A DNA stretch of 64,000 bases, from assembly GCA_002383495.1 (NCBI GenBank), contig DFZO01000001.1, positions 4,374 to 68,373 on the forward strand, given 5' to 3'. Both the position numbers and the translations under genes were made by a program. The notes under the pieces are model-generated. The model worked only from the letters and a program-made list of their open reading frames with translations. It did not search any database and was not told where the DNA came from. The DNA comes from Syntrophaceae bacterium UBA4054 (GTDB lineage: Bacteria > Desulfobacterota > Syntrophia > Syntrophales > UBA4778). Below are positions 1 to 64,000 of this stretch, one piece after another (the first letter of the stretch is position 1; every line of letters starts with the position of its first letter).

Positions 1-497
1 GTAAAAAGAAGAATGTCCCTCAGCTCTGCCTTGTTGTCATTTGTGACCGCCGTTTTGATGTAACACGGTATACCCAGCAGACGGCACATCCCGATGGCTT
101 CTATTACCCTCCGGAAACTGCCCTCTTTTCTGTTGCGGTCGTGTTTTTCTTCTATGGCGCTATCCAGGCTGAACCCCACCAGTTGAATGCGTTTGCGGAT
201 TTGCGGCGTTCGTATGAGGGGTAATATTCTATCTTTGAAGAGGTAACCATTCGTCAGGATTTCGAAATCGATGGTGTTCTCGGCAAGGCTCTGGAAGATA
301 TCTTCAAGCTGGGGGTGAAGCGAAAGCTCTCCCGACCCGGTGATGCCGGCATATCTGAATCCCAGACTCCGAAGCTGTCTCATGAGGTCGGAGAATATCT
401 CCTTTTCCATGTACACGGGCTTTGCGGACTTTGCCACAAGGCAGTGCCGGCAGGTAAAATTGCAGAAATTAACGATATCGATTGTCGGCGCTTTCAT
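1..497 (-). CDS. radical SAM enzyme, second paralog (partial; 3' end runs off the window start)
   Basis: My own minus-strand translation from the ATG at 495-497 gives MKAPTIDIVNFCNFTCRHCLVAK...GITGSGELSLHP...NRKEGSFRRVIEAIG. It has the CX3CX2C cluster motif and aligns block by block with the 469-1461 product. It overlaps that gene's 3' end by 29 nt. It is absent from the ORF track because it stays open to the window edge. Confidence 0.75.
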   Translation of the reverse strand, partial: MKAPTIDIVNFCNFTCRHCLVAKSAKPVYMEKEIFSDLMRQLRSLGFRYAGITGSGELSLHPQLEDIFQSLAENTIDFEILTNGYLFKDRILPLIRTPQIRKRIQLVGFSLDSAIEEKHDRNRKEGSFRRVIEAIGMCRLLGIPCYIKTAVTNDNKAELRDILLF

Positions 498-1461
498 CCG
501 CTTCCATCCACTTCATTTTTCCGAAAAGCCGGAAACACTTCGTACAGTTGACAGGCCAGTCTTTTTTGAGGTCCGAACGCATGACCTTATCCATGAACCA
601 TGCCAGCGTCCGGTAATGCCGGAGTATCCCTTCCTCGATGCCGATTTCCCGGATGTTCCCCAGATATTCTCTTCCGAATACATTCGGACTGTCTCCGTTC
701 GTCGGGTGGGAGAGATTACAGCAGAAGATGAAATTCCCCAGGTGGTCAAAGGAGATTCCATTAGCGGGATTGCAGAGGGGAACCCTGTAATCCGGATGTG
801 CAAATCCTTCGATACTGATGTTCAATAAAAATGACGGCATTATCCTGCCGGTTATTTGCCTGATGACTTCGGAATATTCTTCAGCCGTGGGCAAGAGATT
901 GCTCGATACAAGACGGGGCGTGGGCGTGAGCAGGACATACCCAAGGCTTCCTGCTCCTATCGATGCGCATAAATGGGCGACTTCCACGATGTCTTTCCTG
1001 TTTTCACTGTGAACGATGCTTTTGACGGACACAGGAATCTTCTCTTTCACACAGGCTTCGATTGAACTGATGACCCTGTCGAAACTTCCTTCTTTTCTTA
1101 TCATATCGTGGGAAGCCGATGTCGCGCCATCAAGGCTGAAACAGACCCCGTCGAGATGTCTTCTCACTTTAGAATCAAAGAGGGGAAGAATCTTATCTTC
1201 AAACAGAAAACCGTTGCTGACCAGGCTGAATCGAACCCCATAATCGACCAGAAGATCACAGACACGGTTCAACTCGGGGTGAAGAGCGGGTTCGCCGCCC
1301 GTAAGACACACATTCATCATGCCTACGGAAGACATTTCCCTGAGCACTAAATCGAGGAGATCGGGAGACATATGCGCCCTGGGCGCCACTTTGTCCCTGA
1401 GGCAGTGGATGCAATCGAAATTACAATGATTCGTGATGTCTATGGCAATGTTATATAGCAT
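469..1461 (-). CDS. radical SAM enzyme with C-terminal Cys-rich (SPASM/twitch-like) extension, peptide-maturase type
   Basis: 330 aa. The N-terminus has NHCNFDCIHC (CX3CX2C) and a GGEP SAM-binding motif. The C-terminal part has CNPANGISFDHLGNFIFCCN and CTKC, suggesting an auxiliary-cluster domain. It sits next to a PqqD-family gene. Confidence 0.85.
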   Translation of the reverse strand: MLYNIAIDITNHCNFDCIHCLRDKVAPRAHMSPDLLDLVLREMSSVGMMNVCLTGGEPALHPELNRVCDLLVDYGVRFSLVSNGFLFEDKILPLFDSKVRRHLDGVCFSLDGATSASHDMIRKEGSFDRVISSIEACVKEKIPVSVKSIVHSENRKDIVEVAHLCASIGAGSLGYVLLTPTPRLVSSNLLPTAEEYSEVIRQITGRIMPSFLLNISIEGFAHPDYRVPLCNPANGISFDHLGNFIFCCNLSHPTNGDSPNVFGREYLGNIREIGIEEGILRHYRTLAWFMDKVMRSDLKKDWPVNCTKCFRLFGKMKWMEADESADNRYR

Positions 1462-1504
1462 ATCATGAATAAAACGTTGAAAGGCAAGGACCGCGGAACG
1501 GGTT

Positions 1505-1520
1505 TCCGGTCACCACCGGA
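1505..1520 (-). promoter_or_regulatory. short GC-rich intercistronic hairpin between the 96-aa gene and the radical SAM gene
   Basis: The minus strand reads UCCGGU-GGUG-ACCGGA, a 6-bp stem with a 4-nt loop, inside the 71-nt spacer 1462-1532. The position resembles attenuator hairpins that follow precursor genes in RiPP operons. No U-tract follows. Confidence 0.3.
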
Positions 1521-1532
1521 TTTCGGTATGAT

Positions 1533-1823
1533 TTATAGTTTTTGTGCCAGTTTCGTGAAGACATTCTGCAATGCATAGTTGACCCTCGTAAAATTGGTCT
1601 GCAGGGCAACATTGGATTCTGTGACTTGTTGCAGCACCGCGTAACTGCTTTCGGCAATGACCTGCGCGTTGGCCACATAGGTATCTATGGCAGCAACGGT
1701 TGTATTGGTCACCGGAGTATTGGAAACTGCAAGGACATACTGGGTTTTGGTCACCCATGCCCTGACAGTCAGAATCTGGGACTCATCCCTTATATCGGGT
1801 CTTATGTATTTTTTCTTTTCCAT
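1533..1823 (-). CDS. hypothetical 96-aa protein, Cys-free and T/V/N/A/Q-rich; candidate substrate of the adjacent rSAM enzymes
   Basis: The ORF overlaps the PqqD gene's 3' end by 22 nt, which suggests translational coupling, and ends 71 nt before the rSAM gene. The sequence looks like a real protein (MEKKKYIRPDIRDE...NAQVIAESSYAVLQQVTESNVALQTNF...). The other minus frames give R/C/H-rich off-frame-looking products. Confidence 0.45.
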   Translation of the reverse strand: MEKKKYIRPDIRDESQILTVRAWVTKTQYVLAVSNTPVTNTTVAAIDTYVANAQVIAESSYAVLQQVTESNVALQTNFTRVNYALQNVFTKLAQKL

Positions 1824-2062
1824 GAGGGTGCCTTTTTCTCAAGTCTATCCATGAAATCCAGGATGTCTTTTTCCAACTCCTCTTCCCCAACGTCGTATTG
1901 CTCAAGCAATGCCGATTTTATTTCCTCTACCGTCTTGCCGTCGTTGACCATCTTGGCAATAAGGAGAGCTGTCTCATTGAGAAAATAGCTTGTGCTCCGC
2001 TCGACATCAATCATCATGCCTTCGCCATCGACTTCTGCCAGAATGATCTCGTCTTTCATCAT
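1802..2062 (-). CDS. PqqD-family protein (RiPP-recognition-element type peptide chaperone)
   Basis: 86 aa, with LNETALLIAKMVNDGKTVEEIKSALLEQYDV..EELEKDILDFMDRLEKK, which matches the PqqD winged-helix pattern. AAAGAGG lies 8 nt upstream of the ATG. It is the first gene of the rSAM operon. Confidence 0.75.
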   Translation of the reverse strand: MMKDEIILAEVDGEGMMIDVERSTSYFLNETALLIAKMVNDGKTVEEIKSALLEQYDVGEEELEKDILDFMDRLEKKAPSWKRKNT

Positions 2063-2206
2063 CGTTCGGAACCTCTTTCGTTAATATAGACTATATGTTG
2101 CTATTTTGCAACTGAAGTCTGATCAATGAAGATGTCCCTGTTTTGCGATCACCATACTTATTCTGATTGCATGTGAACTCTGAGGCCACGAACTCCCGAG
2201 AGGTGC

Positions 2207-2246
2207 GGGCGAGAGGAAAGGAATTTGAAGAATTTTAACAATACCC
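2207..2246 (+). repeat. 40-nt direct repeat, left copy (gggcgagaggaaaggaatttgaagaattttaacaataccc)
   Basis: Identical to 6986-7024 except for one extra A (39 of 40 positions). The two copies bracket the whole Cys-rich/repeat-domain cassette. Confidence 0.85.
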
Positions 2247-2366
2247 GGATACAACTGCCGCCAACTTCTCGCTGATACCAATCCTTACGGCCTCCCCACT
2301 ACTAAAATGACAGAATTTTTGAATCGGGTCCGACATTTTATTCCGTTTACTATACCTATTATCTAT

Positions 2367-2401
2367 CCGCATTAATTAATTGTATTTCAAGCATTGTTTT
2401 T
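2367..2401 (+). promoter_or_regulatory. conserved 35-nt AT-rich motif with palindromic ATTAATTAA core, copy A
   Basis: CCGCATTAATTAATTGTATTTCAAGCATTGTTTTT matches 15360-15394 at 30 of 35 positions by my count. It lies in the long intergenic region upstream of the Cys-rich array. Confidence 0.4.
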
Positions 2402-2421
2402 TTGTCCTGCAGATATGACTC

Positions 2422-2467
2422 TTGGCAGGCATAACGGACAGGGCAAAATCTTCCGTTTTGCCTGCCA
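2422..2467 (+). other. extended imperfect stem-loop
   Basis: TTGGCAGGC (2422-2430) pairs with GCCTGCCAA (2459-2467), and AACGGA (2433-2438) pairs with TCCGTT (2452-2457). That gives 9 + 6 bp with a 2x2 internal loop. No U-tract follows. Confidence 0.35.
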
Positions 2468-2515
2468 ATATCAGCCTGATCACTATGATCATAATAAATA
2501 CCCTATCAAAGGAGG

Positions 2516-2629
2516 GCCCTCATCGTGGGGAACAAGACCATAAGGCCGGGCAACACGGTCCGGGTGGATTTCGACGAAAAGGGGTACGCCTGCATTGCCC
2601 ATTTTGTCCAGAAGATCGAGAAGGGATAG
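2516..2629 (+). pseudogene. 3'-terminal remnant of a repeat-domain (D-family) gene
   Basis: My own translation ALIVGNKTIRPGNTVRVDFDEKGYACIAHFVQKIEKG* aligns with the C-terminus of the 6115-6825 product (VFVGNKKIIKGDTVRVGFDEKKGAYVAHTVLKIEKR*). There is no start codon, and an in-frame stop lies just upstream. Confidence 0.6.
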
Positions 2630-2694
2630 ATATTGTCAGAGGTCCATGAAAACAAAACAGGAGGTATCACAAAGACAGGAAAGGAGGAATAGCC

Positions 2695-3009
2695 ATGAAA
2701 CGTTTTATCATTGGGATCATCATCATTACATTGTGTCTGAGTCTCGGTCCCCTTGCGGGAGTCGGGTCGGCGGGATGGCCGGACGCAAATTCGGCATCGG
2801 AGGGCTGTTCGGTCAAAAAGTTTTCCTGTTGTAAGGCACAAAAACATATCGGGACGATGTCGGTCAAGATGTGCTGGAATGTGCGTAATTCTGCCTGTGC
2901 ACCCTGCAAGAGCCGGCATGAGCTTGACAGGGAATGCAACGAGAAATTCAAGAATTGTGGAAACAGATGCCGTCTGACTGTCAAATGCGGAACTTTCGAG
3001 CAGTGGTAA
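2695..3009 (+). CDS. small secreted cysteine-rich protein, paralog P1 (most divergent)
   Basis: 104 aa with AAGGAGG upstream. MKRFIIGIIIITLCLSLGPLAGVGSAG looks like a signal peptide. The mature part has 10 Cys on the family scaffold (..MCWNV....CAPC.........CNEK...C...C). Confidence 0.75.
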   Translation: MKRFIIGIIIITLCLSLGPLAGVGSAGWPDANSASEGCSVKKFSCCKAQKHIGTMSVKMCWNVRNSACAPCKSRHELDRECNEKFKNCGNRCRLTVKCGTFEQW

Positions 3010-3276
3010 TTGGCCCGTCCTGAAGAATGACCATTTCATGGTTCTTTTCACGGCATCTGTTCTCTGAAAACTGATGCCGGCGACAGGGTAAAGTGTTTCT
3101 CCGCGGCAAGCGGCATCACATCTGCAATGAGACCGTCAAATAGGGGCGGCAGCGATAGAACAAGATGCCTGCGGGAAGCTCAAGAAGGGCATTCCGGCTT
3201 ATGAAGGAAATAAAGTTGTTTCAATAAACATGAAAGAATCGTTGGCAACCAAATCAACAAAAAGGAGGACAGTACC

Positions 3277-3624
3277 ATGAAGAAAGGTGTTTTGATTCTG
3301 GGGGTGCTCGTCATTATGATTTTTGCTTCCTTTGCTGTTAACATAGGGATAGCCCGGGCAGATTGTGGTGACGAGAAGGTGTATTGCAAGATAGAAGGGG
3401 GCACGGAAGTAGGTACCGTCAAGGTTGGCAAGTGCTATGACTGGAAACATGCTAAATGTAAAGTGTGTCATGGCAACGCATATTTTGCCAAACAGTGCAA
3501 TAAAAAAATAATAGCGTGTGTCGGGAAATGCTGGGGTTGCATAATGGGGAAATGTTGGTGGACGGACTGGAAAAAATGCGAAGCTTGCTATGATCAAAAC
3601 GGAAACAAGCACGATCCGAAGTAG
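3277..3624 (+). CDS. small secreted cysteine-rich protein, paralog P2
   Basis: 115 aa with AAGGAGG upstream. The signal peptide ends in ARA. The mature part has 12 Cys, VGTVKVGKCYDW, CKVCHG (CxxCH) and CNKK. Confidence 0.85.
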   Translation: MKKGVLILGVLVIMIFASFAVNIGIARADCGDEKVYCKIEGGTEVGTVKVGKCYDWKHAKCKVCHGNAYFAKQCNKKIIACVGKCWGCIMGKCWWTDWKKCEACYDQNGNKHDPK

Positions 3625-3639
3625 ACTATCTCTACGGCT

Positions 3640-3784
3640 ATTGTCTCGAGGCGCAATCAATACCTCGGAGGCCATCGTCGTCGGGAACAAGATCATCAAA
3701 GCCGGCAATACGGTGCGTGTCGGCTATGACAGGGAAGACAACACCTTTATGGCACATATGGTGCTGAAGATCGAAAAGAGATAA
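3640..3784 (+). pseudogene. 3'-terminal remnant of a repeat-domain (D-family) gene
   Basis: The track ORF 3590-3784 ends in ..NTSEAIVVGNKIIKAGNTVRVGYDREDNTFMAHMVLKIEKR*, homologous to the last ~42 aa of the 6115-6825 product. Its 5' part overlaps the P2 gene and has no domain homology. The left boundary is approximate. Confidence 0.6.
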
Positions 3785-3800
3785 GAAAGGAGAAAATACC

Positions 3801-4082
3801 ATGAAACGTTTTATGATCGGAACCATCGCAGTGATTGCGCTTTGTCTGTTCATCGTATCCTTTTCTGGAGTCTCGTCGGCGGGATGTTCGGACTCAAAGT
3901 GCCCATGCTATAAAAACAATACAACCATTTCTGTCGGAAAGGTCACGGTCGGGAATTGCTGGAAGTGGTCGCCGCCGGGTTGTGATCTTTGCCACGGCTA
4001 CAAAGGGATTGTAAAGAAGTGCAACAAGAAGTACAAGGAGTGTAACAATGAATGCTATTCATCTGAAAGTGATTGCTCCTGA
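3801..4082 (+). CDS. small secreted cysteine-rich protein, paralog P3
   Basis: 93 aa with AAAGGAG upstream. The signal peptide ends in SSA. The mature part has 10 Cys, VGKVTVGNCWKW, CDLCHG (CxxCH) and CNKK. Confidence 0.85.
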   Translation: MKRFMIGTIAVIALCLFIVSFSGVSSAGCSDSKCPCYKNNTTISVGKVTVGNCWKWSPPGCDLCHGYKGIVKKCNKKYKECNNECYSSESDCS

Positions 4083-4113
4083 TAAAATATGAATACTCAA
4101 TGAATAACACATC

Positions 4114-4122
4114 ATTAATTAA
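4114..4122. promoter_or_regulatory. third copy of the palindromic ATTAATTAA core
   Basis: tcATTAATTAAtg lies 34 nt upstream of the P4 start. The other two copies I found in the window sit in the conserved motifs at 2371-2379 and 15364-15372. Confidence 0.3.
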
Positions 4123-4155
4123 TGCGCCCAAAGGCGGTTCGCATCGGAGGTGAAA

Positions 4156-4485
4156 ATGAAAACTTTGGCAATTGCATTTGTTATGTTTGTGGTGATATTT
4201 TTTTCAGGGTTTGTCGGATTCAGCTATGCCGGCTGCCCAGATTGGCATGGATTCTGTTATGCAGACGCCGGAAATGGGAGGCTGTTAGGAAAGGTCACGG
4301 TCGGCAAGTGCTGGAAGTGGAATGGGAATGGCTGTGATTTTTGTCGCGGGAACAAGGAGCCGGTCCGGCATTGTAATGGCAAATATGTACTGTGTTTGTT
4401 CAACTGCTGGGCATGTGACGATAAAAAGGGTAACGATAGAACCTGCTGGGACAAGCATGGTAACAGGCATGATTCAAATTGGTGA
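4156..4485 (+). CDS. small secreted cysteine-rich protein, paralog P4
   Basis: The track ORF starts at GTG 4150. The ATG at 4156 is better placed, 5 nt after GGAGG. The signal peptide ends in SYA. The mature part has 10 Cys, GKVTVGKCWKW, CDFCRG (no His) and CNGK. Confidence 0.8.
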   Translation: MKTLAIAFVMFVVIFFSGFVGFSYAGCPDWHGFCYADAGNGRLLGKVTVGKCWKWNGNGCDFCRGNKEPVRHCNGKYVLCLFNCWACDDKKGNDRTCWDKHGNRHDSNW

Positions 4486-4570
4486 GCGTTAGCCCTCGCT
4501 GGCATGTCGTGCTGCAGCATGACATCGGGTGTGAATCGCCCGATGAGGATTGCGCTAAAATGAATTTTAG

Positions 4571-4705
4571 CACGTGCCCCTGTACCTGGATCTGCTGCCC
4601 GATCAAGCGGAGGCGCGGGAAATGCTGACAAAGCACGGCTTTGAAATCGTGAGATCCACGGACGAGGCGGCGTTTTACCTCGTCGTGGCAAAAACGATAA
4701 AATAG
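4571..4705 (+). pseudogene. possible C-terminal fragment of an unrelated gene (class-I methyltransferase-like tail)
   Basis: My own translation after an in-frame stop gives HVPLYLDLLPDQAEAREMLTKHGFEIVRSTDEAAFYLVVAKTIK*. This resembles the ..GFE.V......YLVVA.K C-termini of SAM-dependent methyltransferases. It has no start codon or RBS. The family assignment is from memory only. Confidence 0.3.
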
Positions 4706-4762
4706 GATTTGATGGAACGTCCTCGATTATCAGGTATCAGGCAAGAAAGGAGGTCATATACC

Positions 4763-5137
4763 ATGAAGAAAGGTGTTTTGATTTTGGGGGTGCTCATCAT
4801 TATGATTTTTGCTTCATTTGCTGTTAACATAGGGATAGCCCGGGCGGGCTGTAGTGACAGAAAGGTGTCTTGCAAGATAGAAGGGCGCATTGACGTAGGC
4901 ACCGTCTATGTTGGCACGTGTTATGACTGGAGAACAACTCGTTGCAATTTTTGTCATGGCAACGCATATACTGTCAAACAGTGCAATAAAAAAATAGTGG
5001 CGTGTGCGTATTTTGGGAACTGCTGGGGTTGCTGGAAAGAAGCGAGGGGGGGGAATTGGACTGAAACCTGCTATCCATCGGGTAATGGCAAGTTAACACC
5101 GAGGGGACATGTTTCGATGTATAATTTGGAGGATTGA
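4763..5137 (+). CDS. small secreted cysteine-rich protein, paralog P5 (chimeric 3' end)
   Basis: The track ORF 4709-5137 has its likely true start at the ATG at 4763, after AAAGGAGG. MKKGVLILGVLIIMIFASFAVNIGIARA is nearly identical to the P2/P6 signal peptides. The mature part has 10 Cys and CNFCHG (CxxCH). The last ~19 codons are encoded by the repeat element at 5080-5163. Confidence 0.8.
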   Translation: MKKGVLILGVLIIMIFASFAVNIGIARAGCSDRKVSCKIEGRIDVGTVYVGTCYDWRTTRCNFCHGNAYTVKQCNKKIVACAYFGNCWGCWKEARGGNWTETCYPSGNGKLTPRGHVSMYNLED

Positions 5138-5163
5138 CCACAAATAAAACGAAAAAAGGAGGA
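5080..5163 (+). repeat. ~80-nt repeated upstream module R, copy 1 (contains TGTATAAT and the AAGGAGG RBS)
   Basis: gggtaatggcaagttaacaccgaggggacatgtttcgatgtataatttggaggattgaccacaaataaaac...aaggagg is near-identical to 5572-5650, with a few substitutions and indels. TATAAT at 5120-5125 is preceded directly by TG, so it could be an extended -10. Copy 1 overlaps the P5 3' end and precedes P6. Confidence 0.7.
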
Positions 5164-5170
5164 CAGTACC

Positions 5171-5515
5171 ATGAAGAAATGTGTTTTGATTTTGGGGGTG
5201 CTCGTCATTATGGTTTTTGCTTCCTTTGCTGTTAACATAGGAACAGCCCGGGCAAGCTGCAGTAACATAGAGGTGGATTGTAAGATAGAAGGGAGCATTA
5301 AAGTAGGCACCGTCTATGTTGGCGGGTGCTACGACTGGGCTAATAATGAGTGTAAAGTGTGTCATGGCAACGCATACCCTGCCAAACAGTGCAATAAAAA
5401 AATAGTGGCGTGTGCGTATTTCGGGAACTGTTTGGGTTGCTGGATGAGTGGGGATACAGATCCTTCTCATGAAGTTTGCTATGATATAAACGGAAACAAG
5501 CACGATCCGAAGTGA
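5171..5515 (+). CDS. small secreted cysteine-rich protein, paralog P6
   Basis: 114 aa with AAGGAGG upstream. The signal peptide ends in ARA. The mature part has 10 Cys, VGTVYVGGCYDW, CKVCHG (CxxCH) and CNKK. Its C-terminal NGNKHDPK is shared with P2. Confidence 0.85.
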   Translation: MKKCVLILGVLVIMVFASFAVNIGTARASCSNIEVDCKIEGSIKVGTVYVGGCYDWANNECKVCHGNAYPAKQCNKKIVACAYFGNCLGCWMSGDTDPSHEVCYDINGNKHDPK

Positions 5516-5571
5516 ACCATCCCTCCGGTTATTGTCTCGAGGCGCAATGAACAACTCAACAACAGCCCCTA

Positions 5572-5650
5572 GGGTAATGGCAGTTAACACCGAGTGGACA
5601 TGTTTCGATGTATAATTTGGAGGATTGACCACCAATAAAACAAAAGGAGG
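5572..5650 (+). repeat. repeated upstream module R, copy 2
   Basis: Near-identical to 5080-5163, with TATAAT at 5611-5616. This copy is entirely intergenic and precedes the 5659 gene. Confidence 0.7.
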
Positions 5651-5658
5651 CACTGCCC

Positions 5659-6099
5659 ATGAAAAAAATCTTTATTCTTTGTTTGGCATTATCTTTCCTT
5701 GCCGTTTTCTCGACTGGCGATCTCATCGCCGCTGAGAAGGCAAAACCCGTGAAGCAGAAAGCATCAGCCAAAAGATCCGTAAAGGTGCCTGTCCCGAAGG
5801 TGATTGAGACATTCCTGGGTGTCGTTGCCGGGATAGACACGGCGGAAAAGACGCTCGCCGTCCGGGCGCGCTACGCCGCGGAATACTATTTCGATTCGGG
5901 CTTCATGATGGAGAAGGAATTTGTGCTCGATGAAGACGACATCACATTCGACATCTCGGAAGCCAAATTCGCGGGATGCGGTCCCCAAAGTTGCGCAAAG
6001 GCGGAGGATTTCAAAACGGGGGATCATGTCCGGGTAGCCTATGAAAGGAAGGGCGACAAATATATCGCCAATATCGTGCTGAGAATCGGGAAAAGATAG
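5659..6099 (+). CDS. secreted protein with one copy of a ~95-aa repeat domain (D1)
   Basis: 146 aa with AAGGAGG upstream. The signal peptide is MKKIFILCLALSFLAVFSTGDLIAA, followed by a Lys/Ala-rich linker. The domain runs VIETFLGVVAGIDTAEKTLAVRA...ITFDISEAKF...GDHVRVAYERKGDKYIANIVLRIGKR. Confidence 0.8.
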   Translation: MKKIFILCLALSFLAVFSTGDLIAAEKAKPVKQKASAKRSVKVPVPKVIETFLGVVAGIDTAEKTLAVRARYAAEYYFDSGFMMEKEFVLDEDDITFDISEAKFAGCGPQSCAKAEDFKTGDHVRVAYERKGDKYIANIVLRIGKR

Positions 6100-6114
6100 G
6101 AAAGGAGGAAAATC

Positions 6115-6825
6115 ATGAAGAAACGATTCATCATTTACTGTGCGGCAGTATTGACCATTGTTTTTTTCATCACGGGGGCCATGGCCCAGGATAAGGCCAA
6201 AGCGGCGACGAAGAAGGCAACAAAACAAAAGAAAGTAAAGGTGGAAGCCCCTAAAGTGATCGAGACCTTTCTGGGAACGGTCGCCGGTGTGGACGCAGCC
6301 GGAAAGAAACTGACCGTTCGCGCATTGTACGGAACGGAATACCACATCAGCGGAGGCAACATCGCCACGAGGGAGTTCATCGCCGACGAAGTGGATCTAA
6401 CCTTTGACATTGCCAAGGCGAAGCTTGTGGGATTTTCGGGAATCGGGGACATCCACGCAGGCAGCCATGTCCGGGTGGGTTATGACTGCAAAGGTGAAGC
6501 CCTGATCGCCCACACGGTTCTCCACATCCCGCCGAAGCGGGACAGATCGGTCACAAGGACTTTTCTGGGCACGGTTACCGGAGTGGATGAAGCGAAAAAG
6601 GCTTTGACTGTGAGGGCAATCCTGGAGGGGGAATTTTACGTAAACGAGGCAAATACGGACCTCAAGGAGTATGTCCTTGACGAGAAAGACATCACCTTTG
6701 ACACCTCAAAGGCCGTCTTCGTGGGGAATAAGAAGATTATCAAGGGAGACACTGTCCGCGTGGGTTTTGACGAAAAGAAGGGCGCCTATGTCGCCCATAC
6801 GGTGCTGAAAATCGAAAAGAGATAG
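6115..6825 (+). CDS. secreted protein with two tandem copies of the same ~95-aa domain (D2)
   Basis: 236 aa with AAGGAGG upstream, a signal peptide and a K/A-rich linker. It has two repeats, each with TFLGTV.GVD.A.K.LTVRA ... TFD..KA..VG ... G..VRVG.D.K....AHTVL.I. Confidence 0.8.
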   Translation: MKKRFIIYCAAVLTIVFFITGAMAQDKAKAATKKATKQKKVKVEAPKVIETFLGTVAGVDAAGKKLTVRALYGTEYHISGGNIATREFIADEVDLTFDIAKAKLVGFSGIGDIHAGSHVRVGYDCKGEALIAHTVLHIPPKRDRSVTRTFLGTVTGVDEAKKALTVRAILEGEFYVNEANTDLKEYVLDEKDITFDTSKAVFVGNKKIIKGDTVRVGFDEKKGAYVAHTVLKIEKR

Positions 6826-6985
6826 GTCATGTCAAAAATGCATGAACGACGAGAAATAAAACCATCATCTCTCACAGAGCACATAGAGAATGACCATAAG
6901 GCCATGCGGCTTTTCTGGAATGAAAATAATATTCAATCCGGCAAAACATAGTTTCCCTTTGCGGCCTCGAAAGACCGAAGAAAAT

Positions 6986-7024
6986 GGGCGAGAGGAAAGG
7001 AATTTGAAGAATTTTACAATACCC
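6986..7024 (+). repeat. direct repeat, right copy (39 nt)
   Basis: Same sequence as 2207-2246 minus one A. It lies 118-156 nt upstream of the TolC-like gene. Confidence 0.85.
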
Positions 7025-7057
7025 AGAAATAAGAAAGGCGGACATCCCTGACGCATC

Positions 7058-7086
7058 TTGAAACCTCATGAGAAACCTGCTATGAA
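7058..7086 (+). promoter_or_regulatory. candidate sigma70-type promoter for the exporter operon
   Basis: TTGAAA (7058-7063), a 17-nt spacer, then TATGAA (7081-7086), about 55 nt upstream of the 7142 start. This is a pattern match only. Confidence 0.3.
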
Positions 7087-7141
7087 ATCACAGACACAGG
7101 CAAGGGCAAGGAAAGACATTCAAGAATCGTGAAAGGACCCG

Positions 7142-8716
7142 ATGGTTTACTTGTGGTTGAAATCCTGCTGGATGAACCGCCTGACCCTGGCGGTAATGAT
7201 CATTGTCTTCCTCCAGGCATTTCCGGCCCTTGGTGAAGACAAAAAGATTTCCGGAGCGACACAGGACGCAAAAGTCAGGACCCTCACCCTGGCCGACTGC
7301 GTCATGCTCGCCCTGCAGAACAACGTGGCCATCCGCACGGCTTATCTGGACAGAATTTCCCAGAGGATGTTCCTCCGCGTCGCGGAGGACAAATTCATAC
7401 CGCAGCCGTCCCTCTCCTTCTCCACTACAACCACATCCAACTACAACACCGATAATACCCGGACGCAGGCTGCCGCACAGGACGCCAAGTTTGTGACCAC
7501 CCTGACGCTTCCTACTGGAGGCGCCGTTAATTTCACCTGGGACAATCCGGCGAACAAACCGGATGTGGGGCAGGATTACGGCTACAGTTCGGGCTGGAGC
7601 GTCACCTTCACGCAGCCGATCCTCAAGAATGCCGGAATCGATGCGGCCACCCAATCCGTCCGGCAGGCGCGAATCGCCGAGGAACAGGCCGTTCTTGATC
7701 TGAAAGACACCCTCACAAGCACGATCACGACGACCGTCACGAACTATCGGGCATACCTGTCGGCATTGCGCAGCTACGACATTCAGGTGAAGGGTCTCGA
7801 AACGGCGAGGCAGACCCTCGAAACGAACAAAGCGCTGATCGCAGCCGGAAGGATGGCCCAGACGGAAATTATCCAAACGGAGAACGATGTCGCCAACCAG
7901 GAGTTGAGCGTCATCACCGCCAGGAACAGTATTGACTCGTCTCTCCTGACACTGCTGCAGACGCTCGACCTGGACAGAAACACCCGGTTCCTGCCCGTTG
8001 AGGAGCCGGAGCAGAAGGTATCCCCTCCGTCATTGCAGGAGGCGATCGCCATAGCGATCAAGAACCGCTCGGACTACATCAAGGCGGTTCAGAACCTCGA
8101 TCTAGCAAACCTGGACATGGCCGTCAAGAAACGGGGTCTCCTCTGGGATCTTTCGCTGGTGACAGGCGCCGGCCGCACCGGCACGGATGACACCTACCGG
8201 GGGGCTTTCGGGGATCAGCCGCCCGGGAAAAGCAACTGGAACGTGGGGCTCACGCTCAACATTCCTTTGCGGGACCTGGCAACGGAAAGCACCTATGTGT
8301 CGGCAAAGGTCGCATGGGAAAAAGCCCGGATCAACCTGAAAAAACTGACGGCAGACATCGGGATCGACGTGCAGAACAAGCTCCGCGACATCGATGTCAA
8401 TTACAGGAGCTATATCCTGTCAAAGAAAGGACGGGAACTCGCGGAAAAGAAACTCGCGATCGAACAGGAAAAACTGAAACTCGGCCGGACGACCAATTTC
8501 CAACTGGTCAGTTTCCAGAACGACGTGAGAAACCAGCGAACGACGGAGTTGCAGGCCCTGATCACCTATCTCAATTCCTTGACGGCCCTGGACCAATCGC
8601 TGGGCATTATCCTCAACCGCTGGAACATAGCCGTCAAACGCGAAGACGTGGACGTTAAACTGCCCGAGACGGAGAAAAAAGCGGCTAATCAGAAGGTGTC
8701 GGCAAAGGCAGAGTAA
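7142..8716 (+). CDS. TolC-family outer-membrane efflux protein
   Basis: 524 aa. It has an N-terminal signal-like segment (an alternative start is MNRL at 7172). The pattern LTLADCVMLALQNNVAIR and the two-fold repeated coiled-coil/beta architecture are typical of the OEP family. It is the first gene of a four-gene exporter operon. Confidence 0.85.
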   Translation: MVYLWLKSCWMNRLTLAVMIIVFLQAFPALGEDKKISGATQDAKVRTLTLADCVMLALQNNVAIRTAYLDRISQRMFLRVAEDKFIPQPSLSFSTTTTSNYNTDNTRTQAAAQDAKFVTTLTLPTGGAVNFTWDNPANKPDVGQDYGYSSGWSVTFTQPILKNAGIDAATQSVRQARIAEEQAVLDLKDTLTSTITTTVTNYRAYLSALRSYDIQVKGLETARQTLETNKALIAAGRMAQTEIIQTENDVANQELSVITARNSIDSSLLTLLQTLDLDRNTRFLPVEEPEQKVSPPSLQEAIAIAIKNRSDYIKAVQNLDLANLDMAVKKRGLLWDLSLVTGAGRTGTDDTYRGAFGDQPPGKSNWNVGLTLNIPLRDLATESTYVSAKVAWEKARINLKKLTADIGIDVQNKLRDIDVNYRSYILSKKGRELAEKKLAIEQEKLKLGRTTNFQLVSFQNDVRNQRTTELQALITYLNSLTALDQSLGIILNRWNIAVKREDVDVKLPETEKKAANQKVSAKAE

Positions 8717-8721
8717 AAATC

Positions 8722-10458
8722 ATGGGACAGGACGAAATCATCTACAGGAACATTCTTGAAAATATGTCCGACGGGGTCATGACGATTGGCCTCGACGGCC
8801 ACATCCTCACTTTCAATGAAGCAGCGGAACGGATTCTGAATCTCAAGAGAACAGAGGTCATCAACCGCCTCTTCGGTGAGGTTTTCCTGACCAGGGAAGG
8901 CAACGACGACTTCAATCAGGCCATTCTGAGCGCCGTCTACGACGCCTCCATGTCACAGAACAGCACCGTCAGCTACCACACGGAAGAAAAGACGCTCGCC
9001 CTTTCCGTCACCACATCCTTCCTCCGATCCGCACCGGAGGGAGAGAAGAGGAGCGCGGCCGTCATCGTCGTTTTCAGCGACCGTACAGAGATAGAACAGC
9101 TTCGTCAAAAAGAAAGCGAGCTGAACGAAGAAATCAAGGCCCGGCACCAGGAATTGCAGAAATCCTACCTTGAACTGGAGGATTCAAATGCCCTTCTCCA
9201 GACCGCTCTCAAGAAGGTGCAGATGATCCGCGTCACGGCAACCGCTTTGATCATCCTCCTTTTCGTCGCCATCGGGTTTGTAACCTGGACAAGGACCCAC
9301 CATGGAAAATCAGACGGCATGCCGCTCAAGAGAACAAAAGACGGCGCCCCCATGACCTATACCGTCGTGCCCAGAAATCTCACGGACAGCATTTCTCTCA
9401 AGGGAAACCTGAGGCCGATAAAAGTGGTAAACGTGACGAGCCCCTTCACGGGAACGGTGAAGGAAAAGTTGTTCCAATACGGCGAAACGGTCGCGAAAGG
9501 TCAGATCCTCATCCGCATGGACGTCACGGAGGCGGAATCGAAGTACCGGGACGCTAAAGCGGCCTTCATCAAGGCCGGCGAAAAATATCGGGAAGTCATG
9601 AACTGGCAGAAGAGCGACGAGATGGCCAAGGAGACACGATCCCTGGACAAGACCAAGAAAACATTCCAGGAGACGGAGATCCTTTTCAAGAAAGGCATCG
9701 TTTCTGCCAATGAATACGATGATGCAAAAACCAACTATGAAAATGAACTTCAGACCTTCAGGACCACCCAGGCAAAAGGAGAGGGAGAAAACCTGATCCT
9801 GGCAAAGCTGGAATATGACAACGCGAAAGCAAAACTCAACGAACTTCAGTCTCAGCTGAGCGGGGCGGTTGTCCGCGCCCCCGTTTCCGGCACGGTTATC
9901 CGCTCCGGACTGGCGGACAAGGACAAAAAAGAAAAGGTCATCGAGAGAGGCGCCTCTTTCAACCAGGGTGAGATGCTGGTATCCATCGGCGACACGAGCG
10001 GGCTCTCCGTGACGGCTTCCGTGGACGAGATGGAGGTCACGAAAATCAAGAAAGGTCAGGAGGTCGTGATTACCGGGGAGGCTTATCCCGGCATCTCGCT
10101 CAAGGGGACGGTAAACTATATCTCCTCACAGGCCAATGTCAAGGCAAGCGACGGGGACGGGCCAAAAGTCGCGACGTTTGACATCGGCATCGCCGTGGCG
10201 TCTCTCTCTCCGGAGGCGGCGAACATGGTGCGTCTCGGCATGTCCTCGAATCTGTCCATTCTCATCCTGAACAAGCCAGATGCTATTCTGGTTCCAATCA
10301 ACGCCGTCCGGACGGATGGGGATAACCGCGTCGTGACGGTGATCGATAAGACAAACCGAGAGAGAAAAACGGTCAAGGTGGAAACGGGGATCACCACCCT
10401 GGACTCCGTGGAGATTATCAAGGGCCTGAACCGCGGGGACGAGGTTGTCCTGAATTGA
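8722..10458 (+). CDS. membrane-fusion (HlyD/MacA-type periplasmic adaptor) protein with N-terminal cytoplasmic PAS domain
   Basis: 578 aa. Residues ~5-120 match the PAS pattern (IYRNILENMSDGVMTIGLDGHILTFNEAAERILNLKRTEV). A coiled-coil stretch follows, then a TM segment VTATALIILLFVAIGFVTW. The rest is adaptor-like, with motifs GTVKEKLFQYGETVAKGQILIRMD and VRAPVSGTVI. Confidence 0.8.
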   Translation: MGQDEIIYRNILENMSDGVMTIGLDGHILTFNEAAERILNLKRTEVINRLFGEVFLTREGNDDFNQAILSAVYDASMSQNSTVSYHTEEKTLALSVTTSFLRSAPEGEKRSAAVIVVFSDRTEIEQLRQKESELNEEIKARHQELQKSYLELEDSNALLQTALKKVQMIRVTATALIILLFVAIGFVTWTRTHHGKSDGMPLKRTKDGAPMTYTVVPRNLTDSISLKGNLRPIKVVNVTSPFTGTVKEKLFQYGETVAKGQILIRMDVTEAESKYRDAKAAFIKAGEKYREVMNWQKSDEMAKETRSLDKTKKTFQETEILFKKGIVSANEYDDAKTNYENELQTFRTTQAKGEGENLILAKLEYDNAKAKLNELQSQLSGAVVRAPVSGTVIRSGLADKDKKEKVIERGASFNQGEMLVSIGDTSGLSVTASVDEMEVTKIKKGQEVVITGEAYPGISLKGTVNYISSQANVKASDGDGPKVATFDIGIAVASLSPEAANMVRLGMSSNLSILILNKPDAILVPINAVRTDGDNRVVTVIDKTNRERKTVKVETGITTLDSVEIIKGLNRGDEVVLN

Positions 10459-10467
10459 CGGAATGGA

Positions 10468-11148
10468 ATGGATGTCATGCCCATGCTCAAAGCCGTGGAT
10501 ATCCACAAAACCTATAACGTTGGACCCACGAAGATCGACGTTCTGAAGGGGATTTCCCTGGAAGTGGAGCGTGGAGAACTGCTTGCCGTCGTCGGGGCTT
10601 CCGGCAGCGGCAAGTCTACCCTGATGCACATGCTGGGACTCCTCGAACAGCCCACATCGGGGGACTATTACATCGAAGGGGAAAAGATCAGTTACGACAA
10701 CGATCAGGAGCTCTCAAGCCTCAGAAACCGGAAGATCGGATTCGTTTTCCAGCAGTATTACCTGCTCCCGCGGCTCACCGCCCTGGATAACGTGGGCATC
10801 CCTCTCGTTTATCGCGGGATGAAGGACACCGAGATCAAGGAGCGCTCCATGGCCCTCCTCAAAAAACTGGAAATGACAGACCGGGCCGGACACAAACCCG
10901 ACGAAATGTCCGGGGGCCAGCAACAGCGCGTGGCCATCGCCCGCGCCCTGGTGGGGAACCCCTCTCTCATCCTTGCCGACGAGCCGACGGGAGCTCTCGA
11001 TACGCATACGGGTCAGGAAATCATGAACATCTTCCGGAATCTGAACGAGGAGGAAGGAATCACCATTATTGTGATCACCCACGACCCGAAGATCGCCGCG
11101 CAGTGCAAACGCAGGGAAGAGCTGTCCGACGGGCTGATCGTGAAATGA
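10468..11148 (+). CDS. ABC transporter ATP-binding protein, MacB/LolD/FtsE-like
   Basis: 226 aa with Walker [10 protein letters not shown], signature MSGGQQQR and Walker [13 protein letters not shown]. Confidence 0.9.
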
Positions 11149-11158
11149 TGAAAGGTTC

Positions 11159-12331
11159 ATGATACTGAAGACAAACATAACGGAGGCCTTCCGGAGCCTT
11201 GCCAGCACGAAGCAGCGGACAATCCTTGCGCTGATCGGAATCATCATTGGGATCGGCTCCGTCATCGGCATGGTTTCCATAGGCGCCATCGTCGAGAACG
11301 AAGCGCTCAAGCAATTCCGGGACATGGGCGTCGACATCGCCATGGTGCGAAAAACAGGTTCCGACAAGTCCGCGGAAATGACCCTGAAGGATATTCTCGA
11401 TTTGAAGAAACATGTCCCCGCAGTGCTGGAGGTCGCTCCTTTTCTAACCGCGGAAGGCGATTACGGCTCCGGCAGTAAAAAACTGGATCTGGTACAGATG
11501 GGCGTCACGGAGTCCTTTTTCAACCTCAACAAAATCAGGGCAAGCGAAGGCCGGCTCATCACGGACCTCGACGAGTACAGGTACTTCTGTGTCGTCGGCA
11601 GGGAAACAAGTAATTACCTGAAAAGTCACGGTGCGACGGACATCATCGGCCGTCAGATCCCCCTCGGCAACCGGATTTTCACGATTGTGGGAATCCTCGA
11701 GACCGTCCCGGAGGGCGGAATGAGGCCCTATGGAATCAACAGTTCGGCCATGATGCACATCACGACGGCCGGAAGATCGTTTCAGGATCAGACGCTGAAC
11801 AGTTTTATGGCCCGCCTTGACGGGAAGACATCAACCGCCGAGAGCAAAGCGGCGATCGAGGGTTACTTCACAAAAACAGCGAGGGGACTTCGGGTCTCTG
11901 TCAATACGGCGGAAGAGTTGATCGCGGGCATGAAAAAACAGATGCAGCTTTTTTCGATCCTCCTGGGCGCCATCGGCAGCATCGCCCTGATCGTAGGCGG
12001 CATCGGCGTGATGAACGTGATGCTCATTTCCGTGACCGAGCGGCGCAGAGAAATTGGCCTCCGCCGGGCCTTGGGGGCACAGCAAAAGGATATTCAAACG
12101 CAGTTCATCATCGAATCGGTGACGCTCTGCCTGTTCGGCGGCATCATCGGCATATTTCTCGGCATCGTCGTGTCGTTTGTTTTTGCGCTGATCTCCAAGT
12201 GGGAATTCCTCATATCCTACGGGTCCATCGCCCTCGGCTTCGGCGTGGCCGCCGCCGTGGGAATTTTTTTCGGCTATTATCCGGCCCGAACAGCCTCAAG
12301 ACTCGACCCCATCAGGGCACTGCGGTCTTAA
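11159..12331 (+). CDS. ABC transporter permease, FtsX/MacB type with periplasmic domain
   Basis: 390 aa. It has an N-terminal TM, a large extracytoplasmic domain and a C-terminal FtsX-like 3-TM bundle (RRREIGLRRALGAQQKDI...). Confidence 0.85.
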   Translation: MILKTNITEAFRSLASTKQRTILALIGIIIGIGSVIGMVSIGAIVENEALKQFRDMGVDIAMVRKTGSDKSAEMTLKDILDLKKHVPAVLEVAPFLTAEGDYGSGSKKLDLVQMGVTESFFNLNKIRASEGRLITDLDEYRYFCVVGRETSNYLKSHGATDIIGRQIPLGNRIFTIVGILETVPEGGMRPYGINSSAMMHITTAGRSFQDQTLNSFMARLDGKTSTAESKAAIEGYFTKTARGLRVSVNTAEELIAGMKKQMQLFSILLGAIGSIALIVGGIGVMNVMLISVTERRREIGLRRALGAQQKDIQTQFIIESVTLCLFGGIIGIFLGIVVSFVFALISKWEFLISYGSIALGFGVAAAVGIFFGYYPARTASRLDPIRALRS

Positions 12332-12385
12332 AGCCGCAGATGCACATAATCATATTGGACAACCATAGACGCGCAAGAAGGCTCT

Positions 12386-13827
12386 ATGCCCGCTAACGAA
12401 AATTCCAAGGATGCCCTGATCATTTTCAGCGTCGCCCTCGCGACCTTCATGGGAAGGCTGGACAGCTACATCGTCAATGTATCCCTGCCGACAATGGCAC
12501 GGTATTTCGACTCCAGCCTGAGCGACATCTCCAGGGTTGTTTTTATCTATGTCCTGGCGATGTCGAGCACCCTCCTGTTGTTCGGAAAACTGGCGGACAG
12601 AACGGGGCTGAAGAGACTTTTCCTCTGGGGCTACTTTCTCTTCACCGCAGGTTCGCTGGTATGCGGCGTTTCCACCGGCATCCATATGCTTATCGTTTCA
12701 CGCTTCGTGCAGGAATGGGGAGCTCGATGCTGTCCGCGACATCCCTTGCTATCCTGTCGCGATACATTCCCCCGGAAAAAACCGGGATGGCCTTCGGGAT
12801 CTTCACCTCGGCAAGCGCCCTGTGCATCACTCTTGGAGCGCCTCTGGGCGGATTCATAACGGGATTCATATCCTGGCACTGGATTTTCCTCGTCAACATA
12901 CCGATAGGAATTGCCGCGATCTTTGTTGCCGGAAAAGCCATTCCCAGCGAAAGCCCGTGCGGGCAGGAAGGAACCGCCGCATCTTTTGATTTTCTCGGTG
13001 CCTTCCTGATCCTGACGGCCATATCCCTGCTCCTTTTTGCCCTGAACAACGGCCAGGAATGCGGCTGGACGTCCATCAAGATCGTCCCGGGTTTCGTCTT
13101 GTCCGCCCTCTGCGGTGCGGCCTTTGTCGTGAGAGAAAAGAGATTCGCCTCACCTCTCATCGATATCTCGTTGTTCAGCGATGCCCGGCTTTATCTGCCG
13201 CTCATGGCGAATTTTATTATCTACATGACCATGGCGGGGCACAATTTTCTGATGCCCTTCTATCTCGACCTGCTCAAACACATGACCCCGTCCCGCATCG
13301 GGCTTTTTCTGATGATCTACTCCGTTGTGTTCGTCATCGTTCCCGCCGTCACCGGAAAATACTCCGATAAAACAAATCCCGTCATGATCAGTTCTCTGGC
13401 CATGGTCATCACGGCCTTTTCGTTTTTCTTTTTCTCCTTCACCCTTCATCTCGGGGGACTCCTCTTTGTGGTTGCCTTCTTTGTCATCAGGGCGATCGGC
13501 AACGGCATGTTTGTCCCGCCGAACCACATGCTCATCATGAAGGCTTCTTCCGGAAAAGACGAGGGCGCCGTTTCGGGCGTTCTGAATACGGTGAGCTTTC
13601 TGGGGGCAACCATTGGTGTCGTTCTCTTTGAAAGCGTCTTTTCCCAGATCATTCACCAGACCGGAAGCAATCATACCCTGGACAGTCCGGCCTTTTCAGC
13701 GGATAATCTCTATGCCGGTTTTCGCTATGTCTTCTTCGCACTTGGTGTCATCAGCGTCGCCGGCGTGATCACGTCCTGGCTCACCGGAGCCGCTGCAAAG
13801 AAAACAGCAAAGGAGATTTCACCATGA
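12386..13827 (+). pseudogene. MFS transporter (drug:H+ antiporter-like), apparently frameshifted near 12712-12716
   Basis: The N-terminal frame (12386-) reads ..LDSYIVNVSLPTMARYF..IVSRFVQE and then runs into nonsense. The +1 frame continues GMGSSMLSATSLAILSRYIPPEKTGMAFGIF.., restoring the conserved R..QG.G motif. One extra G in cag-gaa-tgg would join the two frames. Confidence 0.6.
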
Positions 13828-15308
13828 ACGCAGAAAAACCGTCCTCTCACATCATTTTCAGGGCCACCGTCATGAGCCGGAAAAAATACCTGCCGGCCGT
13901 CTGCGGCCTTGTCCGCGACTATGCCCTGCTGGAGGGATTGACCGCTGAGGAGGCCGGGCATTTTGAGATCGTCACGGAAGAGGCATGCCTGAACGTCATT
14001 CAGCATGCCTTCGAAGACAAGCCTGACGAATATTTTGATGTCATCGTCGAGACCCGTCCCGCAAGGTTTGTGGTCGCCCTGGAGGACAGGGGATTGCCGA
14101 TGGACTGGAAAGAGATAGCGGGGGATGAACGGGTCGGATTCGGCATACGGCTCATCAAGGCATTCACCGATGAGGTGCGCTTCATCAATCTGGGGCTTCA
14201 GGGAAAACGGATAGAGTTCATCAAGGATTTCTCGCGGGAGAAAAGCCTGCGGGCGGAAGGCGAAGAACGCGACGATGCCGGCGCAGCGGCCGATATCGTC
14301 CGTGAGGATGTTCCAATCGCCATCAGATCGATGCGACCCGATGAAGGACCCGCCCTTGCCCGATGCCTATACCGCGTCTACGGCTACTCCTACATGGAGT
14401 ATGCGTACTTTCCCGAAAAGATCAGGGATCTGATTGAAAGCGGGCTCCAGGTCTCCATGGTGGCGCTGAATCCGGAAAATGAAGTTGTTGCCCACCAGGG
14501 CTACAAGAAAAGCGATCTTGGCAGCCTCGTTGCCGAAATGGGAGCCGGTATTGTTGATCCCCGATACAGAGGCCGGGGGCTCTTCGAAAAAATAAAGAAG
14601 ACGAGCATCGATTACGGGCGCGATCAGGGGCTTTACGGACTGTTCATCGAATCCGTGGCGGTCCATCCCTACTCCCAGAAGGCCAACCGGGCGCTGGGCG
14701 CCAGGGAAACGGGGATCCTCTTCGGTTATCTCCCGATGCGCATCTCGTTCAAAAAGATCGATGAGGCGACGGAGCAGCGCCAGGCCGTTGTCCTCATGTA
14801 CAACAGGCTCAACCGGGAACCGGACCGCACGGTCTACCCCCCCTATCAGCACCGGACCGTCATCGGGAAAATCTATGAGAACGGCGGCTTCCACCGCACC
14901 TTCGGCGAGGCTGCGAAAGCCCGGGACGGGATGGAATTACTTTCGCATGTGGAAATCAACGCGAGTCACGACCTGGGAATGGCCTTCTTCAAATTGATAC
15001 AGTATGGAAAGGATTTTCAGGATTGCATCCGTTACCATTTGCGCGACATGTGTTTGCAGAAAGTCGACTGCATTTTTCTGGACCTGCCGCTCTCAGACCC
15101 CGCCACGGCGCAATCTTGCGCGGCGGCGGAAATGCTGGGGTTCTTCTTTGCCGGGATGATTCCCGAACTCGATAACGGAGATTTTTTGCGTCTCCAGTAT
15201 CTCAACAATGTGAAGATAGATCCGTCGAAAACGGTCGTTGTGTCTGATTTCGGAAAATATCTTTTCGATTATATCTGGAAGGAATGCGAACGGGCTTCCC
15301 GAAAGTAA
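13824..15308 (+). CDS. fusion protein: RsbW/SpoIIAB-like ATPase (anti-sigma-type Ser kinase fold) + GNAT acetyltransferase region
   Basis: 494 aa. The N-terminal ~140 aa have a HATPase-like N-box (EEACLNVIQHAF) and G-boxes (EDRGLPMD, GFGIRLIK). The middle has GNAT-like IVDPRYRGRGLFEKI. Its ATGA start overlaps the stop of the MFS gene. Confidence 0.65.
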   Translation: MNAEKPSSHIIFRATVMSRKKYLPAVCGLVRDYALLEGLTAEEAGHFEIVTEEACLNVIQHAFEDKPDEYFDVIVETRPARFVVALEDRGLPMDWKEIAGDERVGFGIRLIKAFTDEVRFINLGLQGKRIEFIKDFSREKSLRAEGEERDDAGAAADIVREDVPIAIRSMRPDEGPALARCLYRVYGYSYMEYAYFPEKIRDLIESGLQVSMVALNPENEVVAHQGYKKSDLGSLVAEMGAGIVDPRYRGRGLFEKIKKTSIDYGRDQGLYGLFIESVAVHPYSQKANRALGARETGILFGYLPMRISFKKIDEATEQRQAVVLMYNRLNREPDRTVYPPYQHRTVIGKIYENGGFHRTFGEAAKARDGMELLSHVEINASHDLGMAFFKLIQYGKDFQDCIRYHLRDMCLQKVDCIFLDLPLSDPATAQSCAAAEMLGFFFAGMIPELDNGDFLRLQYLNNVKIDPSKTVVVSDFGKYLFDYIWKECERASRK

Positions 15309-15359
15309 TAATGTGATCCTGCATGACCCATTGTTTCACTTATTCCACTTGGTTTTCTT

Positions 15360-15394
15360 CCGTATTAATTAAAAGTTTTTCAAGTATTGTTTTT
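15360..15394 (+). promoter_or_regulatory. conserved 35-nt AT-rich motif with ATTAATTAA core, copy B
   Basis: CCGTATTAATTAAAAGTTTTTCAAGTATTGTTTTT matches 2367-2401 at 30 of 35 positions. It lies ~170 nt upstream of the first pilus subunit gene. Confidence 0.4.
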
Positions 15395-15563
15395 CCATTC
15401 CGTAAATGTCATCAAGTGATTCAGGATGCTGGTCTTCCCCAGGCAGCCGGGTCACACCTGCCACGCATGTGACTTCAGATTAAGCTCAATCCGTTATTGT
15501 TCCGCAAGTGCAACCGGATCAACTCCTGCGGTCGCTTTGCCGGGTATAAGAACAGGGACTTCC

Positions 15564-16064
15564 ATGTTTCGTGTATGCAATCCTCGTCTTATGACCGCTT
15601 TTTTCATTGTGTGGACTGCCATGCTGATGATCCCGGGGGCGGTGCACGCCCAGGTCGGCGAAATCTCAACGATAAGCCTCACCGTGACCGCCAGGGTCAA
15701 AGGATACTGCAGCATTTCCGAGGCCGCTTCGCCCACTCTGCAGTTCGGAAACCAGGACGGCATCTCCGGACCGGAGACGATCACCCGTGAGACGACCATC
15801 GCCTTTGCCTGCACCGCGGATATCCCTTTTGCGATAACCATCGGAGACGGGAACCATTACGGCAGCGGCAGGAGGATGAAGCATAAATCAAAAAATGAAT
15901 ACATTCCTTACGATCTCGCCGTGTCGCCGTCATCCGGTACGGGAAGGGGAACGTCGACGGAAATCACGAGCACCCTCACCGGGACCATACAGAAATCAAC
16001 GCTCAAGACTATTCCCGTTGGAGACTACGATGACGCCGTTATTGTCACCATCGAAGCAAAATAA
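15564..16064 (+). CDS. spore-coat-U (SCPU)/Csu-type fimbrial subunit 1
   Basis: The track ORF 15426-16064 has its likely start at MFRVCNPRLMTAFFIVWTAMLMIPGAVHA (15564, or 15591). It has a signal peptide and SCPU hallmarks: Cys pair, RRMKHKSKNEYIPYDLA, GDYDDAVIVTIE. Confidence 0.8.
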   Translation: MFRVCNPRLMTAFFIVWTAMLMIPGAVHAQVGEISTISLTVTARVKGYCSISEAASPTLQFGNQDGISGPETITRETTIAFACTADIPFAITIGDGNHYGSGRRMKHKSKNEYIPYDLAVSPSSGTGRGTSTEITSTLTGTIQKSTLKTIPVGDYDDAVIVTIEAK

Positions 16065-16135
16065 CAATCCCAAGACGGAGCATGAAGGCCGTCGGATCTG
16101 TTTTTTCGTCACCCTATTTGAAAGGAGGGTTCACC

Positions 16136-16621
16136 ATGTTACAGAATAAGAAAGGGTTTCTTTTATCCGTGCTCGGTTTCCTGAGCATTTTCATTGTCGC
16201 GACCGCCGGCGTGTCTTACGGTGGCAACACCGTTACGGTCCCGGTAAAGGTGAATCTCGTGGGGTCATGCGACATACAGAACACTCCCGAAATCAATTTC
16301 GGCGACGTCAATCCCCTCGATGCAGCAACGGACCACACAAACACCAGCGCGCTGAACTTCACCTGCAGCTCCGGTACGACATACAAGATCGAGTTGGACA
16401 AAGGCAAATACTACAAGGACACCGATAAGAGAATGAAGCACGAATCCAAGGACAATTACATTGTTTACGGCCTGAGCACTCCCTGCTCGACCGGTACAGG
16501 AACAGGTTCCCAGGTGTCATGCGATATCACGGGAACGATTTCCAAAAACGTATCCCTGAAAGACAACCCAGTGGGAAAGTACAACGACGATGTCATCGTT
16601 ACCATTACAGCGACCAATTGA
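16136..16621 (+). CDS. SCPU/Csu-type fimbrial subunit 2
   Basis: The ATG at 16136 lies 6 nt after AAGGAGGG; the track ORF starts at 16082. It has a signal peptide, KRMKHESKDNYIVYGLS and GKYNDDVIVTITA. Confidence 0.85.
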   Translation: MLQNKKGFLLSVLGFLSIFIVATAGVSYGGNTVTVPVKVNLVGSCDIQNTPEINFGDVNPLDAATDHTNTSALNFTCSSGTTYKIELDKGKYYKDTDKRMKHESKDNYIVYGLSTPCSTGTGTGSQVSCDITGTISKNVSLKDNPVGKYNDDVIVTITATN

Positions 16622-17411
16622 TGCGACGCAGCCCCGGATCCTGCGCGGGAGCGTCCTTTTCATCTTTCTGTTTGCCGCAATCGCCGGCTGCCTATCTCAG
16701 GCTCGCCCCGCCGTTGCATACTCCGGGAAATGGGCCATCTCTCCCGTCACGATCGATCTCGACCGCAAGGTTCGTTCCGCCGTTGTCACTATTTACAACC
16801 AGGGACAGGGGGCCGGCGAGTTCGAGGTGAAGGTCACGGAGTGGAGCCAGAACGACAGGGGAGAGGATGTCCAGTCTCCCACAAAGGACATCATTTATTT
16901 CCCGAGATTTCTGAAGATCCCCAAAAATGAATCCAGGATCATCCGGCTGGCTGCCCGGACGCCCGCGGTGCGTAACGAAAAAACCTACCGGCTCATTGTG
17001 GCAGAACTCCCAGACAGGAGCGAGCCTAAGGCCACCGGCGTGAGTTTTCAATTTCAGTTCTCGATTCCCTTCTTCGTCCTCCCTCCGAACAAGGTCGTAA
17101 AGGGAAAGATTCTCAACAGCGGAGTGTCCGGCGGAGAGGTGCGGACGACCGTATCGAACGAAGGGAACACCCGGTTTCGCGTTGATTCCGTAACTGTTCA
17201 GGGGAAGAACTTGAAAGACGAGATCCTCTTCGAGAAAACCATTACGGGCTGGTATATCCTGGCCGGCGCGTCAAAAGTTTATTCCGTACCTGTCCCCGCG
17301 GACAAATGCGCAGGGTTGGCAACGGCGGATATCACAATCAAGGCACGCGATCTGATCCTCAAAGATACCGTCGCCATGGATAGGGCCGCATGCGGCAAGG
17401 GCAAACAGTAA
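16590..17411 (+). CDS. fimbrial periplasmic chaperone (PapD-like)
   Basis: 273 aa with a signal peptide. It shows an Ig-like chaperone pattern (AISPVTIDLD...VVTIYNQG...IIYFPRFLKIPKNESRIIRL). It sits between subunit and usher genes. The exact start is uncertain. Confidence 0.8.
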   Translation: MSSLPLQRPIDATQPRILRGSVLFIFLFAAIAGCLSQARPAVAYSGKWAISPVTIDLDRKVRSAVVTIYNQGQGAGEFEVKVTEWSQNDRGEDVQSPTKDIIYFPRFLKIPKNESRIIRLAARTPAVRNEKTYRLIVAELPDRSEPKATGVSFQFQFSIPFFVLPPNKVVKGKILNSGVSGGEVRTTVSNEGNTRFRVDSVTVQGKNLKDEILFEKTITGWYILAGASKVYSVPVPADKCAGLATADITIKARDLILKDTVAMDRAACGKGKQ

Positions 17412-19798
17412 TTCATGATCGCCCGCCGCGCGGGTTGAACGTTTTTATAGCGGCCTTTCTTTCCATCCTCCTGGTTTCGGGCGGTTACGGCCTCGCACAG
17501 GACGGACTTGAATGGGTTCCGATCAGGCTCGTCCTTAATCACATCGAAAAGGGAGACTGCGACGCGCTGATGACCAAAGACGGTGATTTCTTCCTTCTCG
17601 AAGAAGATATGAAAAGGTTCGGCATAAACGCATTTTCGTCTCGAAGCATGGTATTCAACAAACGTGTTTTCAGATCGCTGCGTTCCATAACCGGTGTCAT
17701 CTGCCGCTTCGATGAAAAGACCGTCACTCTCGATGTCACGGTGCCGCCGTCTTTCCTCCCGAATCAGGTCATCGACTTCGTCTCGCGTCCCATGTCAGAC
17801 GTGCATGTGCCCCGCAACAACCGCAGCGCCTTCCTGAATTACGGCTTCAGCTACGATACCGAAGACTTTCAGCGCAATGCCGCTTTCAACATCTCAAACC
17901 AGCTCGGAATAAACATTAAAGATTACACTTTCCTCACCGAATCATCCTACTCACAGAATCGCAATTCCAAAAGTTTCGTAAGGCTCCTGTCCAGTCTCAG
18001 CCGGGATTCACGGAACGACATGACAAGAACCACCTTCGGTGATTTCTTTACATCTTCAGGCAGCCTTGGCGGCTACATGAACATGGGCGGCGTCAGTTAC
18101 TCCCGGGTCTTTCGCATCAACCCCTATTTTGTCAGGGATCCCGCATTCAATTTTTCGGGACTCGCGCCCTTCGCGACACAGGCCGACCTCTACATAGACG
18201 GTATGCTCGTCAGGAGTCAGAAACTTCAGCCCGGCCGTTTCGAGCTGCGCAACTTATCCTATTACGGCGGCTACCGTAATGTGGAAATCGTCCTCAAGGA
18301 TGCCTTCGGAAGAGAAGAGCGAATCCTGGTCCCCTTTTACTTCTCAAATATCATGCTCAAAGAGGGACTCCATGGGTTCAGTTACAACCTCGGATTCATC
18401 CGAAATGATTATGGTCTGGAGAGCAACCATTACACCATCCCCGGATTCAGCGCTTACCACCGCTACGGGATGAACGACCGCTGGACTGTCGGGTTCCGGG
18501 GTGAAGGCACCGGCGACCTGTTGAACGCAGGCCCGGAGACCTCCATAACACTCGGCAGCGCCGGCATCGTGACGCTGGCGGGCGCGTACAGTCTTGCAAG
18601 AGACGCCGCGGACGGCATGGCCGGACTTCTCACGTACGGCTTCCAGCGGAAATGGTTCAGTGCGCGCTTCCTTCTGCAGGGCTTCAGCCATGATTACCGT
18701 ACGGCGTCCGACAACGGAAATACCCTGTCTCCTGTTTCTATGCCGCGTTCACTGGCAAGCGGCGGCATCGGCATTTCCATGGGCAGGATCGGATCGCTGT
18801 CCTTCGACTATACCCGCACGGAAAGATGGGACTCCCTTGCGGACTCAACGGCGGAGACCGTCACGTACTCGACCAACCTTGGAAAATCGTCCACCCTGCA
18901 GGTTACGTTTAGACATGAAAACGGAGCAAACAGCGATATGCAGTTCTTCGTCAGCCTCAATTTCTATCCCTGGCGGGATCACCAGGTCTACGCAAAGGCA
19001 TCCAGGAACGGGAACTCGGAAACACAGGGCGTGCAGATCGATAAGACCGTACCCCAGGGAGAAGGATACGGGTACAGGGTCTCCATGGACAGAAGCAAAA
19101 CGGACGCGTCGGACGCCGCATACACTTTCAATCCCTATGTCCGGTACAACGGGCGATACGGCATCTACTCCGCCGATTATCGTGCTACACAGTCCGGGTC
19201 GGATCGTTCCGGAACCGGGCAGCTGACGGCATCCGGGGCACTGGCTTACATCGACGGTTCCATAGGCGCCACGAGGCCCATCTACGACAGCTTCGCGCTG
19301 GTCAAGTTGGAAGGGCTCAAAGATATCAACGTACTATCCGCCAACCAGCCCATGGGCAAGACTGACTCAAGCGGCCGCGTTTTCTTACCGAATCTCAGCT
19401 CCTATTACAGCAACCAGGTCGCCGTGGACGCCGCGGACATTCCTATGAATTACGGCGTGTCGAACGTCGTCAAGTATGTATCCCCGTGGTACAGGGGCGG
19501 CGCCGTGGTCGATTTCGCGCCGGCCAGGATCCAGGCGGTCACGGGCACCCTCGCCGTGACGGCTCACGGCAAGCGCTCCCCTGTCGAATTCCAGGATCTC
19601 GCCGCCCGCGTCGACGGCGTCGAAAAATCGATTCCGACCGGCCGGGAGGGCGAGTTTTACATCGAAGACATGGCTCCCGGCCCTCATATCCTGTCTTTCC
19701 TGTACGACGGCCGCATGCGCACCTGTACATTCGACGTGCCGGCAAACGATGAACCCATCACCGATCTGGGAGGCGTTGTCTGTGAATCTTATAATTAA
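17390..19798 (+). CDS. fimbrial outer-membrane usher
   Basis: 802 aa. The size, its position after the chaperone and the beta-rich Y/G/S/N composition are typical of ushers. It overlaps the chaperone's 3' end. Confidence 0.8.
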   Translation: MRQGQTVIHDRPPRGLNVFIAAFLSILLVSGGYGLAQDGLEWVPIRLVLNHIEKGDCDALMTKDGDFFLLEEDMKRFGINAFSSRSMVFNKRVFRSLRSITGVICRFDEKTVTLDVTVPPSFLPNQVIDFVSRPMSDVHVPRNNRSAFLNYGFSYDTEDFQRNAAFNISNQLGINIKDYTFLTESSYSQNRNSKSFVRLLSSLSRDSRNDMTRTTFGDFFTSSGSLGGYMNMGGVSYSRVFRINPYFVRDPAFNFSGLAPFATQADLYIDGMLVRSQKLQPGRFELRNLSYYGGYRNVEIVLKDAFGREERILVPFYFSNIMLKEGLHGFSYNLGFIRNDYGLESNHYTIPGFSAYHRYGMNDRWTVGFRGEGTGDLLNAGPETSITLGSAGIVTLAGAYSLARDAADGMAGLLTYGFQRKWFSARFLLQGFSHDYRTASDNGNTLSPVSMPRSLASGGIGISMGRIGSLSFDYTRTERWDSLADSTAETVTYSTNLGKSSTLQVTFRHENGANSDMQFFVSLNFYPWRDHQVYAKASRNGNSETQGVQIDKTVPQGEGYGYRVSMDRSKTDASDAAYTFNPYVRYNGRYGIYSADYRATQSGSDRSGTGQLTASGALAYIDGSIGATRPIYDSFALVKLEGLKDINVLSANQPMGKTDSSGRVFLPNLSSYYSNQVAVDAADIPMNYGVSNVVKYVSPWYRGGAVVDFAPARIQAVTGTLAVTAHGKRSPVEFQDLAARVDGVEKSIPTGREGEFYIEDMAPGPHILSFLYDGRMRTCTFDVPANDEPITDLGGVVCESYN

Positions 19799-20297
19799 AA
19801 TTACATTTACGGCGTTGTTAGCCGCCGTCCCGTGTTTGTCCTCGGCATTTGCCCAGGACCCGCAGCCGCTGCGGTGCACTATTACCATGGGCAACGTCGA
19901 CTTCGGATACATCGACGTATGGAAAACGTCGACAAAAGAAGTCACTGCAATCGGGCGCATCGAGTGCAACCGGACGCCGCAATATGTTATGAGAGTGTAT
20001 GTTCGAATGGGCTTTTACAGTGTGGGATCTTCGAGGCAAATGAAACGCTTCAATCCAACGACCAGCGATTATATCCGCTACGGGCTGTATAAAGAAGACG
20101 GAATGGAGCTCGTGGATATCGAATCGTCCACGTCGTACATAGATATTACGCAGGGATGTTTTAGCGGCAACACATTCTGCAACTTCAATATAAAGGGCAA
20201 AGTCACCCGTTACTCTCCAGAAACATACTGGGATTTATACTACGGATCTTACAGCGACCTTATAGGTCTTAATCTCCGCTACGGGTCGGAATATTGA
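19782..20297 (+). CDS. SCPU/Csu-type fimbrial subunit 3
   Basis: An in-frame GTG at 19782 lies 8 nt after GGGAGG; the track ORF starts at 19749, inside the usher gene. The signal peptide is ..ALLAAVPCLSSAFA. It has RQMKRFNPTTSDYIRYGLY. Confidence 0.75.
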   Translation: MNLIIKITFTALLAAVPCLSSAFAQDPQPLRCTITMGNVDFGYIDVWKTSTKEVTAIGRIECNRTPQYVMRVYVRMGFYSVGSSRQMKRFNPTTSDYIRYGLYKEDGMELVDIESSTSYIDITQGCFSGNTFCNFNIKGKVTRYSPETYWDLYYGSYSDLIGLNLRYGSEY

Positions 20298-20834
20298 ATG
20301 AACCTCCTTGAAAGGTCAAAACTTATGAACCCAAAACCAGCCCGCATGAAGCTCCTTCTCCTGACGGTTTTAACGTTGCTTCCAACCTTCGCTATTCAAT
20401 ACATCACTCCCGACGCCAGCGCGGCGGGCACGTCTCAATCAACCGTCACGATATCTCTTACGAAGGATTCGTATTGCTCGTTTACGACCAGCTCCATGAA
20501 CGTGTCGTTGCCGACCCCTCATCCGTTTTACCCCCAGAATATCCTGGAAAATGCTTCGCTTGAATTCATCTGTACGGAGACGGGCACATTGCTCGATTGG
20601 CAGATAGGCCCCGGCCAGTGGAGTCAGGGAAGCCTGCATAGAATGCGCCTGCAGGACAGGGAATCCTACCTCCCCTACTCCATCGTCTTCAACCCGCCCC
20701 CGCCCATACGGGCCGGTGCGAATCTCGCCGAAACGGCCAGGGTCCGGTTCGCCGTGACGGTCGATCGATCGGACATCACGGCGGCACCGGCCGGCATCTA
20801 CACCGACAGCGTCGCCTTCACGCTGTCCTATTGA
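20298..20834 (+). CDS. SCPU/Csu-type fimbrial subunit 4
   Basis: 178 aa with a signal peptide (a later Met is a possible start). It has HRMRLQDRESYLPYSIV and GIYTDSVAFTLSY. Confidence 0.75.
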   Translation: MNLLERSKLMNPKPARMKLLLLTVLTLLPTFAIQYITPDASAAGTSQSTVTISLTKDSYCSFTTSSMNVSLPTPHPFYPQNILENASLEFICTETGTLLDWQIGPGQWSQGSLHRMRLQDRESYLPYSIVFNPPPPIRAGANLAETARVRFAVTVDRSDITAAPAGIYTDSVAFTLSY

Positions 20835-21394
20835 GGGAAGCCATGCACCCCTGCTTCAAGGCATCCACCGATCTCCCCGGACGCGTACAACGCGCAGCCC
20901 AAAAACGCCGGCACCTTTGCAAAGCATTTCTCCTTTTCTGTTTCATTTCAGCCGTCTTATCTATTCCGCCCCGACCGGCACACGCCGAAAATAGAGAAGT
21001 CTGGGCTGAAACGACGTCCCGTGTATCAACCACTGTCATTCAGTCATGTTCTGTGACGAGTCCACAAACAGTGTCGTTCCCCGATCTCGATCCGTCCATA
21101 GGCAACGTCCACACCGTCTTCCATGCGCATTTCTGTTGCACTAACGGATCCAGTTACAGAATCACCATGAATATGGGCTTATATGAGGCCGGCGGCAGAA
21201 GAAGAATAAAACACGAGTTCAAGGATAGCTATATCCCTTACAATCTCGTTATTAATTTCAACTCCGGCACTGGATCGGGATCTTATCCTATTTCGCACAT
21301 CCTGGAGAGCGATGTGTACGCCATTGATATCGCCGGCGCACCCCTGGGAAGCTACAGCGACACCATCATCATCACGATCACGCCCTCGTATTGA
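20831..21394 (+). CDS. SCPU/Csu-type fimbrial subunit 5
   Basis: 187 aa with a hydrophobic signal-like segment after a basic N-terminus. It has RRRIKHEFKDSYIPYNLV and GSYSDTIIITITP. Confidence 0.75.
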   Translation: MREAMHPCFKASTDLPGRVQRAAQKRRHLCKAFLLFCFISAVLSIPPRPAHAENREVWAETTSRVSTTVIQSCSVTSPQTVSFPDLDPSIGNVHTVFHAHFCCTNGSSYRITMNMGLYEAGGRRRIKHEFKDSYIPYNLVINFNSGTGSGSYPISHILESDVYAIDIAGAPLGSYSDTIIITITPSY

Positions 21395-21799
21395 CCACCC
21401 CTGAATCGGAAGTCCCACAAGAAACTTTCTGGTCATTTTTCCAACAGATTTGCACGAAGTTCGTTCCGGATAAGCGGAGCCACTGCTGTCCGATTAATCA
21501 TCTCCCTGGGTAACATTTAATGTGAGGCAATTCGTTGCAATAACGCATCCCCGCTTCAACTCTCTTGAGCCCCTGCTCACCGTCGATTAATGAACCCCTA
21601 GTTCATCCAACGTTAACCGCCCGGCATATCTGCGCTTGAGGAATCTACCTGAACTCTGTTTTTCTGATCTTCTTATCCCTTCCCAACAACTGTCTCTCTC
21701 AAGCATATCAGAAAACATGGATTTCATGAGTCAGTCGATCGACTTGATATCTTGACTTTTCATTGATTTCTTAATATTCGTTTATCAACTTCAATAATC

Positions 21800-22375
21800 A
21801 TGGGTCGGTTCACTGTGCGAAAAATCATAGCCGCAATATTATTCATCTATACAATAATCCCTCCTTTCATGGATATTTGTGCGCCTTCCCACGCCGCTGA
21901 GCTGACGCTCAGAAACACGCCTGTCAAGGTCTTCTTCAGCCCGAAAGGAGGCTGCACGGAAGCCATCATTGCGGAGATCGATCGGGCAAAGACGGAAATC
22001 CTCATTCAGGCCTACTCCTTCACCTCCGCTCCCATAGCAAAGGCCTTGCTGAATGCGCATAAACGCGGCGTAAAAGTTGAGGCCGTGCTGGACAAAAGTC
22101 AGAGGAGGGAAAGATACACGTCGGCAACGTTTTTATCAAACGCCGGAATACCGACGTACATAGATGACAGGCACGCCATTGCGCACAACAAGGTAATGAT
22201 CATAGACGGCGGGATTGTCATCACCGGCTCGTTCAATTTCACGAAAGCCGCTGAGGAAAAAAACGCGGAGAATCTTTTGATTATCAGATCAGGAGAACTG
22301 GCGGAGCTGTATCGGAAAAACTGGACCCTGCATCGGAATCATTCCGTGGATTACCGGGGACCGGGGTCCGACTGA
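21800..22375 (+). CDS. secreted phospholipase-D-superfamily endonuclease (Nuc-like, single HKD motif)
   Basis: 191 aa with a signal peptide. The HKD motif is AIAHNKVMIIDGGIVITGSFNFT, and the size fits Nuc-type dimers. Confidence 0.8.
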   Translation: MGRFTVRKIIAAILFIYTIIPPFMDICAPSHAAELTLRNTPVKVFFSPKGGCTEAIIAEIDRAKTEILIQAYSFTSAPIAKALLNAHKRGVKVEAVLDKSQRRERYTSATFLSNAGIPTYIDDRHAIAHNKVMIIDGGIVITGSFNFTKAAEEKNAENLLIIRSGELAELYRKNWTLHRNHSVDYRGPGSD

Positions 22376-22406
22376 AAGGAAAAAACGCGGAAAGAGAAAA
22401 GATAGC

Positions 22407-23888
22407 TCACTCGATCGTCCAGGTCGTGACCCCCTGGGAATCCTTCAGGACAATGCCCTTCGCGGCAAGGCTGTTCCGGATATCATCGGCCCTCTTCCAG
22501 TCTTTGGAATCCCGGGCAACCTTTCTCTCGCTGATGAGGTTCTCAATCTCCCCCGTGTCCAGTCCCCGTTTTTCCGCCTCGCGATTTCTGTCTTTGAGGA
22601 AGTAGGCGTCAGGTTCATCGAGAAAAAGTCCCAGAACATGGCCTATCTCCTTCATGGCGGCTTTCGCCGCATGAACGACGAAAAGCGCATGATCCGCCGC
22701 GGAGAAATTCTTCTCACCCATGTAACCGTTCATCAGCCGGGCGGTCTCAAAAAGATAACCCACGGCCCTGGCCGTGTTGAAGTCATCGTCCATGGCCTCA
22801 ACGAAGCGCCCAGTGAGGCTTCTGACGTTTTCATAAACATCCTTGTCTTTCCCGGCCAGGCTCTCCGCCGCCGCGGATGAATGGCCCTGCGTCCCGGCCA
22901 GCATATCTTCCATCTTTTTAAGCGCCTCGTAAAACCGGCCCATTCCCATCCTGGCTTCGGAAAGAGAGTCTTCGGAAAAATCGAGGGGGCTCTTGTAATG
23001 GCTCTGCAAGACGAAAAGCCTCAGGACCTCGGGATGGTAATGCTTCAGAATATCGCGGATGGCAAAAACGTTGCCCAGAGACTTGGACATCTTCTCGCTG
23101 TTGACCTTGATGAACCCGTTGTGGATCCAGTAGTGTGCCAGCACTTTTCCCGTGGCGCCCTCCGACTGGGCGATTTCGTTCTCGTGGTGGGGAAAGATGA
23201 GATCCTCTCCGCCGCCGTGAATGTCGAAGGTATCCCCGAGATACCGCTGGCTCATGACGGAGCACTCGATATGCCAGCCCGGCCTTCCTCTCCCCCAGGG
23301 ACTCTCCCACCAGGGCTCTCCTCCCTTGCTGGCCTTCCACAGCGCGAAGTCCATGGGATTCCTTTTTTTCTCGTCTATATCGACTCGGGCGCCCGCCATC
23401 ATGTCGTCGAGGGCCCTGCCGGATAGCTTGCCGTAACCCGGAAATTTCTCAACGGCGTAATAGACGTCGCCGTCCATGACATAGGCAAGGCCCTTTTCAA
23501 TCAGCTGCGTGATGAGGCCTATCATTCCCTCAATGTTTTCCGTCGCCTTTGGCGTGATGGCGGGTCTGGCCACGTTTAGGGCCGCCATGTCCCGGTCATG
23601 TTCTTCGATATATCTTTCAGATATATCCCGGATCCCCACCTTTTCCGCGTTTGCCTTGTTGATGATCTTGTCGTCCACGTCCGTGTAATTTTTCACGTAG
23701 GTGACATCGAATCCCCGGTATTTCATGTAACGGGTGATCACATCGAAAACGATGGCGGAACGCGCGTGACCCACATGGCAGATGTCATAGACGGTGATGC
23801 CGCAGACATAGATGCCCACCTTCCCCTCTCGAATGGGTTTGAACTCTTCCTTTCTTCTCTTCAGGGTGTTGTAGAATCTCATAGCCAT
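22407..23888 (-). CDS. cysS: cysteine--tRNA ligase
   Basis: 493 aa with HVGHARS (HIGH) and KMSKSLGN motifs and a CysRS-like sequence throughout. Confidence 0.95.
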   Translation of the reverse strand: MAMRFYNTLKRRKEEFKPIREGKVGIYVCGITVYDICHVGHARSAIVFDVITRYMKYRGFDVTYVKNYTDVDDKIINKANAEKVGIRDISERYIEEHDRDMAALNVARPAITPKATENIEGMIGLITQLIEKGLAYVMDGDVYYAVEKFPGYGKLSGRALDDMMAGARVDIDEKKRNPMDFALWKASKGGEPWWESPWGRGRPGWHIECSVMSQRYLGDTFDIHGGGEDLIFPHHENEIAQSEGATGKVLAHYWIHNGFIKVNSEKMSKSLGNVFAIRDILKHYHPEVLRLFVLQSHYKSPLDFSEDSLSEARMGMGRFYEALKKMEDMLAGTQGHSSAAAESLAGKDKDVYENVRSLTGRFVEAMDDDFNTARAVGYLFETARLMNGYMGEKNFSAADHALFVVHAAKAAMKEIGHVLGLFLDEPDAYFLKDRNREAEKRGLDTGEIENLISERKVARDSKDWKRADDIRNSLAAKGIVLKDSQGVTTWTIE

Positions 23889-23965
23889 GGGACCACCTCG
23901 TGAAGCTTCAGGCTGTCAGCATAAGATGAGCGAGGCGCCGCAGGCGCCCCCATCGTTAAAGGTCA

Positions 23966-25018
23966 TTACGGGAACAGCGGGACCAGATCCAGCCCCGCGG
24001 CCTCCTTGAAACCGCACATGAGGTTCATGTTCTGCACGGCCTGGCCCGCGGCCCCTTTCACCAGATTGTCGATCGCCGAAAAGATCACGACCCTTCTAAA
24101 TCTGGCATCCACGGTGACGCCGATATCGCAAAAGTTCGAACCCCTCACGGACAGGAGATTGGGATACGTTCCTTCAGGGCAGATCCGGACGAATTTTTCC
24201 CCATCGTAGAATTCCCTGTAAAGCTCCAGGATATCCGCCGCTGCCCGGTCCTCGCGAAGCGTGGCATAGATGCTGCTCAGGATTCCCCTGTCCAGGGGCA
24301 GCAGGTGCGGGGTAAAGGACAGGTGGACGGGATACCCGGCCACGAGGCTGAGTTCCTGCTCCATCTCCGGGTTGTGGCGGTGCTTGAATACATTGTATGC
24401 CTTGAATCCCTCGTTGACCTCACAGAAGAGGGAACCGATCTTCGCTTCCCGCCCGGCGCCGCTGACGCCGGACTTGGCATCCACGATGATCGTGGACGGA
24501 TCGATCCAGCCTTCCTTCAAGAGCGGTGCGAGACCCAGGATGGCGCTCGTGGGATAGCAGCCTGGATTGGCCACGAGCCGCGCTGCTTTGATGGCATCCC
24601 GGTGCAGTTCCGGAAGGCCGTAAACGGCATCCTTGAGAAATTCCGGGGCTTCATGCTTCTCGTACCAGCGCTCGTAGAGGTTCTGATCGTGAAGGCGGAA
24701 ATCGGCGCTCAGATCGACAACCTTCTCTTCCGCTTCCAGGAAGACAGGAACAACATCCATGGCGGAACCGTGGGGCATGGCGAGAAAAACAAAGTCCGAC
24801 AGATCGGCCACGTCCTCGGGAGACGCGTCAATAAATCGCAGGTCCGTCAATCCCTCGAACACGGCATAGACATGAGAAACAGGCATGCCCTTGAACTGCC
24901 GCGACGTCAGGGCCGACACCTCGATATCGGGGTGCCTGAGCAGCAATCGAAGGAGTTCCTGTCCTGTATATCCGCTTGCTCCGTATATCCCGATTTTGAG
25001 CATGTCTTCACTCCACAC
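23966..25018 (-). CDS. argC: N-acetyl-gamma-glutamyl-phosphate reductase
   Basis: 350 aa with [14 protein letters not shown] and the PGCYPT active-site region. Confidence 0.93.
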
Positions 25019-25020
25019 AC

Positions 25021-25045
25021 AAAAAAGGAGGCTAAAGGCCCCCTT
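25021..25045 (-). terminator. candidate intrinsic terminator after rpsI
   Basis: The minus strand reads AGGGGGC-CUUUA-GCCUCCU followed by UUUUUU. It sits immediately before the argC RBS, so it is probably only partial. Confidence 0.4.
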
Positions 25046-25061
25046 TTCGATTTCCTGCTGA

Positions 25062-25454
25062 TTATCGCTTTGAAAACTGGAACCGTTTCCGGGCCCCGGG
25101 CTGACCGTATTTTTTTCTTTCTTTGATCCGGGAATCTCTCGTGAGGAAGCCGGCCTTTTTGAGAACCGACCTCAATTCCAGATCGAACTCCACGAGCGCC
25201 CGCGCGATGCCGTGCTTTATGGCTCCGGCCTGTCCGGCAATTCCGCCGCCCTGGACATTGACATGAACGTCGAAGGATTCCTTCTTTCCCGTAAGTTCCA
25301 GGGGTCTCGATATCAGGTTCTTGAGGGTTTCCCGGGTAAAATACTCATCATGACGCTTCTTGTTGATCGTCATGGCACCGCTGCCTTCCTTCAGCCATAC
25401 CCTGGCGATGGCGGATTTTCTCTTGCCTGTAGCATAATAACTTTTTGCTGCCAT
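25062..25454 (-). CDS. rpsI: 30S ribosomal protein S9
   Basis: 130 aa ending ..[11 protein letters not shown]. Confidence 0.97.
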
Positions 25455-25520
25455 TTCCTTCTCCAGAAACTCTATTAGATGTGAAGATCGATGCGGGATG
25501 ATTCCCGATCTGAATCTTTC

Positions 25521-25952
25521 TTATTTGACGTCGAGGGACCGGGGTGTCTGCGCCTCATGGGGGTGATCGGTCCCGGCATATATTTTCAGCTTCTTCAGCA
25601 TCAACTTTCCCAGGGAATTTTTCGGAAGCATCCCCTTCACCGCGATCCTCAAAACCTCTTCAGGCTTTTTCTTGAGCAGCTTCCCCGCCGTGATGGATTT
25701 AATGCCTCCCGGATACCCGGAATGATGGTAATAAACCTTGTCGTCAAGCTTCTTTCCCGTGAGCGCGATCTTCTCAGCGTTGATGACCACCACAAAATCG
25801 CCTGTATCCGCATGGGGCGTGAATTCGGGCTTATGCTTTCCTCTCAGGCGACTGGCAATCTCCGCGGCAAGTCTTCCTAAAACCTTATCCTGGGCGTCAA
25901 TGAGGTACCAGTCCCGGCTTACACCCTCTTTTTTAGCAATGAACGTCTTCAT
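25521..25952 (-). CDS. rplM: 50S ribosomal protein L13
   Basis: 143 aa with [15 protein letters not shown]. Confidence 0.97.
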
Positions 25953-25985
25953 GAAACCACCGTGCCTTCAAAAATTTAAAGGAGA

Positions 25986-26014
25986 AAGATACGTAATATA
26001 TTGGCGTCTGTCAA
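25986..26014 (-). promoter_or_regulatory. candidate sigma70 promoter for rplM-rpsI
   Basis: The minus strand reads TTGACA (26009-26014), a 17-nt spacer, then TATCTT (25986-25991), about 35 nt upstream of the rplM start. Confidence 0.45.
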
Positions 26015-26044
26015 GGGAAAAAATGACCGGAAATTATCTACTCA

Positions 26045-28294
26045 TTACGGGCGCATGGACTCCGGTTTAGCCCCTACTCCCCCCACTTTTCCCAGACCAT
26101 AAAGAGAGAAGACCGCCATGTACCGCCGGTCATTATCCAGGTCTGAATAGGAGAACTCCACGCTCCAGCATTGCTTGTGATAATCCAGGATAAAGGTCTT
26201 TTCGAGGTCTTTGTGATCGAATTCGTTTCTCCGCTGAATGTACCTTAAATCAACAGCTTTGGTCATTTTGGCCTTCAGGTCGAGATTGATCTCCTGAAGG
26301 GAATCCTGGGTGTAGCGGTACCCGAGAGTGGCCGAATCACCGCGTCCGTCACTGACGGTGAGATCGTGATTGACGGTTTTCCATTCACCGTCGTTCGTAT
26401 CATAGGTTGCCAGCGACCGGTAACTGAGATATTTCGCGGGCAGGAGGTCGAACTCCAGGGACGCGGGGCTGAACGGCCTCCGTTCCGCCTCCCCTTTTGA
26501 ACTTCGATACTCGCGGACATCAAAGGTCTGGCTCAGCTTGAAGCGCAAAAACTCGAGATAGGTGAATTTATCCGGATCTAATTTCACCGCTCGGGCCTTC
26601 TCTTTTTCGCCCGGTTTCCTTTCCTTCGTTTCTTTCACCTTGGCGATGACCGTGTTTGTCAGGGCGTAAGTAATGGTGTTCGTCTCAGGAACACCGGTGA
26701 CAAAATCGGGCATATTGTCCTGCTTGACATAGGGTATGTAGCTGTAGGTGATCTCCGGCTTGATGCCGTGCCGGATTTTATTGATGGATCCGAGGTTGAC
26801 GTCAAAGATGCGATGTGCTTCCGAGGAGGCATTCAACCCGAGAGTGTAAAGCGCGCGATCGCCGTTCTTGTCCTCCACGCCGCCCCTCCCCTCCCAGGCG
26901 GTCCCTTTCAGGCCCACAGCGGGCGTCATCTGCAGGTAATCGCCAAAACTTCGTGGAAGAGAAAAGACGGGGTTCACATCTGTCCAGTGTCCCTTTTCCC
27001 CGGTCACCCGGTAGGCGTATTGATAGGAAGAGGCCAGTTCAAAGTACACGGGGCTCTTGAAGATCGGCTGCTTTAAACCGGTAAAGGTGACATTGGGATA
27101 ACTTTGAAGCGTGGCGTTATTGGTCACGGTTGCCAGATTATCCGTGTATTTGCCCATCACCGTGAGATTGTATAATTGCCAATCCTTCACAATGCGGGCC
27201 GTTGAATCGAGCGACGCCAGCGACTTATCGCCGAAAAAAGAAACCCGTTGATACTTGTTGGCGCCCGTTTGCGAATAATTGTCCAGGTAGTAATTGGAGT
27301 CGGTGAAATCCCTGAAATACCAGTGATCCGAGACACGGGCGATATCGGTTCTCAGATAGAAACCGGGCGTAAAGGTGGTTTCATGGTTCAGGTAGTAGGA
27401 CCACCTCCTCTGGTTTCCCTTCCAGATCCTCCCGAGGCCGTCTTCCATTGACGTGTTGTTTATGGAGTCGATGTCTTTGGTGTCATTCAGATAATCGGCA
27501 TAGAACGTCCCGAAGGAATCCTTGCTGATAGCGTACCTGAATTCCATCCCCTCCTTCCATCCCCTCTTTTCCAGATAACGCTGATAGAAGGTGGCATCCG
27601 TGTTGTCGGAGATGGCCCAGAAGAAAGGAAGTTCTATATCCCAGCCGTTCACATCCCTTGAAAAGGCCACCTTGGGAAAGAGGAATCCCGACTGACGCTT
27701 GGTCTTGGCGGGGAAGATGAAGTAGGGCGCATAGAAGATCGGGAAATTCTTCACGTCGAAGGTTCCGTGCTTCAACGTGCCGTAGCCTTCGATGGTCACG
27801 TCCAGTTCACTTCCGGTGAATCTCCAGGCTGGATGGTCGCCGTCGCAGGTCGTGGCGGTGGCATCCTTGATGAAATACGTGCTTTCACCTTTCTTCTGGA
27901 TCTCTTTTCCCTTCAGATAGAGATGGTTTTCGGAAAGAAACGCCTTGCCCTGGTAAGCAACACCCGTCTTGGATGAAAGGTTATAGCGGACCTTGTCCCC
28001 CTCCAGGAGATCATCCTTGCTGGTGATAAAGACATCTCCGTCGGCAAAGGCATCTCCCGTCTTCCGGTGATAAACGACGGAGTCGGCCAGGAGAAAACCG
28101 TCCGTGAATGTGACAATCACGTTTCCCGAGGCGTGATACGAATCCGCTTCCTTGTCATAGCTCAGCTGATCCGATTCGATATTCACCGCCCCCTTGATCC
28201 CTCTTTCAGCGGCGATGGACGGGGGGACGAATGAAAAAAACGCCAGGAGGCCTGTCAACAGGAGAGCGGTGTCAAAAAAACACGTTTTTTTCAT
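26045..28294 (-). CDS. lptD: LPS-assembly outer-membrane protein LptD (OstA family)
   Basis: 749 aa with a signal peptide, an OstA-like N-terminal domain and a large Y/F/W-rich beta-barrel region. Confidence 0.85.
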   Translation of the reverse strand: MKKTCFFDTALLLTGLLAFFSFVPPSIAAERGIKGAVNIESDQLSYDKEADSYHASGNVIVTFTDGFLLADSVVYHRKTGDAFADGDVFITSKDDLLEGDKVRYNLSSKTGVAYQGKAFLSENHLYLKGKEIQKKGESTYFIKDATATTCDGDHPAWRFTGSELDVTIEGYGTLKHGTFDVKNFPIFYAPYFIFPAKTKRQSGFLFPKVAFSRDVNGWDIELPFFWAISDNTDATFYQRYLEKRGWKEGMEFRYAISKDSFGTFYADYLNDTKDIDSINNTSMEDGLGRIWKGNQRRWSYYLNHETTFTPGFYLRTDIARVSDHWYFRDFTDSNYYLDNYSQTGANKYQRVSFFGDKSLASLDSTARIVKDWQLYNLTVMGKYTDNLATVTNNATLQSYPNVTFTGLKQPIFKSPVYFELASSYQYAYRVTGEKGHWTDVNPVFSLPRSFGDYLQMTPAVGLKGTAWEGRGGVEDKNGDRALYTLGLNASSEAHRIFDVNLGSINKIRHGIKPEITYSYIPYVKQDNMPDFVTGVPETNTITYALTNTVIAKVKETKERKPGEKEKARAVKLDPDKFTYLEFLRFKLSQTFDVREYRSSKGEAERRPFSPASLEFDLLPAKYLSYRSLATYDTNDGEWKTVNHDLTVSDGRGDSATLGYRYTQDSLQEINLDLKAKMTKAVDLRYIQRRNEFDHKDLEKTFILDYHKQCWSVEFSYSDLDNDRRYMAVFSLYGLGKVGGVGAKPESMRP

Positions 28295-28316
28295 ATCCCT
28301 TTTGTCCTGATGGAGA

Positions 28317-29615
28317 TCACTGACGTTTCTTCAGTCTCGCTGTTTCCATTCCCTTCATGCGGGAGAAGGCCTTTTTTATTTCTCCCACCAGGTAGAGAGA
28401 ACCGGCGACGCAGATCAGATCCTCCCTGCCTGCAAGGCGGAAAGCCTCCCGGAGAGCTTCGCGCGGATCTTCCACGACCATGACATGGCCCGCATCTTTC
28501 AGAACCGTTTCCCGGAGGTCCCGGGGCGGCATGGCCCTTTCGCTCCTGGGCCGGGTGAGGATCAGCCGGTGAGCGGCCGGTTCCATTTTTTTCAGCATGG
28601 TGCGGTAATCCTTGTCACGGAGGACACCGAAAACAAGAATCAGGCGCCGATAAGAAAATTCCCTCGCAAGAGCGCGGCGAAGTGTGGCGATACCCGCAGG
28701 ATTATGGGCGCCGTCCACCAGCAGAGTCGGGAACTCCTGAAGGGTCTCGAGCCTCCCTTCCCATCGTGCCGCCCTCAAACCTTTGATCACAGCCTCCCGC
28801 GCAACCGGAAGGCCGCGGGAATGGAGGACCTCCGATACGCCCGCAGCAAGGGCGGCGTTCTCCATCTGGTGCCGCCCCTTGAGAGGAACATCGATTCGGC
28901 TGTATTTCCGGCCGATACCCCTGCAGGAAAAAGCGCCCTCTCCCCTTTTCCGGATGAGGATATCCCGGCCCAGACGATACAGCCGGGCTCCCCGTTCAAC
29001 GCAGATATCCTCCAGGACGTTTCTGACACTCTTTTGCCTCGCAGCGGTCAGGCATATCCCGTTTTTCCTTATGATTCCGGCCTTTTCCCGCGCAATGGCC
29101 GCAAGGCTGCCTCCCAGAAATTCCCGGTGCTCCAGAGAAATGTTGGATATGACGCAAACCTCAGGAGTCACGAGATTGGTGGCATCAAATCTCCCTCCCA
29201 TTCCAACCTCGAGAACCGCCATATCCACCCCGCAGCGGGAAAAATGGAGAAAAGCCAGGAGCGTGGTGAATTCGAAGTAAGTCAGTTCTTCGTCCAGGCC
29301 CCATCGCGCCGTTTCTATCAGCTCACGGAGATCCCGACGTGAGATCATGAGGCCGTTCACCCGTATTCGCTCCCTGTAGTCCGTGAGGTGAGGTGAGGTG
29401 TAGAGGCCTGTCTTGAGCCCCGCCTCAATGAATATGGAGGAAACCATCGCTGCAATCGATCCCTTGCCGTTCGAGCCGGCAATGAGAACGGATCGATAAT
29501 CACGCTCCGGGTGATGGAATCTCTTGAGAACTCTCGAAAGGGGAGCCGGGTCCGTGCGAATGCCAAGACTTTTCAGCGAACGAAGGTATGTCAGGGGATC
29601 CCGTGAGCTCCTCAT
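28317..29615 (-). CDS. folC: folylpolyglutamate synthase/dihydrofolate synthase
   Basis: 432 aa with the Mur-ligase P-loop IAGSNGKGS and FolC-like overall sequence. Confidence 0.88.
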   Translation of the reverse strand: MRSSRDPLTYLRSLKSLGIRTDPAPLSRVLKRFHHPERDYRSVLIAGSNGKGSIAAMVSSIFIEAGLKTGLYTSPHLTDYRERIRVNGLMISRRDLRELIETARWGLDEELTYFEFTTLLAFLHFSRCGVDMAVLEVGMGGRFDATNLVTPEVCVISNISLEHREFLGGSLAAIAREKAGIIRKNGICLTAARQKSVRNVLEDICVERGARLYRLGRDILIRKRGEGAFSCRGIGRKYSRIDVPLKGRHQMENAALAAGVSEVLHSRGLPVAREAVIKGLRAARWEGRLETLQEFPTLLVDGAHNPAGIATLRRALAREFSYRRLILVFGVLRDKDYRTMLKKMEPAAHRLILTRPRSERAMPPRDLRETVLKDAGHVMVVEDPREALREAFRLAGREDLICVAGSLYLVGEIKKAFSRMKGMETARLKKRQ

Positions 29616-29618
29616 CGA

Positions 29619-30392
29619 TCAAAGCTTTATCACTTCTCCGTCCTTGAGAATTTTAATATTTCTGTTGCTGATCCGGAGGATGCTGTCCCCGATGCGCTTA
29701 AGGTCGAGCATGGGTTTCATGTGAAAGAGATAAATGTCCGGCGCATGGTCCCCCAGTTTCTTGAGCTCCGTGTCAAGGCAGGACGGCGTGAGGTGGCCTG
29801 ACAGGGCCGCAAGGTTCTTCAAACTGTCATGAAAAGACGTCTCAATGAAGATGGCCTTGAGGTCCTCATATCCCCGGGCAATCTCCCAGAGCCGTTCCGT
29901 GGGTCCTGTATCTCCCACAAAAATGACCGTTCCGCCCTCGAATTCAATGATGTAACCCACCGTTTCAACGGAATGGCTGACCCTGACCGCCGTGACTGAA
30001 AGATCACCAAGAGAGTGTTTCACCTCCAGTGCCAGGGGCTCAAAGGCCATCACGGGCTTCTCAATGCTGGGTATGCATGAAAAATCAGGCCAGATGACAT
30101 CGTTGAAAAGATGGTCCTTCATGGCACGGATGATTCCTGGAGTGCTCAAAACGGTGATCGGGGAATTCCTTCCGGCGCTGATATTGATGTTATCCGCCAG
30201 AAACATCATTTCGCACACATGATCAAGATGAGCATGGGTTATCAGGATATGATCGATTCTGGCCTGCTCCTCAATCGTGAGGACAGACGTGACGGTGCCG
30301 GCATCGACGAGAACCCGCCCGTTCAACAGAAAACCTGTGGTTTTATACCCGGGCAGCTGAGACCCGTAACAACCCAGCACTTTTATTTCCAT
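29619..30392 (-). CDS. metallo-beta-lactamase-fold hydrolase, class-II cyclic-nucleotide phosphodiesterase-like
   Basis: 257 aa with the HILITHAHLDH motif. The subfamily assignment is from memory only. Confidence 0.6.
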   Translation of the reverse strand: MEIKVLGCYGSQLPGYKTTGFLLNGRVLVDAGTVTSVLTIEEQARIDHILITHAHLDHVCEMMFLADNINISAGRNSPITVLSTPGIIRAMKDHLFNDVIWPDFSCIPSIEKPVMAFEPLALEVKHSLGDLSVTAVRVSHSVETVGYIIEFEGGTVIFVGDTGPTERLWEIARGYEDLKAIFIETSFHDSLKNLAALSGHLTPSCLDTELKKLGDHAPDIYLFHMKPMLDLKRIGDSILRISNRNIKILKDGEVIKL

Positions 30393-30494
30393 CGCCCTTA
30401 TCCCCCACCCCTTTTGAAGCGATAATTTCGCTTATCATAGCTTCCCCCCGAGGGCAATACTTTATCGGCCATCCACCCCGGTTTCGTCAATAAA

Positions 30495-30533
30495 AAAGAC
30501 ACTAAAAAAGCCATGGATCGGTCATCCATGGCT
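30495..30533 (-). terminator. intrinsic terminator
   Basis: The minus strand reads AGCCAUGGAU-GACCG-AUCCAUGGCU (10-bp stem) followed by UUUUUUAGUGUCUUUUUU. It lies ~100 nt downstream of the 30633 stop. Confidence 0.7.
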
Positions 30534-30632
30534 CCCCGACTTATAATCTCCCCCCTCCGGGGTCGTTCCGCACAAACCAGCCCCCGTGCCAAGAGCTTGA
30601 ACATGCTGAAGCAGACAGGACCGGCTTTCTTC

Positions 30633-30893
30633 TTAATCCGGCGTGACCTTCAACATTTCATCACCGGGACGGACACGGTCAGAGGTTTTGATGCCGATGT
30701 AATCGCCAGCCACGGCCTTTTCGACCTTCTGGTTGTTGATTTCCATGGATTCAATGACCTCTTCAAAATCCGTCGTATGACCGGTGAATTTCACCTTGTC
30801 TCCCACATTTAAATCCCCGGCAACGATCTTCACAGCGGCAACACTTGGTTTCGCGAAAAATTTGACCACCTCTCCAACCTTCAATTCCGCCAT
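30633..30893 (-). CDS. small EF-Tu-domain-2-like beta-barrel protein (translation elongation factor-like protein)
   Basis: The likely start is MAELKVGEVVKFF (30893); the track ORF extends to 30923. It has GD.V.F.G......V.S.......V..A..GD.IGIK, as in EF-Tu domain II. Confidence 0.55.
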   Translation of the reverse strand: MAELKVGEVVKFFAKPSVAAVKIVAGDLNVGDKVKFTGHTTDFEEVIESMEINNQKVEKAVAGDYIGIKTSDRVRPGDEMLKVTPD

Positions 30894-31039
30894 GACTGAA
30901 CCTCCTTTCAATGGTGAGTTCAACTCTCACGGCACACGGCTCATGGGAAAACGAATACCCGCTGATTCGACATGCCATGAGGAAAACAAGAGCAATCGGT
31001 GTATGTATAGCTTTTATTTGCCGAAAAAATCAAGGAAAA

Positions 31040-31085
31040 ACATAATGGAAAGCCCTCCCCGATCCGGAGGTCGCGGGAGGGCTTC
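31040..31085 (-). terminator. candidate intrinsic terminator after rplQ
   Basis: On the minus strand AAGCCCUCCC pairs with GGGAGGGCUU (10 bp, ~14-nt loop), followed by a U-rich tract. Confidence 0.45.
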
Positions 31086-31108
31086 ATGAACAGAATAGGA
31101 TTGATTTT

Positions 31109-31510
31109 CTACTTCTTTTTGGTGGAAGGCTCTTTCTTCTGGCTTTTCTCGCCCGGTACGGGAACGAGCTCGACAACAGAAATGGGGGCGTTGTCGCCGG
31201 GACGATGGCCGATCTTCACAATCCTCGTATAGCCTCCCGCCCTTTCACTGTATCGGGGAGAAAGTTCCTCGAAAAGTTTTTTCGTCACCATGCCTTCCCT
31301 GATAAAAGAATCCGCCTGCCTTCTCGCATGAAGGTCTCCTCTTTTACCCAGGGTGATCATCTTCTCGGCAATGCTTCTCAGTTCCTTGGCTTTGGCATCG
31401 GTCGTCACAATCTTTTCTTCTTTCAGCAGGGACGTCACCATGTTCCTCAGCATCGCCTTCCGATGGCTCGTGGTCCTTCCCAGTTTTCTTCCCGCTTTTT
31501 TATGATGCAT
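31109..31510 (-). CDS. rplQ: 50S ribosomal protein L17
   Basis: 133 aa with [18 protein letters not shown]. Confidence 0.97.
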
Positions 31511-31545
31511 CGAATCTCGTTCCTTTCCAGTCAGACAAAAAACGT

Positions 31546-32580
31546 TTAACTCTTCGCTTCCTTGCCCTTCTCTTTCTCGGTCTTGGTCCAGGGAGGAAAA
31601 TCAATCTTCATGCCAAGGCTCAGCCCCATCTCCGACAGGATTTCCTTGATCTCGTTCAATGACTTTCTGCCGAAGTTCTTTGTCTTGAGCATTTCGGCTT
31701 CCGTCTTCTGAACGAGTTCCCCGATCAGGCTGATGCCGGCATTCTTCAGACAGTTGGCGGAGCGGACAGAGAGTTCCAGTTCATCGACGCTTCTCAAGAG
31801 GTTTTCATTTATCTTTTCCTTCTCTTCGATCTTGTCGTGTTTTTCTTCCTGCTCGATCTCTTCGAAGTTTATAAAGACATCCAGCTGTTCCTTCAAGATC
31901 TTGGCGGCGTACGCCATGGCATCTTCCGGAAGGATGCTGCCGTCCGTCCAGATCTCCATATCCAGACGGTCATAATCCGTGATCTGTCCGACGCGGGCAT
32001 GAGATACGGTGTAAGCAACTTTCTTGATAGGAGAAAAGATCGCATCAATGTTCATGGTTCCTTCCGGCTGGTCCGGATCCCGCTCCATCCGGGCCGGAAC
32101 GTAGCCCTTCCCCATTTTTACAACCATTTCCGCCTTCAAAGAAACACCTGCTGAAAGGGTGGCAATGTAGTGATCCTGATTCAAGATCTCCACCGTTCCG
32201 TCGGTGATGATATCCCCTGCCGTCACGGTGCCCTCTTTTGAGACATCCAGACGAAGGGTTCTCACCCCTTCCTGGTTCTGCTTCAATCGCACACCTTTCA
32301 GATTCAGGATGATGTCGCTCACGTCCTCCCTTACCCCGGGGATCGTGGAAAACTCGTGAAGAACGGTATCAAACTTCACGGAGACAATAGCCGAACCGCG
32401 AATGGACGAAAGGAGAATCCGACGCAACGCGTTTCCAAGAGTGATGCCGAATCCCTTTTCCAGGGGTTGGCATGTGAATTCTCCGTAAAATCGTGTATGG
32501 GTTTTCTCGTCAACCTCGATTCGCTTCGGTCTTATCAGACTGCGCCAATTTTTTCGCATTGTTTCGCTTCCTCGTGTCAT
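31546..32580 (-). CDS. rpoA: DNA-directed RNA polymerase subunit alpha
   Basis: 344 aa with [16 protein letters not shown] and a C-terminal domain [12 protein letters not shown]. An alternative start at 32559 has a better GAGGA RBS. Confidence 0.96.
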
Positions 32581-32592
32581 ATGGTTATCCCG

Positions 32593-33219
32593 CTATTTTG
32601 AGTAAAGCTCGACCACCAACTGCTCCTGAATCGGCATGGTAATGTCCTCCCGTGCCGGGAGCATTTTCACGACACCCTGAAAATGATCCTTGTCCAGCTC
32701 CAACCACTGCGGAATGCCCCGCCTGGCAATCGTTCCCATGGAATCGATGATCCGCGCCACCTTTCTGCTCTTCTCTTTCACGGAAATCACGTCTCCGGCA
32801 CTGACCAGATAGGAAGGGATGTTCACTTTCTTTCCGTTCACCAGGAAATGGTTCTGAGTGACCAGAAGCCGGGCTTCCGCCCGCGAGTTGGCAAAACCCA
32901 TACGATAGACAATGTTATCCAGCCTTCTCTCCAGGAAAATCAACAAATTTGTTCCGGTTACGCCCTTCTGTTTTTCGGCCTTCTCGAAGTAGTTCTTGAA
33001 TTGCGTCTCCAGGAGACCAAACATTCTCTTCAGTCTCTGTTTTTCCCTCAGCTGGACACCGTAATCCGAGTGTTTCCTCCTCGCCTGCCCGTGTTCTCCC
33101 GGAGCATAGCCTCTTCTTTCGAAGCCGCACTTATCCGTATAGCAACGGTCCCCCTTGAAAAAGAGCTTGATTCCTTCGCTCCGGCATGTCCTGCACAACG
33201 ATCCTCTGTACCTGGCCAA
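32593..33219 (-). CDS. rpsD: 30S ribosomal protein S4
   Basis: 208 aa starting [13 protein letters not shown]. It uses a TTG start 5 nt after GGGAGG. Confidence 0.96.
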
Positions 33220-33368
33220 ATCATCCTCCCATTAAAATCAAATTCTAAATTCTAATTCCGAAACCCAAAACAGAATTATCGTTCAAGCAACCGACGCGAA
33301 ATCCCTTGGACCCTTGGATTTTGGACGTCGTTTAGAATTTATATATTAGAATTTCGGATTTGCTTCTC
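33220..33368 (-). promoter_or_regulatory. structured 149-nt rpsK-rpsD spacer (candidate r-protein autoregulatory leader)
   Basis: The RNA arms encoded at 33346-33362 and 33239-33255 pair at 15 of 17 positions. They enclose the nested helices CGACG/CGUCG and AAAUCC/GGAUUU. Confidence 0.35.
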
Positions 33369-33761
33369 CTATACTCTTCGCCGCTTCGGCGGGCGGCAGC
33401 CGTTATGAGGAACGGGTGTCACATCTCTGATCAGGCTGATGTTGAGCCCGGCCGCCTGAAGCGACCTCAGCGCCGATTCCCGACCCGAACCGGGTCCTTT
33501 TACATAAACCTGAACCGTCCTCATCCCATGTTCGACGGCCTTTTTCACGGCACCCTCGGCAGCCATCTGGGCGGCAAAAGGCGTCCCCTTCCTCGAACCT
33601 TTAAATCCCTGGGACCCCGAAGAGGCCCATGCGATCACATTGCCGCTCAGGTCCGTGATGGTAACAATCGTATTGTTAAAGGTGGACTGAATATGCGCCA
33701 CACCCTCGGATATGTTCTTGCGTTCTCTTTTCTTCCCTTTTTTTCCCCTCGGCATAGCCAT
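33369..33761 (-). CDS. rpsK: 30S ribosomal protein S11
   Basis: 130 aa with [18 protein letters not shown]. Confidence 0.97.
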
Positions 33762-33779
33762 GGCGGTGTTCCTCCAGTG

Positions 33780-34148
33780 TTACTTTCTCTTCCCGGCAAT
33801 GGTTCTTCTCGGACCTTTCCTGGTCCTTGAGTTCGTGTGAGTTCTCTGTCCCCTTACGGGCAGTCCCTTTCGATGTCTCAGGCCGCGATAGGTCCCCACA
33901 TCCATGAGGCGCTTGATGGACATGGAAATCTCTCTCCTCAAGTCACCCTCGACCTTGTGTTCCTTGTCGATGATATTCCGGATAGCCGTTACTTCAGAGT
34001 CGGCAAGGTCATCCGTTTTCCGATCCAGATCAACTCCTGCCTCTTGAAGGATCTCGCGGGCCTTTGACCTCCCTATGCCGTAAATATAGGTGAGGGCAAT
34101 CTCCATCCGCTTATTCTTCGGTAAATCTACGCCTGCAATCCTTGCCAC
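33780..34148 (-). CDS. rpsM: 30S ribosomal protein S13
   Basis: 122 aa starting [14 protein letters not shown]. Confidence 0.97.
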
Positions 34149-34184
34149 GAATAAACCTCCTCACAGCCCTTCTTTCGGGTTTCT

Positions 34185-34298
34185 CTATCCCTGCCGCTGC
34201 TTATGCTTGGGGTTTTCGCAAATGACCCGCAACACCCCGTGTCTCTTGATGATCTTGCATTTATCGCATATCTTTTTAACCGACGCTCTGACTTTCAC
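34185..34298 (-). CDS. rpmJ: 50S ribosomal protein L36
   Basis: My own translation (too short for the track) from a GTG start gives (M)[36 protein letters not shown]. Confidence 0.93.
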
Positions 34299-34373
34299 CG
34301 TTTTAACTCCTTCATGAACGCTGTATGAGTCAACTCTTTCGAGTGATAACTCGAAGCTCGAAACTCCAGACTG

Positions 34374-34592
34374 TTACTTTGCCCGATAGATGATCCTTCC
34401 CCGCGTCAGGTCATAGGGGGAAAGCTCGACCGTCACCTTGTCGCCCGGTAGAATCTTGATGAAATGCATCCGCATTTTCCCCGAGATATGGGCCAAGACG
34501 CGATGCCCGTTCTGAAGCTCCACTCGAAACATGGCATTCGGCAGGGTCTCGATCACCGTACCTTCAACTTCTATCGGTTCCTCTTTCGGCAT
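34374..34592 (-). CDS. infA: translation initiation factor IF-1
   Basis: 72 aa with [23 protein letters not shown]. Confidence 0.97.
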
Positions 34593-34628
34593 ACGATTTC
34601 ATCTCCGAAAATCTTCACGACCTGATAT

Positions 34629-35378
34629 TCAACTCAACCGGCTCAGTATGACGGGGCCGTTCTCCGTAATCACCACCGAGTGCTCGAAGTGCGCTGAAAG
34701 TTTTCCATCAGCCGTCTGAACCGTCCATCCGTCACTCAGGACCTTGACCTCGTAGGTACCCTCGTTCACCATGGGTTCAATGGCAAAAACCATTCCGGGT
34801 CTCAGTTCAACGCCTTTACCCCGGACGCCGAAATTCGGAATCTGAGGATCTTCGTGTAGGCTCTTTCCAATCCCGTGACCGACAAAATCCCTCACGACGG
34901 AAAAACCCTCTGCTTCAACACAGTCTTGAACCGCCGCCGAAATATCCCCCAGCCGATTCCCTGCTCTCGCCTGCTCGATCCCGCGGTAAAGAGATTCTTC
35001 CGTCACCCGCATCAAATTCCGCGCAGCCTCGGAAACCCGGCTTACCGGAACCGTCAGGGCGGCATCTCCATAGTATCCCTGATAGTATATGCCGAAATCG
35101 AGACTCAGGATATCTCCCTCTTCGAGGACTCTCTCGGAAGGTATCCCGTGAACGACGACATTGTTCACAGATGTGCAGAGGGAATGAGAATAGCCCCTGT
35201 ATCCTTTAAAGGCCGGACGGGCTCCGCGCTTCCGCGCCTGTTCCTCGGCATACCGGTCCAGTTCTATGGTTTTGACGCCCGGCTTCACGAGTGTCGACAG
35301 TTCCTGAAGGATGTCGGCCACGATCAGATTGCTGGCTCTCATCTTTTCAATCTCTTCAGGAGATTTCAAGATGACCAT
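34629..35378 (-). CDS. map: type I methionyl aminopeptidase
   Basis: 249 aa with VVHGIP, DFGIYYQGYYGD and FVGHGIG. Confidence 0.95.
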   Translation of the reverse strand: MVILKSPEEIEKMRASNLIVADILQELSTLVKPGVKTIELDRYAEEQARKRGARPAFKGYRGYSHSLCTSVNNVVVHGIPSERVLEEGDILSLDFGIYYQGYYGDAALTVPVSRVSEAARNLMRVTEESLYRGIEQARAGNRLGDISAAVQDCVEAEGFSVVRDFVGHGIGKSLHEDPQIPNFGVRGKGVELRPGMVFAIEPMVNEGTYEVKVLSDGWTVQTADGKLSAHFEHSVVITENGPVILSRLS

Positions 35379-35407
35379 CCCCTACCCTCCAGAAACGGCG
35401 GCTAACG

Positions 35408-36715
35408 TCAACGCCTTCTCGCAACGCGCCCTTTTTTCAAAAGACCTTCATACTGCCGTGTGAGCAAATGGGCCTCTATCTGACCCGCCGTATCGAGAGC
35501 AACCCCGACCACGATGAGCAATGCGGTGCCTCCAAAATAAAAGGGCACATTAAAATAGCTGATCAGAACACTCGGCAGCACACAGACGGCCGATACATAG
35601 ACGGCGCCGCCAAAGGTCAGCCGGCTCAGGACATTGTCGATGTATTCCGCCGTCTTCTTCCCCGGCCGTATCCCCGGCACGTAGCCTCCGTATTTCTTCA
35701 TGTTCTCAGCGACATCTGCGGGATTGAAAACAACCGCCGTATAAAAATAACAGAAGAATACGATAAAGGCGATATAGCAGAGTTCGTAAACGAGCCTCCC
35801 CGGCATGAGATAGTCGGCCACCACTTTCATCCAGGGATGAGGAACAAAATTCGCTATCGTGGCCGGGAACATGATAATGGAAGAGGCGAATATGGGCGGA
35901 ATAACTCCCGCCGTATTTACTTTGAGCGGCAAATGAGTGGTCTGGCCGCCGTAGATCTTTCTCCCCACAACTCGCTTGGCGTACTGAACCGGTATCCTCC
36001 TCTGCCCCCCTTCAACAAACACAATCACGCCGACCACTATTATCATAAGAGCAGAGATGAAAAGGATCACGAGGATCCCCATCTCACCCGTTGATATGAG
36101 CCTGAAGGTGTTCACCACGGCAGCGGGTCCCCGGCAGACGATTCCGGCAAAGATGATTAGAGAGATCCCGTTGCCGATGCCTCTTTCCGTAATCTGCTCA
36201 CCCAGCCACATGATGAAAGATGTGCCGGCCGTCAGGGTAATCACGGTCATCAGCCGGAAGCTCCATCCCGACTCAATGACGATGGAGGCCCCTGAAGGCC
36301 CTGCCATGCTCTCCAGGCCGATGGCGATGCCAAACCCCTGCACCAGACTTAATAGTACGGTGCCGTAACGTGTATACTGTGTAATCTGTCTCCTTCCCGA
36401 TTCCCCCTCTTTGGAAAGTTTTTCCAGATGGGGAATAACAACCACGAGAAGCTGCAGGATAATCGACGCACTGATATAAGGCATGATGCCCAGAGCAAAA
36501 ACGGAGAGATTGCTCAGCGCGCCTCCGGCAAACAAATCAAAGAGCCCCAGCAGGGATCCCCTGGCGGACTCAAAAAAAGCCGCCAGAGCTTGCGTATCAA
36601 TGCCCGGCGTCGGTACATGCGCCCCGATCCTGTACACGGCAAGAAGGACAAAAGAAACCAGAATTCTTTTTTGCAGTTCCGGAATCTTTGAAATATTTTT
36701 GAAACCGTCTAACAA
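35408..36715 (-). CDS. secY: preprotein translocase subunit SecY
   Basis: 435 aa, a multi-TM protein, in the conserved position after rplO. Confidence 0.96.
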   Translation of the reverse strand: MLDGFKNISKIPELQKRILVSFVLLAVYRIGAHVPTPGIDTQALAAFFESARGSLLGLFDLFAGGALSNLSVFALGIMPYISASIILQLLVVVIPHLEKLSKEGESGRRQITQYTRYGTVLLSLVQGFGIAIGLESMAGPSGASIVIESGWSFRLMTVITLTAGTSFIMWLGEQITERGIGNGISLIIFAGIVCRGPAAVVNTFRLISTGEMGILVILFISALMIIVVGVIVFVEGGQRRIPVQYAKRVVGRKIYGGQTTHLPLKVNTAGVIPPIFASSIIMFPATIANFVPHPWMKVVADYLMPGRLVYELCYIAFIVFFCYFYTAVVFNPADVAENMKKYGGYVPGIRPGKKTAEYIDNVLSRLTFGGAVYVSAVCVLPSVLISYFNVPFYFGGTALLIVVGVALDTAGQIEAHLLTRQYEGLLKKGRVARRR

Positions 36716-36716
36716 A

Positions 36717-37151
36717 TCAGATGACCTCTATGGAGCCGCCTGCGGCTTCGATTTTTTCCCTCGCCGAAGCACTGATCATGTGGACCTTGAGCACGAGAGG
36801 ATATCCGATATCCCCCTTGCCCAGCACCTTCACGCCGTCACCCTGCTTTTTAATGATCCCCTGACTCATGAGCGTCTCCACGTCAACAACGGAGCCCTGA
36901 GAAAAAACCTTCAGCTGTGAGATATTGATAATGACGATATCCCGGCGGAACCTGTTTCGGAAACCTCTCTTCGGTAAACGCCGGGAAAGAGGCATCTGAC
37001 CCCCCTCAAATCCGGGTTTCAATTTGCATCCCGATCGCGCTTTTTGTCCCTTGTGCCCTTTGCAGGACGTCCCCCCGTGGGCGCCTCCGCGACCGACTCT
37101 CTTTCTTTTTTTCCTGGAACCCGGAGCGGGTTTCAACTCACTCAGATTCAT
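36717..37151 (-). CDS. rplO: 50S ribosomal protein L15
   Basis: 144 aa with [17 protein letters not shown]. Confidence 0.96.
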
Positions 37152-37345
37152 TACTGTTTCACCTCAAATTCTTCCACAGAAACCAGGTGAGGCACCTTGT
37201 TGATCATTCCCCGGACCTCGGGCGTGTCAGCCAGAAAAACGGATCTGTTCATCTTGCCGAGCCCCAGGCTTCGAAGAACTTTTCTCTGTTTTTCCGGGCG
37301 GCCGATATAACTTCTCACCTGTGTAATTTTAAGCTTTTTTGTCAC
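37151..37345 (-). CDS. rpmD: 50S ribosomal protein L30
   Basis: 64 aa with [24 protein letters not shown]. Confidence 0.95.
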
Positions 37346-37363
37346 TACCTGCTCCCCCGATCC

Positions 37364-37861
37364 TTAGATTTCCGAAACGTCCTTCCCCCGAAGCAAAGCA
37401 ATCTCACCCGGATTCCTCAATTTGCTCAAGCCGTCCAGAGTAGCCTTGACGAGGTTATGGGGATTGTGCGATCCGAGGCACTTCGTCAGGATATTCCGGA
37501 TTCCAGCCACTTCCAGTATCGCCCTGACAGCACCGCCGGCAATGAGGCCTGTTCCCGCCGAGGCCGGCTTCAAGAGGACCTTCCCTGCTCCGAAATTCCC
37601 AATGATCTCGTGAGGAATGGTGCCCTCAACGATGGATATCTTCTTCAAGGCTTTTTTGGCTTTCTCCGTTCCTTTCCGGATGGCTTCAGGAACCTCATTC
37701 GCCTTCCCGAGTCCGGCGCCGACAGACCCGTTTCCGTCTCCCACAACCACGACGGCACTGAATCTGAAGCGTCTTCCCCCTTTGACAACCTTCGCCGTCC
37801 TCTTAATGGTGATTACCCTGTCGAGAAGTTCCGATTCTTCCATGTTTCTCATCATAGCCAA
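37364..37861 (-). CDS. rpsE: 30S ribosomal protein S5
   Basis: 165 aa with [22 protein letters not shown]. Confidence 0.97.
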
Positions 37862-37888
37862 CGGTCATTTCCTTCTATGTAGGATTGG

Positions 37889-38260
37889 TTAAAATTTAAG
37901 GCCCGATTCCCTTGCAGCCTCGGCAAGAGCCTTGATTCTTCCGTGATAGAGAAATCGCCCCCTGTCGAAAACCACTTCCGTCACTCCTTTGGAAAGAAGC
38001 CTCTTCGCCATCATTTTACCCACTTCTTTTGCCGCTTCGATCTTTTTCAGGCGCCCGACCGCCCCGCGGAGATCTTTGCTCATGGTAGAGGCTTCCGCAA
38101 GAGTTCTGCCCACATCATCTGCGATGGCCTGAACATAAATGTGCTCTGAACTTCTGAACACGGAAAGGCGGGGCCTTGACTCGGTGCCGAAGATCTTGCC
38201 CCTCACCCTTTTCTTGCGCTTCACCCTGATTTTGTCTATCTTCTTTGTCGATGCTAACAA
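37889..38260 (-). CDS. rplR: 50S ribosomal protein L18
   Basis: 123 aa with a TTG start after AAGGGG, and [16 protein letters not shown]. Confidence 0.95.
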
Positions 38261-38340
38261 TGTCTTTCCCCTTATTTGCTATTGGCTGCCGGCTGTCGGC
38301 ATCTCACCTCACCGCTGAACGCTGATCACTGAATGCTGTT

Positions 38341-38880
38341 TTATGCCCCCGCAGACTTGCCGACCTTCCTTCTGATCTTCTCACCCAGATACTTGATGCC
38401 TTTGCCTTTATAAGGTTCTGGTTTCTTCAGCGCCCGGATCTCGGCAGCCACTCGTCCGACGAATTCCTTGTCTATGCCGGAAAAGACCATGCTCACCTGA
38501 CGGTCAATCTTGACCGATATCCCTTTGGGGACCCTGTATTCCAGAGGTTTTGAAAAACCGAGAAATAATTTCAGATTATCCCCAGCCACTTCAGCCCTGT
38601 AACCAACGCCGGAGATCTCGAGGGTCTTTTTAAATCCCGTGCTCACCCCCGTCACCATGTTCGCTATCAATGTCCTCACCAGACCGTGAAGCGATCTCAC
38701 CTGGCGGCTTTCATCAAGCCTCCTGACGGTAATGGTACCCTGTTCCGCAGAAACTTCGATTCCGCCCGGGATCTCCCTTGACAGGTTCCCCAGAGGACCC
38801 TCGACTTTTATGGTTTGTTTCGCCTGACTGATCTTCACGCCAGGAGGAACCACGATCGGTTTTTTCCCAATTCTCGACAT
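38341..38880 (-). CDS. rplF: 50S ribosomal protein L6
   Basis: 179 aa starting MSRIGKKPIVVPPGV. Confidence 0.97.
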   Translation of the reverse strand: MSRIGKKPIVVPPGVKISQAKQTIKVEGPLGNLSREIPGGIEVSAEQGTITVRRLDESRQVRSLHGLVRTLIANMVTGVSTGFKKTLEISGVGYRAEVAGDNLKLFLGFSKPLEYRVPKGISVKIDRQVSMVFSGIDKEFVGRVAAEIRALKKPEPYKGKGIKYLGEKIRRKVGKSAGA

Positions 38881-38919
38881 GAATAAATCTCCTGAACCCT
38901 TATCCGTTTGAAGAGTGGC

Positions 38920-39321
38920 TTACCATACCTTGCAGAGAATCTCTCCGCCCACTTTGAGATCACGGGCCTCTCTGTCGGTCATGATTCCCCTTGAAGTGGA
39001 CAGAACGGCAATGCCGAATCCGTTCAGGATCCTGGGTATCTTCTCGCTTTTCACGTAGATTCTCTTTCCCGGTTTGCTGACTCTTTCGATCCCCGTGATC
39101 ACGCCTTCTTTGGAATCCGTGAATCGGAGGTACACTCTCAGGATCCCTTTCTGGCTGCTGTCCCTCTTCACGTTAAAACCACTGATATAACCCGCTTTTT
39201 TCAAGACCTTGGCTATATTGAAATTCACCTGTGACAGCAGGACATCCACGCTCTTCAACTTTACCTGATTGGCATTTCTGATTCTCGTCAGCATATCCGA
39301 AATCGGATCGGTCATCCCCAT
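38920..39321 (-). CDS. rpsH: 30S ribosomal protein S8
   Basis: 133 aa with [13 protein letters not shown]. Confidence 0.97.
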
Positions 39322-39345
39322 AGTACAGCTCCTCAGAATTCTTCT

Positions 39346-39531
39346 TTACCAGCTCGCCTTGATTACACCGGGAACCTCCCCGCACAGGGAAAGCTTCCTA
39401 AGGCATATTCTGCACATGTCAAATTTCCTATAGTACGCCCGCGGTCTCCCGCAAATCGGACAGCGGTTGTACTCCCGGACGGAAAATTTACTCTTTCTCT
39501 TGGCCTTTGCAATCAAGGATTTCTTCGCCAC
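39346..39531 (-). CDS. rpsN: 30S ribosomal protein S14, type Z (zinc-binding)
   Basis: 61 aa with CPICGRP...CRIC. Confidence 0.96.
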
Positions 39532-39556
39532 CTATTCCTCCACATTCCCCCAGATT

Positions 39557-40096
39557 TCAGCTCCTGAAAGGGACTCCCATCCGTCTCAAAAGCTCTCTAG
39601 CCTCATCGTCCGACCTGGCGGTCGTAACCACTGTAATATTCATCCCCGTGACCTTCTCGATCTTGTCGTAATCGATCTCAGGGAAGATAAACTGCTCCTT
39701 CACCCCCATGGAAAAGTTTCCTCTTCCGTCAAAGGATTTCGGCGAAATCCCACGGAAGTCCCTGATTCTCGGCAGGGCAACATTCACAAGCCGGTCAAAA
39801 AATTCATACATTCTTTCACGCCTCAGAGTCACCACGCATCCGATGGACATCCCCTTGCGGAGTTTGAACGTGGCGATGGACTTTTTCGCTTTTGTCACGA
39901 CCGGTTTCTGGCCGACGATCATGGCCATTTCCTGGACGGCGCTGTCGAGGATTTTTATGTTCTGAATGGCATCGCCGAGTCCCATGTTCACTACAATCTT
40001 GTCTATCCGGGGAACCTCCATCCGGTTTTTATACTTGAATTCCTTCACCAGAGCAGGAACCACTTCCTTTTCATAATATGTCTTCAGTCTCGCCAT
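39557..40096 (-). CDS. rplE: 50S ribosomal protein L5
   Basis: 179 aa, with conserved sequence and position. Confidence 0.97.
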
Positions 40097-40110
40097 GAAA
40101 ATACCTCGGC

Positions 40111-40437
40111 CTATTCGTCTAACAGCTCATTGCACTTCTTGCAGATACGCACTTTCTTTCCATCCTCCAGAGCCCGGTACCCGATCTTGACGGCGCTGCT
40201 GCACTTCCCGCAGAGAAACATCACATTGCTGATGTGCAGGGATCCCTCCTTCTCAAGAATGCCGCCTTTCCCTTTCGCATCGGGTTTCTGGTGCTTCTTG
40301 ATGAGATTGATCTTCTCCACCGTCAGGCGGTTTTTCTTGCTGATGATTTTCATGATCTTGCCGGTTTTTCCCTTCTCCTTGCCGGCTATCACTTTCACCG
40401 TGTCACCTTTTTTAAGACGTCTTTCCAGCATTTCCAA
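40111..40437 (-). CDS. rplX: 50S ribosomal protein L24 (with CxxC...CxxC C-terminal extension)
   Basis: 108 aa with [20 protein letters not shown], then CGKC..(x16)..CKKC. Confidence 0.95.
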
Positions 40438-40444
40438 ATCCTCT

Positions 40445-40813
40445 CTATATGACCTCGGGCGCCAGAGATACGATTCTCATGAATTGCCTGGCTCTCAGTT
40501 CCCGGGCAACAGGGCCGAATATTCGCGTTCCCACGGGCTCCATCTGGTTATTTATGAGCACGGCTGAATTATCGTCAAATTTCAGAAAGGTTCCATCAGG
40601 ACGCCGGACCTCTTTCGCCGTTCGGACCACAACGGCCTTCATGACATCCCCCTTCTTGACCTTGGAATTGGGAATGGCCTCTTTGACCGAAACCACAATG
40701 ACATCGCCCACCGTCGCATATTTCTTCTTCGAGCCGCCGAGAACCTTCACGCAAAAGACCTTTTTGGCCCCCGAATTATCTGCCACGTTTAATATGGTCT
40801 GCATCTGAATCAT
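40445..40813 (-). CDS. rplN: 50S ribosomal protein L14
   Basis: 122 aa starting [18 protein letters not shown]. Confidence 0.98.
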
Positions 40814-40859
40814 AACTCACCCCGTCCGGATCACGTAAGATCACTCTTGCAACCCGGTA

Positions 40860-41117
40860 TCATTTTGCCTTTTCCAGAATGGTTCGAACCCGCCATCTCT
40901 TCTCTTTGCTCAGGGGACGGGATTCAACGATCAAAACCTTGTCGCCTACCGCGCATTCATCCTTCTCATCGTGGGCCTTGTATTTCACATGCCTTTTCAT
41001 GTATTTTTGAAAAGCGGAGTCCTGCACGACCCTTTCCACTCTCACGGTGACCGTCTTATCCATTTTGTCGCTCACGACCACACCCTGCATCTCTCTCCTG
41101 TTGCCGCGTTCACCCAT
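40860..41117 (-). CDS. rpsQ: 30S ribosomal protein S17
   Basis: 85 aa with [18 protein letters not shown]. Confidence 0.96.
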
Positions 41118-41121
41118 AGTT

Positions 41122-41316
41122 CTACCCTCGAAGCTCCTTTTCCCTGAGAATGGTTTTTATTCGTGCGATATCCCTGCGGATGGTCCTGAGCATGGCCGTG
41201 GATTCAATCTGGCCGGTTTCATGCCTGAATCGAAGCTTGAAGAGTTCATCAACAAGATTTCTCTCCTTCTGTTTCAGCTCTTCCTGGCTGAGATCCCTGA
41301 TTTCACTAATCTTCAT
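41122..41316 (-). CDS. rpmC: 50S ribosomal protein L29
   Basis: The track ORF extends to 41418. The conserved start [17 protein letters not shown] is at 41316 and overlaps the rplP 3' end. Confidence 0.93.
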
Positions 41317-41728
41317 CGAAAATCTCCCTCGTGGTAAACTTCGTGGCAAGGGGAAGTTTGTGAGACGCCAGTCTGAAGGCCTCTCGCGCCACATCCTTGG
41401 AGACGCCGGCCATTTCATAGAGAACCATGCCCGGTTTTATAACGGCCACCCACCCCTCAGGAGATCCTTTCCCTTTTCCCATACGGGTTTCCGCAGGCTT
41501 CTTGGTAATGGATTTATGGGGGAATATCCTGATCCAGATCTTGCCTCCACGCTTCACATGGCGTGTCATGGCGATACGGGCTGCTTCTATCTGACGAGAC
41601 GTCAGCCAGCCGCATTCTGTGGCCTGAAGGCCGAATTCCCCGAAGTCCACCCGGCCTCCCCGGGTCGCTATGCCGCTCATGCGGCCCTTCTGCAGCTTTC
41701 TGTATTTTACCCTTTTCGGCATTAACAT
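41306..41728 (-). CDS. rplP: 50S ribosomal protein L16
   Basis: 140 aa starting [17 protein letters not shown]. Confidence 0.97.
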
Positions 41729-41797
41729 GATTCAAAAACTCCCGTCCTGATGTGAAAACCCGGCATCCGATCTATTTGAACGATCCGCCGCTCATGG

Positions 41798-42451
41798 CTA
41801 AGCCTGAGCGCCCGTCTCCTTCTTGTCGGGCAGCACTTCGCCGTGGAAAACCAGCACCTTGATCCCGATGAGCCCGTAAGTGGTCCTGGCTTCGGCAAAA
41901 CCGTAGTCGATGTCCGCCCGCAGCGTGTGCAACGGGACTCTTCCTTCACGGTACCACTCAGTCCTGGCCATTTCCGCATTTCCAAGCCTTCCCGAACTCG
42001 TCACCCGTATCCCCTTGGCACCGAACTTCATGGCGGAGGTCACACATTTTTTCATGGCCCGACGGAAGGTCACCCTTCTCTCCAATTGCAGGGCCACATT
42101 CTCCGCGATGAGCTGTGCGACGATTTCAGGCTTCCGGACCTCCAGAATGTTGATGATGGCTTCACCCGTCATCATGTCTTCGAGTTCCTTTTTAAGCTTT
42201 TCAATCTCCGCGCCTTTTTTGCCGATGATGACTCCGGGCCTCGCGGAATGGATATTGATCTTCGCCTTGTCGGCGGCCCGCTCTATCTCAATTTTGGAGA
42301 TCCCCGCGTGATAGAATTTCTTCTTGAGAAATGTCCTGACCTTAAGATCCTCGTGCAGGAGCTGACTATAGTTCTTCTCCGCGAACCACTGGGATCCCCA
42401 TTTCTTTATTCCGCCCAGCCTGAAACCGATAGGATGTACCTTCTGGCCCAA
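41798..42451 (-). CDS. rpsC: 30S ribosomal protein S3
   Basis: 217 aa starting [13 protein letters not shown]. Confidence 0.98.
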
Positions 42452-42470
42452 ACGATGTCCTCCTTATCTG

Positions 42471-42803
42471 CTATTGTTCATCCAGTATGATGGTGATATG
42501 GCTCGTTCTCTTCTTGATACCGGCTGACCTCCCCTGAGCCCTGGCTCTGAATCGTTTGAGCGAAGGACCCTGATCAACGAAAATCTCCTTGACGTATAAA
42601 ATCTTTTCATCGATATTCGGATTCTGCGTGGCATTGGCGAGGGCCGATTTTAGAACCTTCCCCACCATGCCAGCGGCAACCTTTCTCGTAAAAAGAAGTG
42701 TTTTCTGGGCTTCTTCGACCTTCTTACCCCTTACCAGATCCACCACGAGTCTTACTTTCTGCGGCGAGATGCGAACATATTTAGCAACGGCTTTTGCTTC
42801 CAT
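42471..42803 (-). CDS. rplV: 50S ribosomal protein L22
   Basis: 110 aa with YVRISPQKVRLVVDLVRG. Confidence 0.97.
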   Translation of the reverse strand: MEAKAVAKYVRISPQKVRLVVDLVRGKKVEEAQKTLLFTRKVAAGMVGKVLKSALANATQNPNIDEKILYVKEIFVDQGPSLKRFRARAQGRSAGIKKRTSHITIILDEQ

Positions 42804-42848
42804 ATCTTTCCTGAACTCCGGGTGCCGAATTTCCTGTCTATGTTATGA

Positions 42849-43130
42849 TTACTTGCGCAGCTTGGACTTCCTGTCACCGGAGTGACTGTAAAACGTCCTG
42901 GTCGGCGCGAATTCTCCCATCTTGTGACCTACCATATTCTCCGTAATGAAGACGGGAATGAATTTCTTTCCGTTATGGACCGCGAAGGTCAACCCGATCA
43001 ATTCCGGCGTGACCGTCGAGCGGCGGGACCATGTCTTGATCACGCTCTTGTCTCCGGAAGACTGCACTCTTCTGACTTTCCTCAAAAGACTCTCTTCAAC
43101 ATACGGGCCCTTCTTGATTGAACGCGCCAC
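42849..43130 (-). CDS. rpsS: 30S ribosomal protein S19
   Basis: 93 aa starting [11 protein letters not shown]. Confidence 0.98.
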
Positions 43131-43132
43131 TT

Positions 43133-43954
43133 CTAACCTCTCTTCTTGACGATATACTTATCGGAAACCTTGTTCTTCCTTGTTTTGTACCCCTTGGTCG
43201 GGACACCCCAGGGCGTGCAGGGATGCCTTCCGCCGGACGTCTTTCCTTCTCCCCCGCCCATGGGATGATCCACGGGATTCATGGCCACACCGCGCACTTT
43301 GGGCGTTCTGCCCAGCCATCTCGTCCGGCCGGCCTTCCCGATGCTGATATTCTCATGGCTGATATTTCCCACCTGCCCGATGGTCGCCTTGCATTCCAGA
43401 AGAACTTTTCGGACCTCTCCCGAAGGCATTCGGATCTGAGCGTATCCCCCTTCCTTGGCCATGAGTTGACCGTAGGAACCGGCGCTCCGGATCATCTGCC
43501 CGCCTTTCCCGATCTTAAGTTCCACATTGTGGATCAGGGAACCGGTGGGAATGTTCTTCAATGGCAGTGTATTGCCGGGCTTCATGTCGGCACGGTCGCT
43601 GCTCACAACCGTATCCCCCACACCGAGTCCCAGGGGAGCCAGGATGTACCTTTTCTCACCATCGAGATAGTGAAGAAGGGCGATCCGTGAGGAGCGGTTG
43701 GGATCGTATTCTATCGTGGCGACCTTTGCGGGCACATCCAGCTTGTCCCGCCGGAAATCGATTCTTCTGAATTTTTTCTTGTGTCCACCTCCGATGTAAC
43801 GGCTCGTAATCCGGCCGTAGGAGTTTCGTCCTCCCGATCTTTTCAACGGTTTCAGGAGACTTTTTTCCGGCGTGGAGGCGGTAATCTCTTCAAAGGTTGA
43901 ACAGGTCTGAGCTCGTCTGCCGGGTGATGTGGGTTTGTATGTTTTAATTGCCAT
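43133..43954 (-). CDS. rplB: 50S ribosomal protein L2
   Basis: 273 aa starting [14 protein letters not shown]. Confidence 0.98.
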
Positions 43955-43971
43955 GTCCCTGATCCTCTATC

Positions 43972-44259
43972 CTAAACTTTCTCGAAGACTTCAATGCTCT
44001 GACCGGGAGCAAGAGTCACGACGGCTTTTTTCCAGTCGTTTTTCTTGCCCATGACCTTCCCCGTTCTCTTCTTCTTCCCTTCTATGTTCATAGTCCGCAC
44101 AGTCACGACTTTTACCTTGAAGAGTTTTTCTACGGCCTTCTCGATCTCAATCTTATTGGCCCTGCGGTCCACCTCAAAAATATACTTGTTCGCATCGTCT
44201 CTGGCGATGGTGCTCTTTTCCGTGATAAGCGGCCTTTTGATGACAGAATAAAGATCCAT
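43972..44259 (-). CDS. rplW: 50S ribosomal protein L23
   Basis: 95 aa with [10 protein letters not shown]. Confidence 0.96.
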
Positions 44260-44894
44260 TACGATAACAATGCCCCCTCGATCATCTTTACAGAGGGTTC
44301 CATAAGGACAAGGGTGTCATACATTAAGAGGTCGTAGACATTGATGCCCTCTGATCTCATCATTTTTACGTCCTTTAAATTTCTCGAAGACTTCTCCAGG
44401 GCAGGATTCTCCTTGTCGAGGACAAAAAGTGCACTCTCCACCCCAAATCTGTCGAGGACATCCTTGAAGGCCTTCGTTTTGATTTCGTTCATGGGGAAGT
44501 CTCTTAAGATAAGGATTTTCTCTCCCTTCACCTTCATACTCAAGGCGGAGCAGAGTGCCGCTCTCCTCACTTTCCTGTTCAGGCTGAAGGAATAATCCCG
44601 TGGATGAGGGCCGAACGTCGTGCCGCCCCCTCTCCAGATGGGAGACCGGGTCGTGCCGGCGCGCGCCCTTCCTGTTCCCTTCTGACGAAAGGGTTTTCTG
44701 CCTCCGCCGCGTATATCGCTCCGTTCCTTCGTTGACGCGGTTCCGCTCCTCCGGGCCGCCATTTGCATCCTCACGACGTCGTGAAGGAGATCCTCGCGGA
44801 TTTCGGCCCCAAAAACAGAATCGTTCAATTCGATTTCCGAGACCTTGTTTTTTTCAATATCGTACACGCCCAAAACAAGCATTGCCTTCTCCAC
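44259..44894 (-). CDS. rplD: 50S ribosomal protein L4
   Basis: 211 aa with [18 protein letters not shown]. The start may lie a few codons further in. Confidence 0.96.
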
Positions 44895-44902
44895 ACATCC
44901 AA

Positions 44903-45544
44903 TTAAGATTTCTTGACTGCGTTCTTGATCAGGACAAATCCGTTCATGCTCCCCGGAACCGACCCCTTGACCAGAATCAGATTCCTCTCAGGACGGACAC
45001 TGAATACAACGAGGTTCTGCACGGTCACGCGCCTGTCGCCCATATGTCCCGGCAGCTTGGTCCCTTTGAAAACCCTGGAGGGGTCGGCGCTCGCGCCTAT
45101 GGACCCCGGGGCACGGTGAAACATGGAGCCGTGTGTGGCTCTGCCGCCCTTGAACCCGTGCCGCTTCACGCCTCCGGCGAAACCTCTTCCCTTGCTTGTT
45201 CCCACAATATCGACGTAATCGCCCACGGCGAAAATATCCACGTTCAACTCGGCGCCCACCTCATATTCTCCGGCGTTGTCGATTCTGAATTCCCGAAGAA
45301 ACTGGAAGAATCCTTTGTCCGCCTTCTTGAAGTGGCCTTGGAGGGGTTTCGTTATTCGTTTGGTTTTTTTTCGGCCAAAACCGATCTGGACGGCATCGTA
45401 TCCGTCCGTTTCCCGGGTCTTCTTCTGTATCACCACACAGGGGCCTGCCTCGATGACCGTCACCGATATGGCAGCACCCTCATCGGAAAACACCTGTGTC
45501 ATTCCCAATTTTCGTCCGATCAATCCCTTTTCCATAGCATCCAC
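44903..45544 (-). CDS. rplC: 50S ribosomal protein L3
   Basis: 213 aa with [13 protein letters not shown]. Confidence 0.97.
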
Positions 45545-45610
45545 AGTTTCAGCGTTATATTCACGAAAAAACAGGAGATGGACTTTGAAAAACCATCTCC
45601 CGGGTTCAAC

Positions 45611-45922
45611 TTACAGCTTGATCTCCACATCAACACCGGCCGACAGATCCAGTTTCATCAGCGCATCGACCGTGGATTGAGTGGGTTCAATAATATCAAT
45701 CAACCGCTTGTGCGTCCGGATCTCAAATTGTTCTCTCGATTTCTTGTCCACATGAGGCGACCGGTTGACGCAATACCGGTTGATCTCCGTGGGAAGCGGG
45801 ATCGGGCCGGCGACTCGCGCACCGGTTCGCTTTGCCGTATCGACGATGTCCTCGGCGGAACGATCGAGCAGTTTGTAGTCGTAAGCCTTCAGCCTGATTC
45901 TGATCTTCTGATTTTCCATCAC
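45611..45922 (-). CDS. rpsJ: 30S ribosomal protein S10
   Basis: 103 aa with [11 protein letters not shown]. Confidence 0.98.
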
Positions 45923-45942
45923 TTTTCAACCAAATCCTTCAG

Positions 45943-47142
45943 TTATTCGATGATCTTGCTGACCACACCGGCCCCGACGGTCTTGCCGCCTTCGCGGATG
46001 GCGAAACGGAGCTGATCCTCCATGGCGATAGGGGTAATCAGTTCGACATCAAGTTCCACGTTATCGCCGGGCATGACCATCTCCACGCCTTCAGGCAGGG
46101 TCGAAACGCCCGTCACGTCGGTGGTCCGGAAATAGAACTGGGGACGGTATCCGCTGAAGAAGGGGGTGTGCCTGCCGCCCTCCTCTTTTGTGAGGACGTA
46201 AACCTGGGCCTTGAACTTCGTGTGAGGGGTAATGGAACCCGGTTTCGCCACGACCTGGCCTCTTTCCACTTCTTCACGTTTCGTGCCTCTCAGAAGAACT
46301 CCAATGTCATCACCGGCCCGGCCTTCATCCAAGGTCTTGCGGAACATTTCAACACCCGTGCAGACCGTCTTGAAGGTTGGTCTGATTCCAACGATTTCCA
46401 CTTCCTCGCCTGTTCTGACGATTCCTCGATCCACCCTGCCTGTGACCACGGTGCCACGGCCGGAGATGGAGAACACGTCGCCGATGGGCATCAGGAAGGG
46501 TTTATCCAGATCCCGAGTCGGTTCCGGAATGTAGCTGTCAACAGCCTCCATCAATTCCCAGATGCACTTCGCATCCTCTGAGGCCGAATCATCGGACTCC
46601 AGCGCCTTCAGAGCCGATCCCCTTATGATGGGAATATCATCACCCGGGAAGTTATAGGTCGTCAGAAGCTCCCTGAGTTCCAACTCAACGAGGTCCAGAA
46701 GTTCCGGATCATCCACGAGATCCACCTTGTTTAAGAAGACGACAACGTAGGGAACCTGAACCTGCCTGGCAAGGAGGATGTGCTCTCTCGTCTGGGGCAT
46801 GGGGCCATCGGAGGCGGCCACGACCAGTATCGCTCCGTCCATGTGGGCGGCCCCGGAGATCATGTTTTTGATATAGTCGGAATGCCCAGGGCAATCAACA
46901 TGGGCGTAATGCCGCTTGGTTGTTTCGTACTCCACGTGGGCGATGTTGATCGTAACGCCTCTCTCTTTTTCCTCAGGGGCATTATCAATCTGATCAAAGG
47001 CCATGAAGTTCGCCAACCCTTTCTTGGCCAGATGCTTCGTGATCGCAGAGGTCAGCGTCGTCTTGCCGTGATCCACGTGTCCGATCGTCCCGATGTTGAC
47101 GTGTGGCTTCGTCCTTTCAAATTTTTTCTTAGCCATCTCCAT
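45943..47142 (-). CDS. tuf: elongation factor Tu
   Basis: 399 aa with [15 protein letters not shown] and NKVD. The likely start MAKKKF is at 47136. Confidence 0.98.
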
Positions 47143-47182
47143 TACCTCCTTCAGTTAAACATGGTTGATCTTTTATTATCCG

Positions 47183-49270
47183 TTATTTCATACCCTTTCG
47201 ACTCTTATTTTCAACAACATCCTTCGCCAGATCCTCCGACACGGCATTGTAATTCAGAAACTGCATCGTGTAGGCCGCTCTGCCCTGGGTTCTCGACCGG
47301 AGGTCCGTTGCATAACCGAACATTTCAGCCAGCGGCACCTCGGCGATGATGGCTTCCGAGCCGGGCCTTGATTCGATGCTCACGATCTTGCCCCGCCTGG
47401 AGCTGAGGGTGCTTATCACGTCCCCCATGTATTCCTTTGGAACAAGAACCTCCACGGACATGATGGGTTCCAGGAGAACCGGGTGGGCTCGCCGGGCACC
47501 GTTTTTAAAGCCCATGGATCCCGCTACCTTGAAGGCCAGTTCCGAGGAATCGACATCATGATAGGAACCGTCCACCAAGCTGACCACGACGTCTACAACG
47601 GGAAATCCCGCAAGCACGCCTTCTTCCAGGGCTTCCCGAACTCCCTTTTCCACGGCCGGTATGAATTCCCTGGGCACGACGCCGCCGACGATCTTGTTTC
47701 GGAACTCAAAACCCCGTCCCTGTTCGTTCGGCACGATTTCCAGCCATACGTGGCCGTACTGCCCGTGGCCACCGGACTGCTTGACGTACTTACCCTCCGA
47801 ACGGACACTCTTGCGGACGGTCTCTTTATAAGCCACCTGTGGCGTTCCGATATTGGCCCCCAGACCGAATTCCCTGGAAAGCCGGTCCACGATGATCTCA
47901 AGGTGAAGCTCCCCCATTCCTGAGATGATCTTCTGCCCTGTCTCCCGGTCGACCCTGACTTTGAAGGAGGGATCCTCTTTCGCGATCTTTCCAAGGGCCA
48001 CGTCTAGTTTTTCTTCATCCGCCTTCGTCTTGGGCTCTATGGCTATGGCGATGACGGGCTCCGGAAAATCAAGTGTCTCCAGCTTGAGGGTGTGATCCTT
48101 ATCGCAGAGCGTATCCCCCGTCGTTGTTGCATTCAATCCAACGGCAGCTGCGATATCACCGGTCCGCACCTCATCGATATCCTCTCGCTTGTCGGCATGC
48201 ATCTTGAGCAACCGGCCGATCCGCTCCCTCTTGTCTTTCGAGGCGTTGTAAATATACGAACCTGCCTTCAAAACCCCTGAATAGACCCTGAAATAGGTCA
48301 GCTGCCCGACAAAGGGATCGTTCATGATCTTGAACGCCAGGGCGGAAAAGGGTTCTTCATCGCTCGGGGATCTCTCCTCCGTCTCGCGCACCGGGCCTTT
48401 TCCCGTCACGGGCGGCATGTCCGAGGGGGCGGGCAGGAAATCGATGACCGCGTCCAGGAGCGGCTGAATCCCCTTATTCTTGAAAGCGGAACCGCAGAGC
48501 ACCGGGGTGATCCGCAAAGCCAGCGTCGCCTTTCGGATCACTCTCGCGATTTCTTCTTCTGAAAGAGCCTCTTCGTTCAAATATTTTTTCATCAGTTCCT
48601 CGTCGTAATCGGCGAGGGTTTCGACGAGTTTTTCTCTTGCCTCCAGAGCGGCCGCCATGAACTCCGGCGGAATATCACCCACCGCATAATCGGCGCCCAG
48701 GGATTCCTTGTCGAAGGTGATGGCCTTCATGCGCACAAGATCAATGGCCCCCCTGAAATTCTCTTCTTTCCCTATGGGGATCTGAACAGGGACAGGGTTC
48801 GCACCCAATCGCTCCCTGATTCCCGAAAGAACCCTCCCGAAGTCCGATCCGACCCGGTCCATCTTGTTGACAAAGGCGATTCTTGGAACCCGGTATCGAT
48901 CGGCCTGACGCCAGACTGTTTCCGACTGGGGCTCCACGCCTCCCACGGCGCAGAAGAGGGCGACGGCGCCATCCAGAATTCTCAGGGACCTTTCCACCTC
49001 GATGGTGAAATCCACATGACCCGGCGTGTCAATGATATTGATTCGATGATTTTGCCAGGTGCATGTCGTAGCAGCGGAGGTGATGGTGATCCCTCTTTCC
49101 TGTTCCTGCTCCATCCAGTCCATGACAGCCGTTCCGTCATGAACTTCTCCCATGCGATAGGAAACCTTGGTGTAAAAGAGGATTCTTTCCGTCGTTGTCG
49201 TCTTGCCGGCATCGATGTGGGCCATGATGCCGATATTGCGAATATTATGTAAAGGAACAGTTCTTGCCAA
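47183..49270 (-). CDS. fusA: elongation factor G
   Basis: 695 aa with [12 protein letters not shown] and DTPGHVDF. Confidence 0.98.
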
Positions 49271-49305
49271 TTGGATTCACCAGAGGCCTTCCGAAGAAGA
49301 CCGGA

Positions 49306-49776
49306 CTAAAACCGGTAATGAGCAAAGGCCCTGTTTGCCTCAGCCATCTTGTGGACATCCTCTTTCTTCTTCACGGAAGCCCCTCTATTGTTATACGCTT
49401 CGATCAGCTCGGCAGCCAGCTTCTCTTTCATCGTTTTTTCGGTTCGCTTCCTCGCGTGGCCGATGATCCACTTGATCCCCAGAGCGACCCTCCGTTCCGG
49501 CATGATCTCCGTGGGAACCTGATAGGTCGAGCCCCCGACCCTGCGCGATTTCACTTCAATGACCGGCTTCACGTTATCGACAGCCTTTTCAAACACGCTG
49601 ACCGGCACTTCCTTCGTTTTCTTTTCTATGATATCAAAGGCCCCATAAAGAATGGATTCCGCCGTGCATTTCTTTCCCCTCGTGAAGAGATTGTTGATAA
49701 ATCTCGCCACCAGGCGGTTGTTGTATTTCTGATCCGGGTGCAATTCTCTTCTTTCTATGACTCTTCTTCTCGGCAT
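49306..49776 (-). CDS. rpsG: 30S ribosomal protein S7
   Basis: 156 aa starting [11 protein letters not shown]. Confidence 0.98.
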
Positions 49777-49791
49777 CTATCTTATCCCCGC

Positions 49792-50163
49792 TTAGCTCGT
49801 CCTCTTGGACCCGTACTTTGACCGTCCCTGTTTCCTGTCCTGAACCCCGAGGGTATCCAGTGTTCCCCGCACGATATGATACCGGACACCGGGAAGGTCC
49901 TTCACCCTGCCGCCCCTCACAAGGACAACGGAATGTTCTTGAAGGTTATGGCCGATTCCCGGAATATAGGCCGTCACTTCATAGCCGCTTGTCAGGCGCA
50001 CCCTCGCCACTTTTCTCAACGCGGAATTGGGTTTCTTCGGGGTCGTCGTATACACGCGCACGCAGACGCCCCGTCTCTGGGGTGATCCGGAAAGCGCCGG
50101 CGTTGTGGACTTCCTCTGAATCTTTGATCTTCCCTTGCGGATCAACTGATTGATTGTGGGCAT
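49792..50163 (-). CDS. rpsL: 30S ribosomal protein S12
   Basis: The conserved start [12 protein letters not shown] is at 50163; the track ORF extends to 50217. Confidence 0.97.
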
Positions 50164-50226
50164 TACTCCTCCGGAACCTGATTTTAAACCGCCCTTTTTC
50201 AGGGGTACGAAAAGCAAGATTGACTA

Positions 50227-53200
50227 TCAGTTCGCAGCTTCTATGTCAAGACTTTTCTCACCTGCTTTCTCTTCTATCTGAGCTTCTCCCGTCATTTTGC
50301 GTTCATCATCGTCCACGATGATACCCACCTTTTTGTACATGGGGAGCCCTGTGCCCGCCGGTATGAGACGTCCCATAATCACGTTTTCCTTGAGACCCCT
50401 CAAGTGATCGACTTTCCCTGAGAGGCTCGCCTCTGTCAGAACCCTCGTTGTCTCCTGGAAGGAGGCAGCCGAGATGAAGCTCTGGGTGCTCAGGGAGGCC
50501 TTGGTGATGCCCAGCAGTATGGGTTCCCCGACAGCGGGTTTCCCGCCGCGGTCTATGACCCTGTCGTTTTCTTCCTGAAAGATGGTGCGCTCCACCTGCT
50601 CATCTGCAAGGAAGGTGGTATCGCCGGAGTCGATCACCTTGATTCTCCGCAGCATCTGCCTGACGATGATTTCGATATGCTTATCGTTTATTTTAACGCC
50701 CTGGAGCCTGTAAACCTCCTGAACCTCATCAACGAGATACTTGGAAAGCTCCTTCTCCCCCTTGATCGTCAGGATATCGTGGGGATTGCTCGCCCCATCC
50801 ATGAGAGGCTGACCGGCGATAACCCTGTCGCCTTCCTGAACACTCACGTGCTTCCCCTTGGGAATGAGATACTCCTTCTCCTCGCCCACTTCGGGCGTGA
50901 CGACGATCTTCCTCTTGCCCTTCACATCCTTGCCGTAGGCAACAATCCCGTCGATCTCGGCGATAACGGCATACTCCTTGGGTTTTCTCGCTTCAAAGAG
51001 CTCCGCCACCCGGGGAAGTCCTCCCGTGATGTCCTTCGTCTTGGTTGTTTCCCGGGGAATCTTCGCAATGATGTCCCCCGCGCTGACCCGATCCCCTTCG
51101 GACACCACGATATTGGTCCCCACCGAAAGGAGATATCTTGCCATGGCGTTCGTGCCGGGGACGCGGGATGTCCTCCCTTCCTTGTCCTTGATGGAAACCC
51201 GGGGGCGGAGATCGGTGTCCGTGGATTCCACGACCACTTTTCGTGAAAGACCCGTGACCTCGTCAACCTGTTCCTGCATCGTTCTGCCTTCGATGACGTC
51301 CCCGAATTTGATGGTTCCGTCCACCTCCGAAAGGATGGGGGTAGAGAAGGGATCCCATTCCGCGATGCGTTCGCCCTTCTTTATCTTCTGTTTTTCCACC
51401 ACTCTCAGGTGCGCCCCGTATGTCACAGGGTATTTGCCCCGGGGTCGTCCCTCTTCGTCAAGAACATGAACCTCTCCGCTTCGGTTCATGACCACGAGAG
51501 TTCTGTCCCGGCCCTTGACAAAATTGAGATTCACCAAGCGAACGGTGCCGTCATGTCTGGATTCCAGGGTGGAGTGTTCTTCAAACTTCGCCGTTCCGCC
51601 GATATGGAACGTCCGCATGGTCAGCTGGGTTCCCGGCTCACCAATGGACTGGGCGGCGATGATCCCCACCGCCTCGCCGATATTGACCAGATGGCCGTGA
51701 GCCAGGTCCCTGCCGTAACATTTGGCGCAAATGCCGTTTCTGGACCGGCAGGAAAGGACGGACCGGATTTTTATCTTTTCGATACCGGCCCGGTCGATTC
51801 TTTCAACAAGCGTTTCGTCGATCTCATGGTTTGCCCGGACCAGAACTTCCCCGGTGAAGGGATCCTTTATGTCTTCCAGGGTCACCCGTCCCAGGACACG
51901 TTCTCCGGCCGTCTCGATGATCTCGCCTCCCTCCATGAGGGCTGACACCTCAATGCCGTCGAGGGTCCCGCAGTCGTCTTCCGTGATAATGCAATCCTGG
52001 GCCACGTCCACAAGCCGTCTCGTGAGGTAACCGGAGTTGGCCGTCTTCAAGGCTGTATCGGCAAGACCCTTGCGTGCACCGTGGGTCGAGATGAAGTACT
52101 GAAGAACCGTCAGCCCCTCCCGGAAATTCGCCGTGATCGGGGTTTCGATGATCTCGCCCGACGGTTTGGCCATGAGGCCTCTCATGCCTGCGAGCTGCCG
52201 GATCTGCGCAGCGCTTCCCCTGGCACCCGAATCGGCCATCATGTAAATGGGATTGAAACTTTCGGTTCGCCTCTTTTCACCGGTTTCACCCGTCACTTCC
52301 TCTGTCCCGATGTCCTTGAGCATTTCGTTGGCCACCTTCTCCGTAGCCTGCGCCCAGATATCAATGACTTTGTTGTAACGTTCGCCGTCGGTGATGAGTC
52401 CGTCCATATACTGTTTCTGAATTTCAAGAACGTCCTTGTCTGCCTGCGTGACGATCTCCCTCTTTGTTTCCGGGATGACCATGTCGTTAATGGAGATGGA
52501 AAGCCCGGATTTCGTAGCAAATTTGAATCCAAGATCTTTCAGCCGATCCGAGAGGAGGACAGTGGTCTTATCGCCGCAGGAGCGGTAGCAGTAGTCGATG
52601 AGACCCGCCAGTTCCTTCTTGTTCATGACCCTGTTGATGATATCGAAGGGAATCTCCTCAGGGATGATTTCGTAGAGGAGGATGCGTCCGACGGTGGTCT
52701 CCTTGAGCTGACCATCCATGCGGACATGGATCTTCGAATGGAGGTCCACAACCTCGGCATCATAAGCCCGCCGGACTTCGCCGGGGTCTGAAAACTTCAT
52801 GCCTTCCCCCCTGGCAAAGGGCCTTGATCTCGTCATGTAGTAGATGCCGAGAACGATATCCTGGCTGGGGACGATAATGGGTTTCCCGTGGGCCGGTGAG
52901 AGGATATTATTCGTGGACATCATCAGGACCCGGGCCTCAATCTGGGCTTCGATGGAAAGGGGAATATGAACCGCCATCTGATCGCCGTCAAAGTCGGCGT
53001 TGAAGGCCGTGCAGACCAGCGGGTGAAGCTGGATGGCCTTTCCTTCCACGAGAACAGGCTCAAAGGCCTGGATGCCCAGTCTGTGAAGCGTGGGCGCGCG
53101 GTTGAGCATGACAGGGTATTCGCGGACCACCTCATCCAGGGCGTCCCAGACCGCCGGGTCTTCCCGCTCCACCATTTTTTTCGCGCTCTTCACGGTCGTC

Positions 53201-54375
53201 ACAAACCCTTTTTCTTCCAACCGGTTATAGATGAAGGGCTTGAAAAGCTCCAGGGCCATCTTCTTCGGGAGACCGCACTGGTGAAGCCTGAGGTCGGGAC
53301 CTACGGTGATGACGGAGCGTCCTGAATAATCCACCCGTTTTCCCAGGAGGTTCTGCCTGAACCGGCCCTGTTTCCCCTTGAGCATGTCCGAAAGGGAACG
53401 GAGCGGTCTCTTGTTTGAACCGGTGATCGCCTTTCCCCTTCTCCCATTGTCGAAGAGGACATCCACCGCTTCCTGGAGCATTCTCTTTTCATTCCGGATG
53501 ATGATCTCCGGCGCGTTGAGCTCCTGTAGCCGCTTCAGCCGGTTGTTGCGGTTAATCACCCGCCTGTAGAGATCATTGAGGTCCGATGTGGCGAAACGTC
53601 CGCCATCGAGCGGGACCAGGGGCCTCAGGTCCGGCGGGATCACCGGCAGAACCGTGAGGATCATCCACTCCGGACGGTTTCCCGATTTTTTCAGGGCCTC
53701 CAGAACCTTGAGCCTCTTGGCCAATTTTTTCTTTTTCGTATCGGAGGAGGTCTCTTTCAGATCCGCCCTGAGTTCAGCGACAAGCTTGTCGAGATCCACC
53801 TCTTCCATGAGCGTTCTCACCGCCTCGGCCCCGATTCCCGCTTCAAAGGCATCGGCTCCGTAAAGTTCCCTCAACTCCGCATATCGCTCCTCAGAGAGGA
53901 GTTCCATTTTTTTAAGCGGCGTGTTTTTGGGGTCCAGGACAATCCAGTGCTCGAAGTAAAGCACTTTCTCCAATTCCTTCAGGGTGAGATCAAGAATGCT
54001 TCCGATCCGGCTGGGAAGACTTTTCAGGAACCAGATATGGGCGACCGGCGCCGCCAGAGAGATATGCCCCATCCTCTCCCGCCGGACCTTCGACTGGATC
54101 ACTTCCACGCCGCATTTTTCACAGATCACGCCCCGGTGCTTCATTCGCTTGTATCGTCCGCAGAGGCACTCGTAATCCTTGACGGGACCGAAGATCTTGG
54201 CGCAGAAAAGACCGTCCCTTTCCGGCTTGAAGGTTCTGTAATTGATCGTTTCCGGCTTCTTCACCTCCCCGTGAGACCAGGAGAGGATCTTCTCGGGATT
54301 GGCCAGCGATATTTTGATCGCGTTAAACCGGATAGGATCCTTTGGTTTTTCAAAAAAACTGAAGATGTCTTCCAC
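50227..54375 (-). CDS. rpoC: DNA-directed RNA polymerase subunit beta'
   Basis: 1382 aa with [12 protein letters not shown] and the zinc motif [20 protein letters not shown]. Confidence 0.98.
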
Positions 54376-54441
54376 TCTTTATCTCCTATGTTTTAGCAGT
54401 TTGATGTGATCGTGGACCACTCACCGCGTAACACTGCTTTT

Positions 54442-57400
54442 TTACTCTTTCTCGACCAGTTCCACATCAAGACCCAGGCTTTGCAGTTCCTTCATGAGCA
54501 CATTGAACGATTCAGGGAGCCCGGGTTCCAGTGTGTGTTCTCCCTTCACAATGGCTTCGTAAATCCGGGTCCTTCCGACCACATCATCGGACTTGACGGT
54601 GAGGAATTCCTGAAGAGCGTAAGCGGCTCCATAGGCCTCCATGGCCCAGACCTCCATTTCTCCAAGCCTCTGGCCGCCGAATTGGGCCTTTCCGCCCAGC
54701 GGCTGCTGCGTCACGAGAGAATAAGGCCCGATGGACCGGGCATGAATCTTGTTGTCCACCAGATGATGAAGCTTCAGCATGTAGATCATCCCCACGGTGA
54801 TCTCCTGATCGAAAGGCTCTCCCGTCCTTCCATCGAAGAGGAGGACCTGGCCGGAAACGGGGAGACCCGCTTTTGACAGCATGTCGCTGATCTCGTTTTC
54901 CTTGGCTCCGTCAAAGACTGGCGTGGCCATGGGAATGCCCTGCCTGAGCCGGCCCATGAACCTCTGAATATCCTCGTCCGTGGCACCGTCGATGAAGCGG
55001 TCAAATTCCGGAGTGGAATAGAAACGCTTCAAGGTCGCCTTGACGACTTTGGGATCCCGGCTCTTCTCATAAAGAGCGCCGACCTTCTCTCCAAGCCCTT
55101 TGGCTGCCCAGCCCAGATGCGTCTCGAGAATCTGGCCCACGTTCATACGCGATGGAACACCCAGGGGATTGAGGATGATATCGACGGGGGTCCCGTCCTG
55201 GAAGAAAGGCATATCTTCCTCGGGAAGGATTCTCGAGAGCACCCCTTTGTTTCCGTGTCGACCGGCCATCTTGTCGCCGGCCGAGAGTTTTCTTTTGATC
55301 GCCACATAGACTTTGACAAGCTTGATGACCCCCGGCGGCAGTTCGTCTCCGGCCTTCAACCGGTCGATTTTCTCCATGAAAAAGGCTTCGATGAAATCGA
55401 TCTTCCGATCCAGATTTTCAAAGAGCGTCCTGACTTTCTCCTCCATGGCCTCATCATCCAGGAGGGAGATTTCCCGCCAGCGGCTGAAGGGGATGCTGCT
55501 TAGAACGTCCGCCGTTATCTCCTCTGTCTTTCTGAGGAGAAGCTTCTTTTTCTTCGGGTCGGAGATCTTGGTGGCTGAAATCTTTCCCTCGAGAAGATCT
55601 GCGATCTTTCCCTTCACGCTCTCTGAAATGATGCGGATCTCATCATCCCGGTCCTTCATGAGAAGCTGAGTTTCCTCCTCTTCAATGGTCTGCGACCGCC
55701 GATCCTTCTCGGCACCCTTGCGGGTGAAAATTTTCGTGTCGATGACAATCCCCTCCACTCCCGGAGGGATGCGCAGCGAGGTGTCACGGACATCTCCCGC
55801 TTTTTCGCCGAAGATGGCGCGAAGAAGTTTTTCCTCCGGTGAAAGCTGCGTCTCACCCTTTGGTGTTATCTTCCCTACCAGGATATCGCCGGGCTTCACG
55901 GCCACTCCCATTCGCACGATCCCGCTGTCATCAAGGTTTTTCAGAGCCTCTTCCCCCACGTTGGGGATGTCACGGGTGATCTCTTCCTTACCGAGTTTGG
56001 TATCGCGGGCCATGGTTTCAAATTCTTCGATGTGAACGGAGGTGTAGATGTCGTCCTTGACTACCCGCTCGCTGACCAGGATGGAGTCTTCATAATTGTA
56101 TCCGCCCCAGGACATGAAAGCGACCATCACGTTTCGCCCCAAGGCCAGTTCGCCCTGACTCGTGGCAGGTCCGTCAGCGATGACATCGCCTTTCATGACC
56201 CTGTCTCCCACAATGACAATGGGTTTATGATTGAAGCAGGTGTCCTGATTCGAGCGCTGGTATTTCGTCAGATTATAAATATCCACGCCGATATCAAATC
56301 CGTTGTCCGTCTCCGCCTCATCGCACTTGATCACGATCCTTGAGGCATCGACACTCTCAACCCTTCCCGCTCTCCTGGCCACGATGACCGCTCCGGAGTC
56401 GCGGGCAACGACCGCTTCCATGCCTGTCCCCACGAGCGGAACCTCCGGTCTCAGAAGCGGGACGGCCTGCCGCTGCATGTTTGAACCCATGAGAGCCCGG
56501 TTGGCGTCATCGTGTTCCAGAAATGGAATCAATCCCGCGGCGACACTGACCAGCTGATTCGGTGAGACGTCCATCAGTTGGACCTCTTTGGGATCAACGG
56601 TCTTGAACTCCCCGCCCTTTCTGGCATAAACGAATGGATCCACCAGCTTTCCCGATGAATCGAGTGTTGCATTGGCCTGAGCGATGATGTGTTTTTCCTC
56701 CTCGATCGCTGTCAGGTAACGAATCTCGCTGCGTACGCGGCCGTTTTCGACAACCCGGTAAGGCGTTTCAATAAAACCGTAGTCGTTGACCCGGGCATAG
56801 GCGCTGAGAGACACAATCAGACCGATATTGGGTCCTTCCGGGGTTTCCACCGGGCAGATACGGCCGTAATGGGTATTGTGAACATCCCGCACTTCAAATC
56901 CCGCCCGTTCGCGGGTCAATCCGCCGGGACCGAGGGCCGACAGCCTTCTCTTGTGGGTGATCTCCGAAAGCGGGTTCGTCTGATCCATGAACTGCGAAAG
57001 CTGGCTGGAACCGAAGAACTCATTCACCACGGCGGAGACGGGTTTGGCATTCACCAGATCGTGGGGCATCATGGTTTCGATGTCCTGGATGTTCATCTTC
57101 TCCTTGACGGCCCTCTCCATTCTCACCAGGCCGACGCGGTACTGGTTTTCGATGAGTTCGCCCACCGATCGGACCCTCCTGTTGCCCAGGTGATCGATAT
57201 CGTCCACGCTGCAGTCTCCCGCACCGTTTTTCAGGTTGATGAGGTACTTGACGGCGGCCAGGATGTCATCTTTCCTGAGAATCGTGAGATCCGTGGGAAC
57301 ATCGAGGTGGAGCTTGTAATTCATCTTGACCCTGCCCACATCGGAAAGGTCGTATGTCTCGGAATCGAAGAAGAGGCTTTTGAAAAACCGGCGCGCCGTC

Positions 57401-58536
57401 TCGGGCGTGGGAGGATTGCTGGGCCTCAACCTTCTGTAGATCTCGAGAATGGCGTCTTCTTCCGCCTGCACACTGTCCATCAACAGCGTATCCTTCAAGG
57501 AAGAATTCGAACCGTCCTCCTCCAGGCAGATGAAGTGCAGTTCCTTCACGCCCCTGCTCCGGAACAGCGCCGTCTTTTCCGCCGTCACCTCGTTGATGCA
57601 TTTGAGCAGGACTTCGCCCGTTTCAGGATCGATGACATCATCGGCCAAAACGCGACCCTGGATATAGCTTTCGTCCACGGTGATCCGGATCTTCTTTGCC
57701 TTTAAAAGCCTTTTAATGGTGGATTCGGTAATCTTTTTCCCCTTTTTGATGATCACCTCACCCGCTTCCGAATCCCGGATGTCCCTGGGGGCTCTCTTTC
57801 CAACCAGGGCATCGTTAACCTGGAAAATGATTTTTGGTCCTTCCAGGGAGACCTTCTCCACGTCGTAGAAATAATTGAGCAGGTTGGTGGTCGTATTCCC
57901 CATGGCCTTCAGAAGGATGGTAATGGGCATCTTCCTCCTTCTGTCGATCCGGCAGTAGATAATGTCTTTGGTATCGAACTCGAGATCGAGCCAGGAACCG
58001 CGGATGGGAATCACCCGGGCGGAGTAAAGGAGCCTTCCACCGGAATGGGTCTTGCCCTTGTCGTGGTCAAAAAAGATACCGGGAGAACGGTGGAGCTGGC
58101 TCACGATGACCCGTTCCGTTCCGTTGATGACAAAGGTCCCGCTTTCCGTCATCAGGGGAATTTCGCCAAAGTAGATTTCCTGCTCCTTGATGTCCCGGAT
58201 GGTCTTCTGCTCGTTGCCGCGTTCCGTGTCGAACACAACAAGCCGCACCACGATCTTCAGGGGCGTGGCATAGGTCATCCCCTTCTGAATGCATTCCTTG
58301 ACATCGTACTTCACGTCTCCGATCTTGTAACTCACAAACTCCAGAGAGCATTTTCCGCTGAAATCCCTGATCGGGAACACGCTCTTAAAGGCGCCCTGGA
58401 GACCGATATTGCCTCTCTTCTCTGGATCCACATCCATCTGCAGGAATTTATCATAGGATTTTCTCTGGATCTCGATGAGATTCGGAATGTCGATAATCTT
58501 CCTGATATGTCCGAAATTTTTTCTGAATTCGCCCAT
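54442..58536 (-). CDS. rpoB: DNA-directed RNA polymerase subunit beta
   Basis: ~1364 aa. The track ORF starts at TTG 58548. The ATG at 58536 (MGEFRKNFG) follows GAGGA by 5 nt. Confidence 0.98.
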
Positions 58537-58747
58537 AGTCATCCTCAAATGAGTTACACGTTACCGGCTGTAAAGGTATCTCACGCTACTAAAAAAACTC
58601 TCCGTTAAAGAAGCGAAGTCAGAAGGCAGAATAAAGGGCACTCTTAGATTCTGGCTCCTGACTCCTTATTTTTTGATCCGCAAACTGGACGGCCCGGCCG
58701 GTCCGGCAGGACTCACCCTGCATCTCGCGTTCTCTCTATCTATCTAT

Positions 58748-59143
58748 TTATTTGATCTCGACCGTTCCGCCGACTTCCTCGAGTTTCTTCTTCATATCCT
58801 CGGCTTCGGCCTTCGAGACACCTTCTTTGACCGGCTTTGGTACGCCCTCCACCAGATCCTTGGCCTCTTTAAGCCCCAGTCCCGTCAGAGCACGGACAAC
58901 CTTGATCACCTGGATCTTCTGTTCACCAAACCCCGTCAGCACCAGGTCAAACTCTGTTTTTTCCTCTTCAGCGGCTGCCTGGGCCTGTCCGCCGGCGGTC
59001 GCTGCGGCCACTGCCACGGGGGCGGCGGCCGTCACGCCGAGTCTCTGTTCCAGTTCCTTGACGAGTTCCGAGAGCTCAATGACGGTCATGTTTTCAATAA
59101 AATGAATGACGTCCTCTTTCGTTATCTTTTCTGCCATTTTCAT
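58748..59143 (-). CDS. rplL: 50S ribosomal protein L7/L12
   Basis: 131 aa with an Ala-rich hinge and C-terminal [12 protein letters not shown]. Confidence 0.98.
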
Positions 59144-59169
59144 TCCCTTCCTGTATGTTTGATTTAGTT

Positions 59170-59688
59170 TTATGCTGCTTTCTTTGTACGATACGCTTCA
59201 AGCACCTGAACGAGGTTTCTCTGCACGCCGCTCAGCACGTTGACCAGGCCCGTCTGGGTTCCCAGCATGACGGAGAGAAGCCTGCTCAGAAGAACCTCCC
59301 GGCTCGGGAGATCGGCCAGGACACTGATCTGATCCTTGCTCAGAAGCCTGCCGCTCATGAGACCGGCCTTGATCTCAAGCTCGGCGTTCTTTTTCGCAAA
59401 CTCGACCAGAGATTTTGTCGATTCGACGGCGTCACCGTAACTCAGGATGACGGCGATAGGCCCTTTCAGATAATCGTCAAGAACGACAAAATCCGTGTCC
59501 TTCGAAGCGATTCTTAAAAGAGTATTCTTGATCACTCTCATCTCTGTTCCGGTTTTCCGCAGTTCATTTCTCAGCGCCGTGATCTTCGCCACGCTCATGC
59601 CGCTGTAATTCGCGAGAACGGCCAGCTTCACGCCCTTGAGTTTCTCATGGAGTTCCGCAACCACATTCTCTTTCGTCTTCCGATCCAA
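59170..59688 (-). CDS. rplJ: 50S ribosomal protein L10
   Basis: 172 aa, in the conserved position upstream of rplL. Confidence 0.96.
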
Positions 59689-59882
59689 TATCTAACCCCC
59701 TTTCACTCTATATTTCCGGGATCCCTTCGATTTAGAAAATCCCTGAAAAGTCAGAGTGCCATACAGGAAAGCATATTCAAACGCTCATTCGCCGTCTCGG
59801 CAGGCCGATGTCGATCGTTTAAAAACCATACCTGCTGTCTCTGACTTTGACCCGGCCCTCTCAGGGCCGTCTATTATCTAAT
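59689..59882 (-). promoter_or_regulatory. 194-nt untranslated spacer upstream of rplJ (position of the L10 autoregulatory leader)
   Basis: Only the length and position are observed. I did not verify the structure. Confidence 0.3.
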
Positions 59883-60593
59883 TTATTTTAAAATATTCCT
59901 CACATCCACGGGATCCACTTTGACGCCTGGACCCATGGTCGTTGACAATGAAATGTTCTTAAGATACGTCCCTTTGCTCGATGCCGGCTTGAGCTTGATA
60001 ATCGTTTCAACCAGCGCCAGGAGATTCTCGGTCAGTTTTTCCGCACCGAAGGAAACCTTCCCCACCGGGCTGTGAACAATGCCGGCTTTTTCAACCCGGA
60101 ATTCCACCTTGCCAGCCTTGAGTTCTTTCACGGCCCTGCCCACATCAAAGGTCACCGTGCCGACCTTGGGGTTCGGCATGAGACCCCGGGGGCCGAGGAT
60201 CTTTCCCAGCTTACCCACGCTTCCCATCATGTCGGGTGTGGCGACGACCCGGTCGAAATCCAGCCAGCCTTCCTTGATTTTCTCGATGAGATCGTCCGAA
60301 CCGGTGAAGTCCGCCCCGGCATCCATGGCCTCTTTTTCCTTCTCCCCCTTGGCGAAAACCAGAACCCGCACGGTTTTCCCAAGCCCGTTCGGAAGGGCCA
60401 CGCTTCCTCTCACCATCTGATCGGCATGCTTGGGATTCACCCCGAGCCGGATGGCCGCGTCAACGGTCTCGTCAAATTTGGCTCTCGCCGTACCCACAAG
60501 GATGTCTACGGCCTCTTTCAGGGAATAACGTTTCCCCGCCTCAACCATCGTTTTCTTTTCTAAATAGCGTTTTCCACTCTTAGCCATCATCAC
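59883..60593 (-). CDS. rplA: 50S ribosomal protein L1
   Basis: 236 aa; the start may be MAKSGKRY at 60587. Confidence 0.97.
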
Positions 60594-60607
60594 ACTCCAG
60601 ACTCATC

Positions 60608-61033
60608 CTAACCGGAAATTTCAATCCCCATGGATCTCGCCGTTCCCGCGATTATTCTTATGGCGGCCTCCAGATCCACGGCGTTTAAATCGTTCAATTT
60701 CAACTCGGCAATCTCTCTGACCTGTTTCGAGGTCACGGTGCCCACCTTCTCCCTTTTCGGGTCGCTTGCTCCCTTGGCGATCTTCGCCGCCTGCTTGAGC
60801 AGAACGGAGGCCGGCGGTGTCTTCGTCACGAAGGTGAAGGACCGGTCCGCGTAGACCGTGATCACGACCGGTATGATCGTCCCCTCCTGATTCTGCGTCA
60901 TGGCATTGTATGCCTTGCAGAATTCCATGATGTTGACTCCGTGCTGGCCCAAGGCCGGACCGATGGGAGGCGATGGTGTCGCTTTCCCCGCCTGGATCTG
61001 AAGTTTTATACCCGCTATAACCTTTTTTGCCAT
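60608..61033 (-). CDS. rplK: 50S ribosomal protein L11
   Basis: 141 aa with [19 protein letters not shown]. Confidence 0.98.
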
Positions 61034-61098
61034 AATGCAACCATCCTGAAGTTTTTCGTAAATCGTTTATCATTTCAAGCCGGACTGAACACCGCGGC

Positions 61099-61629
61099 TT
61101 AACCGTGAACCACCTGGATAAAATCCAGTTCCACCGGCGTGGATCTGCCAAAGATGCTCACGATGACCCTTAATTTTCCTTTCTCCGGCTTGACCTCATC
61201 CACGATCCCGTCGAAGTTCGTAAAGGGCCCGTCAATGATGCGCACGTGATCTCCCGTCTCGTACTTGAACTTCGGCTTGGGCTTCAAGGTTCCTTCATCA
61301 ATCCGGACCCGAAGCGCTTCCACTTCGGCATCAGAGATCGGCGATGCCTTGTCTTTGCTGCCGATGAAACCCGTCACTTTGGGTGTGTTCTTGACGATAT
61401 GCCAGGTGTCCTCATTCATTTCCATCTTGACAAGGATGTAACCCGGAAAAAATTTCCTCTTCGAGGTCTTTTTTTCTCCCTTCACGAGTTCCACGATGTC
61501 TTCTTCCGGCACCATGATGTCGGAAAAACTGTCCTTCATCCCTGAGGTCTCAATCCGCTCCTCAAGGGATCGCTTGACCTTGTTTTCGAATCCCGAATAG
61601 GTGTGAATGACGTACCACTTAAAAGCCAT
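61099..61629 (-). CDS. nusG: transcription termination/antitermination factor NusG
   Basis: 176 aa with [14 protein letters not shown] and a KOW domain. Confidence 0.97.
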
Positions 61630-61638
61630 GGGCCCTCT

Positions 61639-61842
61639 TTACCCCAATACCAATCGGACGAGTCTCGTAAGACCCATGTCGACAAGACCGAGAAATAAGG
61701 AAACAATGATGACCACGACGATCACAACCGAAGTGGAAGCCATAGCCGCCTTGGTTGTCGGCCAAGTGACTTTCTTGAGTTCGGATTTCACTTCTCTCAG
61801 GAACTGCTTGACCTGAAAGATAACCGCCTTGATTTTGTCCAT
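61639..61842 (-). CDS. secE: preprotein translocase subunit SecE
   Basis: 67 aa with ELKKVTWPT and a single TM. Confidence 0.93.
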   Translation of the reverse strand: MDKIKAVIFQVKQFLREVKSELKKVTWPTTKAAMASTSVVIVVVIIVSLFLGLVDMGLTRLVRLVLG

Positions 61843-61865
61843 TTTATTCGCCCTGTAAAAATAAA

Positions 61866-61942
61866 TGGCAGGCCAGGAGGGATTCGAACCCCCAGCATCC
61901 GGATTTGGAGTCCGGCGCTCTATCCGTTAGAGCTACTGGCCT
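61866..61942 (-). tRNA. tRNA-Trp (anticodon CCA)
   Basis: Hand-folded from AGGCCAGTAGCTC...CCGGACTCCAAATCCGG...GGTTCGAATCC...CTGGCCTGCCA. It has the cloverleaf and an encoded CCA. Confidence 0.9.
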
Positions 61943-61974
61943 GTTCCGTGAACGTTTCCGCCCCGGCAAAGAAA

Positions 61975-62124
61975 TCACTTTGTTTCTTTGTGGATCGTTT
62001 GGGCCCGGCAGAATTTACAGTACTTCTTCAATTCCAGGCGATCCTGCATGGTCCTTTTGTTTTTTGTCGTCGAGTAGTTTCTCTGCTTGCACTCCGTGCA
62101 GGCCAGCGTGATAATGCTTCTCAT
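61975..62124 (-). CDS. rpmG: 50S ribosomal protein L33
   Basis: My own translation gives [49 protein letters not shown], too short for the track. Confidence 0.93.
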
Positions 62125-62150
62125 GAATCTTGAACCCTGCTTTCACTTAG

Positions 62151-62226
62151 ATGGAGCCCACGACCAGGATTGAACTGGTGACCTCATCCTTACCAAGGAT
62201 GTGCTCTACCAACTGAGCTACGTGGG
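62151..62226 (-). tRNA. tRNA-Thr (anticodon GGU)
   Basis: GCCCACGTAGCTCAGTTGGTAGAGC...CATCCTTGGTAAGGATG...GGTTCAATCC...CGTGGGCTCCA. Confidence 0.9.
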
Positions 62227-62305
62227 CCGTTGATTCGTGCTGCCTGACCTTTTATCCTTCCGTCTCTGTCCTTTTCCCGTTTCGAATTCAGTTCACCGCG
62301 AAAAA

Positions 62306-62381
62306 TGGAGCGGGAAACGGGATTCGAACCCGCGACCCTCAGCTTGGAAGGCTGACGCTCTAGCCACTGAGCTACTCCCGC
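62306..62381 (-). tRNA. tRNA-Gly (anticodon UCC)
   Basis: GCGGGAGTAGCTCAGTGGCTAGAGC...TCAGCCTTCCAAGCTGA...GGTTCGAATCC...TTCCCGCTCCA. Confidence 0.9.
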
Positions 62382-62467
62382 CCGAAACAACTGTTTAGAG
62401 TTCGAAGTTTAGAGTCTAGAGTTCTTTAACTCTGGACACGGAACTCCGAACCCTGAACTGTTCCTTA

Positions 62468-62552
<85 letters not shown>

Positions 62553-62570
62553 ATTTTTCATAGCTTGAAC

Positions 62571-62646
62571 TGGAGCTGGCGATGGGACTCGAACCCGCAA
62601 CCGGCTGATTACAAATCAGCTGCTCTACCTGTTGAGCTACGCCAGC
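62571..62646 (-). tRNA. tRNA-Thr (anticodon UGU)
   Basis: GCTGGCGTAGCTCAACAGGTAGAGC...GCTGATTTGTAATCAGC...GGTTCGAGTCC...CGCCAGCTCCA. Confidence 0.9.
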
Positions 62647-62717
62647 AAAACAACTCCTCTTTTATACTTAAACTGAAACACAGCGAAAAAAAATGACATC
62701 TGAAAAAGGAACTTTCG

Positions 62718-62746
62718 AATTTAAAGTGATTATTTTTTTTTGTCAA
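62718..62746 (-). promoter_or_regulatory. candidate strong sigma70 promoter for the tRNA-rpmG-secE-nusG cluster
   Basis: The minus strand reads TTGACA (62741-62746), a 17-nt spacer, then TAAATT (62718-62723). An A/T-rich UP-like tract (AAAAAAATTGTTAAATAATTC) precedes it. It lies ~70 nt upstream of the first tRNA. Confidence 0.55.
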
Positions 62747-62788
62747 GAATTATTTAACAATTTTTTTGTCCATTTTCGGTGAGGCCGG

Positions 62789-64000
62789 TCACTTTTTCTC
62801 GCCAAAGATATCGGCCGTGAAGATGCAGATCCTGGTATTTTTATCCTTCCAGGCCTGAGAGGGGAGCCCCGCCTTGCGGCAGGTCTCCTCCAGAAATGTC
62901 ACCCTGTCCCATCCATACTGCGTCGCCACCTGGGGGAGCAGGAGTCCCGAGAAAAAACCCTTCGCCAGATAGATCCCGTGTGTCCCGACTTCTATCTCAT
63001 GGATATCCTTAATTTCCTTGAGAGGAGTCAGCACGGATATCTCAATATCGAGATCTTTCATCTCCTCCCGGTGAAGGGGCGAGAATCTCGGATCCTCGAA
63101 GGCCGCGGACTGTGCCATCTCCCGGACCGCCTTGAGAAGGGGTTTCCGACCCTCAATGCACCCGATGCAGCCTCTCAGTCTTCCTTTCTTATGGAGACTA
63201 ACAAAAACCCCTCTTTTTTCCTTCAGGGCAGCGGAGTCTCCTTCGTCCTCCGGGGTTTTCTTCCCCTGAAGGCGGTCCTCAATGGATTCTCTCGCAAGGG
63301 TGAGAAGCCTGGATTGCTCCTCTTCTGTGAGGCCTCTGTCCATCCCATCAGTTTTGTTGCTTTTTTTCGTATCTTCCATACCGCTCCGAAAAAAAACGGC
63401 GGCGGCGTATCCGACGACACCGCTTCGATCTCCCGTGACATCTCCGGAATTCGCGTACTTCAGGAGCCTTGCCCTGTCGGCCCCGAGCTTTCCCGCCGCC
63501 ATCATGACAACGGCCATGGGCCCTCCCCCACAGGCCTCGGATGACCCGTCCTCAAGGTCCCTGAAGAGACCGTCCACGTCCATTGCCTCCAGGTGCTTCA
63601 AGACCCTGGAATCCATTTTCTTCGCGCGGTCATAATCATGGAAATGAGAAAGATCCGAACTTCCTACCAGAAGCACCCTCTTCCTGCCGACGGATTCGAC
63701 GATTGCTCCGGCCAATTCTTCACAGGACCGCCGTCCCTGGTCTCCCATGACGATGGGCACGAATTTAAAAGAGCCGAGGGACACCTGAAGGAAGGGAAGC
63801 TGGATTTCAATGGAATGCTCCTGCGCGTGTCCTCCCGGGATATAAGAGATATTGTCACTCCGGGCCATGATTTCCCTGGCCAGATCCTCGTCTACGGGAA
63901 CGAGGCCCAGGGGCGTCTCGTATGCCCCCCTGTCGTAAACAGAGGCGCCACGGAAATGGGCCCGGTGACTCGGGGCGACAACAATCACGGAATCGAAAAC
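62789..64000 (-). CDS. fused Memo-like (AmmeMemoRadiSam system protein B) + AMMECR1 (protein A) protein, 5' end beyond the window
   Basis: The frame is open to the window end. The N-terminal part is Memo/dioxygenase-B-like (..HSIEIQLPFLQ..GSSDLSHF..). The C-terminal part is AMMECR1-like (RGVFVSLHKKGRLRGCIGCIEG...AFEDPRFSPL). Confidence 0.8.
   Translation of the reverse strand, partial: VFDSVIVVAPSHRAHFRGASVYDRGAYETPLGLVPVDEDLAREIMARSDNISYIPGGHAQEHSIEIQLPFLQVSLGSFKFVPIVMGDQGRRSCEELAGAIVESVGRKRVLLVGSSDLSHFHDYDRAKKMDSRVLKHLEAMDVDGLFRDLEDGSSEACGGGPMAVVMMAAGKLGADRARLLKYANSGDVTGDRSGVVGYAAAVFFRSGMEDTKKSNKTDGMDRGLTEEEQSRLLTLARESIEDRLQGKKTPEDEGDSAALKEKRGVFVSLHKKGRLRGCIGCIEGRKPLLKAVREMAQSAAFEDPRFSPLHREEMKDLDIEISVLTPLKEIKDIHEIEVGTHGIYLAKGFFSGLLLPQVATQYGWDRVTFLEETCRKAGLPSQAWKDKNTRICIFTADIFGEKK

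Follow-up and report, generated by a model that had tools for sequence, protein, structure and literature searches.

The closest described relatives of the locus reported here are, judging by protein family matches, the SynChlorMet (SCM) cassettes (TIGR04249, TIGR04248, TIGR04250, and TIGR04251), which share with it two radical-SAM (rSAM) paralogues, a PqqD-family protein, and an HprK-like P-loop protein. To our knowledge, the precursors of SCM cassettes have never been identified; the candidates encoded there appear to be Cys-rich. A second group of interest is formed by Cys-independent rSAM maturases: TqqB introduces a Thr-Gln ether, YydG is an epimerase, and WgkB, SuiB, and StrB form Lys-Trp C-C bonds. 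A third is formed by lasso peptide systems, in which the RiPP recognition element (RRE), a kinase, and a nucleotidyltransferase act together on the precursor and the RRE accelerates phosphorylation (PMC10368454, PMC8498205); the lasso leader motif YxxPxL lies at positions -17 to -12, with Thr at -2 (PMC10368454). Our literature search, covering the component families, SynChlorMet, RRE combined with HPr kinase, and Syntrophales RiPPs, found no description of the cassette presented below.

We analyzed a window of 64,000 nt from Syntrophaceae bacterium UBA4054 (contig DFZO01000001.1). At its left edge, on the minus strand, a PqqD gene is followed by a Cys-free ORF of 96 aa and a pair of paralogous radical-SAM genes that overlap. 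The preliminary description had given this gene set for positions 1-2062, and an ORF and coordinate check confirmed both genes and coordinates, the hairpin apart. The features are as follows.

1..497, minus strand: rSAM2, N-terminal 165 of 331 codons, motif CNFTCRHC (Pfam Radical_SAM, PF04055, 63.1 bits)
469..1461, minus strand: rSAM1, 330 aa, CX3CX2C motif (CNFDCIHC), twitch-like auxiliary Cys set (Pfam Radical_SAM, 73.5 bits)
1462..1532, minus strand: intergenic spacer, 71 nt, with a small hairpin; unsupported as a functional element by its fold z-score
1533..1823, minus strand: candidate precursor peptide gene, 96 aa, Cys-free, overlapping the PqqD gene by 22 nt
1536..1757, minus strand: predicted core, residues 23-96, with 11-residue repeats from W23, then a basic tail
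1758..1823, minus strand: predicted leader, residues 1-22 (MEKKKYIRPDIRDESQILTVRA), YxxPxI at -17 to -12 and V-x-A at -3 to -1
1802..2062, minus strand: PqqD-family protein, 86 aa, first gene of the operon, presumed RRE (Pfam PF05402)
2083..2111, minus strand: promoter-like site TTGCAA-17-TATATT, ~20 nt upstream of the PqqD start, 9/12 consensus positions

The rSAM2 gene starts at position 497, 29 nt inside rSAM1, and its reading frame runs off the window start; in an identical contig (L001) it is complete at 10965-11960 (331 aa). Beyond position 1, identical contigs encode an HprK-fold P-loop protein, an S24/S26 protease, an MraZ/AbrB-like protein, and a PF14907 nucleotidyltransferase. All these genes together form a cassette of eight, conserved and so far undescribed, of which the window edge holds the first four. 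Contig ends permitting, its gene order is kept at 11 genome loci (species representatives) and on 4 metagenome or MAG contigs (L022-L025), and the flanks differ between these loci. All named hosts are Syntrophales or Thermodesulfobacteriota. On L022, a second PqqD gene takes the place of the MraZ-like gene. The preliminary description had pointed past position 1 for peptidase or transporter genes. A peptidase was found there, together with the tailoring-type HprK-like and PF14907 genes, but no transporter is encoded in the cassette at L001 or the related loci inspected, which is unusual for a secreted RiPP and counts against one. A MacAB/TolC-like exporter (7142-12331) was considered as a dedicated transporter and rejected, as it adjoins the cassette only in the three closest relatives. 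Small Cys-rich ORFs on the plus strand (2695-5515) were likewise rejected as the real rSAM substrates: they have Sec-type signal peptides and no family matches. Outside the window only L010 has one, as a single copy; L024 and all more distant loci have none. We put the probability at roughly 70% that this is an eight-gene operon of RiPP type and that the 96-aa ORF encodes its substrate. The original proposal, a RiPP-like operon in which PqqD as the RRE presents a Cys-free peptide to two rSAMs, is supported by the synteny and family checks.

The four genes beyond the window edge encode a putative kinase, a protease, an MraZ/AbrB-like protein, and a nucleotidyltransferase. The AF2 model of the 235-aa HprK-like protein (pLDDT 90.9) gave the HprK/P structure 1ko7 as the top Foldseek match (E 3e-7), followed by PEPCK-fold and HprK entries, and a Walker A motif (GPSxxGKST, pattern GxxxxGKST) and an Asp-Asp pair (DD) are invariant in the family. 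The predicted fold and the motifs place it in the HprK/P-like P-loop superfamily as a putative kinase; the likeness is weak at the sequence level (E 0.007-0.02), a point against the RiPP-type reading. The S24 peptidase passed the model for SipW-like signal peptidases (TIGR02228, 56.2 bits against a cut-off of 51.85), and 11 orthologues keep its Ser/His dyad motifs, GNSMYP and VHRL. Unlike typical signal peptidases, this soluble enzyme has, from its sequence, no N-terminal membrane anchor. The 161-aa MraZ/AbrB-like protein carries a conserved Tat-type N-terminus (RRxF[IL]K). The nucleotidyltransferase scored 164 bits for PF14907, and a PDB sequence search with it gave no match. A four-sequence alignment used in the metagenome scan returned only distant HprK-like loci; an S24 gene lies directly downstream in 25 of 80 such distant loci.

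Homologues of the 96-aa ORF fall into 21 protein clusters. It had been predicted that the ORF would be conserved beside rSAM pairs, and it lies between the PqqD gene and the rSAMs in 11/11 genome loci and on the 4 further contigs. Given these homologues and the intact copy beside the rSAM pair in every locus examined, the ORF can be taken as a real gene. The scanned precursors had no family match in Pfam or NCBIfam, including NHLP or Nif11-type leaders, and a PDB profile search returned chance-level matches only, to heptad-repeat segments. None of the 32 unique variants contains Cys, which strengthens the earlier argument against thioethers: with no Cys in the core, the thioether donors of sactipeptides and ranthipeptides are missing. 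Mean pairwise identity is 85% in the first 22 residues vs 43% in the distal core, and Y6, P9, I11, E14, Q16-V20, and A22 are invariant. Self-identity of the core reaches 0.238 at lag 11 vs roughly 0.06-0.12 at most other lags. A repeat profile (consensus x-[VI]-T-x-[TS]-[SNQ]-[YV]-A-L-Q-x) detected 137 units in the 32 sequences, three to five per peptide in varying number, and the first unit begins exactly at W23. Because the invariant V-x-A, the start of the first 11-mer at W23, and the YxxPxI spacing agree, the leader would most likely be cleaved after A22. YxxPxI then falls at -17 to -12 and residue -2 is Arg, where lasso leaders typically have Thr. When the V-x-A/-17 rule was applied by eye to precursors of loci L045 and L029, no clean signal-peptidase sites were seen, so support for the rule is confined to the precursor family of the window. 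With its conserved leader, variable core, varying repeat number, and tandem gene copies in two genomes (L010 and L017), the ORF behaves like a precursor, as far as its sequence family goes. The nearly invariant first repeat (WVTKTQYV) could be part of the recognition region and not of the core; like the Arg at -2 and the poor transfer of the cleavage rule to L045 and L029, this counts against the proposed maturation.

AF2 predicted a long helix at residues 40-95 of the 96-aa protein, with pLDDT > 85 only past about residue 60. Given the long core and this one predicted helix, the ORF could encode a small structural protein and not a classical peptide product. The cassette might then mature a cell-associated small protein, a modified amphipathic or structural repeat product of roughly 74 residues that is not a diffusible natural product. 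The rSAM-modified small protein subunit of the QhpC/QhpD system, which also has a leader, is a precedent. The hendecad periodicity of the helical core fits this explanation, as do the lack of a dedicated exporter or immunity gene and the presence of the MraZ/AbrB-like protein, a partner that might handle the product through its Tat motif. Against it, nothing points to a cellular role, the Tat-like motif is a reading of sequence alone, and the rapid divergence of the core (43% identity) is the rule in secreted or antagonistic peptides. We consider it unlikely but a serious competitor.

Less credible is that the 96-aa protein is not a substrate at all, but serves as a helical scaffold or accessory, or is an unrelated small coiled-coil protein, the true precursor being encoded elsewhere or the substrate being no peptide. 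The long AF2 helix, an 11-residue periodicity typical of amphipathic and coiled-coil helices, the PDB matches to heptad-repeat segments at chance level, and a length of 96 aa, long for a RiPP precursor, would all suit such a role. The ORF is nevertheless placed between RRE and rSAMs and translationally overlapped with the PqqD gene at every locus, and its invariant N-terminus with a motif of a known RRE-binding type, its variable C-terminus, and its tandem copies are those of a substrate. There is also no other small conserved ORF common to the loci that could replace it, and the nearby Cys-rich ORFs have signal peptides and are missing from most loci. We regard this explanation as improbable, and the precursor reading is retained in what follows.

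In every related locus the PqqD gene precedes the gene for the peptide. The window protein scored 55.5 bits with Pfam PF05402 (cut-off 23.4), and in NCBIfam the models of lasso-type PqqD chaperones matched it best, with 39.7 and 39.3 bits, short of their cut-offs (80 or 70). The hairpin described earlier in the 71-nt spacer is indeed present as a 6-bp stem (UCCGGU/ACCGGA), but the fold is no better than chance (z = 0.29; 116 of 200 shuffled sequences fold equally well). Kept in the closest relatives only, it was rejected as an attenuator or terminator. The promoter-like site at 2083..2111 is weak, since it comes from a consensus scan only and the region is not clearly richer in such sites than shuffles are.

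The two rSAMs are paralogues with about 35% identity (tblastn E about 1e-53), and the CX3CX2C motif and four C-terminal Cys are conserved in 11/11 orthologues of each. The Cys-rich C-terminal auxiliary region that had been reported is there, with four Cys in both paralogues (C-X11-12-G-X4-C ... C-X2-C), but it is not a full SPASM domain, defined by seven Cys (CX9-15GX4C ... CX2CX5CX3C ... C) and two auxiliary clusters; neither window rSAM had a Pfam SPASM match. We take the reduced pattern to resemble a twitch domain with one auxiliary cluster (cf. BtrN, SkfB). The auxiliary Cys of rSAM1 are C230, C247, C248, C306, and C309; rSAM2 has an extra Cys of its own, C263, besides the four shared ones. 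The one conserved Cys that both paralogues have outside the cluster motifs (C137/C138) would suit either ether formation or, in epimerization, the return of an H atom by Cys. It fits an epimerase but is not diagnostic, so we assign no rSAM chemistry, and no epimerase family (PoyD-type) was among the 25 listed rSAM matches. The nearest solved structures to rSAM1 are BlsE, SkfB, and PqqE (E 1e-11 to 1e-6). The rSAM1 family is small (only 66 clusters), and more distant homologues (35-41% identity) were rejected as cassette members, being single-rSAM loci in a different context. No NCBIfam equivalog cut-off was reached by either enzyme and the best matches were the peptide-cassette proteins ScmE and ScmF, which puts both outside the cofactor and sulfatase families that would have spoken against a peptide substrate.

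The combination of PqqD, rSAM, and small peptide, the missing transporter, and PqqE and the mycofactocin maturase MftC among the remote rSAM matches all recall PQQ and mycofactocin logic, but a redox cofactor made by cross-linking and excising one or two residues and discarding the rest is very improbable, since the core has three to five repeats in varying number and not one conserved reactive site, the models stay far under their cut-offs (mycofact_rSAM 61.9 bits vs 265, PQQ_PqqD 32.5 vs 46), no partner oxidoreductase is conserved in the flanks at L001 and the related loci, and those pathways lack equivalents of the kinase, nucleotidyltransferase, and signal-peptidase-like genes.

The peptide maturation model that we infer, from the identity of the substrate through all binding and catalytic steps to the site of cleavage and the kind of product released, is as follows. 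PqqD would bind the leader, 22 residues that hardly vary, at its YxxPxI motif of lasso type and hand the peptide to the enzymes. The twitch-type rSAM paralogues would each act on the core repeats, with no cysteine chemistry; alpha-carbon epimerization, a Thr-derived C-O cross-link, and a C-C cross-link are the candidate reactions. The HprK-fold protein and the PF14907 protein may attach a phosphate to Ser/Thr and possibly, after it, a nucleotidyl or glycosyl group, as both enzyme types do in phosphorylated lasso peptides. The soluble Ser/His S24/S26 enzyme would finally cut the leader after V20-x-A22 to release a product of ~74 residues beginning at W23. The hallmarks of the generic RRE-dependent radical-SAM RiPP class, namely a PqqD/RRE, rSAMs with auxiliary domains, and a precursor with leader and variable core, can all be recognized in the predicted proteins.

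As it appears to modify a 96-residue Cys-free peptide of 11-residue repeats, the cassette ranks as a good candidate for a ribosomal natural product family that is new. Should the model hold, this would be an uncharacterized RiPP family with an unusually long Cys-free repeat substrate and two reduced (twitch-type) rSAMs, whose chemistry is unpredictable from known families, and hence would lead directly to new peptide chemistry of the radical-SAM kind. It would join a leader, RRE, kinase, and nucleotidyltransferase of lasso type with rSAM pairs of SCM type and a soluble signal-peptidase-like leader protease. The recognition and processing module turns up again in cassettes of very different make-up, which suggests precursor candidates for the SCM-like ones and offers a mining route to further families. 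The hosts, Syntrophales and other Thermodesulfobacteriota, are syntrophs that are uncultured or grow slowly, and hardly anything of their secondary metabolism has been explored. A bolder combined proposal, that the twitch rSAMs modify each 11-residue repeat without Cys and that the module of RRE, HprK-like protein, S24 peptidase, and YxxPx(I/L) leader defines a large RiPP superfamily, is tentative and in our view rather doubtful. If true, the candidate modifications, alternating epimerization or else staples from Thr (ether or C-C) at the T-x-T ... Q positions, would yield a periodically modified peptide polymer of ~74 residues, a RiPP class without described counterpart, and the unrecognized superfamily would take in SCM cassettes and Bacteroidota-type clusters.

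Compared with the Cys-independent maturases TqqB, YydG, WgkB, SuiB, and StrB, the window rSAMs likewise belong with the SPASM/twitch group, work beside an RRE, and face Cys-free sites; WgkB is among the top remote rSAM matches (83 bits, cut-off 650). The precursors of those systems share no common motif with that of the window. The repeat carries invariant-type Thr and Gln positions, but its Thr and Gln are seven and five residues apart, whereas they are adjacent in TqqA, and the comparison selects no single chemistry. A relation to Geobacter-type systems, suggested in the preliminary description, holds only remotely: GeoRSP families (TIGR04302, TIGR04303) do match, but far under their cut-offs (rSAM 64 bits vs 400, PqqD 27 vs 100) and with no cassette protein passing, and SynChlorMet is nearer. 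The HPr-rel-A system (TIGR04352, TIGR04353, TIGR04355) is also distant (HprK_rel_A 15 bits vs 200, PqqD_rel_X 20 vs 35), with HprK_rel_A matched weakly by 26 of the 31 members of the 235-aa family.

Phosphorylated and phosphoglycosylated lasso clusters (paeninodin, pseudomycoidin, and Bradymonas bsf) share with the window cassette the YxxPx(L/I) leader motif, a discrete PqqD-type RRE, an HPr-kinase homologue, and a nucleotidyltransferase, the last two acting on the precursor in the lasso systems. Where lasso clusters have a cyclase and a B2 protease, the window cassette has two rSAMs and an S24/S26 peptidase: the genes called in L001, L023, and L024 (within +/-10 kb) and on the shorter contigs L022 and L025 include no Pfam family of an asparagine-synthetase-like C cyclase or a transglutaminase-type B2. 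The core differs as well, with 57-74 residues of 11-mer repeats and neither the lasso Gly1 nor the Asp/Glu ring-forming pattern.

ScmE is the best NCBIfam match of both window rSAMs (89 bits for rSAM1 and 61 for rSAM2), and ScmF gave 75 and 58 bits (cut-offs 400). ScmD matched the window PqqD at 23.5 bits (cut-off 100) and ScmC (cut-off 125) had no match in the 235-aa family, although distant relatives of the 235-aa protein do match it. Since every protein scored under its cut-off, the cassette falls outside the SynChlorMet equivalogs, and the gene order of that type differs from that of the window cassette. The SCM-like metagenome locus L045 matched ScmF at 338 bits, ScmE at 166, and ScmD at 57, and also encodes a PF14907 protein, an S24 peptidase of the SipW-like kind, and precursors whose leader is of YxxP type, so that all six protein families are common to L045 and the window cassette. 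The precursors of L045 are Cys-rich and its rSAMs have the full CX2CX5CX3-5C SPASM pattern, whereas the window cassette has a Cys-free precursor and four auxiliary Cys. L045 and L029 have unrelated cores, yet both combine a YxxP-type leader with PqqD, an HprK-like protein, an S24 peptidase, and rSAMs.

All the genes of the RiPP-like operon that the preliminary description placed at window positions 1-2062 are present on the minus strand. The operon was extended past position 1 with contigs that carry an identical rSAM1 protein (L001-L006), in which rSAM2, the second of the two radical SAM proteins, has a full length of 331 aa and is followed by four further genes. The cassette is composed as follows:

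1802-2062, minus strand: PqqD-family protein, 86 aa (Pfam PF05402, 55.5 bits against a cut-off of 23.4)
1533-1823, minus strand: 96-aa ORF, Cys-free, overlapping the PqqD gene by 22 nt
Between the 96-aa ORF and the rSAM1 gene, minus strand: spacer, 71 nt
469-1461, minus strand: rSAM1, 330 aa, motif CNFDCIHC
Start at 497, 29 nt inside rSAM1, running off the window, minus strand: rSAM2, motif CNFTCRHC
Downstream of rSAM2: 235-aa protein, no Pfam match
After the 235-aa protein gene: S24/S26 peptidase, 126 aa
After the S24/S26 peptidase gene: 161-aa protein with a weak MraZ/AbrB-type C-terminus
Last of the four added genes: PF14907 (NTP_transf_5) nucleotidyltransferase, 385 aa, 164 bits

Several consecutive genes overlap by 22-29 nt, and the cassette is therefore a single tightly coupled operon. 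The preliminary description proposed looking beyond position 1 for peptidase or transporter genes; a peptidase gene is there, and the cassette encodes no transporter. A hairpin noted earlier in the spacer has a 6-bp stem, but the folding of the spacer is on a par with that of shuffled sequence (z = 0.29) and the hairpin is kept only in the closest relatives, so we dropped it as a feature.

Homologues of the 96-aa ORF form 21 protein clusters (identity 42-93%), in which no known domain was found. Scanning a single genome for each GTDB species yielded 11 loci, in MAGs named Syntrophales, Syntrophaceae, Desulfobacteraceae, Desulfonema, and Thermodesulfobacteriota. The gene order PqqD, peptide, rSAM1, rSAM2, HprK-like (the 235-aa protein), S24, MraZ-like (the 161-aa protein), PF14907 is found in 11/11 loci, contig ends permitting, and again in four more contigs (L022-L025); the most divergent of them, L022 (rSAM1 47% identical), differs by one gene, a second PqqD gene standing in place of the MraZ-like gene. 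The peptide gene adjoins the rSAM pair in all these relatives, and the first ground on which the preliminary description might have fallen, a lack of such conservation, therefore does not count against it. The cassette enzyme families are small and closed (66 clusters for rSAM1, 54 for the HprK-like protein), and the flanks vary by locus (capsule export genes, an HD-domain gene, and others). In L001, an otherwise identical JGI contig, the precursor ORF (9638-9952) is frameshifted past residue 46 to give a 104-aa read-through, and in L002 the same ORF has ambiguous residues at four positions; these differences may stem from assembly errors or from strain microheterogeneity centred on the core.

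Next, we examined the 96-aa peptide as a precursor. Across 32 unique sequences the mean identity is 85% for residues 1-22, 69% for residues 23-33, and 43% for the remainder; invariant residues include Y6, P9, I11, E14, Q16-I-L-T-V20, and A22. Cysteine is absent from every member, as first described for the window peptide, and two genomes (L010, L017) each carry two tandem diverged copies. Past A22, self-identity rises to 0.238 at lag 11 vs ∼0.06-0.12 at most other lags, and is also raised at lag 25 (14 + 11; 0.186). An iterated profile recovered 137 repeat units with the consensus x-[VI]-T-x-[TS]-[SNQ]-[YV]-A-L-Q-x, three to five per precursor, the first starting exactly at W23; the C-terminal end is a short basic tail. 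Type I signal peptidases follow a -3/-1 rule; the invariant V20-x-A22 matches it, and if the rule applies here cleavage would fall after A22. Cleavage at A22/W23 would also place a YxxPxI motif at -17 to -12. From these three independent indicators (the invariant V20-x-A22, the repeats from W23, and the position of YxxPxI) we infer a leader/core boundary at A22/W23. The leaders of lasso peptides carry a YxxPxL motif at -17 to -12 that is recognised by the RRE (PMC10368454). The nearly invariant first repeat could be part of the recognition region. AlphaFold predicted no globular fold for the 96-aa peptide (mean pLDDT 70.9, pTM 0.35), and gave a long helix over residues 40-95, with pLDDT >85 only past ∼residue 60.

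The two rSAM enzymes are paralogues (identity ∼35%, E ∼1e-53), and neither reaches any NCBIfam equivalog cut-off. The best NCBIfam match of both is ScmE (89 bits for rSAM1 and 61 for rSAM2 vs 400); other high matches include ScmF, WgkB, AhbD, tungsten-cofactor maturase, MoaA, and GeoRSP. Among solved structures, BlsE, SkfB, and PqqE come closest (E 1e-11 to 1e-6). Both paralogues keep CX3CX2C and four C-terminal cysteines (C230-X11-G-X4-C247, C306-X2-C309), with an extra cysteine at C248 in rSAM1 and C263 in rSAM2. The CX5CX3C half of the SPASM motif is absent from both, and Pfam finds no SPASM domain in them; we take the pattern to match a twitch-type domain with a single auxiliary cluster, as in BtrN and SkfB. 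One further cysteine, C137/C138, lies outside the cluster motifs and is kept in both enzymes. Radical SAM epimerases such as YydG use a Cys as H-atom donor (PMC9389541), a role that would fit C137/C138 by analogy and is not diagnostic.

The 235-aa protein has an invariant Walker A motif (GPSxxGKST) followed by an invariant DD. Its sequence-level likeness to HprK is weak, the top two matches of its profile against the PDB being HPr kinases at E 0.02 and 0.17. The AlphaFold model is confident (pLDDT 90.9, pTM 0.89), and its first Foldseek match is HprK/P (1ko7, E 3e-7), with PEPCK-family and other HprK/P structures next. On the motifs, profile, and model together we assigned it as an HprK/PEPCK-fold P-loop protein, probably a phosphotransferase. 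The 126-aa peptidase clears the cut-off of TIGR02228, the signal peptidase I model of archaeal/ER type (56.2 bits vs 51.85), and keeps GNSMYP (Ser nucleophile) and VHRL (base His, not Lys) in 11 orthologues; its second-best match is to NiSOD maturation proteases, a family that cleaves off an N-terminal propeptide. With its catalytic Ser at residue 10, the enzyme lacks an N-terminal membrane anchor, and we read it as a putative soluble leader-type protease. The 161-aa MraZ/AbrB-like protein (L001 13053-13538; orthologues in L007-L024) has a conserved N-terminus, M-E-R-R-x-F-[IL]-K-T-G-L, which is reminiscent of a Tat signal. Upstream of the L022 cassette lies a gene for a 93-aa protein bearing an SRRLFLKG motif.

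Outside the cassette, the window carries the following plus-strand genes:

2525-6825, plus strand: array of six or more small paralogues (93-142 aa) with a signal-peptide-like N-terminus and many Cys, e.g., 2695-3009, 3277-3624, 3801-4082, 4150-4485, 4709-5137, and 5171-5515; interleaved short ORFs end in ...VRVxFDE...KIEK[GR]
5659-6099 and 6115-6825, plus strand: two larger proteins repeating the ...VRVxFDE...KIEK[GR] module
7142-12331, plus strand: TolC-like OEP (524 aa), membrane-fusion protein, MacB-type ABC ATPase, and FtsX permease

No protein of the array passes a Pfam cut-off, and the Cys-rich members, restricted to the window's copy and its closest relatives, have one homologue in L010 and none in L024. 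The membrane-fusion protein (578 aa) has an N-terminal PAS domain, an unusual fusion. The MacAB/TolC-like exporter is divergent from the cassette and adjoins it only in the window, L010, and L024; it is therefore probably not dedicated to the cassette. Just past the cassette in the three closest relatives only, a convergent gene (L001 14720-15697, minus strand; orthologues in L010 and L024) encodes a 325-aa protein with a lipoprotein-like N-terminus, a Cys-rich C-terminus, and no family match.

We then searched the 235-aa family profile against 1.84 billion representatives, which gave 1180 relatives at E ≤1e-3 but only 11 at E ≤1e-30. Sampled distant relatives weakly match HprK-related kinases A and B, HPr(Ser) kinase, and ScmC, so that the ScmC-type proteins of the SynChlorMet (SCM) cassette and the 235-aa protein appear to share one HprK-like superfamily. 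Scanning metagenomes with an outgroup alignment brought up 80 distant HprK-like loci (L026-L105). An S24-like peptidase gene lies directly downstream of the HprK-like gene in 25 of the 80, a pair that looks like a recurrent module; rSAM genes occur in 12 and PqqD in four. Three of these contigs carry:

L045, 4173-9955: SCM-like cassette (ScmF 338 bits, ScmE 166, ScmD 57)
L029, 2021-9279: cluster of three rSAM, two PqqD, and two HprK-like genes and an S24 peptidase
L029, 8510-8653: 47-aa Cys-free ORF, MKKKSAAKNKSKQPYEVPVIKKVRLTSSYRMAATQDAVSFSPSSGGF, with the motif YEVPVI (YxxPxI)
L088, 7500-9209: triad of HprK-like, S24 (one of the 25 pairs), and PqqD-like genes

The L045 order is a Cys-rich precursor (93 aa), HprK-like, PF14907, a second Cys-rich precursor (118 aa), a second HprK-like gene, two full-SPASM rSAMs, PqqD, and a SipW-like S24 peptidase. 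Each of the six protein families in the window's cassette is represented in L045, where the precursor leaders carry a PYxxP motif; the locus supplies candidate precursors for SynChlorMet-type cassettes. The L088 triad stands alone, with no rSAM nearby, and adjoins a 1012-aa outer-membrane-receptor-like gene. Given L045 and L029, cassettes whose cores are unrelated share the RRE/HprK-like/S24 set and a YxxP-type leader, which offers independent support for the 96-aa ORF as the substrate. Cys-rich precursors pair with full SPASM and the Cys-free repeat precursor with a reduced auxiliary motif, a correlation between two types that is suggestive at most. Distant rSAM1 homologues (35-40% identity) occur as single rSAMs (L020 7523-9038, L018 497-2085) beside a ∼155-aa protein with a faint PqqD signal; the L020 protein, ending in ...FMGTTCCKIPPLPKF, may combine an RRE and its substrate tail in one chain.

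In the pathway that we propose as most likely, PqqD would bind the YxxPxI leader and the two twitch-type rSAMs would alter the repeat units by Cys-independent chemistry; epimerisation, a Thr-derived ether, a C-C cross-link, and dehydrogenation are candidates among which the data cannot choose. The HprK-like protein and PF14907 could put a phosphate, possibly then a nucleotidyl or glycosyl group, on Ser or Thr, and the soluble S24/S26 enzyme would cleave past V-x-A to free a ∼74-residue product. The core is long and predicted to be helical, so the product may not be a diffusible peptide but a modified small protein; that the cassette matures a cell-associated small protein is an unlikely but serious alternative. 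It is quite improbable that the 96-aa protein is a scaffold with its substrate elsewhere, a role the preliminary description had allowed for, and the recurring leader and enzyme set argues for the ORF as substrate. That the cassette makes a peptide-derived cofactor is very improbable.

The proposed maturation of the 96-aa precursor is not categorically new, because an RRE working with rSAM enzymes on a leader peptide is a familiar logic. The precursor and the 235-aa protein fall outside all NCBIfam and Pfam models and the rSAMs outside every equivalog, and we did not find this cassette in the literature, within incomplete coverage. What is new is a class of Cys-free precursors made of 11-mer repeats, two paired rSAMs of reduced type, a putative leader protease that is signal-peptidase-like but soluble, and the combination of lasso-type and SCM-type parts. 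On the lasso side, the window PqqD scores highest in NCBIfam against the two PqqD chaperone models of lasso systems, though at 39.7 and 39.3 bits it stays below their cut-offs. Where lasso peptides are phosphorylated, the linear precursor is the substrate of an HPr-kinase homologue, whose reaction the RRE speeds up; in pseudomycoidin a nucleotidyltransferase then attaches a hexose to the phosphate (PMC8498205, PMC10368454). The leader motif, RRE, kinase-like protein, and nucleotidyltransferase are common to lasso tailoring sets and the window's cassette; unlike lasso clusters, the cassette has no lasso cyclase or B2 protease at any locus examined. We concluded that it is not a lasso cluster, and on the shared parts we infer that it would work partly like a lasso tailoring set.

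Follow-up and report, generated by a model that had tools for sequence, protein, structure and literature searches.

The window analysed here, a stretch of 64,000 nt from a Syntrophaceae genome, carries an array of P and D genes between a divergent rSAM/PqqD cluster and an exporter operon. The array is bracketed by two copies, E-L and E-R, of a 40-nt direct repeat. The features are listed below, with coordinates of the relative L022 where it aligns.

469–2062, minus strand: end of the divergent rSAM/PqqD cluster (rSAM, 469–1461; putative precursor of 96 aa, 1533–1823; PqqD, 1802–2062)
2178–2193, plus strand: box A of E-L (CTCTGAGGCCACGAAC), upstream of the core and separated from it by 13 nt, 13 of 16 positions identical to L022 9079–9094
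2207–2246, plus strand: left core copy, E-L, which heads the P/D array and has the start codon of the divergent PqqD gene 145 nt away
2343–2468, plus strand: left-junction region, with a ATTAATTAA box and an inverted repeat
2515–2650 and 3670–3805: D-gene remnants
2695–5515, plus strand: P1–P6, six paralogues that encode Cys-rich proteins bearing signal peptides
5659–6825, plus strand: D1 (5659–6099) and D2 (6115–6825), secreted, with one (D1) or two (D2) copies of a domain of ~110 aa
6826–7048, plus strand: whole right intergenic segment, collinear with L022 8975–9176
6957–6984, plus strand: box A and spacer of E-R (CTTTGCGGCCTCGAAAGACCGAAGAAAA), 23 of 30 aligned columns identical to L022 9079–9108
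6986–7024, plus strand: right core copy, E-R, of 39 nt owing to a derived 1-nt deletion, the TolC-like ATG 117 nt downstream
7142–12331, plus strand: exporter operon (TolC-like outer membrane protein, PAS-HlyD adaptor, MacB-type ATPase, MacB-type permease)

Between the repeats lie the two D-gene remnants, P1–P6, D1 and D2. Paralogous blocks within the array are 65–93% identical (78–85% for P2/P5/P6), and the GC content of the bracketed block is 44–50% versus 52–58% in the exporter genes. P1–P6 matched no Pfam or NCBIfam family, and neither the P nor the D family matched any known family. The first-pass annotation had seen no integrase or transposase inside the bracket; indeed, no recombinase or transposase Pfam domain was found in any sense or antisense ORF between 2063 and 7141, nor in the flanking genes examined. 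There is no tRNA near the locus, the closest lying at 61866, 55 kb away. The region is rich in other remnants.

A 40-nt core with sharp borders

The repeat is as first described. GGGCGAGAGGAAAGGAATTTGAAGAATTTTAACAATACCC (2207–2246) has a second copy on the same strand at 6986–7024 that matches at 39 of 40 bases and lacks one A (TTTTAACAAT to TTTTACAAT), and 117 nt separate the end of the right copy from the exporter ATG at 7142, close to the ~120 nt originally given. The exact run common to both copies is 31 nt (2207–2237 and 6986–7016). The match has an E-value of ~1e-13 (blastn-short, within the locus), and not one of 100 shuffles produced even a single 40-mer match. A search of the 64 kb for further copies, as had been suggested, found these two only, also when an 18-nt core was allowed up to 3 mismatches. 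Both copies are intergenic and oriented toward the downstream genes, and no plus-strand terminator-like site was found between either copy and those genes.

Identity between E-L and E-R is uneven, at 97.5% (39/40) in the core and 46–55% in the copies' own flanks. The core has sharp borders, beyond which similarity persists weakly and in register, with 16 of 29 positions on the left (P ~0.001) and 12 of 25 on the right. The contrast between core and flank gives a Fisher p of 5.5e-5, a value that uses a hand count of 17/29 for the left flank where the scripted count is 16/29. By sequence comparison, E is made up of box A (CTnTGnGGCCnCGAA), the 40-nt core and, between them, 13 nt of spacer. The two boxes A, read from the sequences, are identical at 12 of 16 positions; box A is conserved at 75–81% among paralogues and orthologues alike, and the spacer that joins it to the core is near random. 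E-L shares with E-R only box A and the core.

Both copies are also present in the independent JGI assembly L002, and all assemblies that span the region (the window, L001 and L002) contain the pair. Three k=31 Logan assemblies break precisely at E-R, as a 31-nt exact repeat would make them do. A contig of a 99%-identical strain (L078) begins 16 nt downstream of E-R. An exact scan for a 22-nt core found it in none of 185,579 representative genomes and nowhere in the metagenome contig set, which, as the source species is evidently in neither collection, shows only that the core is no widespread repeat. In blastn searches with the left copy and its flanks, plasmids gave no match and phages only chance-level matches (E 0.03–0.3) to unrelated coding genes.

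The right copy is the orthologue of a P-gene leader

As L022 is the only full-context relative, any direction or number of events given here is provisional. Its TolC is 90% identical at the amino acid level, its gene order is the same (rSAM-PqqD, P, TolC), and nucleotide identity is 87% over 6.7 kb. L022 has one E homologue, which immediately precedes its single P gene; the core stops 25 nt short of the start codon. This homologue (9118–9158) is identical to E-L at 31 and to E-R at 30 of 41 aligned columns. The flanking sequence on either side of it aligns with that of E-R and not with the outer flanks of the repeat pair. Window positions 6957–7041 align to L022 9079–9176 with a score of 26, reached in 0 of 200 shuffles, and 6841–6890 align to 8995–9045 with p=0.007; L022 8975–9176, the counterpart of the whole right intergenic segment, is the 200 nt directly upstream of the L022 P gene. 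Just past E-R, positions 7025–7048 hold an RBS-like remnant that matches the P3 RBS region at 19 of 24 positions and no longer has a P gene behind it. By these alignments, E-R with ~160 nt upstream and the RBS-like remnant downstream is the orthologue of the L022 P-gene leader, and the 40-mer forms the core of a leader that is specific to this lineage and lies upstream of P genes; we name it E. Since L022 and E-L both read TTAACAA at the site of the missing base, the 1-nt deletion is derived in E-R.

The core is 97.5% identical between E-L and E-R versus ~75% to the L022 orthologue, and the flanks of the two copies are homologous and diverged, the pattern of paralogous leader copies under concerted evolution; E-L is a paralogue heading the expanded P/D array. 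To its left, homology of the rSAM/PqqD side to relatives ends at the PqqD start or ~50 nt beyond. To its right, the ATTAATTAA box (2343–2420) is collinear with L022 8903–8951, and an inverted repeat with 17-nt arms (2422–2438 and 2452–2468) sits where collinearity with L022 IG1 ends. This left intergenic order of PqqD promoter, E-L and ATTAATTAA box is not what the L022 order would give by simple tandem duplication. Relative to L022, the indel breakpoints lie inward of the repeats, at ~2440 (~200 nt from the left copy) and ~6826 (~160 nt from the right copy). L022 8749–8781, considered as a diverged positional orthologue of E-L, was rejected (24/32 identical, p=0.14–0.23).

Between species, the core is 73–76% identical to its L022 orthologue, no better conserved than the adjacent orthologous intergenic DNA (69–80%), and thus bears no footprint of special constraint. 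We infer that the near-identity of the two cores (39/40, versus ~75% to the orthologue and 46–55% in the flanks) reflects recent copying or gene conversion and not long-term constraint.

P and D genes are native to the exporter locus

P and D genes accompany the exporter clade in L011, L022, L024, L025 and L028, and in rearranged form in L007. Their number in relatives is 1, at least 2, 10 or 14, and 8 in the window (plus 2 remnants). Variation in these counts among close relatives fits a tandem array under concerted evolution, with duplication and loss of units. As judged by this gene linkage, the P and D genes are native, copy-number-variable partners of the TolC/PAS-HlyD/MacB exporter clade and not an inserted island; the array is part of the exporter locus, where tandem duplication and loss alter its size. 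The first-pass annotation had held that relatives carrying the cassette without the repeats would speak against an insertion boundary, and such relatives exist: the E bracket does not recur in L011, L028, L024, L025 or L022, and in P/D-bearing relatives the region upstream of TolC is unrepeated.

A profile search with E (nhmmer) matched only the two window copies, L022 and L013. The L013 relic has the opposite orientation and points at a gene's 3' end, so E can persist without an obvious downstream gene. Relatives of the rSAM cluster (L016, L018, L079 and L081) have different neighbours and no E. An empty site with a single repeat directly upstream of TolC, which had been proposed as a check, was not seen in the relatives: in L022 a P gene stands behind E, and L013, L014 and L015 lack the 40-mer upstream of TolC. 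The three nearest exporter relatives (L013, L014 and L022) instead share a different conserved block upstream of TolC, which is absent from the window. The fallback offered at first, duplication of the exporter promoter region when the cassette expanded, comes close to the evidence, except that the source of the duplicated piece is the P-gene leader.

Promoter and RNA signatures of E

The TTGAAG hexamer followed 17 nt later by -10-like hexamers (GATACA or AAATAA) that had been reported in both copies is present, but it fails a simple sigma-70 consensus scan, which found no match overlapping E-L, E-R or the L022 homologue at the scan threshold. Candidate -10-like hexamers are TACAAT (E-R), TAAAAT (L013), AACAAT (E-L) and AACAAA (L022), with no convincing -35; read from the sequence, only the E-R hexamer is a good one. 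Inside the core there is no sigma-54 GG-N10-GC, and a sigma-54 consensus search gave 26 matches against 23 expected, none near the repeats. We dropped the idea that the relatives' TolC-upstream block is sigma-54-like, as L014 and L022 fit and L013 lacks the GG. Rfam gave no match at E<=1 near either copy, and folding of both strands of both copies revealed no significant or shared structure (z-scores -0.9 to +2.0).

Three other candidates were rejected. A small ORF with a TTG start inside the core (15–16 codons) changes frame between copies at the indel and has no start codon there in L022. The 40-mer has no significant similarity to P or D coding sequence from which it might derive, and the E translation is unlike D C-termini. 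A third, degenerate copy at 7108–7141 (p=0.015 among ~39 tests) was put down to chance or to the RBS region native to TolC.

Discussion

We propose, with a probability of roughly 60%, that the two 40-mers are paralogous copies of a P-gene leader produced by remodelling of a tandem array, and not insertion scars. The window lacks the P gene and upstream block found between E and TolC in relatives, and E-R has thereby come to lie 117 nt from the exporter operon. During the same remodelling the core would have been copied recently within the genome, by short-tract gene conversion or a short duplication. Such an event is of an ordinary kind. E may serve as promoter or 5' leader of the P genes, and its two copies would then put the array of putative cargo genes and the exporter under the same control; we consider this putative function plausible.

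The same copying history may have left no function behind. The repeats would then be a neutral trace left as the array underwent unequal recombination, deletion and gene conversion, with transcription of array and exporter starting elsewhere or reading through. In favour of this, the core is conserved across species no better than the surrounding intergenic DNA; no consensus promoter, RNA structure or Rfam family was found on E; the bracket is unique to this lineage, being absent from L011, L028, L024, L025 and L022; the relic in L013 is inverted and heads no gene; and other remnants abound in the region. Yet the exporter has lost the upstream block kept in its three nearest relatives and would need a new signal unless read-through supplies it, E in L022 is placed exactly as a core promoter plus short 5' UTR would be, 25 nt before the P start, and box A is 75–81% conserved next to a near-random spacer. 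On balance we regard a functionless pair as possible, though unlikely.

The repeats might also be the substrate for recurrent deletion of the whole array, mediated by RecA or slippage, that leaves one E before the exporter and makes the cargo genes vary on/off or in copy number. By RecA minimal homology, 31 nt of exact direct repeat at a distance of 4.8 kb would suffice for low-frequency homologous deletion, and array copy number differs widely among relatives. However, no allele with this deletion appeared, every spanning assembly (the window, L001 and L002) has both copies, k=31 contigs being blind to a deletion allele, and the one-gene state of L022 did not arise from E-L x E-R recombination, as its P gene is kept behind E and its breakpoints are elsewhere. 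We consider recurrent deletion highly improbable; that the 31-nt repeat acts as a recombination switch, with one-step loss of the P/D array yielding subpopulations with and without the secreted Cys-rich proteins, seems to us a shade less so, and still very doubtful.

As improbable as recurrent deletion is the reading that the 40-mer belongs to a dispersed REP- or MITE-like family, two members of which flank the array by chance: the core borders are sharp and the source DNA examined comprises 64 kb plus ~3 kb, but two copies are all that these 64 kb contain, even at 3 mismatches per 18-mer or by nhmmer profile, with no terminal inverted repeats, no stable hairpin, no match in any collection searched, and an L022 homologue that is single and at the orthologous position. 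Of the marks of a transposon, namely a TSD of 2–14 bp, abutting inverted repeats and many copies, none is seen; the repeat has 40 nt and two copies in 64 kb.

Least credible, and contradicted by L022, is the first-pass suggestion that the repeats are att-type sites, duplicated when the 4.7-kb cassette inserted site-specifically as a non-autonomous element: 39/40 direct repeats do surround a lower-GC block (44–50% versus 52–58%), and Logan contigs that break at the repeat are blind to any excised or empty allele, but there is no recombinase, transposase, tRNA/tmRNA or other conserved target, empty site or foreign cargo, relatives without the repeat carry 1–14 P/D genes beside the same exporter, the single E of L022 matches E-R on both flanks and not the pair's outer flanks, the array-absent breakpoint (~2440/6826) lies away from the repeats, the E-L and E-R flanks are weakly homologous, which att duplication would not lead one to expect, and the 22-nt core is absent from the genome, metagenome, plasmid and phage collections searched.

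The main value of the duplicated-leader reading is corrective, as neither mobile island nor att-bounded cassette is a proper annotation for the locus. If E is a P-gene promoter or leader, the locus would represent a small natural rewiring, in which an exporter operon that lost the upstream block retained by relatives now stands behind the element that heads its putative cargo genes. This would make E a concrete target for transcript mapping in uncultured Syntrophaceae-like organisms. In practical terms, the repeat breaks k=31 assemblies at the locus and could mediate deletions.

Comparison with known systems

Integron cassette arrays, built of promoterless ORFs and attC sites, are likewise strings of small same-strand ORFs in variable number. 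Here, in contrast, there is no IntI, no attC-type imperfect inverted repeat lies between the genes, the repeat occurs only twice, and the genes are paralogues from tandem duplication, not unrelated cassettes. The attL/attR sites of integrase-mobilised islands share with E direct repeats of tens of bases around a few kb of lower-GC, accessory-looking genes; they differ in having an integrase, a tRNA or conserved target and an empty site, whereas here the cargo is native and the relative's copy corresponds to one member of the pair, with both its flanks.

Concerted evolution by gene conversion in tandem arrays is a further parallel. The E paralogues match at 39/40 versus ~75% for orthologues, and the tract is short, has diverged homologous flanks and lies inside a copy-number-variable tandem array. 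A 40-nt tract with flanks of 46–55% identity is, on the other hand, a poor RecA substrate; conversion is read here from sequence, and a short copy-paste duplication fits E equally well.

For the exporter, the account in PMC7403778 offers a parallel, citing Yamanaka et al. 2008 for export of the Cys-rich periplasmic peptide enterotoxin STII by MacAB-TolC in E. coli. As in that account, a tripartite MacB-type ABC exporter is involved, adjoining in our case genes for small, disulfide-rich proteins with Sec signals; as differences, the adaptor here has an N-terminal PAS domain, and P and D match no known family. Export of P or D proteins by the neighbouring pump is predicted from conserved gene linkage. 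Putative cargo genes adjoining such a pump would give a rationale for co-regulating the two.

A direct repeat brackets the P/D array

The repeat pair and its surroundings in the window are laid out as follows.

469–1461, minus strand: rSAM gene, end of the radical-SAM/PqqD cluster, left of the repeats
1533–1823, minus strand: 96-aa ORF of the same cluster
1802–2062, minus strand: PqqD gene of the same cluster
2207–2246: left copy of the 40-mer, GGGCGAGAGGAAAGGAATTTGAAGAATTTTAACAATACCC
2515–2650, plus strand: D-gene remnant 1, preceding P1 and P2
2695–5515, plus strand: P1–P6, Cys-rich secreted-protein genes, between the copies
3670–3805, plus strand: D-gene remnant 2, preceding P3 to P6
5659–6825, plus strand: D1 and D2, secreted repeat-domain genes, after P6 and between the copies
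6986–7024, same strand as the left copy: right copy of the 40-mer, a single A deleted
Right of the right copy (TolC ATG at 7142): exporter operon of TolC-like protein, PAS-HlyD adaptor, MacB-type ATPase and permease

The 40-nt direct repeat of the first-pass annotation (39/40, with a 1-nt deletion) held up at these coordinates. Within the locus, blastn-short aligned the copies at an E-value of ~1e-13 with a longest exact run of 31 nt, no shuffle of the window gave a match, and a scan with an 18-nt core allowing ≤3 mismatches returned two sites in 64 kb, the known copies only. Both copies are also present in an independent JGI assembly (L002). In three Logan contigs from different runs (L004, L005 and L006; k=31), position 1 is base 2 of the right copy, a break of the kind that a 31-nt exact repeat produces. 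Because the scans, the second assembly and the Logan breaks agree, the pair is real and not a single-assembly artefact. The same 31-nt repeat fragments short-read assemblies of the locus and may hide structural variants. The closest relatives of the window sequence are labelled Syntrophaceae or Syntrophales.

P proteins carry a signal peptide and 8–10 cysteines at invariant positions, and the family (window P1–P6, L011 3450–9771, L022 9184–9470) matched no Pfam or NCBIfam model. The motif for heme c attachment, CxxCH, occurs in P2, P3, P5, P6 and 8 of the 10 L011 members; CxxCK/R replaces it in P1, P4 and the L022 protein, which leaves heme binding by the family uncertain. D proteins combine a signal peptide with a ~110-aa domain (one copy in D1, two in D2) whose C-terminal end reads G..VRVGYD...Y.AH.VL.I.KR; searches against Pfam, NCBIfam and PDB sequences gave no match. 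C-terminal D remnants lie ahead of P1 and P3, whose ribosome-binding sites they supply. As first annotated, the bracket holds no integrase or transposase: recombinase and transposase domains are absent from every ORF on both strands. No tRNA lies near it, the nearest being 55 kb off.

To the left, PqqD, the 96-aa ORF, two rSAM genes, an S24 peptidase and NTP_transf_5 form a cluster (window 469–2062, L001 1–4921, L016, L018, L022, L079, L081) that resembles a RiPP module. The 96-aa ORF, with two copies in L022, is conserved at its N-terminus and variable at its C-terminus. Among relatives with rSAM 78–92% identical, the module occupies at least five different genomic contexts; only the window and L022 have it next to the exporter.

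The 40-mer is the core of an element that lies upstream of a P gene

The nearest relative with full context, L022 (CAYXFF010000004.1), has a TolC 90% identical in protein and 87% nucleotide identity over 6.7 kb. Both loci share the order rSAM cluster–PqqD, intergenic, P, intergenic, TolC, with a single P gene and no internal repeat in L022. The right copy with both flanks (6957–7041) aligned to L022 9079–9176 (Smith-Waterman score 26, 0/200 shuffles), a stretch whose end lies immediately ahead of the P-gene ribosome-binding site and ATG in L022. Window 6841–6890 likewise aligned to L022 8995–9045 (Smith-Waterman with shuffling, p=0.007), and direct alignment extended collinearity from 6826, the base after the D2 stop codon, to 7048. 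The core matches L022 in 30–31 of 41 aligned columns, and the flanks of the right copy in 23/30 (left) and 12/15 (right); outside the core, the left copy matches only in a 16-nt box (2178–2193, 13/16).

A profile of these sequences, run over the window and ~80 loci, found no further copy except an inverted relic in L013 (TolC 85%) at 107–185 on the minus strand, where TTTGAGGAATTTTAAAATACC agrees with the right half of the core at 21/22 positions. The relic lies ~830 nt upstream of TolC and points toward an unrelated gene at its 3′ end, and no P gene occurs within 970 nt upstream of TolC. Given the alignments to the L022 P leader and the profile search, sequence comparison identifies the 40-mer as the core of a lineage-specific non-coding element, E (box A, 13-nt spacer and 40-nt core), that belongs upstream of a P gene; by the same comparison, the right copy is the orthologue of the L022 element and the left copy a paralogue. 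We consider this evolutionary identity well supported, with a probability of roughly 80%.

A candidate promoter or leader role

The L022 core stops 25 nt short of the P start codon, and a strong ribosome-binding site lies in that gap; a core promoter followed by a short 5′ UTR has this layout. A −10-like hexamer lies 4–5 nt from the core 3′ end (TACAAT in the right copy, AACAAT in the left, TAAAAT in L013, AACAAA in L022), and both window copies face downstream genes. No match passed a sigma-70 consensus scan in the window or L022 element, the core has no sigma-54 spacing, and E has no Rfam family and no significant RNA fold. A promoter or leader role that would place array and exporter under common control is plausible, though we hold it only tentatively; its main rival is that the repeats are a functionless recombination scar.

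The left intergenic region also contains a ~75-nt box around CCG(C/T)ATTAATTAA (2343–2420). It is 70–75% identical to the region immediately upstream of the SCPU/PapD/usher fimbrial operon (window 15337–15410; L022 18086–18165), and a further copy of its core lies in inverted orientation between P3 and P4 (4098–4126). Operons for secreted proteins may share this box as an operator.

Downstream of the right copy, the window has no P gene. From 7025 to 7141 it also lacks a ~60-nt block that lies ~100–140 nt upstream of TolC in three relatives (...GAATGACACTTGCATTCTC..GCATATG..TTAATCT...; L013 829–900, L014 358–440, L022 9576–9660). GG-N10-GC spacing is present in L014 and L022 and AG stands instead in L013, so the block is not clearly a sigma-54 promoter. 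Homology to relatives restarts only ~18 nt before the TolC ATG, and 75 nt (7049–7123) separate it from the end of L022 collinearity.

Recent copying probably accounts for the pair

Identity between the window copies is uneven: 39/40 in the core, 12/16 in box A, 6/13 in the spacer and 12/25 on the right side (Fisher p=5.5e-5, with the left flank counted as 17/29 by hand and 16/29 by script). Between species the core is 73–76% identical, against 69–80% for neighbouring orthologous intergenic DNA; being no better conserved than its neighbours, it does not owe its 97.5% paralogue identity to long-term purifying selection. The core would have been copied recently within the lineage, by one of two routes: short-tract gene conversion between E paralogues that were older and diverged, or a short duplication. 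A single tandem duplication would not give the box order of the left intergenic region. Because L022 and the left copy both have TTAACAA, the single-base deletion is derived in the right copy. This history is read against a single full-context relative, L022. The event is an ordinary one, in which a tandem array was remodelled and an intergenic element duplicated in one lineage, and of modest local interest.

Physically, the 31-nt identical runs could support recurrent deletion, an allele that short-read assemblies may miss; none was seen, and the state of L022 is not its product. Membership of a common dispersed repeat family, which the first-pass annotation had named as an outcome that would refute its insertion reading, is unlikely: there are only two copies in 64 kb, the 22-nt core has no match in 185,579 representative genomes, a metagenome contig set, plasmids or phages, and the L022 copy is single and syntenic.

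The annotation had favoured an att-type insertion boundary. Such a duplication predicts a single L022 copy with the pair's outer flanks on its two sides; breakpoints and flank identity contradict this and refute the att reading. Collinearity with L022 runs on the left to ~2440 (2354–2402 versus L022 8903–8951, p=0.037) and starts again on the right at 6826, so the array breakpoints lie off the repeats, ~200 nt right of the left copy and ~160 nt left of the right copy. Both flanks of the L022 element match the right copy; it is thus not an empty site with the outer flanks of the pair. The annotation's fallback, a duplicated exporter promoter region, holds in essence, since an upstream region was duplicated during cassette expansion, with one correction: the copied piece is a P-gene leader rather than the region ahead of the exporter itself.

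Exactly where L022 intergenic collinearity stops lies an inverted repeat (2422–2468) whose 17-nt arms, TTGGCAGGCATAACGGA / TCCGTTTTGCCTGCCAA, agree at 16/17 positions; only its left arm has an L022 counterpart. This points to an operator or to a junction made by snap-back or template switching.

The array is a native partner of its exporter clade

Among TolC homologues and their loci, P and/or D genes lie beside every exporter with TolC identity ≥72%, and none accompany exporters below 50%.

P/D genes beside related exporters
L011: 14 copies
L028: 10 copies
L024 and L025: at least 2 copies each, the contig ending there
L022: 1 copy
L007: a D gene and a P-domain fusion protein

With P/D genes flanking these exporters at varying copy number, the array is native to the exporter locus and variable in copy number, not an insertion. 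None of these relatives repeats the TolC-upstream region at the array head; P/D genes thus occur without the repeats once taken for insertion ends.

A PAS domain is N-terminal on the HlyD/MacA-like adaptor (window 8722–10458) and on its orthologues in L007, L011, L013–L015 and L022, and was present in every adaptor of the exporter clade examined. The fusion is unusual and suggests signal-dependent control of the pump.

From their gene linkage, the P/D proteins are probably cargo of the exporter. A known system offers the analogy: MacAB-TolC, according to PMC7403778, exports the Cys-rich periplasmic enterotoxin STII.

Follow-up and report, generated by a model that had tools for sequence, protein, structure and literature searches.

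A MacB-type tripartite pump adaptor with a conserved PAS signalling domain at its cytoplasmic end

The adaptor subunit of a MacB-type tripartite pump in the Syntrophaceae bacterium UBA4054 carries a conserved PAS signalling domain at its cytoplasmic end. Its gene, referred to as the PAS-adaptor, was identified in a stretch of 64,000 nucleotides (the window), where it is listed as an open reading frame of 578 amino acids. The protein consists of an N-cap helix and PAS domain, a coiled coil, a single transmembrane (TM) helix, a linker of variable sequence and a periplasmic part resembling MacA, in this order (Table 1). A first-pass annotation had read this combination of PAS domain, coiled coil, one TM helix and ordinary adaptor from the sequence, and profile searches, AF2 models and Foldseek comparisons confirm that it was read correctly. 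As the TM helix occupies residues 171-190, about 170 residues precede it, in agreement with the earlier estimate. The usual view of tripartite pumps is that their regulation is transcriptional; the PAS-adaptor design is widespread and suggests that this pump is switched post-translationally by an intracellular signal. The preferred reading, to which roughly even chances are given, is that the PAS-coil module of this MacB-type exporter adaptor provides inside-out control by a cytoplasmic cue.

Table 1. Features of the pump locus and of the PAS-adaptor (positions in the window; residues are those of the PAS-adaptor).
Feature	Position	Strand	Evidence or remarks
Six paralogous small secreted Cys-rich proteins, array	2695..5515	+	Sec-type signal peptides; candidate cargo
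Cys-rich array gene 1	2695..3009	+	
Cys-rich array gene 2	3277..3624	+	
Cys-rich array gene 3	3801..4082	+	
Cys-rich array gene 4	4150..4485	+	
Cys-rich array gene 5	4709..5137	+	
Cys-rich array gene 6	5171..5515	+	
Second secreted family, two proteins (146 aa; 236 aa with internal duplication)	5659..6825	+	Between Cys-rich array and pump
TolC-like outer-membrane duct (OEP), 524 aa	7142..8716	+	Pfam OEP 135.8 bits, two repeats
PAS-adaptor (membrane-fusion protein), 578 aa	8722..10458	+	Profiles, models, relatives
N-cap helix (residues 3-14) and PAS core (residues 18-120), cytoplasmic	8725..9081	+	Pfam, NCBIfam, AF2, Foldseek
D-x-T-E junction (residues 120-123) and heptad coiled coil (residues 122-170)	9079..9231	+	AF2, relatives alignment
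Single TM helix (residues 171-190)	9232..9291	+	Hydrophobic stretch inside long helix
Periplasmic linker, variable, disordered (residues 191-212)	9292..9357	+	pLDDT <50; mean identity 14%
Periplasmic adaptor body (residues 213-578)	9358..10455	+	TIGR01730, HlyD_D23, HlyD_3, fold match
Stand-alone ABC ATPase, MacB/LolD type, 226 aa	10468..11148	+	ABC_tran 120 bits
MacB-type permease, 390 aa, 4 TM helices and periplasmic core domain	11159..12331	+	MacB_PCD 114.9, FtsX 76 bits
RsbW-like HATPase_c_2 and GNAT-like fusion, 494 aa	13824..15308	+	HATPase_c_2 55.3, Acetyltransf_1 21.5 bits

The PAS domain that had been proposed from the sequence pattern is recovered by both profiles and fold searches. 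Pfam PAS (PF00989) matches residues 8-104 with 36.3 bits (gathering threshold 22.6) and PAS_9 (PF13426) matches residues 16-123 with 28.8 bits (27), while the NCBIfam model TIGR00229 ('sensory_box') scores 33.8 against a cut-off of 22.9. Two AF2 models show a canonical PAS fold at residues 2-120 (pLDDT 80.9 and 81.3), and Foldseek matches PAS structures of short LOV, FixL, YF1 and WalK at a probability of 1.0. A PDB search with the N-terminal 192 amino acids as a single sequence gave no match and a profile search was required. The closest sequence relatives are the PAS domains located ahead of the DHp helix in the kinases ThkA, WalK, SrrB, VicK and AtoS. In an alignment of 83 relatives, G18, V19, G26, N32, A35, D62, F64, A71, Y73, L94, L101, V114 and D120 are conserved to at least 95%.

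The formation of a LOV flavin-Cys adduct needs a conserved cysteine, and heme-based sensing needs a conserved axial histidine in the F-alpha helix. LOV proteins and FixL are found among the fold matches, but the ligating residues are missing from the PAS domain: the highest Cys frequency at any position of the relatives alignment is 4%, the commonest His (66%, at position 79) has Gln in its place in the window protein, and His is missing altogether from the F-alpha helix (residues 62-73). Because neither Cys nor His is conserved in the domain, LOV or heme sensing is unlikely, and the light cue and the heme-based redox or O2 cue that had been suggested earlier are not supported.

The periplasmic part is that of a normal adaptor, as initially claimed. 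It contains beta-barrel, lipoyl, long alpha-hairpin and membrane-proximal domains and scores 122.2 bits with TIGR01730 (RND_mfp subfamily, cut-off 94.9), in addition to matches with HlyD_D23 (52.3 bits) and HlyD_3 (51.8 bits), both above gathering. The AF2 model places four helices of 25 residues each, flanked by beta domains, in residues 211-578. Foldseek matches this part to MacA, AcrA, MexA and EmrA with E-values of 1e-24 to 1e-15, the best structural match being MacA in MacAB-TolC (9qgy_G, E 2e-24; also 5nik_D). The PAS-adaptor is MacA-like in fold, but it is no MacA orthologue, reaching 63.7 bits with the MacA equivalog model NF008606 (cut-off 342). It likewise stays below the cut-offs of the type 1 secretion HlyD model TIGR01843 (44.5 vs 208.65) and the DevB model TIGR02971 (45.1 vs 129).

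The gene is the second of a tight operon encoding the TolC-like duct, the PAS-adaptor, a MacB-type ATPase and a MacB-type permease, with spacings of 5-10 nt; the OEP gene ends 5 nt ahead of the adaptor ATG and, with few exceptions, adjoins the PAS-adaptor gene in 84 related loci. The ATPase translation shows Walker A, signature motif, Walker B and H-loop; it aligns to the nucleotide-binding domain of MacB (NF007826 positions 3-223, 262 bits) and falls short of the DevA model (192 vs 295.8). The permease aligns to MacB positions 256-645. ATPase and permease are encoded by separate open reading frames, as in LolCDE and DevBCA and unlike E. coli MacB with its fused nucleotide-binding domain. The four-gene cassette is kept across about 80 loci of several phyla, even where the gene order differs. 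An Rfam scan of the whole window for riboswitches and other RNA control elements retrieved only five tRNAs, and scans of the operon region for sigma-70 promoters and terminators gave no interpretable signal.

Full-length relatives of the PAS-adaptor are known from 80 or more species genomes, and any relative from 199; clustering at 50% identity gives about 130-150 clusters that possess the N-terminal module. Relatives as distant as 36% identity still show the entire architecture over their full length, and none of the domain matches is due to chance. On average, relatives are identical to the window protein at 52% of positions in the PAS domain, 50% in the coil, 44% in the TM helix and 46% in the periplasmic part, dropping to 14% in the linker, and dN/dS relative to the related locus L005 is 0.14 for the PAS domain and 0.155 for the periplasmic part. 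By these sequence comparisons, conservation of the cytoplasmic module equals or exceeds that of the periplasmic body. In three cluster representatives with the same ABC neighbours, a cNMP-binding domain precedes the PAS-coil-TM-adaptor arrangement; this variant is a minority subfamily known only from metagenomes, and the addition of such a domain before the PAS domain is how a modular signal input behaves. The architecture had been described as uncharacterised, and a literature search, which covered few subscription-journal papers, indeed found no paper on PAS-adaptor fusions; the family is nevertheless large and already annotated in databases, where relatives are labelled 'PAS domain S-box protein' or 'HlyD family efflux transporter periplasmic adaptor subunit'.

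The connection between the PAS domain and the membrane is of particular relevance for a possible signalling function. The PAS domain is closed by a D-I/V-T-E junction as in sensor kinases (D120 in 83/83 relatives, T122 and E123 in 76/83 each), and both AF2 models show a single unbroken helix from residue 122 to 188/191, in which the coil runs into the TM segment. Together with the 3-4 hydrophobic spacing conserved across the 83 relatives, this helix bears out the heptad-like coiled coil noted after the PAS domain. The a/d periodicity spans residues 124 to 173, with H142, Y149, N156, L163 and R170 at core a positions, and L145, L152, L159, V166 and A173 at core d positions. A 4-4-3 (hendecad) stutter is located at residues 134-145, and E131, H142, N156 and R170 are conserved polar core residues. 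Indels in the coil measure exactly seven residues, with residues 135-141 deleted in 14 of the 83 relatives. Within the TM helix (VTATALIILLFVAIGFVTWT, residues 171-190), F181, G185 and W189 are conserved to at least 95% in the same alignment, a degree of conservation not expected for a mere anchor. The DIT-type junction, polar core, stutter, heptad indels and conserved TM helix look like elements of signal transmission, and these several features point to the module being a signal transmitter rather than a passive tail.

His142 was considered as a phospho-acceptor, being invariant in the first 40 relatives. It is, however, lost in the 14/83 relatives with the heptad deletion, where N, R, T or S takes its place, and can therefore not serve this function. 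Pfam detects neither HisKA nor HATPase_c in the PAS-adaptor.

The closest relatives of the PAS domain are found in HisKA kinases (ThkA, 3a0r; WalK, 4mn5; SrrB, 7jl6; VicK, 4i5s; AtoS; and the engineered YF1, 4gcz), which resemble the PAS-adaptor in having an N-cap helix, a D-I/V-T junction and a heptad coil that starts from the last beta-strand. Unlike these kinases, the PAS-adaptor has no DHp or catalytic domain, and its coil enters a TM helix and a periplasmic adaptor. The topology of a cytoplasmic N-terminal sensor, one TM helix and a periplasmic MFP-like domain is also seen in Alg44 of the Pseudomonas alginate system, in which a second messenger bound to the N-terminal domain post-translationally activates an envelope-spanning machine (PMC4436075). 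Alg44 differs by its PilZ (c-di-GMP) sensor, its glycosyltransferase partner and the lack of a long coil between sensor and TM helix. Pfam finds no match in the PAS-adaptor to PilZ, the domain that bears the RxxxR c-di-GMP motif, and no homology was detected between the cytoplasmic parts of the two proteins; the likeness is one of topology and logic only.

Among tripartite systems, E. coli MacA (PDB 5nik, 9qgy) shares the four-domain periplasmic fold, the single N-terminal TM anchor and the partnership with a MacB-type permease and a TolC-like duct, but its cytoplasmic tail is short compared with the 170 cytoplasmic residues of the PAS-adaptor, and its system does not split ATPase and permease into separate polypeptides. 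DevBCA-type exporters resemble the window system in having a split MacB-type ATPase and permease, an adaptor and a TolC-like duct; DevB is not known to contain a PAS domain. HlyD also has a cytoplasmic N-terminus, which is functionally essential (PMC8277102); this region is short and not a PAS domain, and the ABC partner of HlyD is of another type.

By analogy with MacAB-TolC, the exporter would expel periplasmic substrates across the outer membrane, and a MacA-like working principle of periplasm-to-outside export by mechanotransmission is expected (PMC5985334). The architecture, its conservation under purifying selection, the operon structure and the cNMP addition are shown by the data described above. 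A sensory role of the module, the kind of cue, the direction of signalling and its effect on transport are inferred, the evidence for signalling being comparative throughout. In the preferred inside-out reading, the sensor-kinase-like module of N-cap, PAS domain, DIT-type junction and parallel coil would run into the TM helix instead of a kinase domain, and a cytoplasmic cue would alter the conformation of PAS domain and coiled coil. The cue would be a protein partner or a small molecule bound without a covalent link, as opposed to a LOV-type flavin or a His-ligated heme. The conformational change could pass via the conserved TM helix, possibly also via direct contact with the ATPase subunits, and would govern stimulation of the ABC motor by the adaptor or its engagement with the duct. 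The MacB ATPase is known to be stimulated by MacA, whose TM segment touches the transporter (PMC4338810), and in ABC-associated adaptors cytoplasmic regions are essential for substrate recognition and assembly; their working is openly described as unknown (PMC8277102). The cytoplasmic gating proposed in the first-pass annotation is plausible, with indirect support from the junction, the heptad-exact indels, the TM helix and the cNMP subfamily, but is not supported for LOV- or heme-based cues. The lack of conserved Cys or His in the PAS domain counts against gating, as do two general properties: PAS domains are often mere dimerisation or interaction modules, and adaptors of the MacA type work as hexamers while PAS/coiled-coil modules are usually dimers.

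A possible, though rather unlikely, alternative is that PAS domain and coil serve as a scaffold that only oligomerises the adaptor or holds the separately encoded ATPase subunits at the permease, which would stabilise the complex. With 226 amino acids, the ATPase is a minimal polypeptide of its own that lacks a docking extension, and the missing conservation of cofactor-ligating residues would be in line with a structural role, as would the best PAS fold matches, which are constitutively dimeric PAS/J-alpha proteins; the strong conservation of the PAS domain suits a protein-protein interface equally well as a sensor. On the other hand, the DIT-type junction, the polar core and the stutter are hallmarks of signalling linkers, unlike static zippers, an upstream cNMP-binding domain makes little sense on a purely structural module, and ordinary MacA, DevB and LolCDE-type systems need no domain of this kind to assemble.

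Signalling in the opposite direction appears still less probable. Here, the adaptor would sense periplasmic cargo load or duct engagement, and the PAS domain, being the output, would bind cytoplasmic regulators and so couple gene expression to secretion. Candidate regulators are a STAS/RsbW-like partner-switch pair, HD-GYP proteins and nearby sigma-54 activators. In at least 20 of the 84 related loci, which represent several orders, the cassette has a STAS and an RsbW-like gene as a pair beside it, often accompanied by genes for an HD-GYP protein or sigma-54 activator that have the same N-terminal domain. The window itself encodes, two genes downstream of the permease, an RsbW-like-GNAT fusion that might be a regulatory neighbour of the pump. 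A continuous helix would be able to transmit either way. Such neighbours are, however, absent within 9 kb in about 60 of the 84 loci, the PAS domain is located N-terminal to the coil with a junction motif as in the input PAS domains of kinases, and the cNMP-binding variant suggests cytoplasmic input.

Recognition of cargo by the PAS domain is already disfavoured and considered very improbable. The domain would bind the substrate in the cytoplasm and trigger duct recruitment, as HlyD does in type 1 secretion, where substrate recognition and assembly of the complex require the cytoplasmic regions of the adaptor (PMC8277102). Yet the MacB-type partner has no transmembrane substrate path and loads from the periplasm (PMC5985334), the type 1 secretion model remains well below its cut-off, and the candidate cargo proteins bear Sec signal peptides. 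A real start codon after the PAS region or two genes joined by a frameshift, for which only the weak Shine-Dalgarno-like sequence before the ATG can be cited, is regarded as already refuted by the comparative data, since the same fusion recurs in the species genomes counted above and in many independent metagenomes, and its N-terminus is conserved from residue 1 with the low dN/dS across the PAS codons and a spacing to the upstream gene that fits translational coupling.

PAS or cNMP-PAS domains and a register-sensitive coil wired into the TM helix of an adaptor represent a natural system for asking whether adaptors can carry information across the inner membrane, and the PAS-adaptor family allows one to ask whether export can be switched post-translationally. 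Both questions are open to experiment, since carriers are available in culture (Trichlorobacter thiogenes ATCC BAA-34 and Desulfobacter vibrioformis DSM 8776).

The substrates of the pump may be encoded next to it. On the basis of gene neighbourhood, the adjacent Sec-exported Cys-rich proteins are plausible cargo, and periplasmic uptake of Sec-exported substrates by MacB-type pumps has precedent, e.g., in enterotoxin STII (PMC5985334). Homologous Cys-rich arrays are located upstream of the same cassette in the related loci L001, L008, L009 and L010, and other lineages contain different Cys-rich families at the equivalent place. Cys-rich secreted ORFs are four times denser close to the cassette than farther off, and the cargo assignment applies to only about 24 of 81 loci. 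The proteins have no Pfam or NCBIfam match, and a word-index search retrieved only four close relatives, leaving the family an orphan; some members contain CxxCH-like motifs. A scan for sigma-54 promoters upstream of the cargo-like genes gave one site with one mismatch (3750..3765), and 26 matches against 23 expected, i.e., no enrichment.

A more far-reaching and rather doubtful proposal is that the pump performs the signal-gated second step of a two-step secretion, in which Sec-exported Cys-rich proteins would leave via the duct under PAS or cNMP-PAS input, maybe wired to STAS/RsbW-like proteins. If this were true, extracellular-protein export in syntrophic and in metal-reducing anaerobes would be switched post-translationally from inside the cell. 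If the Cys-rich neighbours are cargo, MacB-type pumps would have a role in protein export in anaerobic Desulfobacterota and related phyla, beyond the single STII precedent. The second family of secreted proteins is an uncertain part of the pump system; its homologues are interleaved with Cys-rich genes in L001 and L009.

The first-pass annotation had read the product of this gene as a periplasmic adaptor with a cytoplasmic PAS domain and coiled coil ahead of its transmembrane (TM) helix. This architecture is fully confirmed by Pfam, NCBIfam, AlphaFold2 and Foldseek, and all of the motifs quoted in support of it are present in the translation of the 578-aa ORF (hereafter the PAS-adaptor). Pfam locates the PAS domain within residues 8-123, with matches to PF00989 (36.3 bits, gathering 22.6) and PF13426 (28.8 bits, gathering 27), and the adaptor domains HlyD_D23 and HlyD_3 span residues 235-473. 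NCBIfam assigns TIGR01730, 'efflux RND transporter periplasmic adaptor subunit' (122.2 bits, cut-off 94.9), and TIGR00229, 'PAS S-box' (33.8 bits, cut-off 22.9). An AlphaFold2 model of the whole protein, with a 40-sequence alignment as input (pLDDT 80.9), divides it as listed in the table; a separate model of the first 192 residues gives the same picture (pLDDT 81.3). In Foldseek searches, the nearest structure to the whole model is MacA within MacAB-TolC (9qgy_G, E 2e-24; 5nik_D). The N-terminal model groups with short LOV proteins, FixL, YF1 and WalK, PAS proteins in which an N-cap precedes the PAS domain and a coiled coil follows it.

Features of the PAS-adaptor (residues) and of the window (nucleotides)
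Feature	Position	Strand	Remark
N-cap helix	residues 2-13		AlphaFold2 model
PAS core	residues 18-120		AlphaFold2 model
Single unbroken helix	residues 122-188		AlphaFold2 model
Disordered stretch	residues 189-210		AlphaFold2 model
Four-domain adaptor body	C-terminal to disordered stretch		AlphaFold2 model
Radical SAM enzyme (330 aa), PqqD-like protein (86 aa), 96-aa ORF	469..2062	-	together
Six paralogous small proteins, Sec-type signal peptides	2695..5515	+	93-142 aa, 10-16 Cys; directly upstream of pump
C-terminal remnant of second secreted family	3590..3784	+	inside Cys-rich array
Sigma-54-like -24/-12 element TGGCACATATGGTGCT	3750..3765	+	1 mismatch; 36 nt upstream of Cys-rich gene at 3801
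Second secreted family, two proteins	5659..6099, 6115..6825	+	between Cys-rich array and pump
PAS-adaptor gene	8722..10458	+	578 aa
MFS transporter gene, split	12386..12859, 12661..13827	+	overlapping ORFs, different frames
RsbW-like-GNAT fusion	13824..15308	+	instead of STAS/RsbW-like pair
Csu-type (archaic) chaperone-usher pilus cluster	15426..19798	+	two SCPU-domain subunits, PapD-like chaperone, 802-aa usher
Five clustered tRNA genes	61869..62646	-	

The PAS-adaptor belongs to the broad adaptor family and, by analogy, probably works like MacA; in NCBIfam it falls below the cut-offs of the MacA, DevB and T1SS-HlyD family models. Its nearest conceptual precedent is Alg44, which combines a cytoplasmic PilZ domain, one TM helix and a periplasmic MFP-like domain and is activated by c-di-GMP (PMC4436075), although sensor and partner machine differ. 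The literature searched contains no paper on a PAS-adaptor fusion, in agreement with the earlier remark that the architecture had not been characterised. The family is already present in databases as 'PAS domain S-box protein' or 'HlyD family efflux transporter periplasmic adaptor subunit'.

Mean identity between the window protein and 83 relatives is 52% in the PAS domain, 50% in the coil, 44% in the TM helix, 14% in the post-TM linker and 46% in the periplasmic body. The PAS domain ends with D120 (83/83), I/V/R121, T122 and E123 (76/83 each). In sensor kinases, a 'DIT' junction of this kind joins PAS domains with a signalling role to coiled-coil linkers. A 3-4 hydrophobic spacing is conserved along the next helix, with H142, Y149, N156, L163 and R170 at a positions and L145, L152, L159, V166 and A173 at d positions; it has a 4-4-3 stutter at 134-145, and a number of polar residues in its core are conserved. 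Exactly seven residues (135-141) are deleted in 14 of the 83 relatives and another block of exactly seven is missing from the coil of one more; the heptad register is thus kept through length changes. In the TM helix F181, G185 and W189 are near-invariant and, judging from the alignment, its conservation exceeds the needs of a simple anchor. The closest solved PAS relatives in a profile search are ThkA, WalK, SrrB and VicK, whose PAS directly precedes the kinase DHp helix, so that the module resembles the front end of a sensor kinase; AtoS, PnpS and WalK are also among the NCBIfam matches. The cytoplasmic half resembles the PAS-linker part of HisKA kinases but lacks the kinase domains, and it looks as if the output helix of a sensor kinase had been spliced onto the TM anchor of an adaptor. 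His142 was considered as a kinase H-box residue and rejected, because the heptad-deletion subfamily lacks it and no HisKA domain can be detected. In the periplasmic part, the window protein and its closest relatives have 7 residues fewer per alpha-hairpin arm than most of the family (columns 337-343 and 370-376 of alignment A1, protein residues about 317-345), a symmetric shortening by one heptad per arm.

Across the relatives, Cys reaches at most 4% at any PAS position, and the single frequent His (66% at position 79) is Gln in the window protein, the F-alpha helix being without His. Thus, photochemistry of the LOV type and a heme ligated by His (FixL, DOS) are unlikely despite the fold matches, and a non-covalent ligand or a protein partner may be the cue. 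The gating by a cytoplasmic signal proposed in the first-pass annotation is thus partly supported: a regulatory role is likely, light or heme sensing is not.

The best supported reading, to which we assign about an even chance, is a MacB-type exporter adaptor that is controlled from the inside out by its cytoplasmic PAS/coiled-coil module. In this scheme the PAS/coil conformation would respond to a cytoplasmic cue, and the continuous helix would relay the change via the conserved TM segment, either to the permease or ATPase or to the periplasmic domains of the adaptor itself, and thereby set how far the ATPase is stimulated or the duct engaged. A 49-residue helix is ~70 Å long, and by this estimate the PAS domains would lie roughly level with the ATPase subunits. 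Inside-out control fits the stimulation of the MacB ATPase by MacA, whose TM segment contacts MacB (PMC4338810), and the essential, structurally unknown cytoplasmic regions of ABC-associated adaptors (PMC8277102). One metagenomic protein (P0164, 1064 aa) carries PAS-adaptor and MacB_PCD permease in one ORF, which may be a genuine gene fusion or result from read-through in gene calling; if genuine, it would underline that the two form a functional unit.

A purely structural role of PAS and coil, in oligomerisation or docking, is the foremost alternative but rather unlikely, since a cNMP-binding domain stacked on the PAS is hard to explain for a mere structural collar. This domain (PF00027, 51.7 bits) directly precedes PAS-coil-TM-adaptor in three independent cluster representatives (P0244, P0246 and the fragment P0132) with unchanged coil length, and on the one contig recovered the gene is again followed by those for the ABC ATPase and the MacB_PCD permease. 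Modular signalling proteins evolve by stacking a recognised ligand-binding domain onto PAS, and the addition is evidence for a likely regulatory role of the PAS module as signal input. The phosphate-binding-cassette Glu and Arg are present in this subfamily (GEIAL...RVATA; locus L089, 236..2092).

Outside-in reporting to partner-switch or activator proteins is improbable. A STAS and RsbW-like (HATPase_c_2) pair lies near the cassette, in several orders, in at least 20 of 84 loci (L004, L007, L011-L017, L020, L022, L026, L036, L043, L047, L048, L050, L053, L058, L064, L069, L075). Its frequent companions are an HD-GYP protein or a sigma-54 activator, which have an unannotated N-terminal domain in common ('SYPP.I..LAE.FG.M'). 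The sigma-54-like pattern shows no enrichment over the whole window. The split MFS gene of the window corresponds to one intact 480-aa ORF in the related locus L005; either the window copy has been frameshifted into a pseudogene or its sequence contains an error.

Recognition of cytoplasmic cargo, as by HlyD, is very improbable, being disfavoured by the MacB-type partner transporter and by the Sec signals on the candidate cargo.

The four-gene cassette is kept in essentially all 84 loci examined, and remains intact even in L004, L036 and L038, where the genes run in the order ATPase, permease, duct, adaptor; the transporter is of the MacB type (MacB_PCD + FtsX) with a separate NBD. MacB-type pumps have no transmembrane substrate path and expel periplasmic substrates, among them the Sec-exported, disulfide-bonded enterotoxin STII, through TolC (PMC5985334). 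Homologues of the Cys-rich array, an orphan family without Pfam or NCBIfam match, lie upstream of the cassette in L001, L008, L009 and L010, interleaved with second-family homologues in L001 and L009. An unrelated small Cys-rich family ('FCVYN...CCNWKNKDCN') takes the same place in L004, L012, L023, L036 and L038, and other small secreted Cys-containing proteins stand beside the cassette in Geobacteraceae and Binatia. The density of Cys-rich ORFs up to 3 kb from the cassette is ~4 times that at 3-9 kb (38 in 24 of 81 loci vs 11 in 9 loci, the loci being non-independent). Judged by neighbourhood alone, the small secreted Cys-rich proteins are plausible pump cargo.

CxxCH is the c-type heme attachment pattern, and four of the six paralogues contain a similar motif (CDLCHG, CNFCHG and twice CKVCHG), the equivalents in the other two being CDFCRG and CAPCKS. 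The second secreted family shares the motif 'VIETFLG...VRVGYD...AHTVL', and one copy is internally duplicated. The radical SAM/PqqD-like group, divergent from the Cys-rich array, resembles a RiPP maturation cluster.

That the PAS-adaptor is an artefact is a negligible prospect: neither a start codon after the PAS region nor a spurious gene fusion agrees with full-length relatives conserved from residue 1 and a PAS dN/dS of 0.14. Against the 87%-identical L005 orthologue, dN/dS is 0.31 in the coil, 0.14 in the TM helix and 0.155 in the periplasmic part; together with the conserved N-terminus, this indicates that the PAS region is translated, and that purifying selection acts on it as on the remainder of the protein. 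Between the stop of the TolC-like gene and the start of the PAS-adaptor gene lie 5 nt, and the ABC ATPase and MacB-type permease genes follow at spacings of 9 and 10 nt. A search of 5.8 billion proteins yields at least 120 relatives of full length, 573-607 aa long and 46-99% identical, every one of them with PAS and adaptor Pfam domains. A profile of residues 1-192, run against 1.84 billion cluster representatives, retrieves 171 clusters with E <= 1e-30. Of the best 150, ~132 have a single PAS and carry this module N-terminally, and the majority of these measure 570-635 aa. The survey of such fusions suggested earlier finds a relative in 199 genomes, scanned at one per species, and all of the best 80 matches align over residues about 1-578. 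The carriers belong to Syntrophales, Smithellaceae, Syntrophorhabdaceae, Geobacteraceae, Desulfobacterales, Desulfovibrionaceae, Binatia, Nitrospirae, Acidobacteriota and Alpha-, Beta- and Gammaproteobacteria MAGs, and two of them are strains in culture, Trichlorobacter thiogenes ATCC BAA-34 and Desulfobacter vibrioformis DSM 8776.
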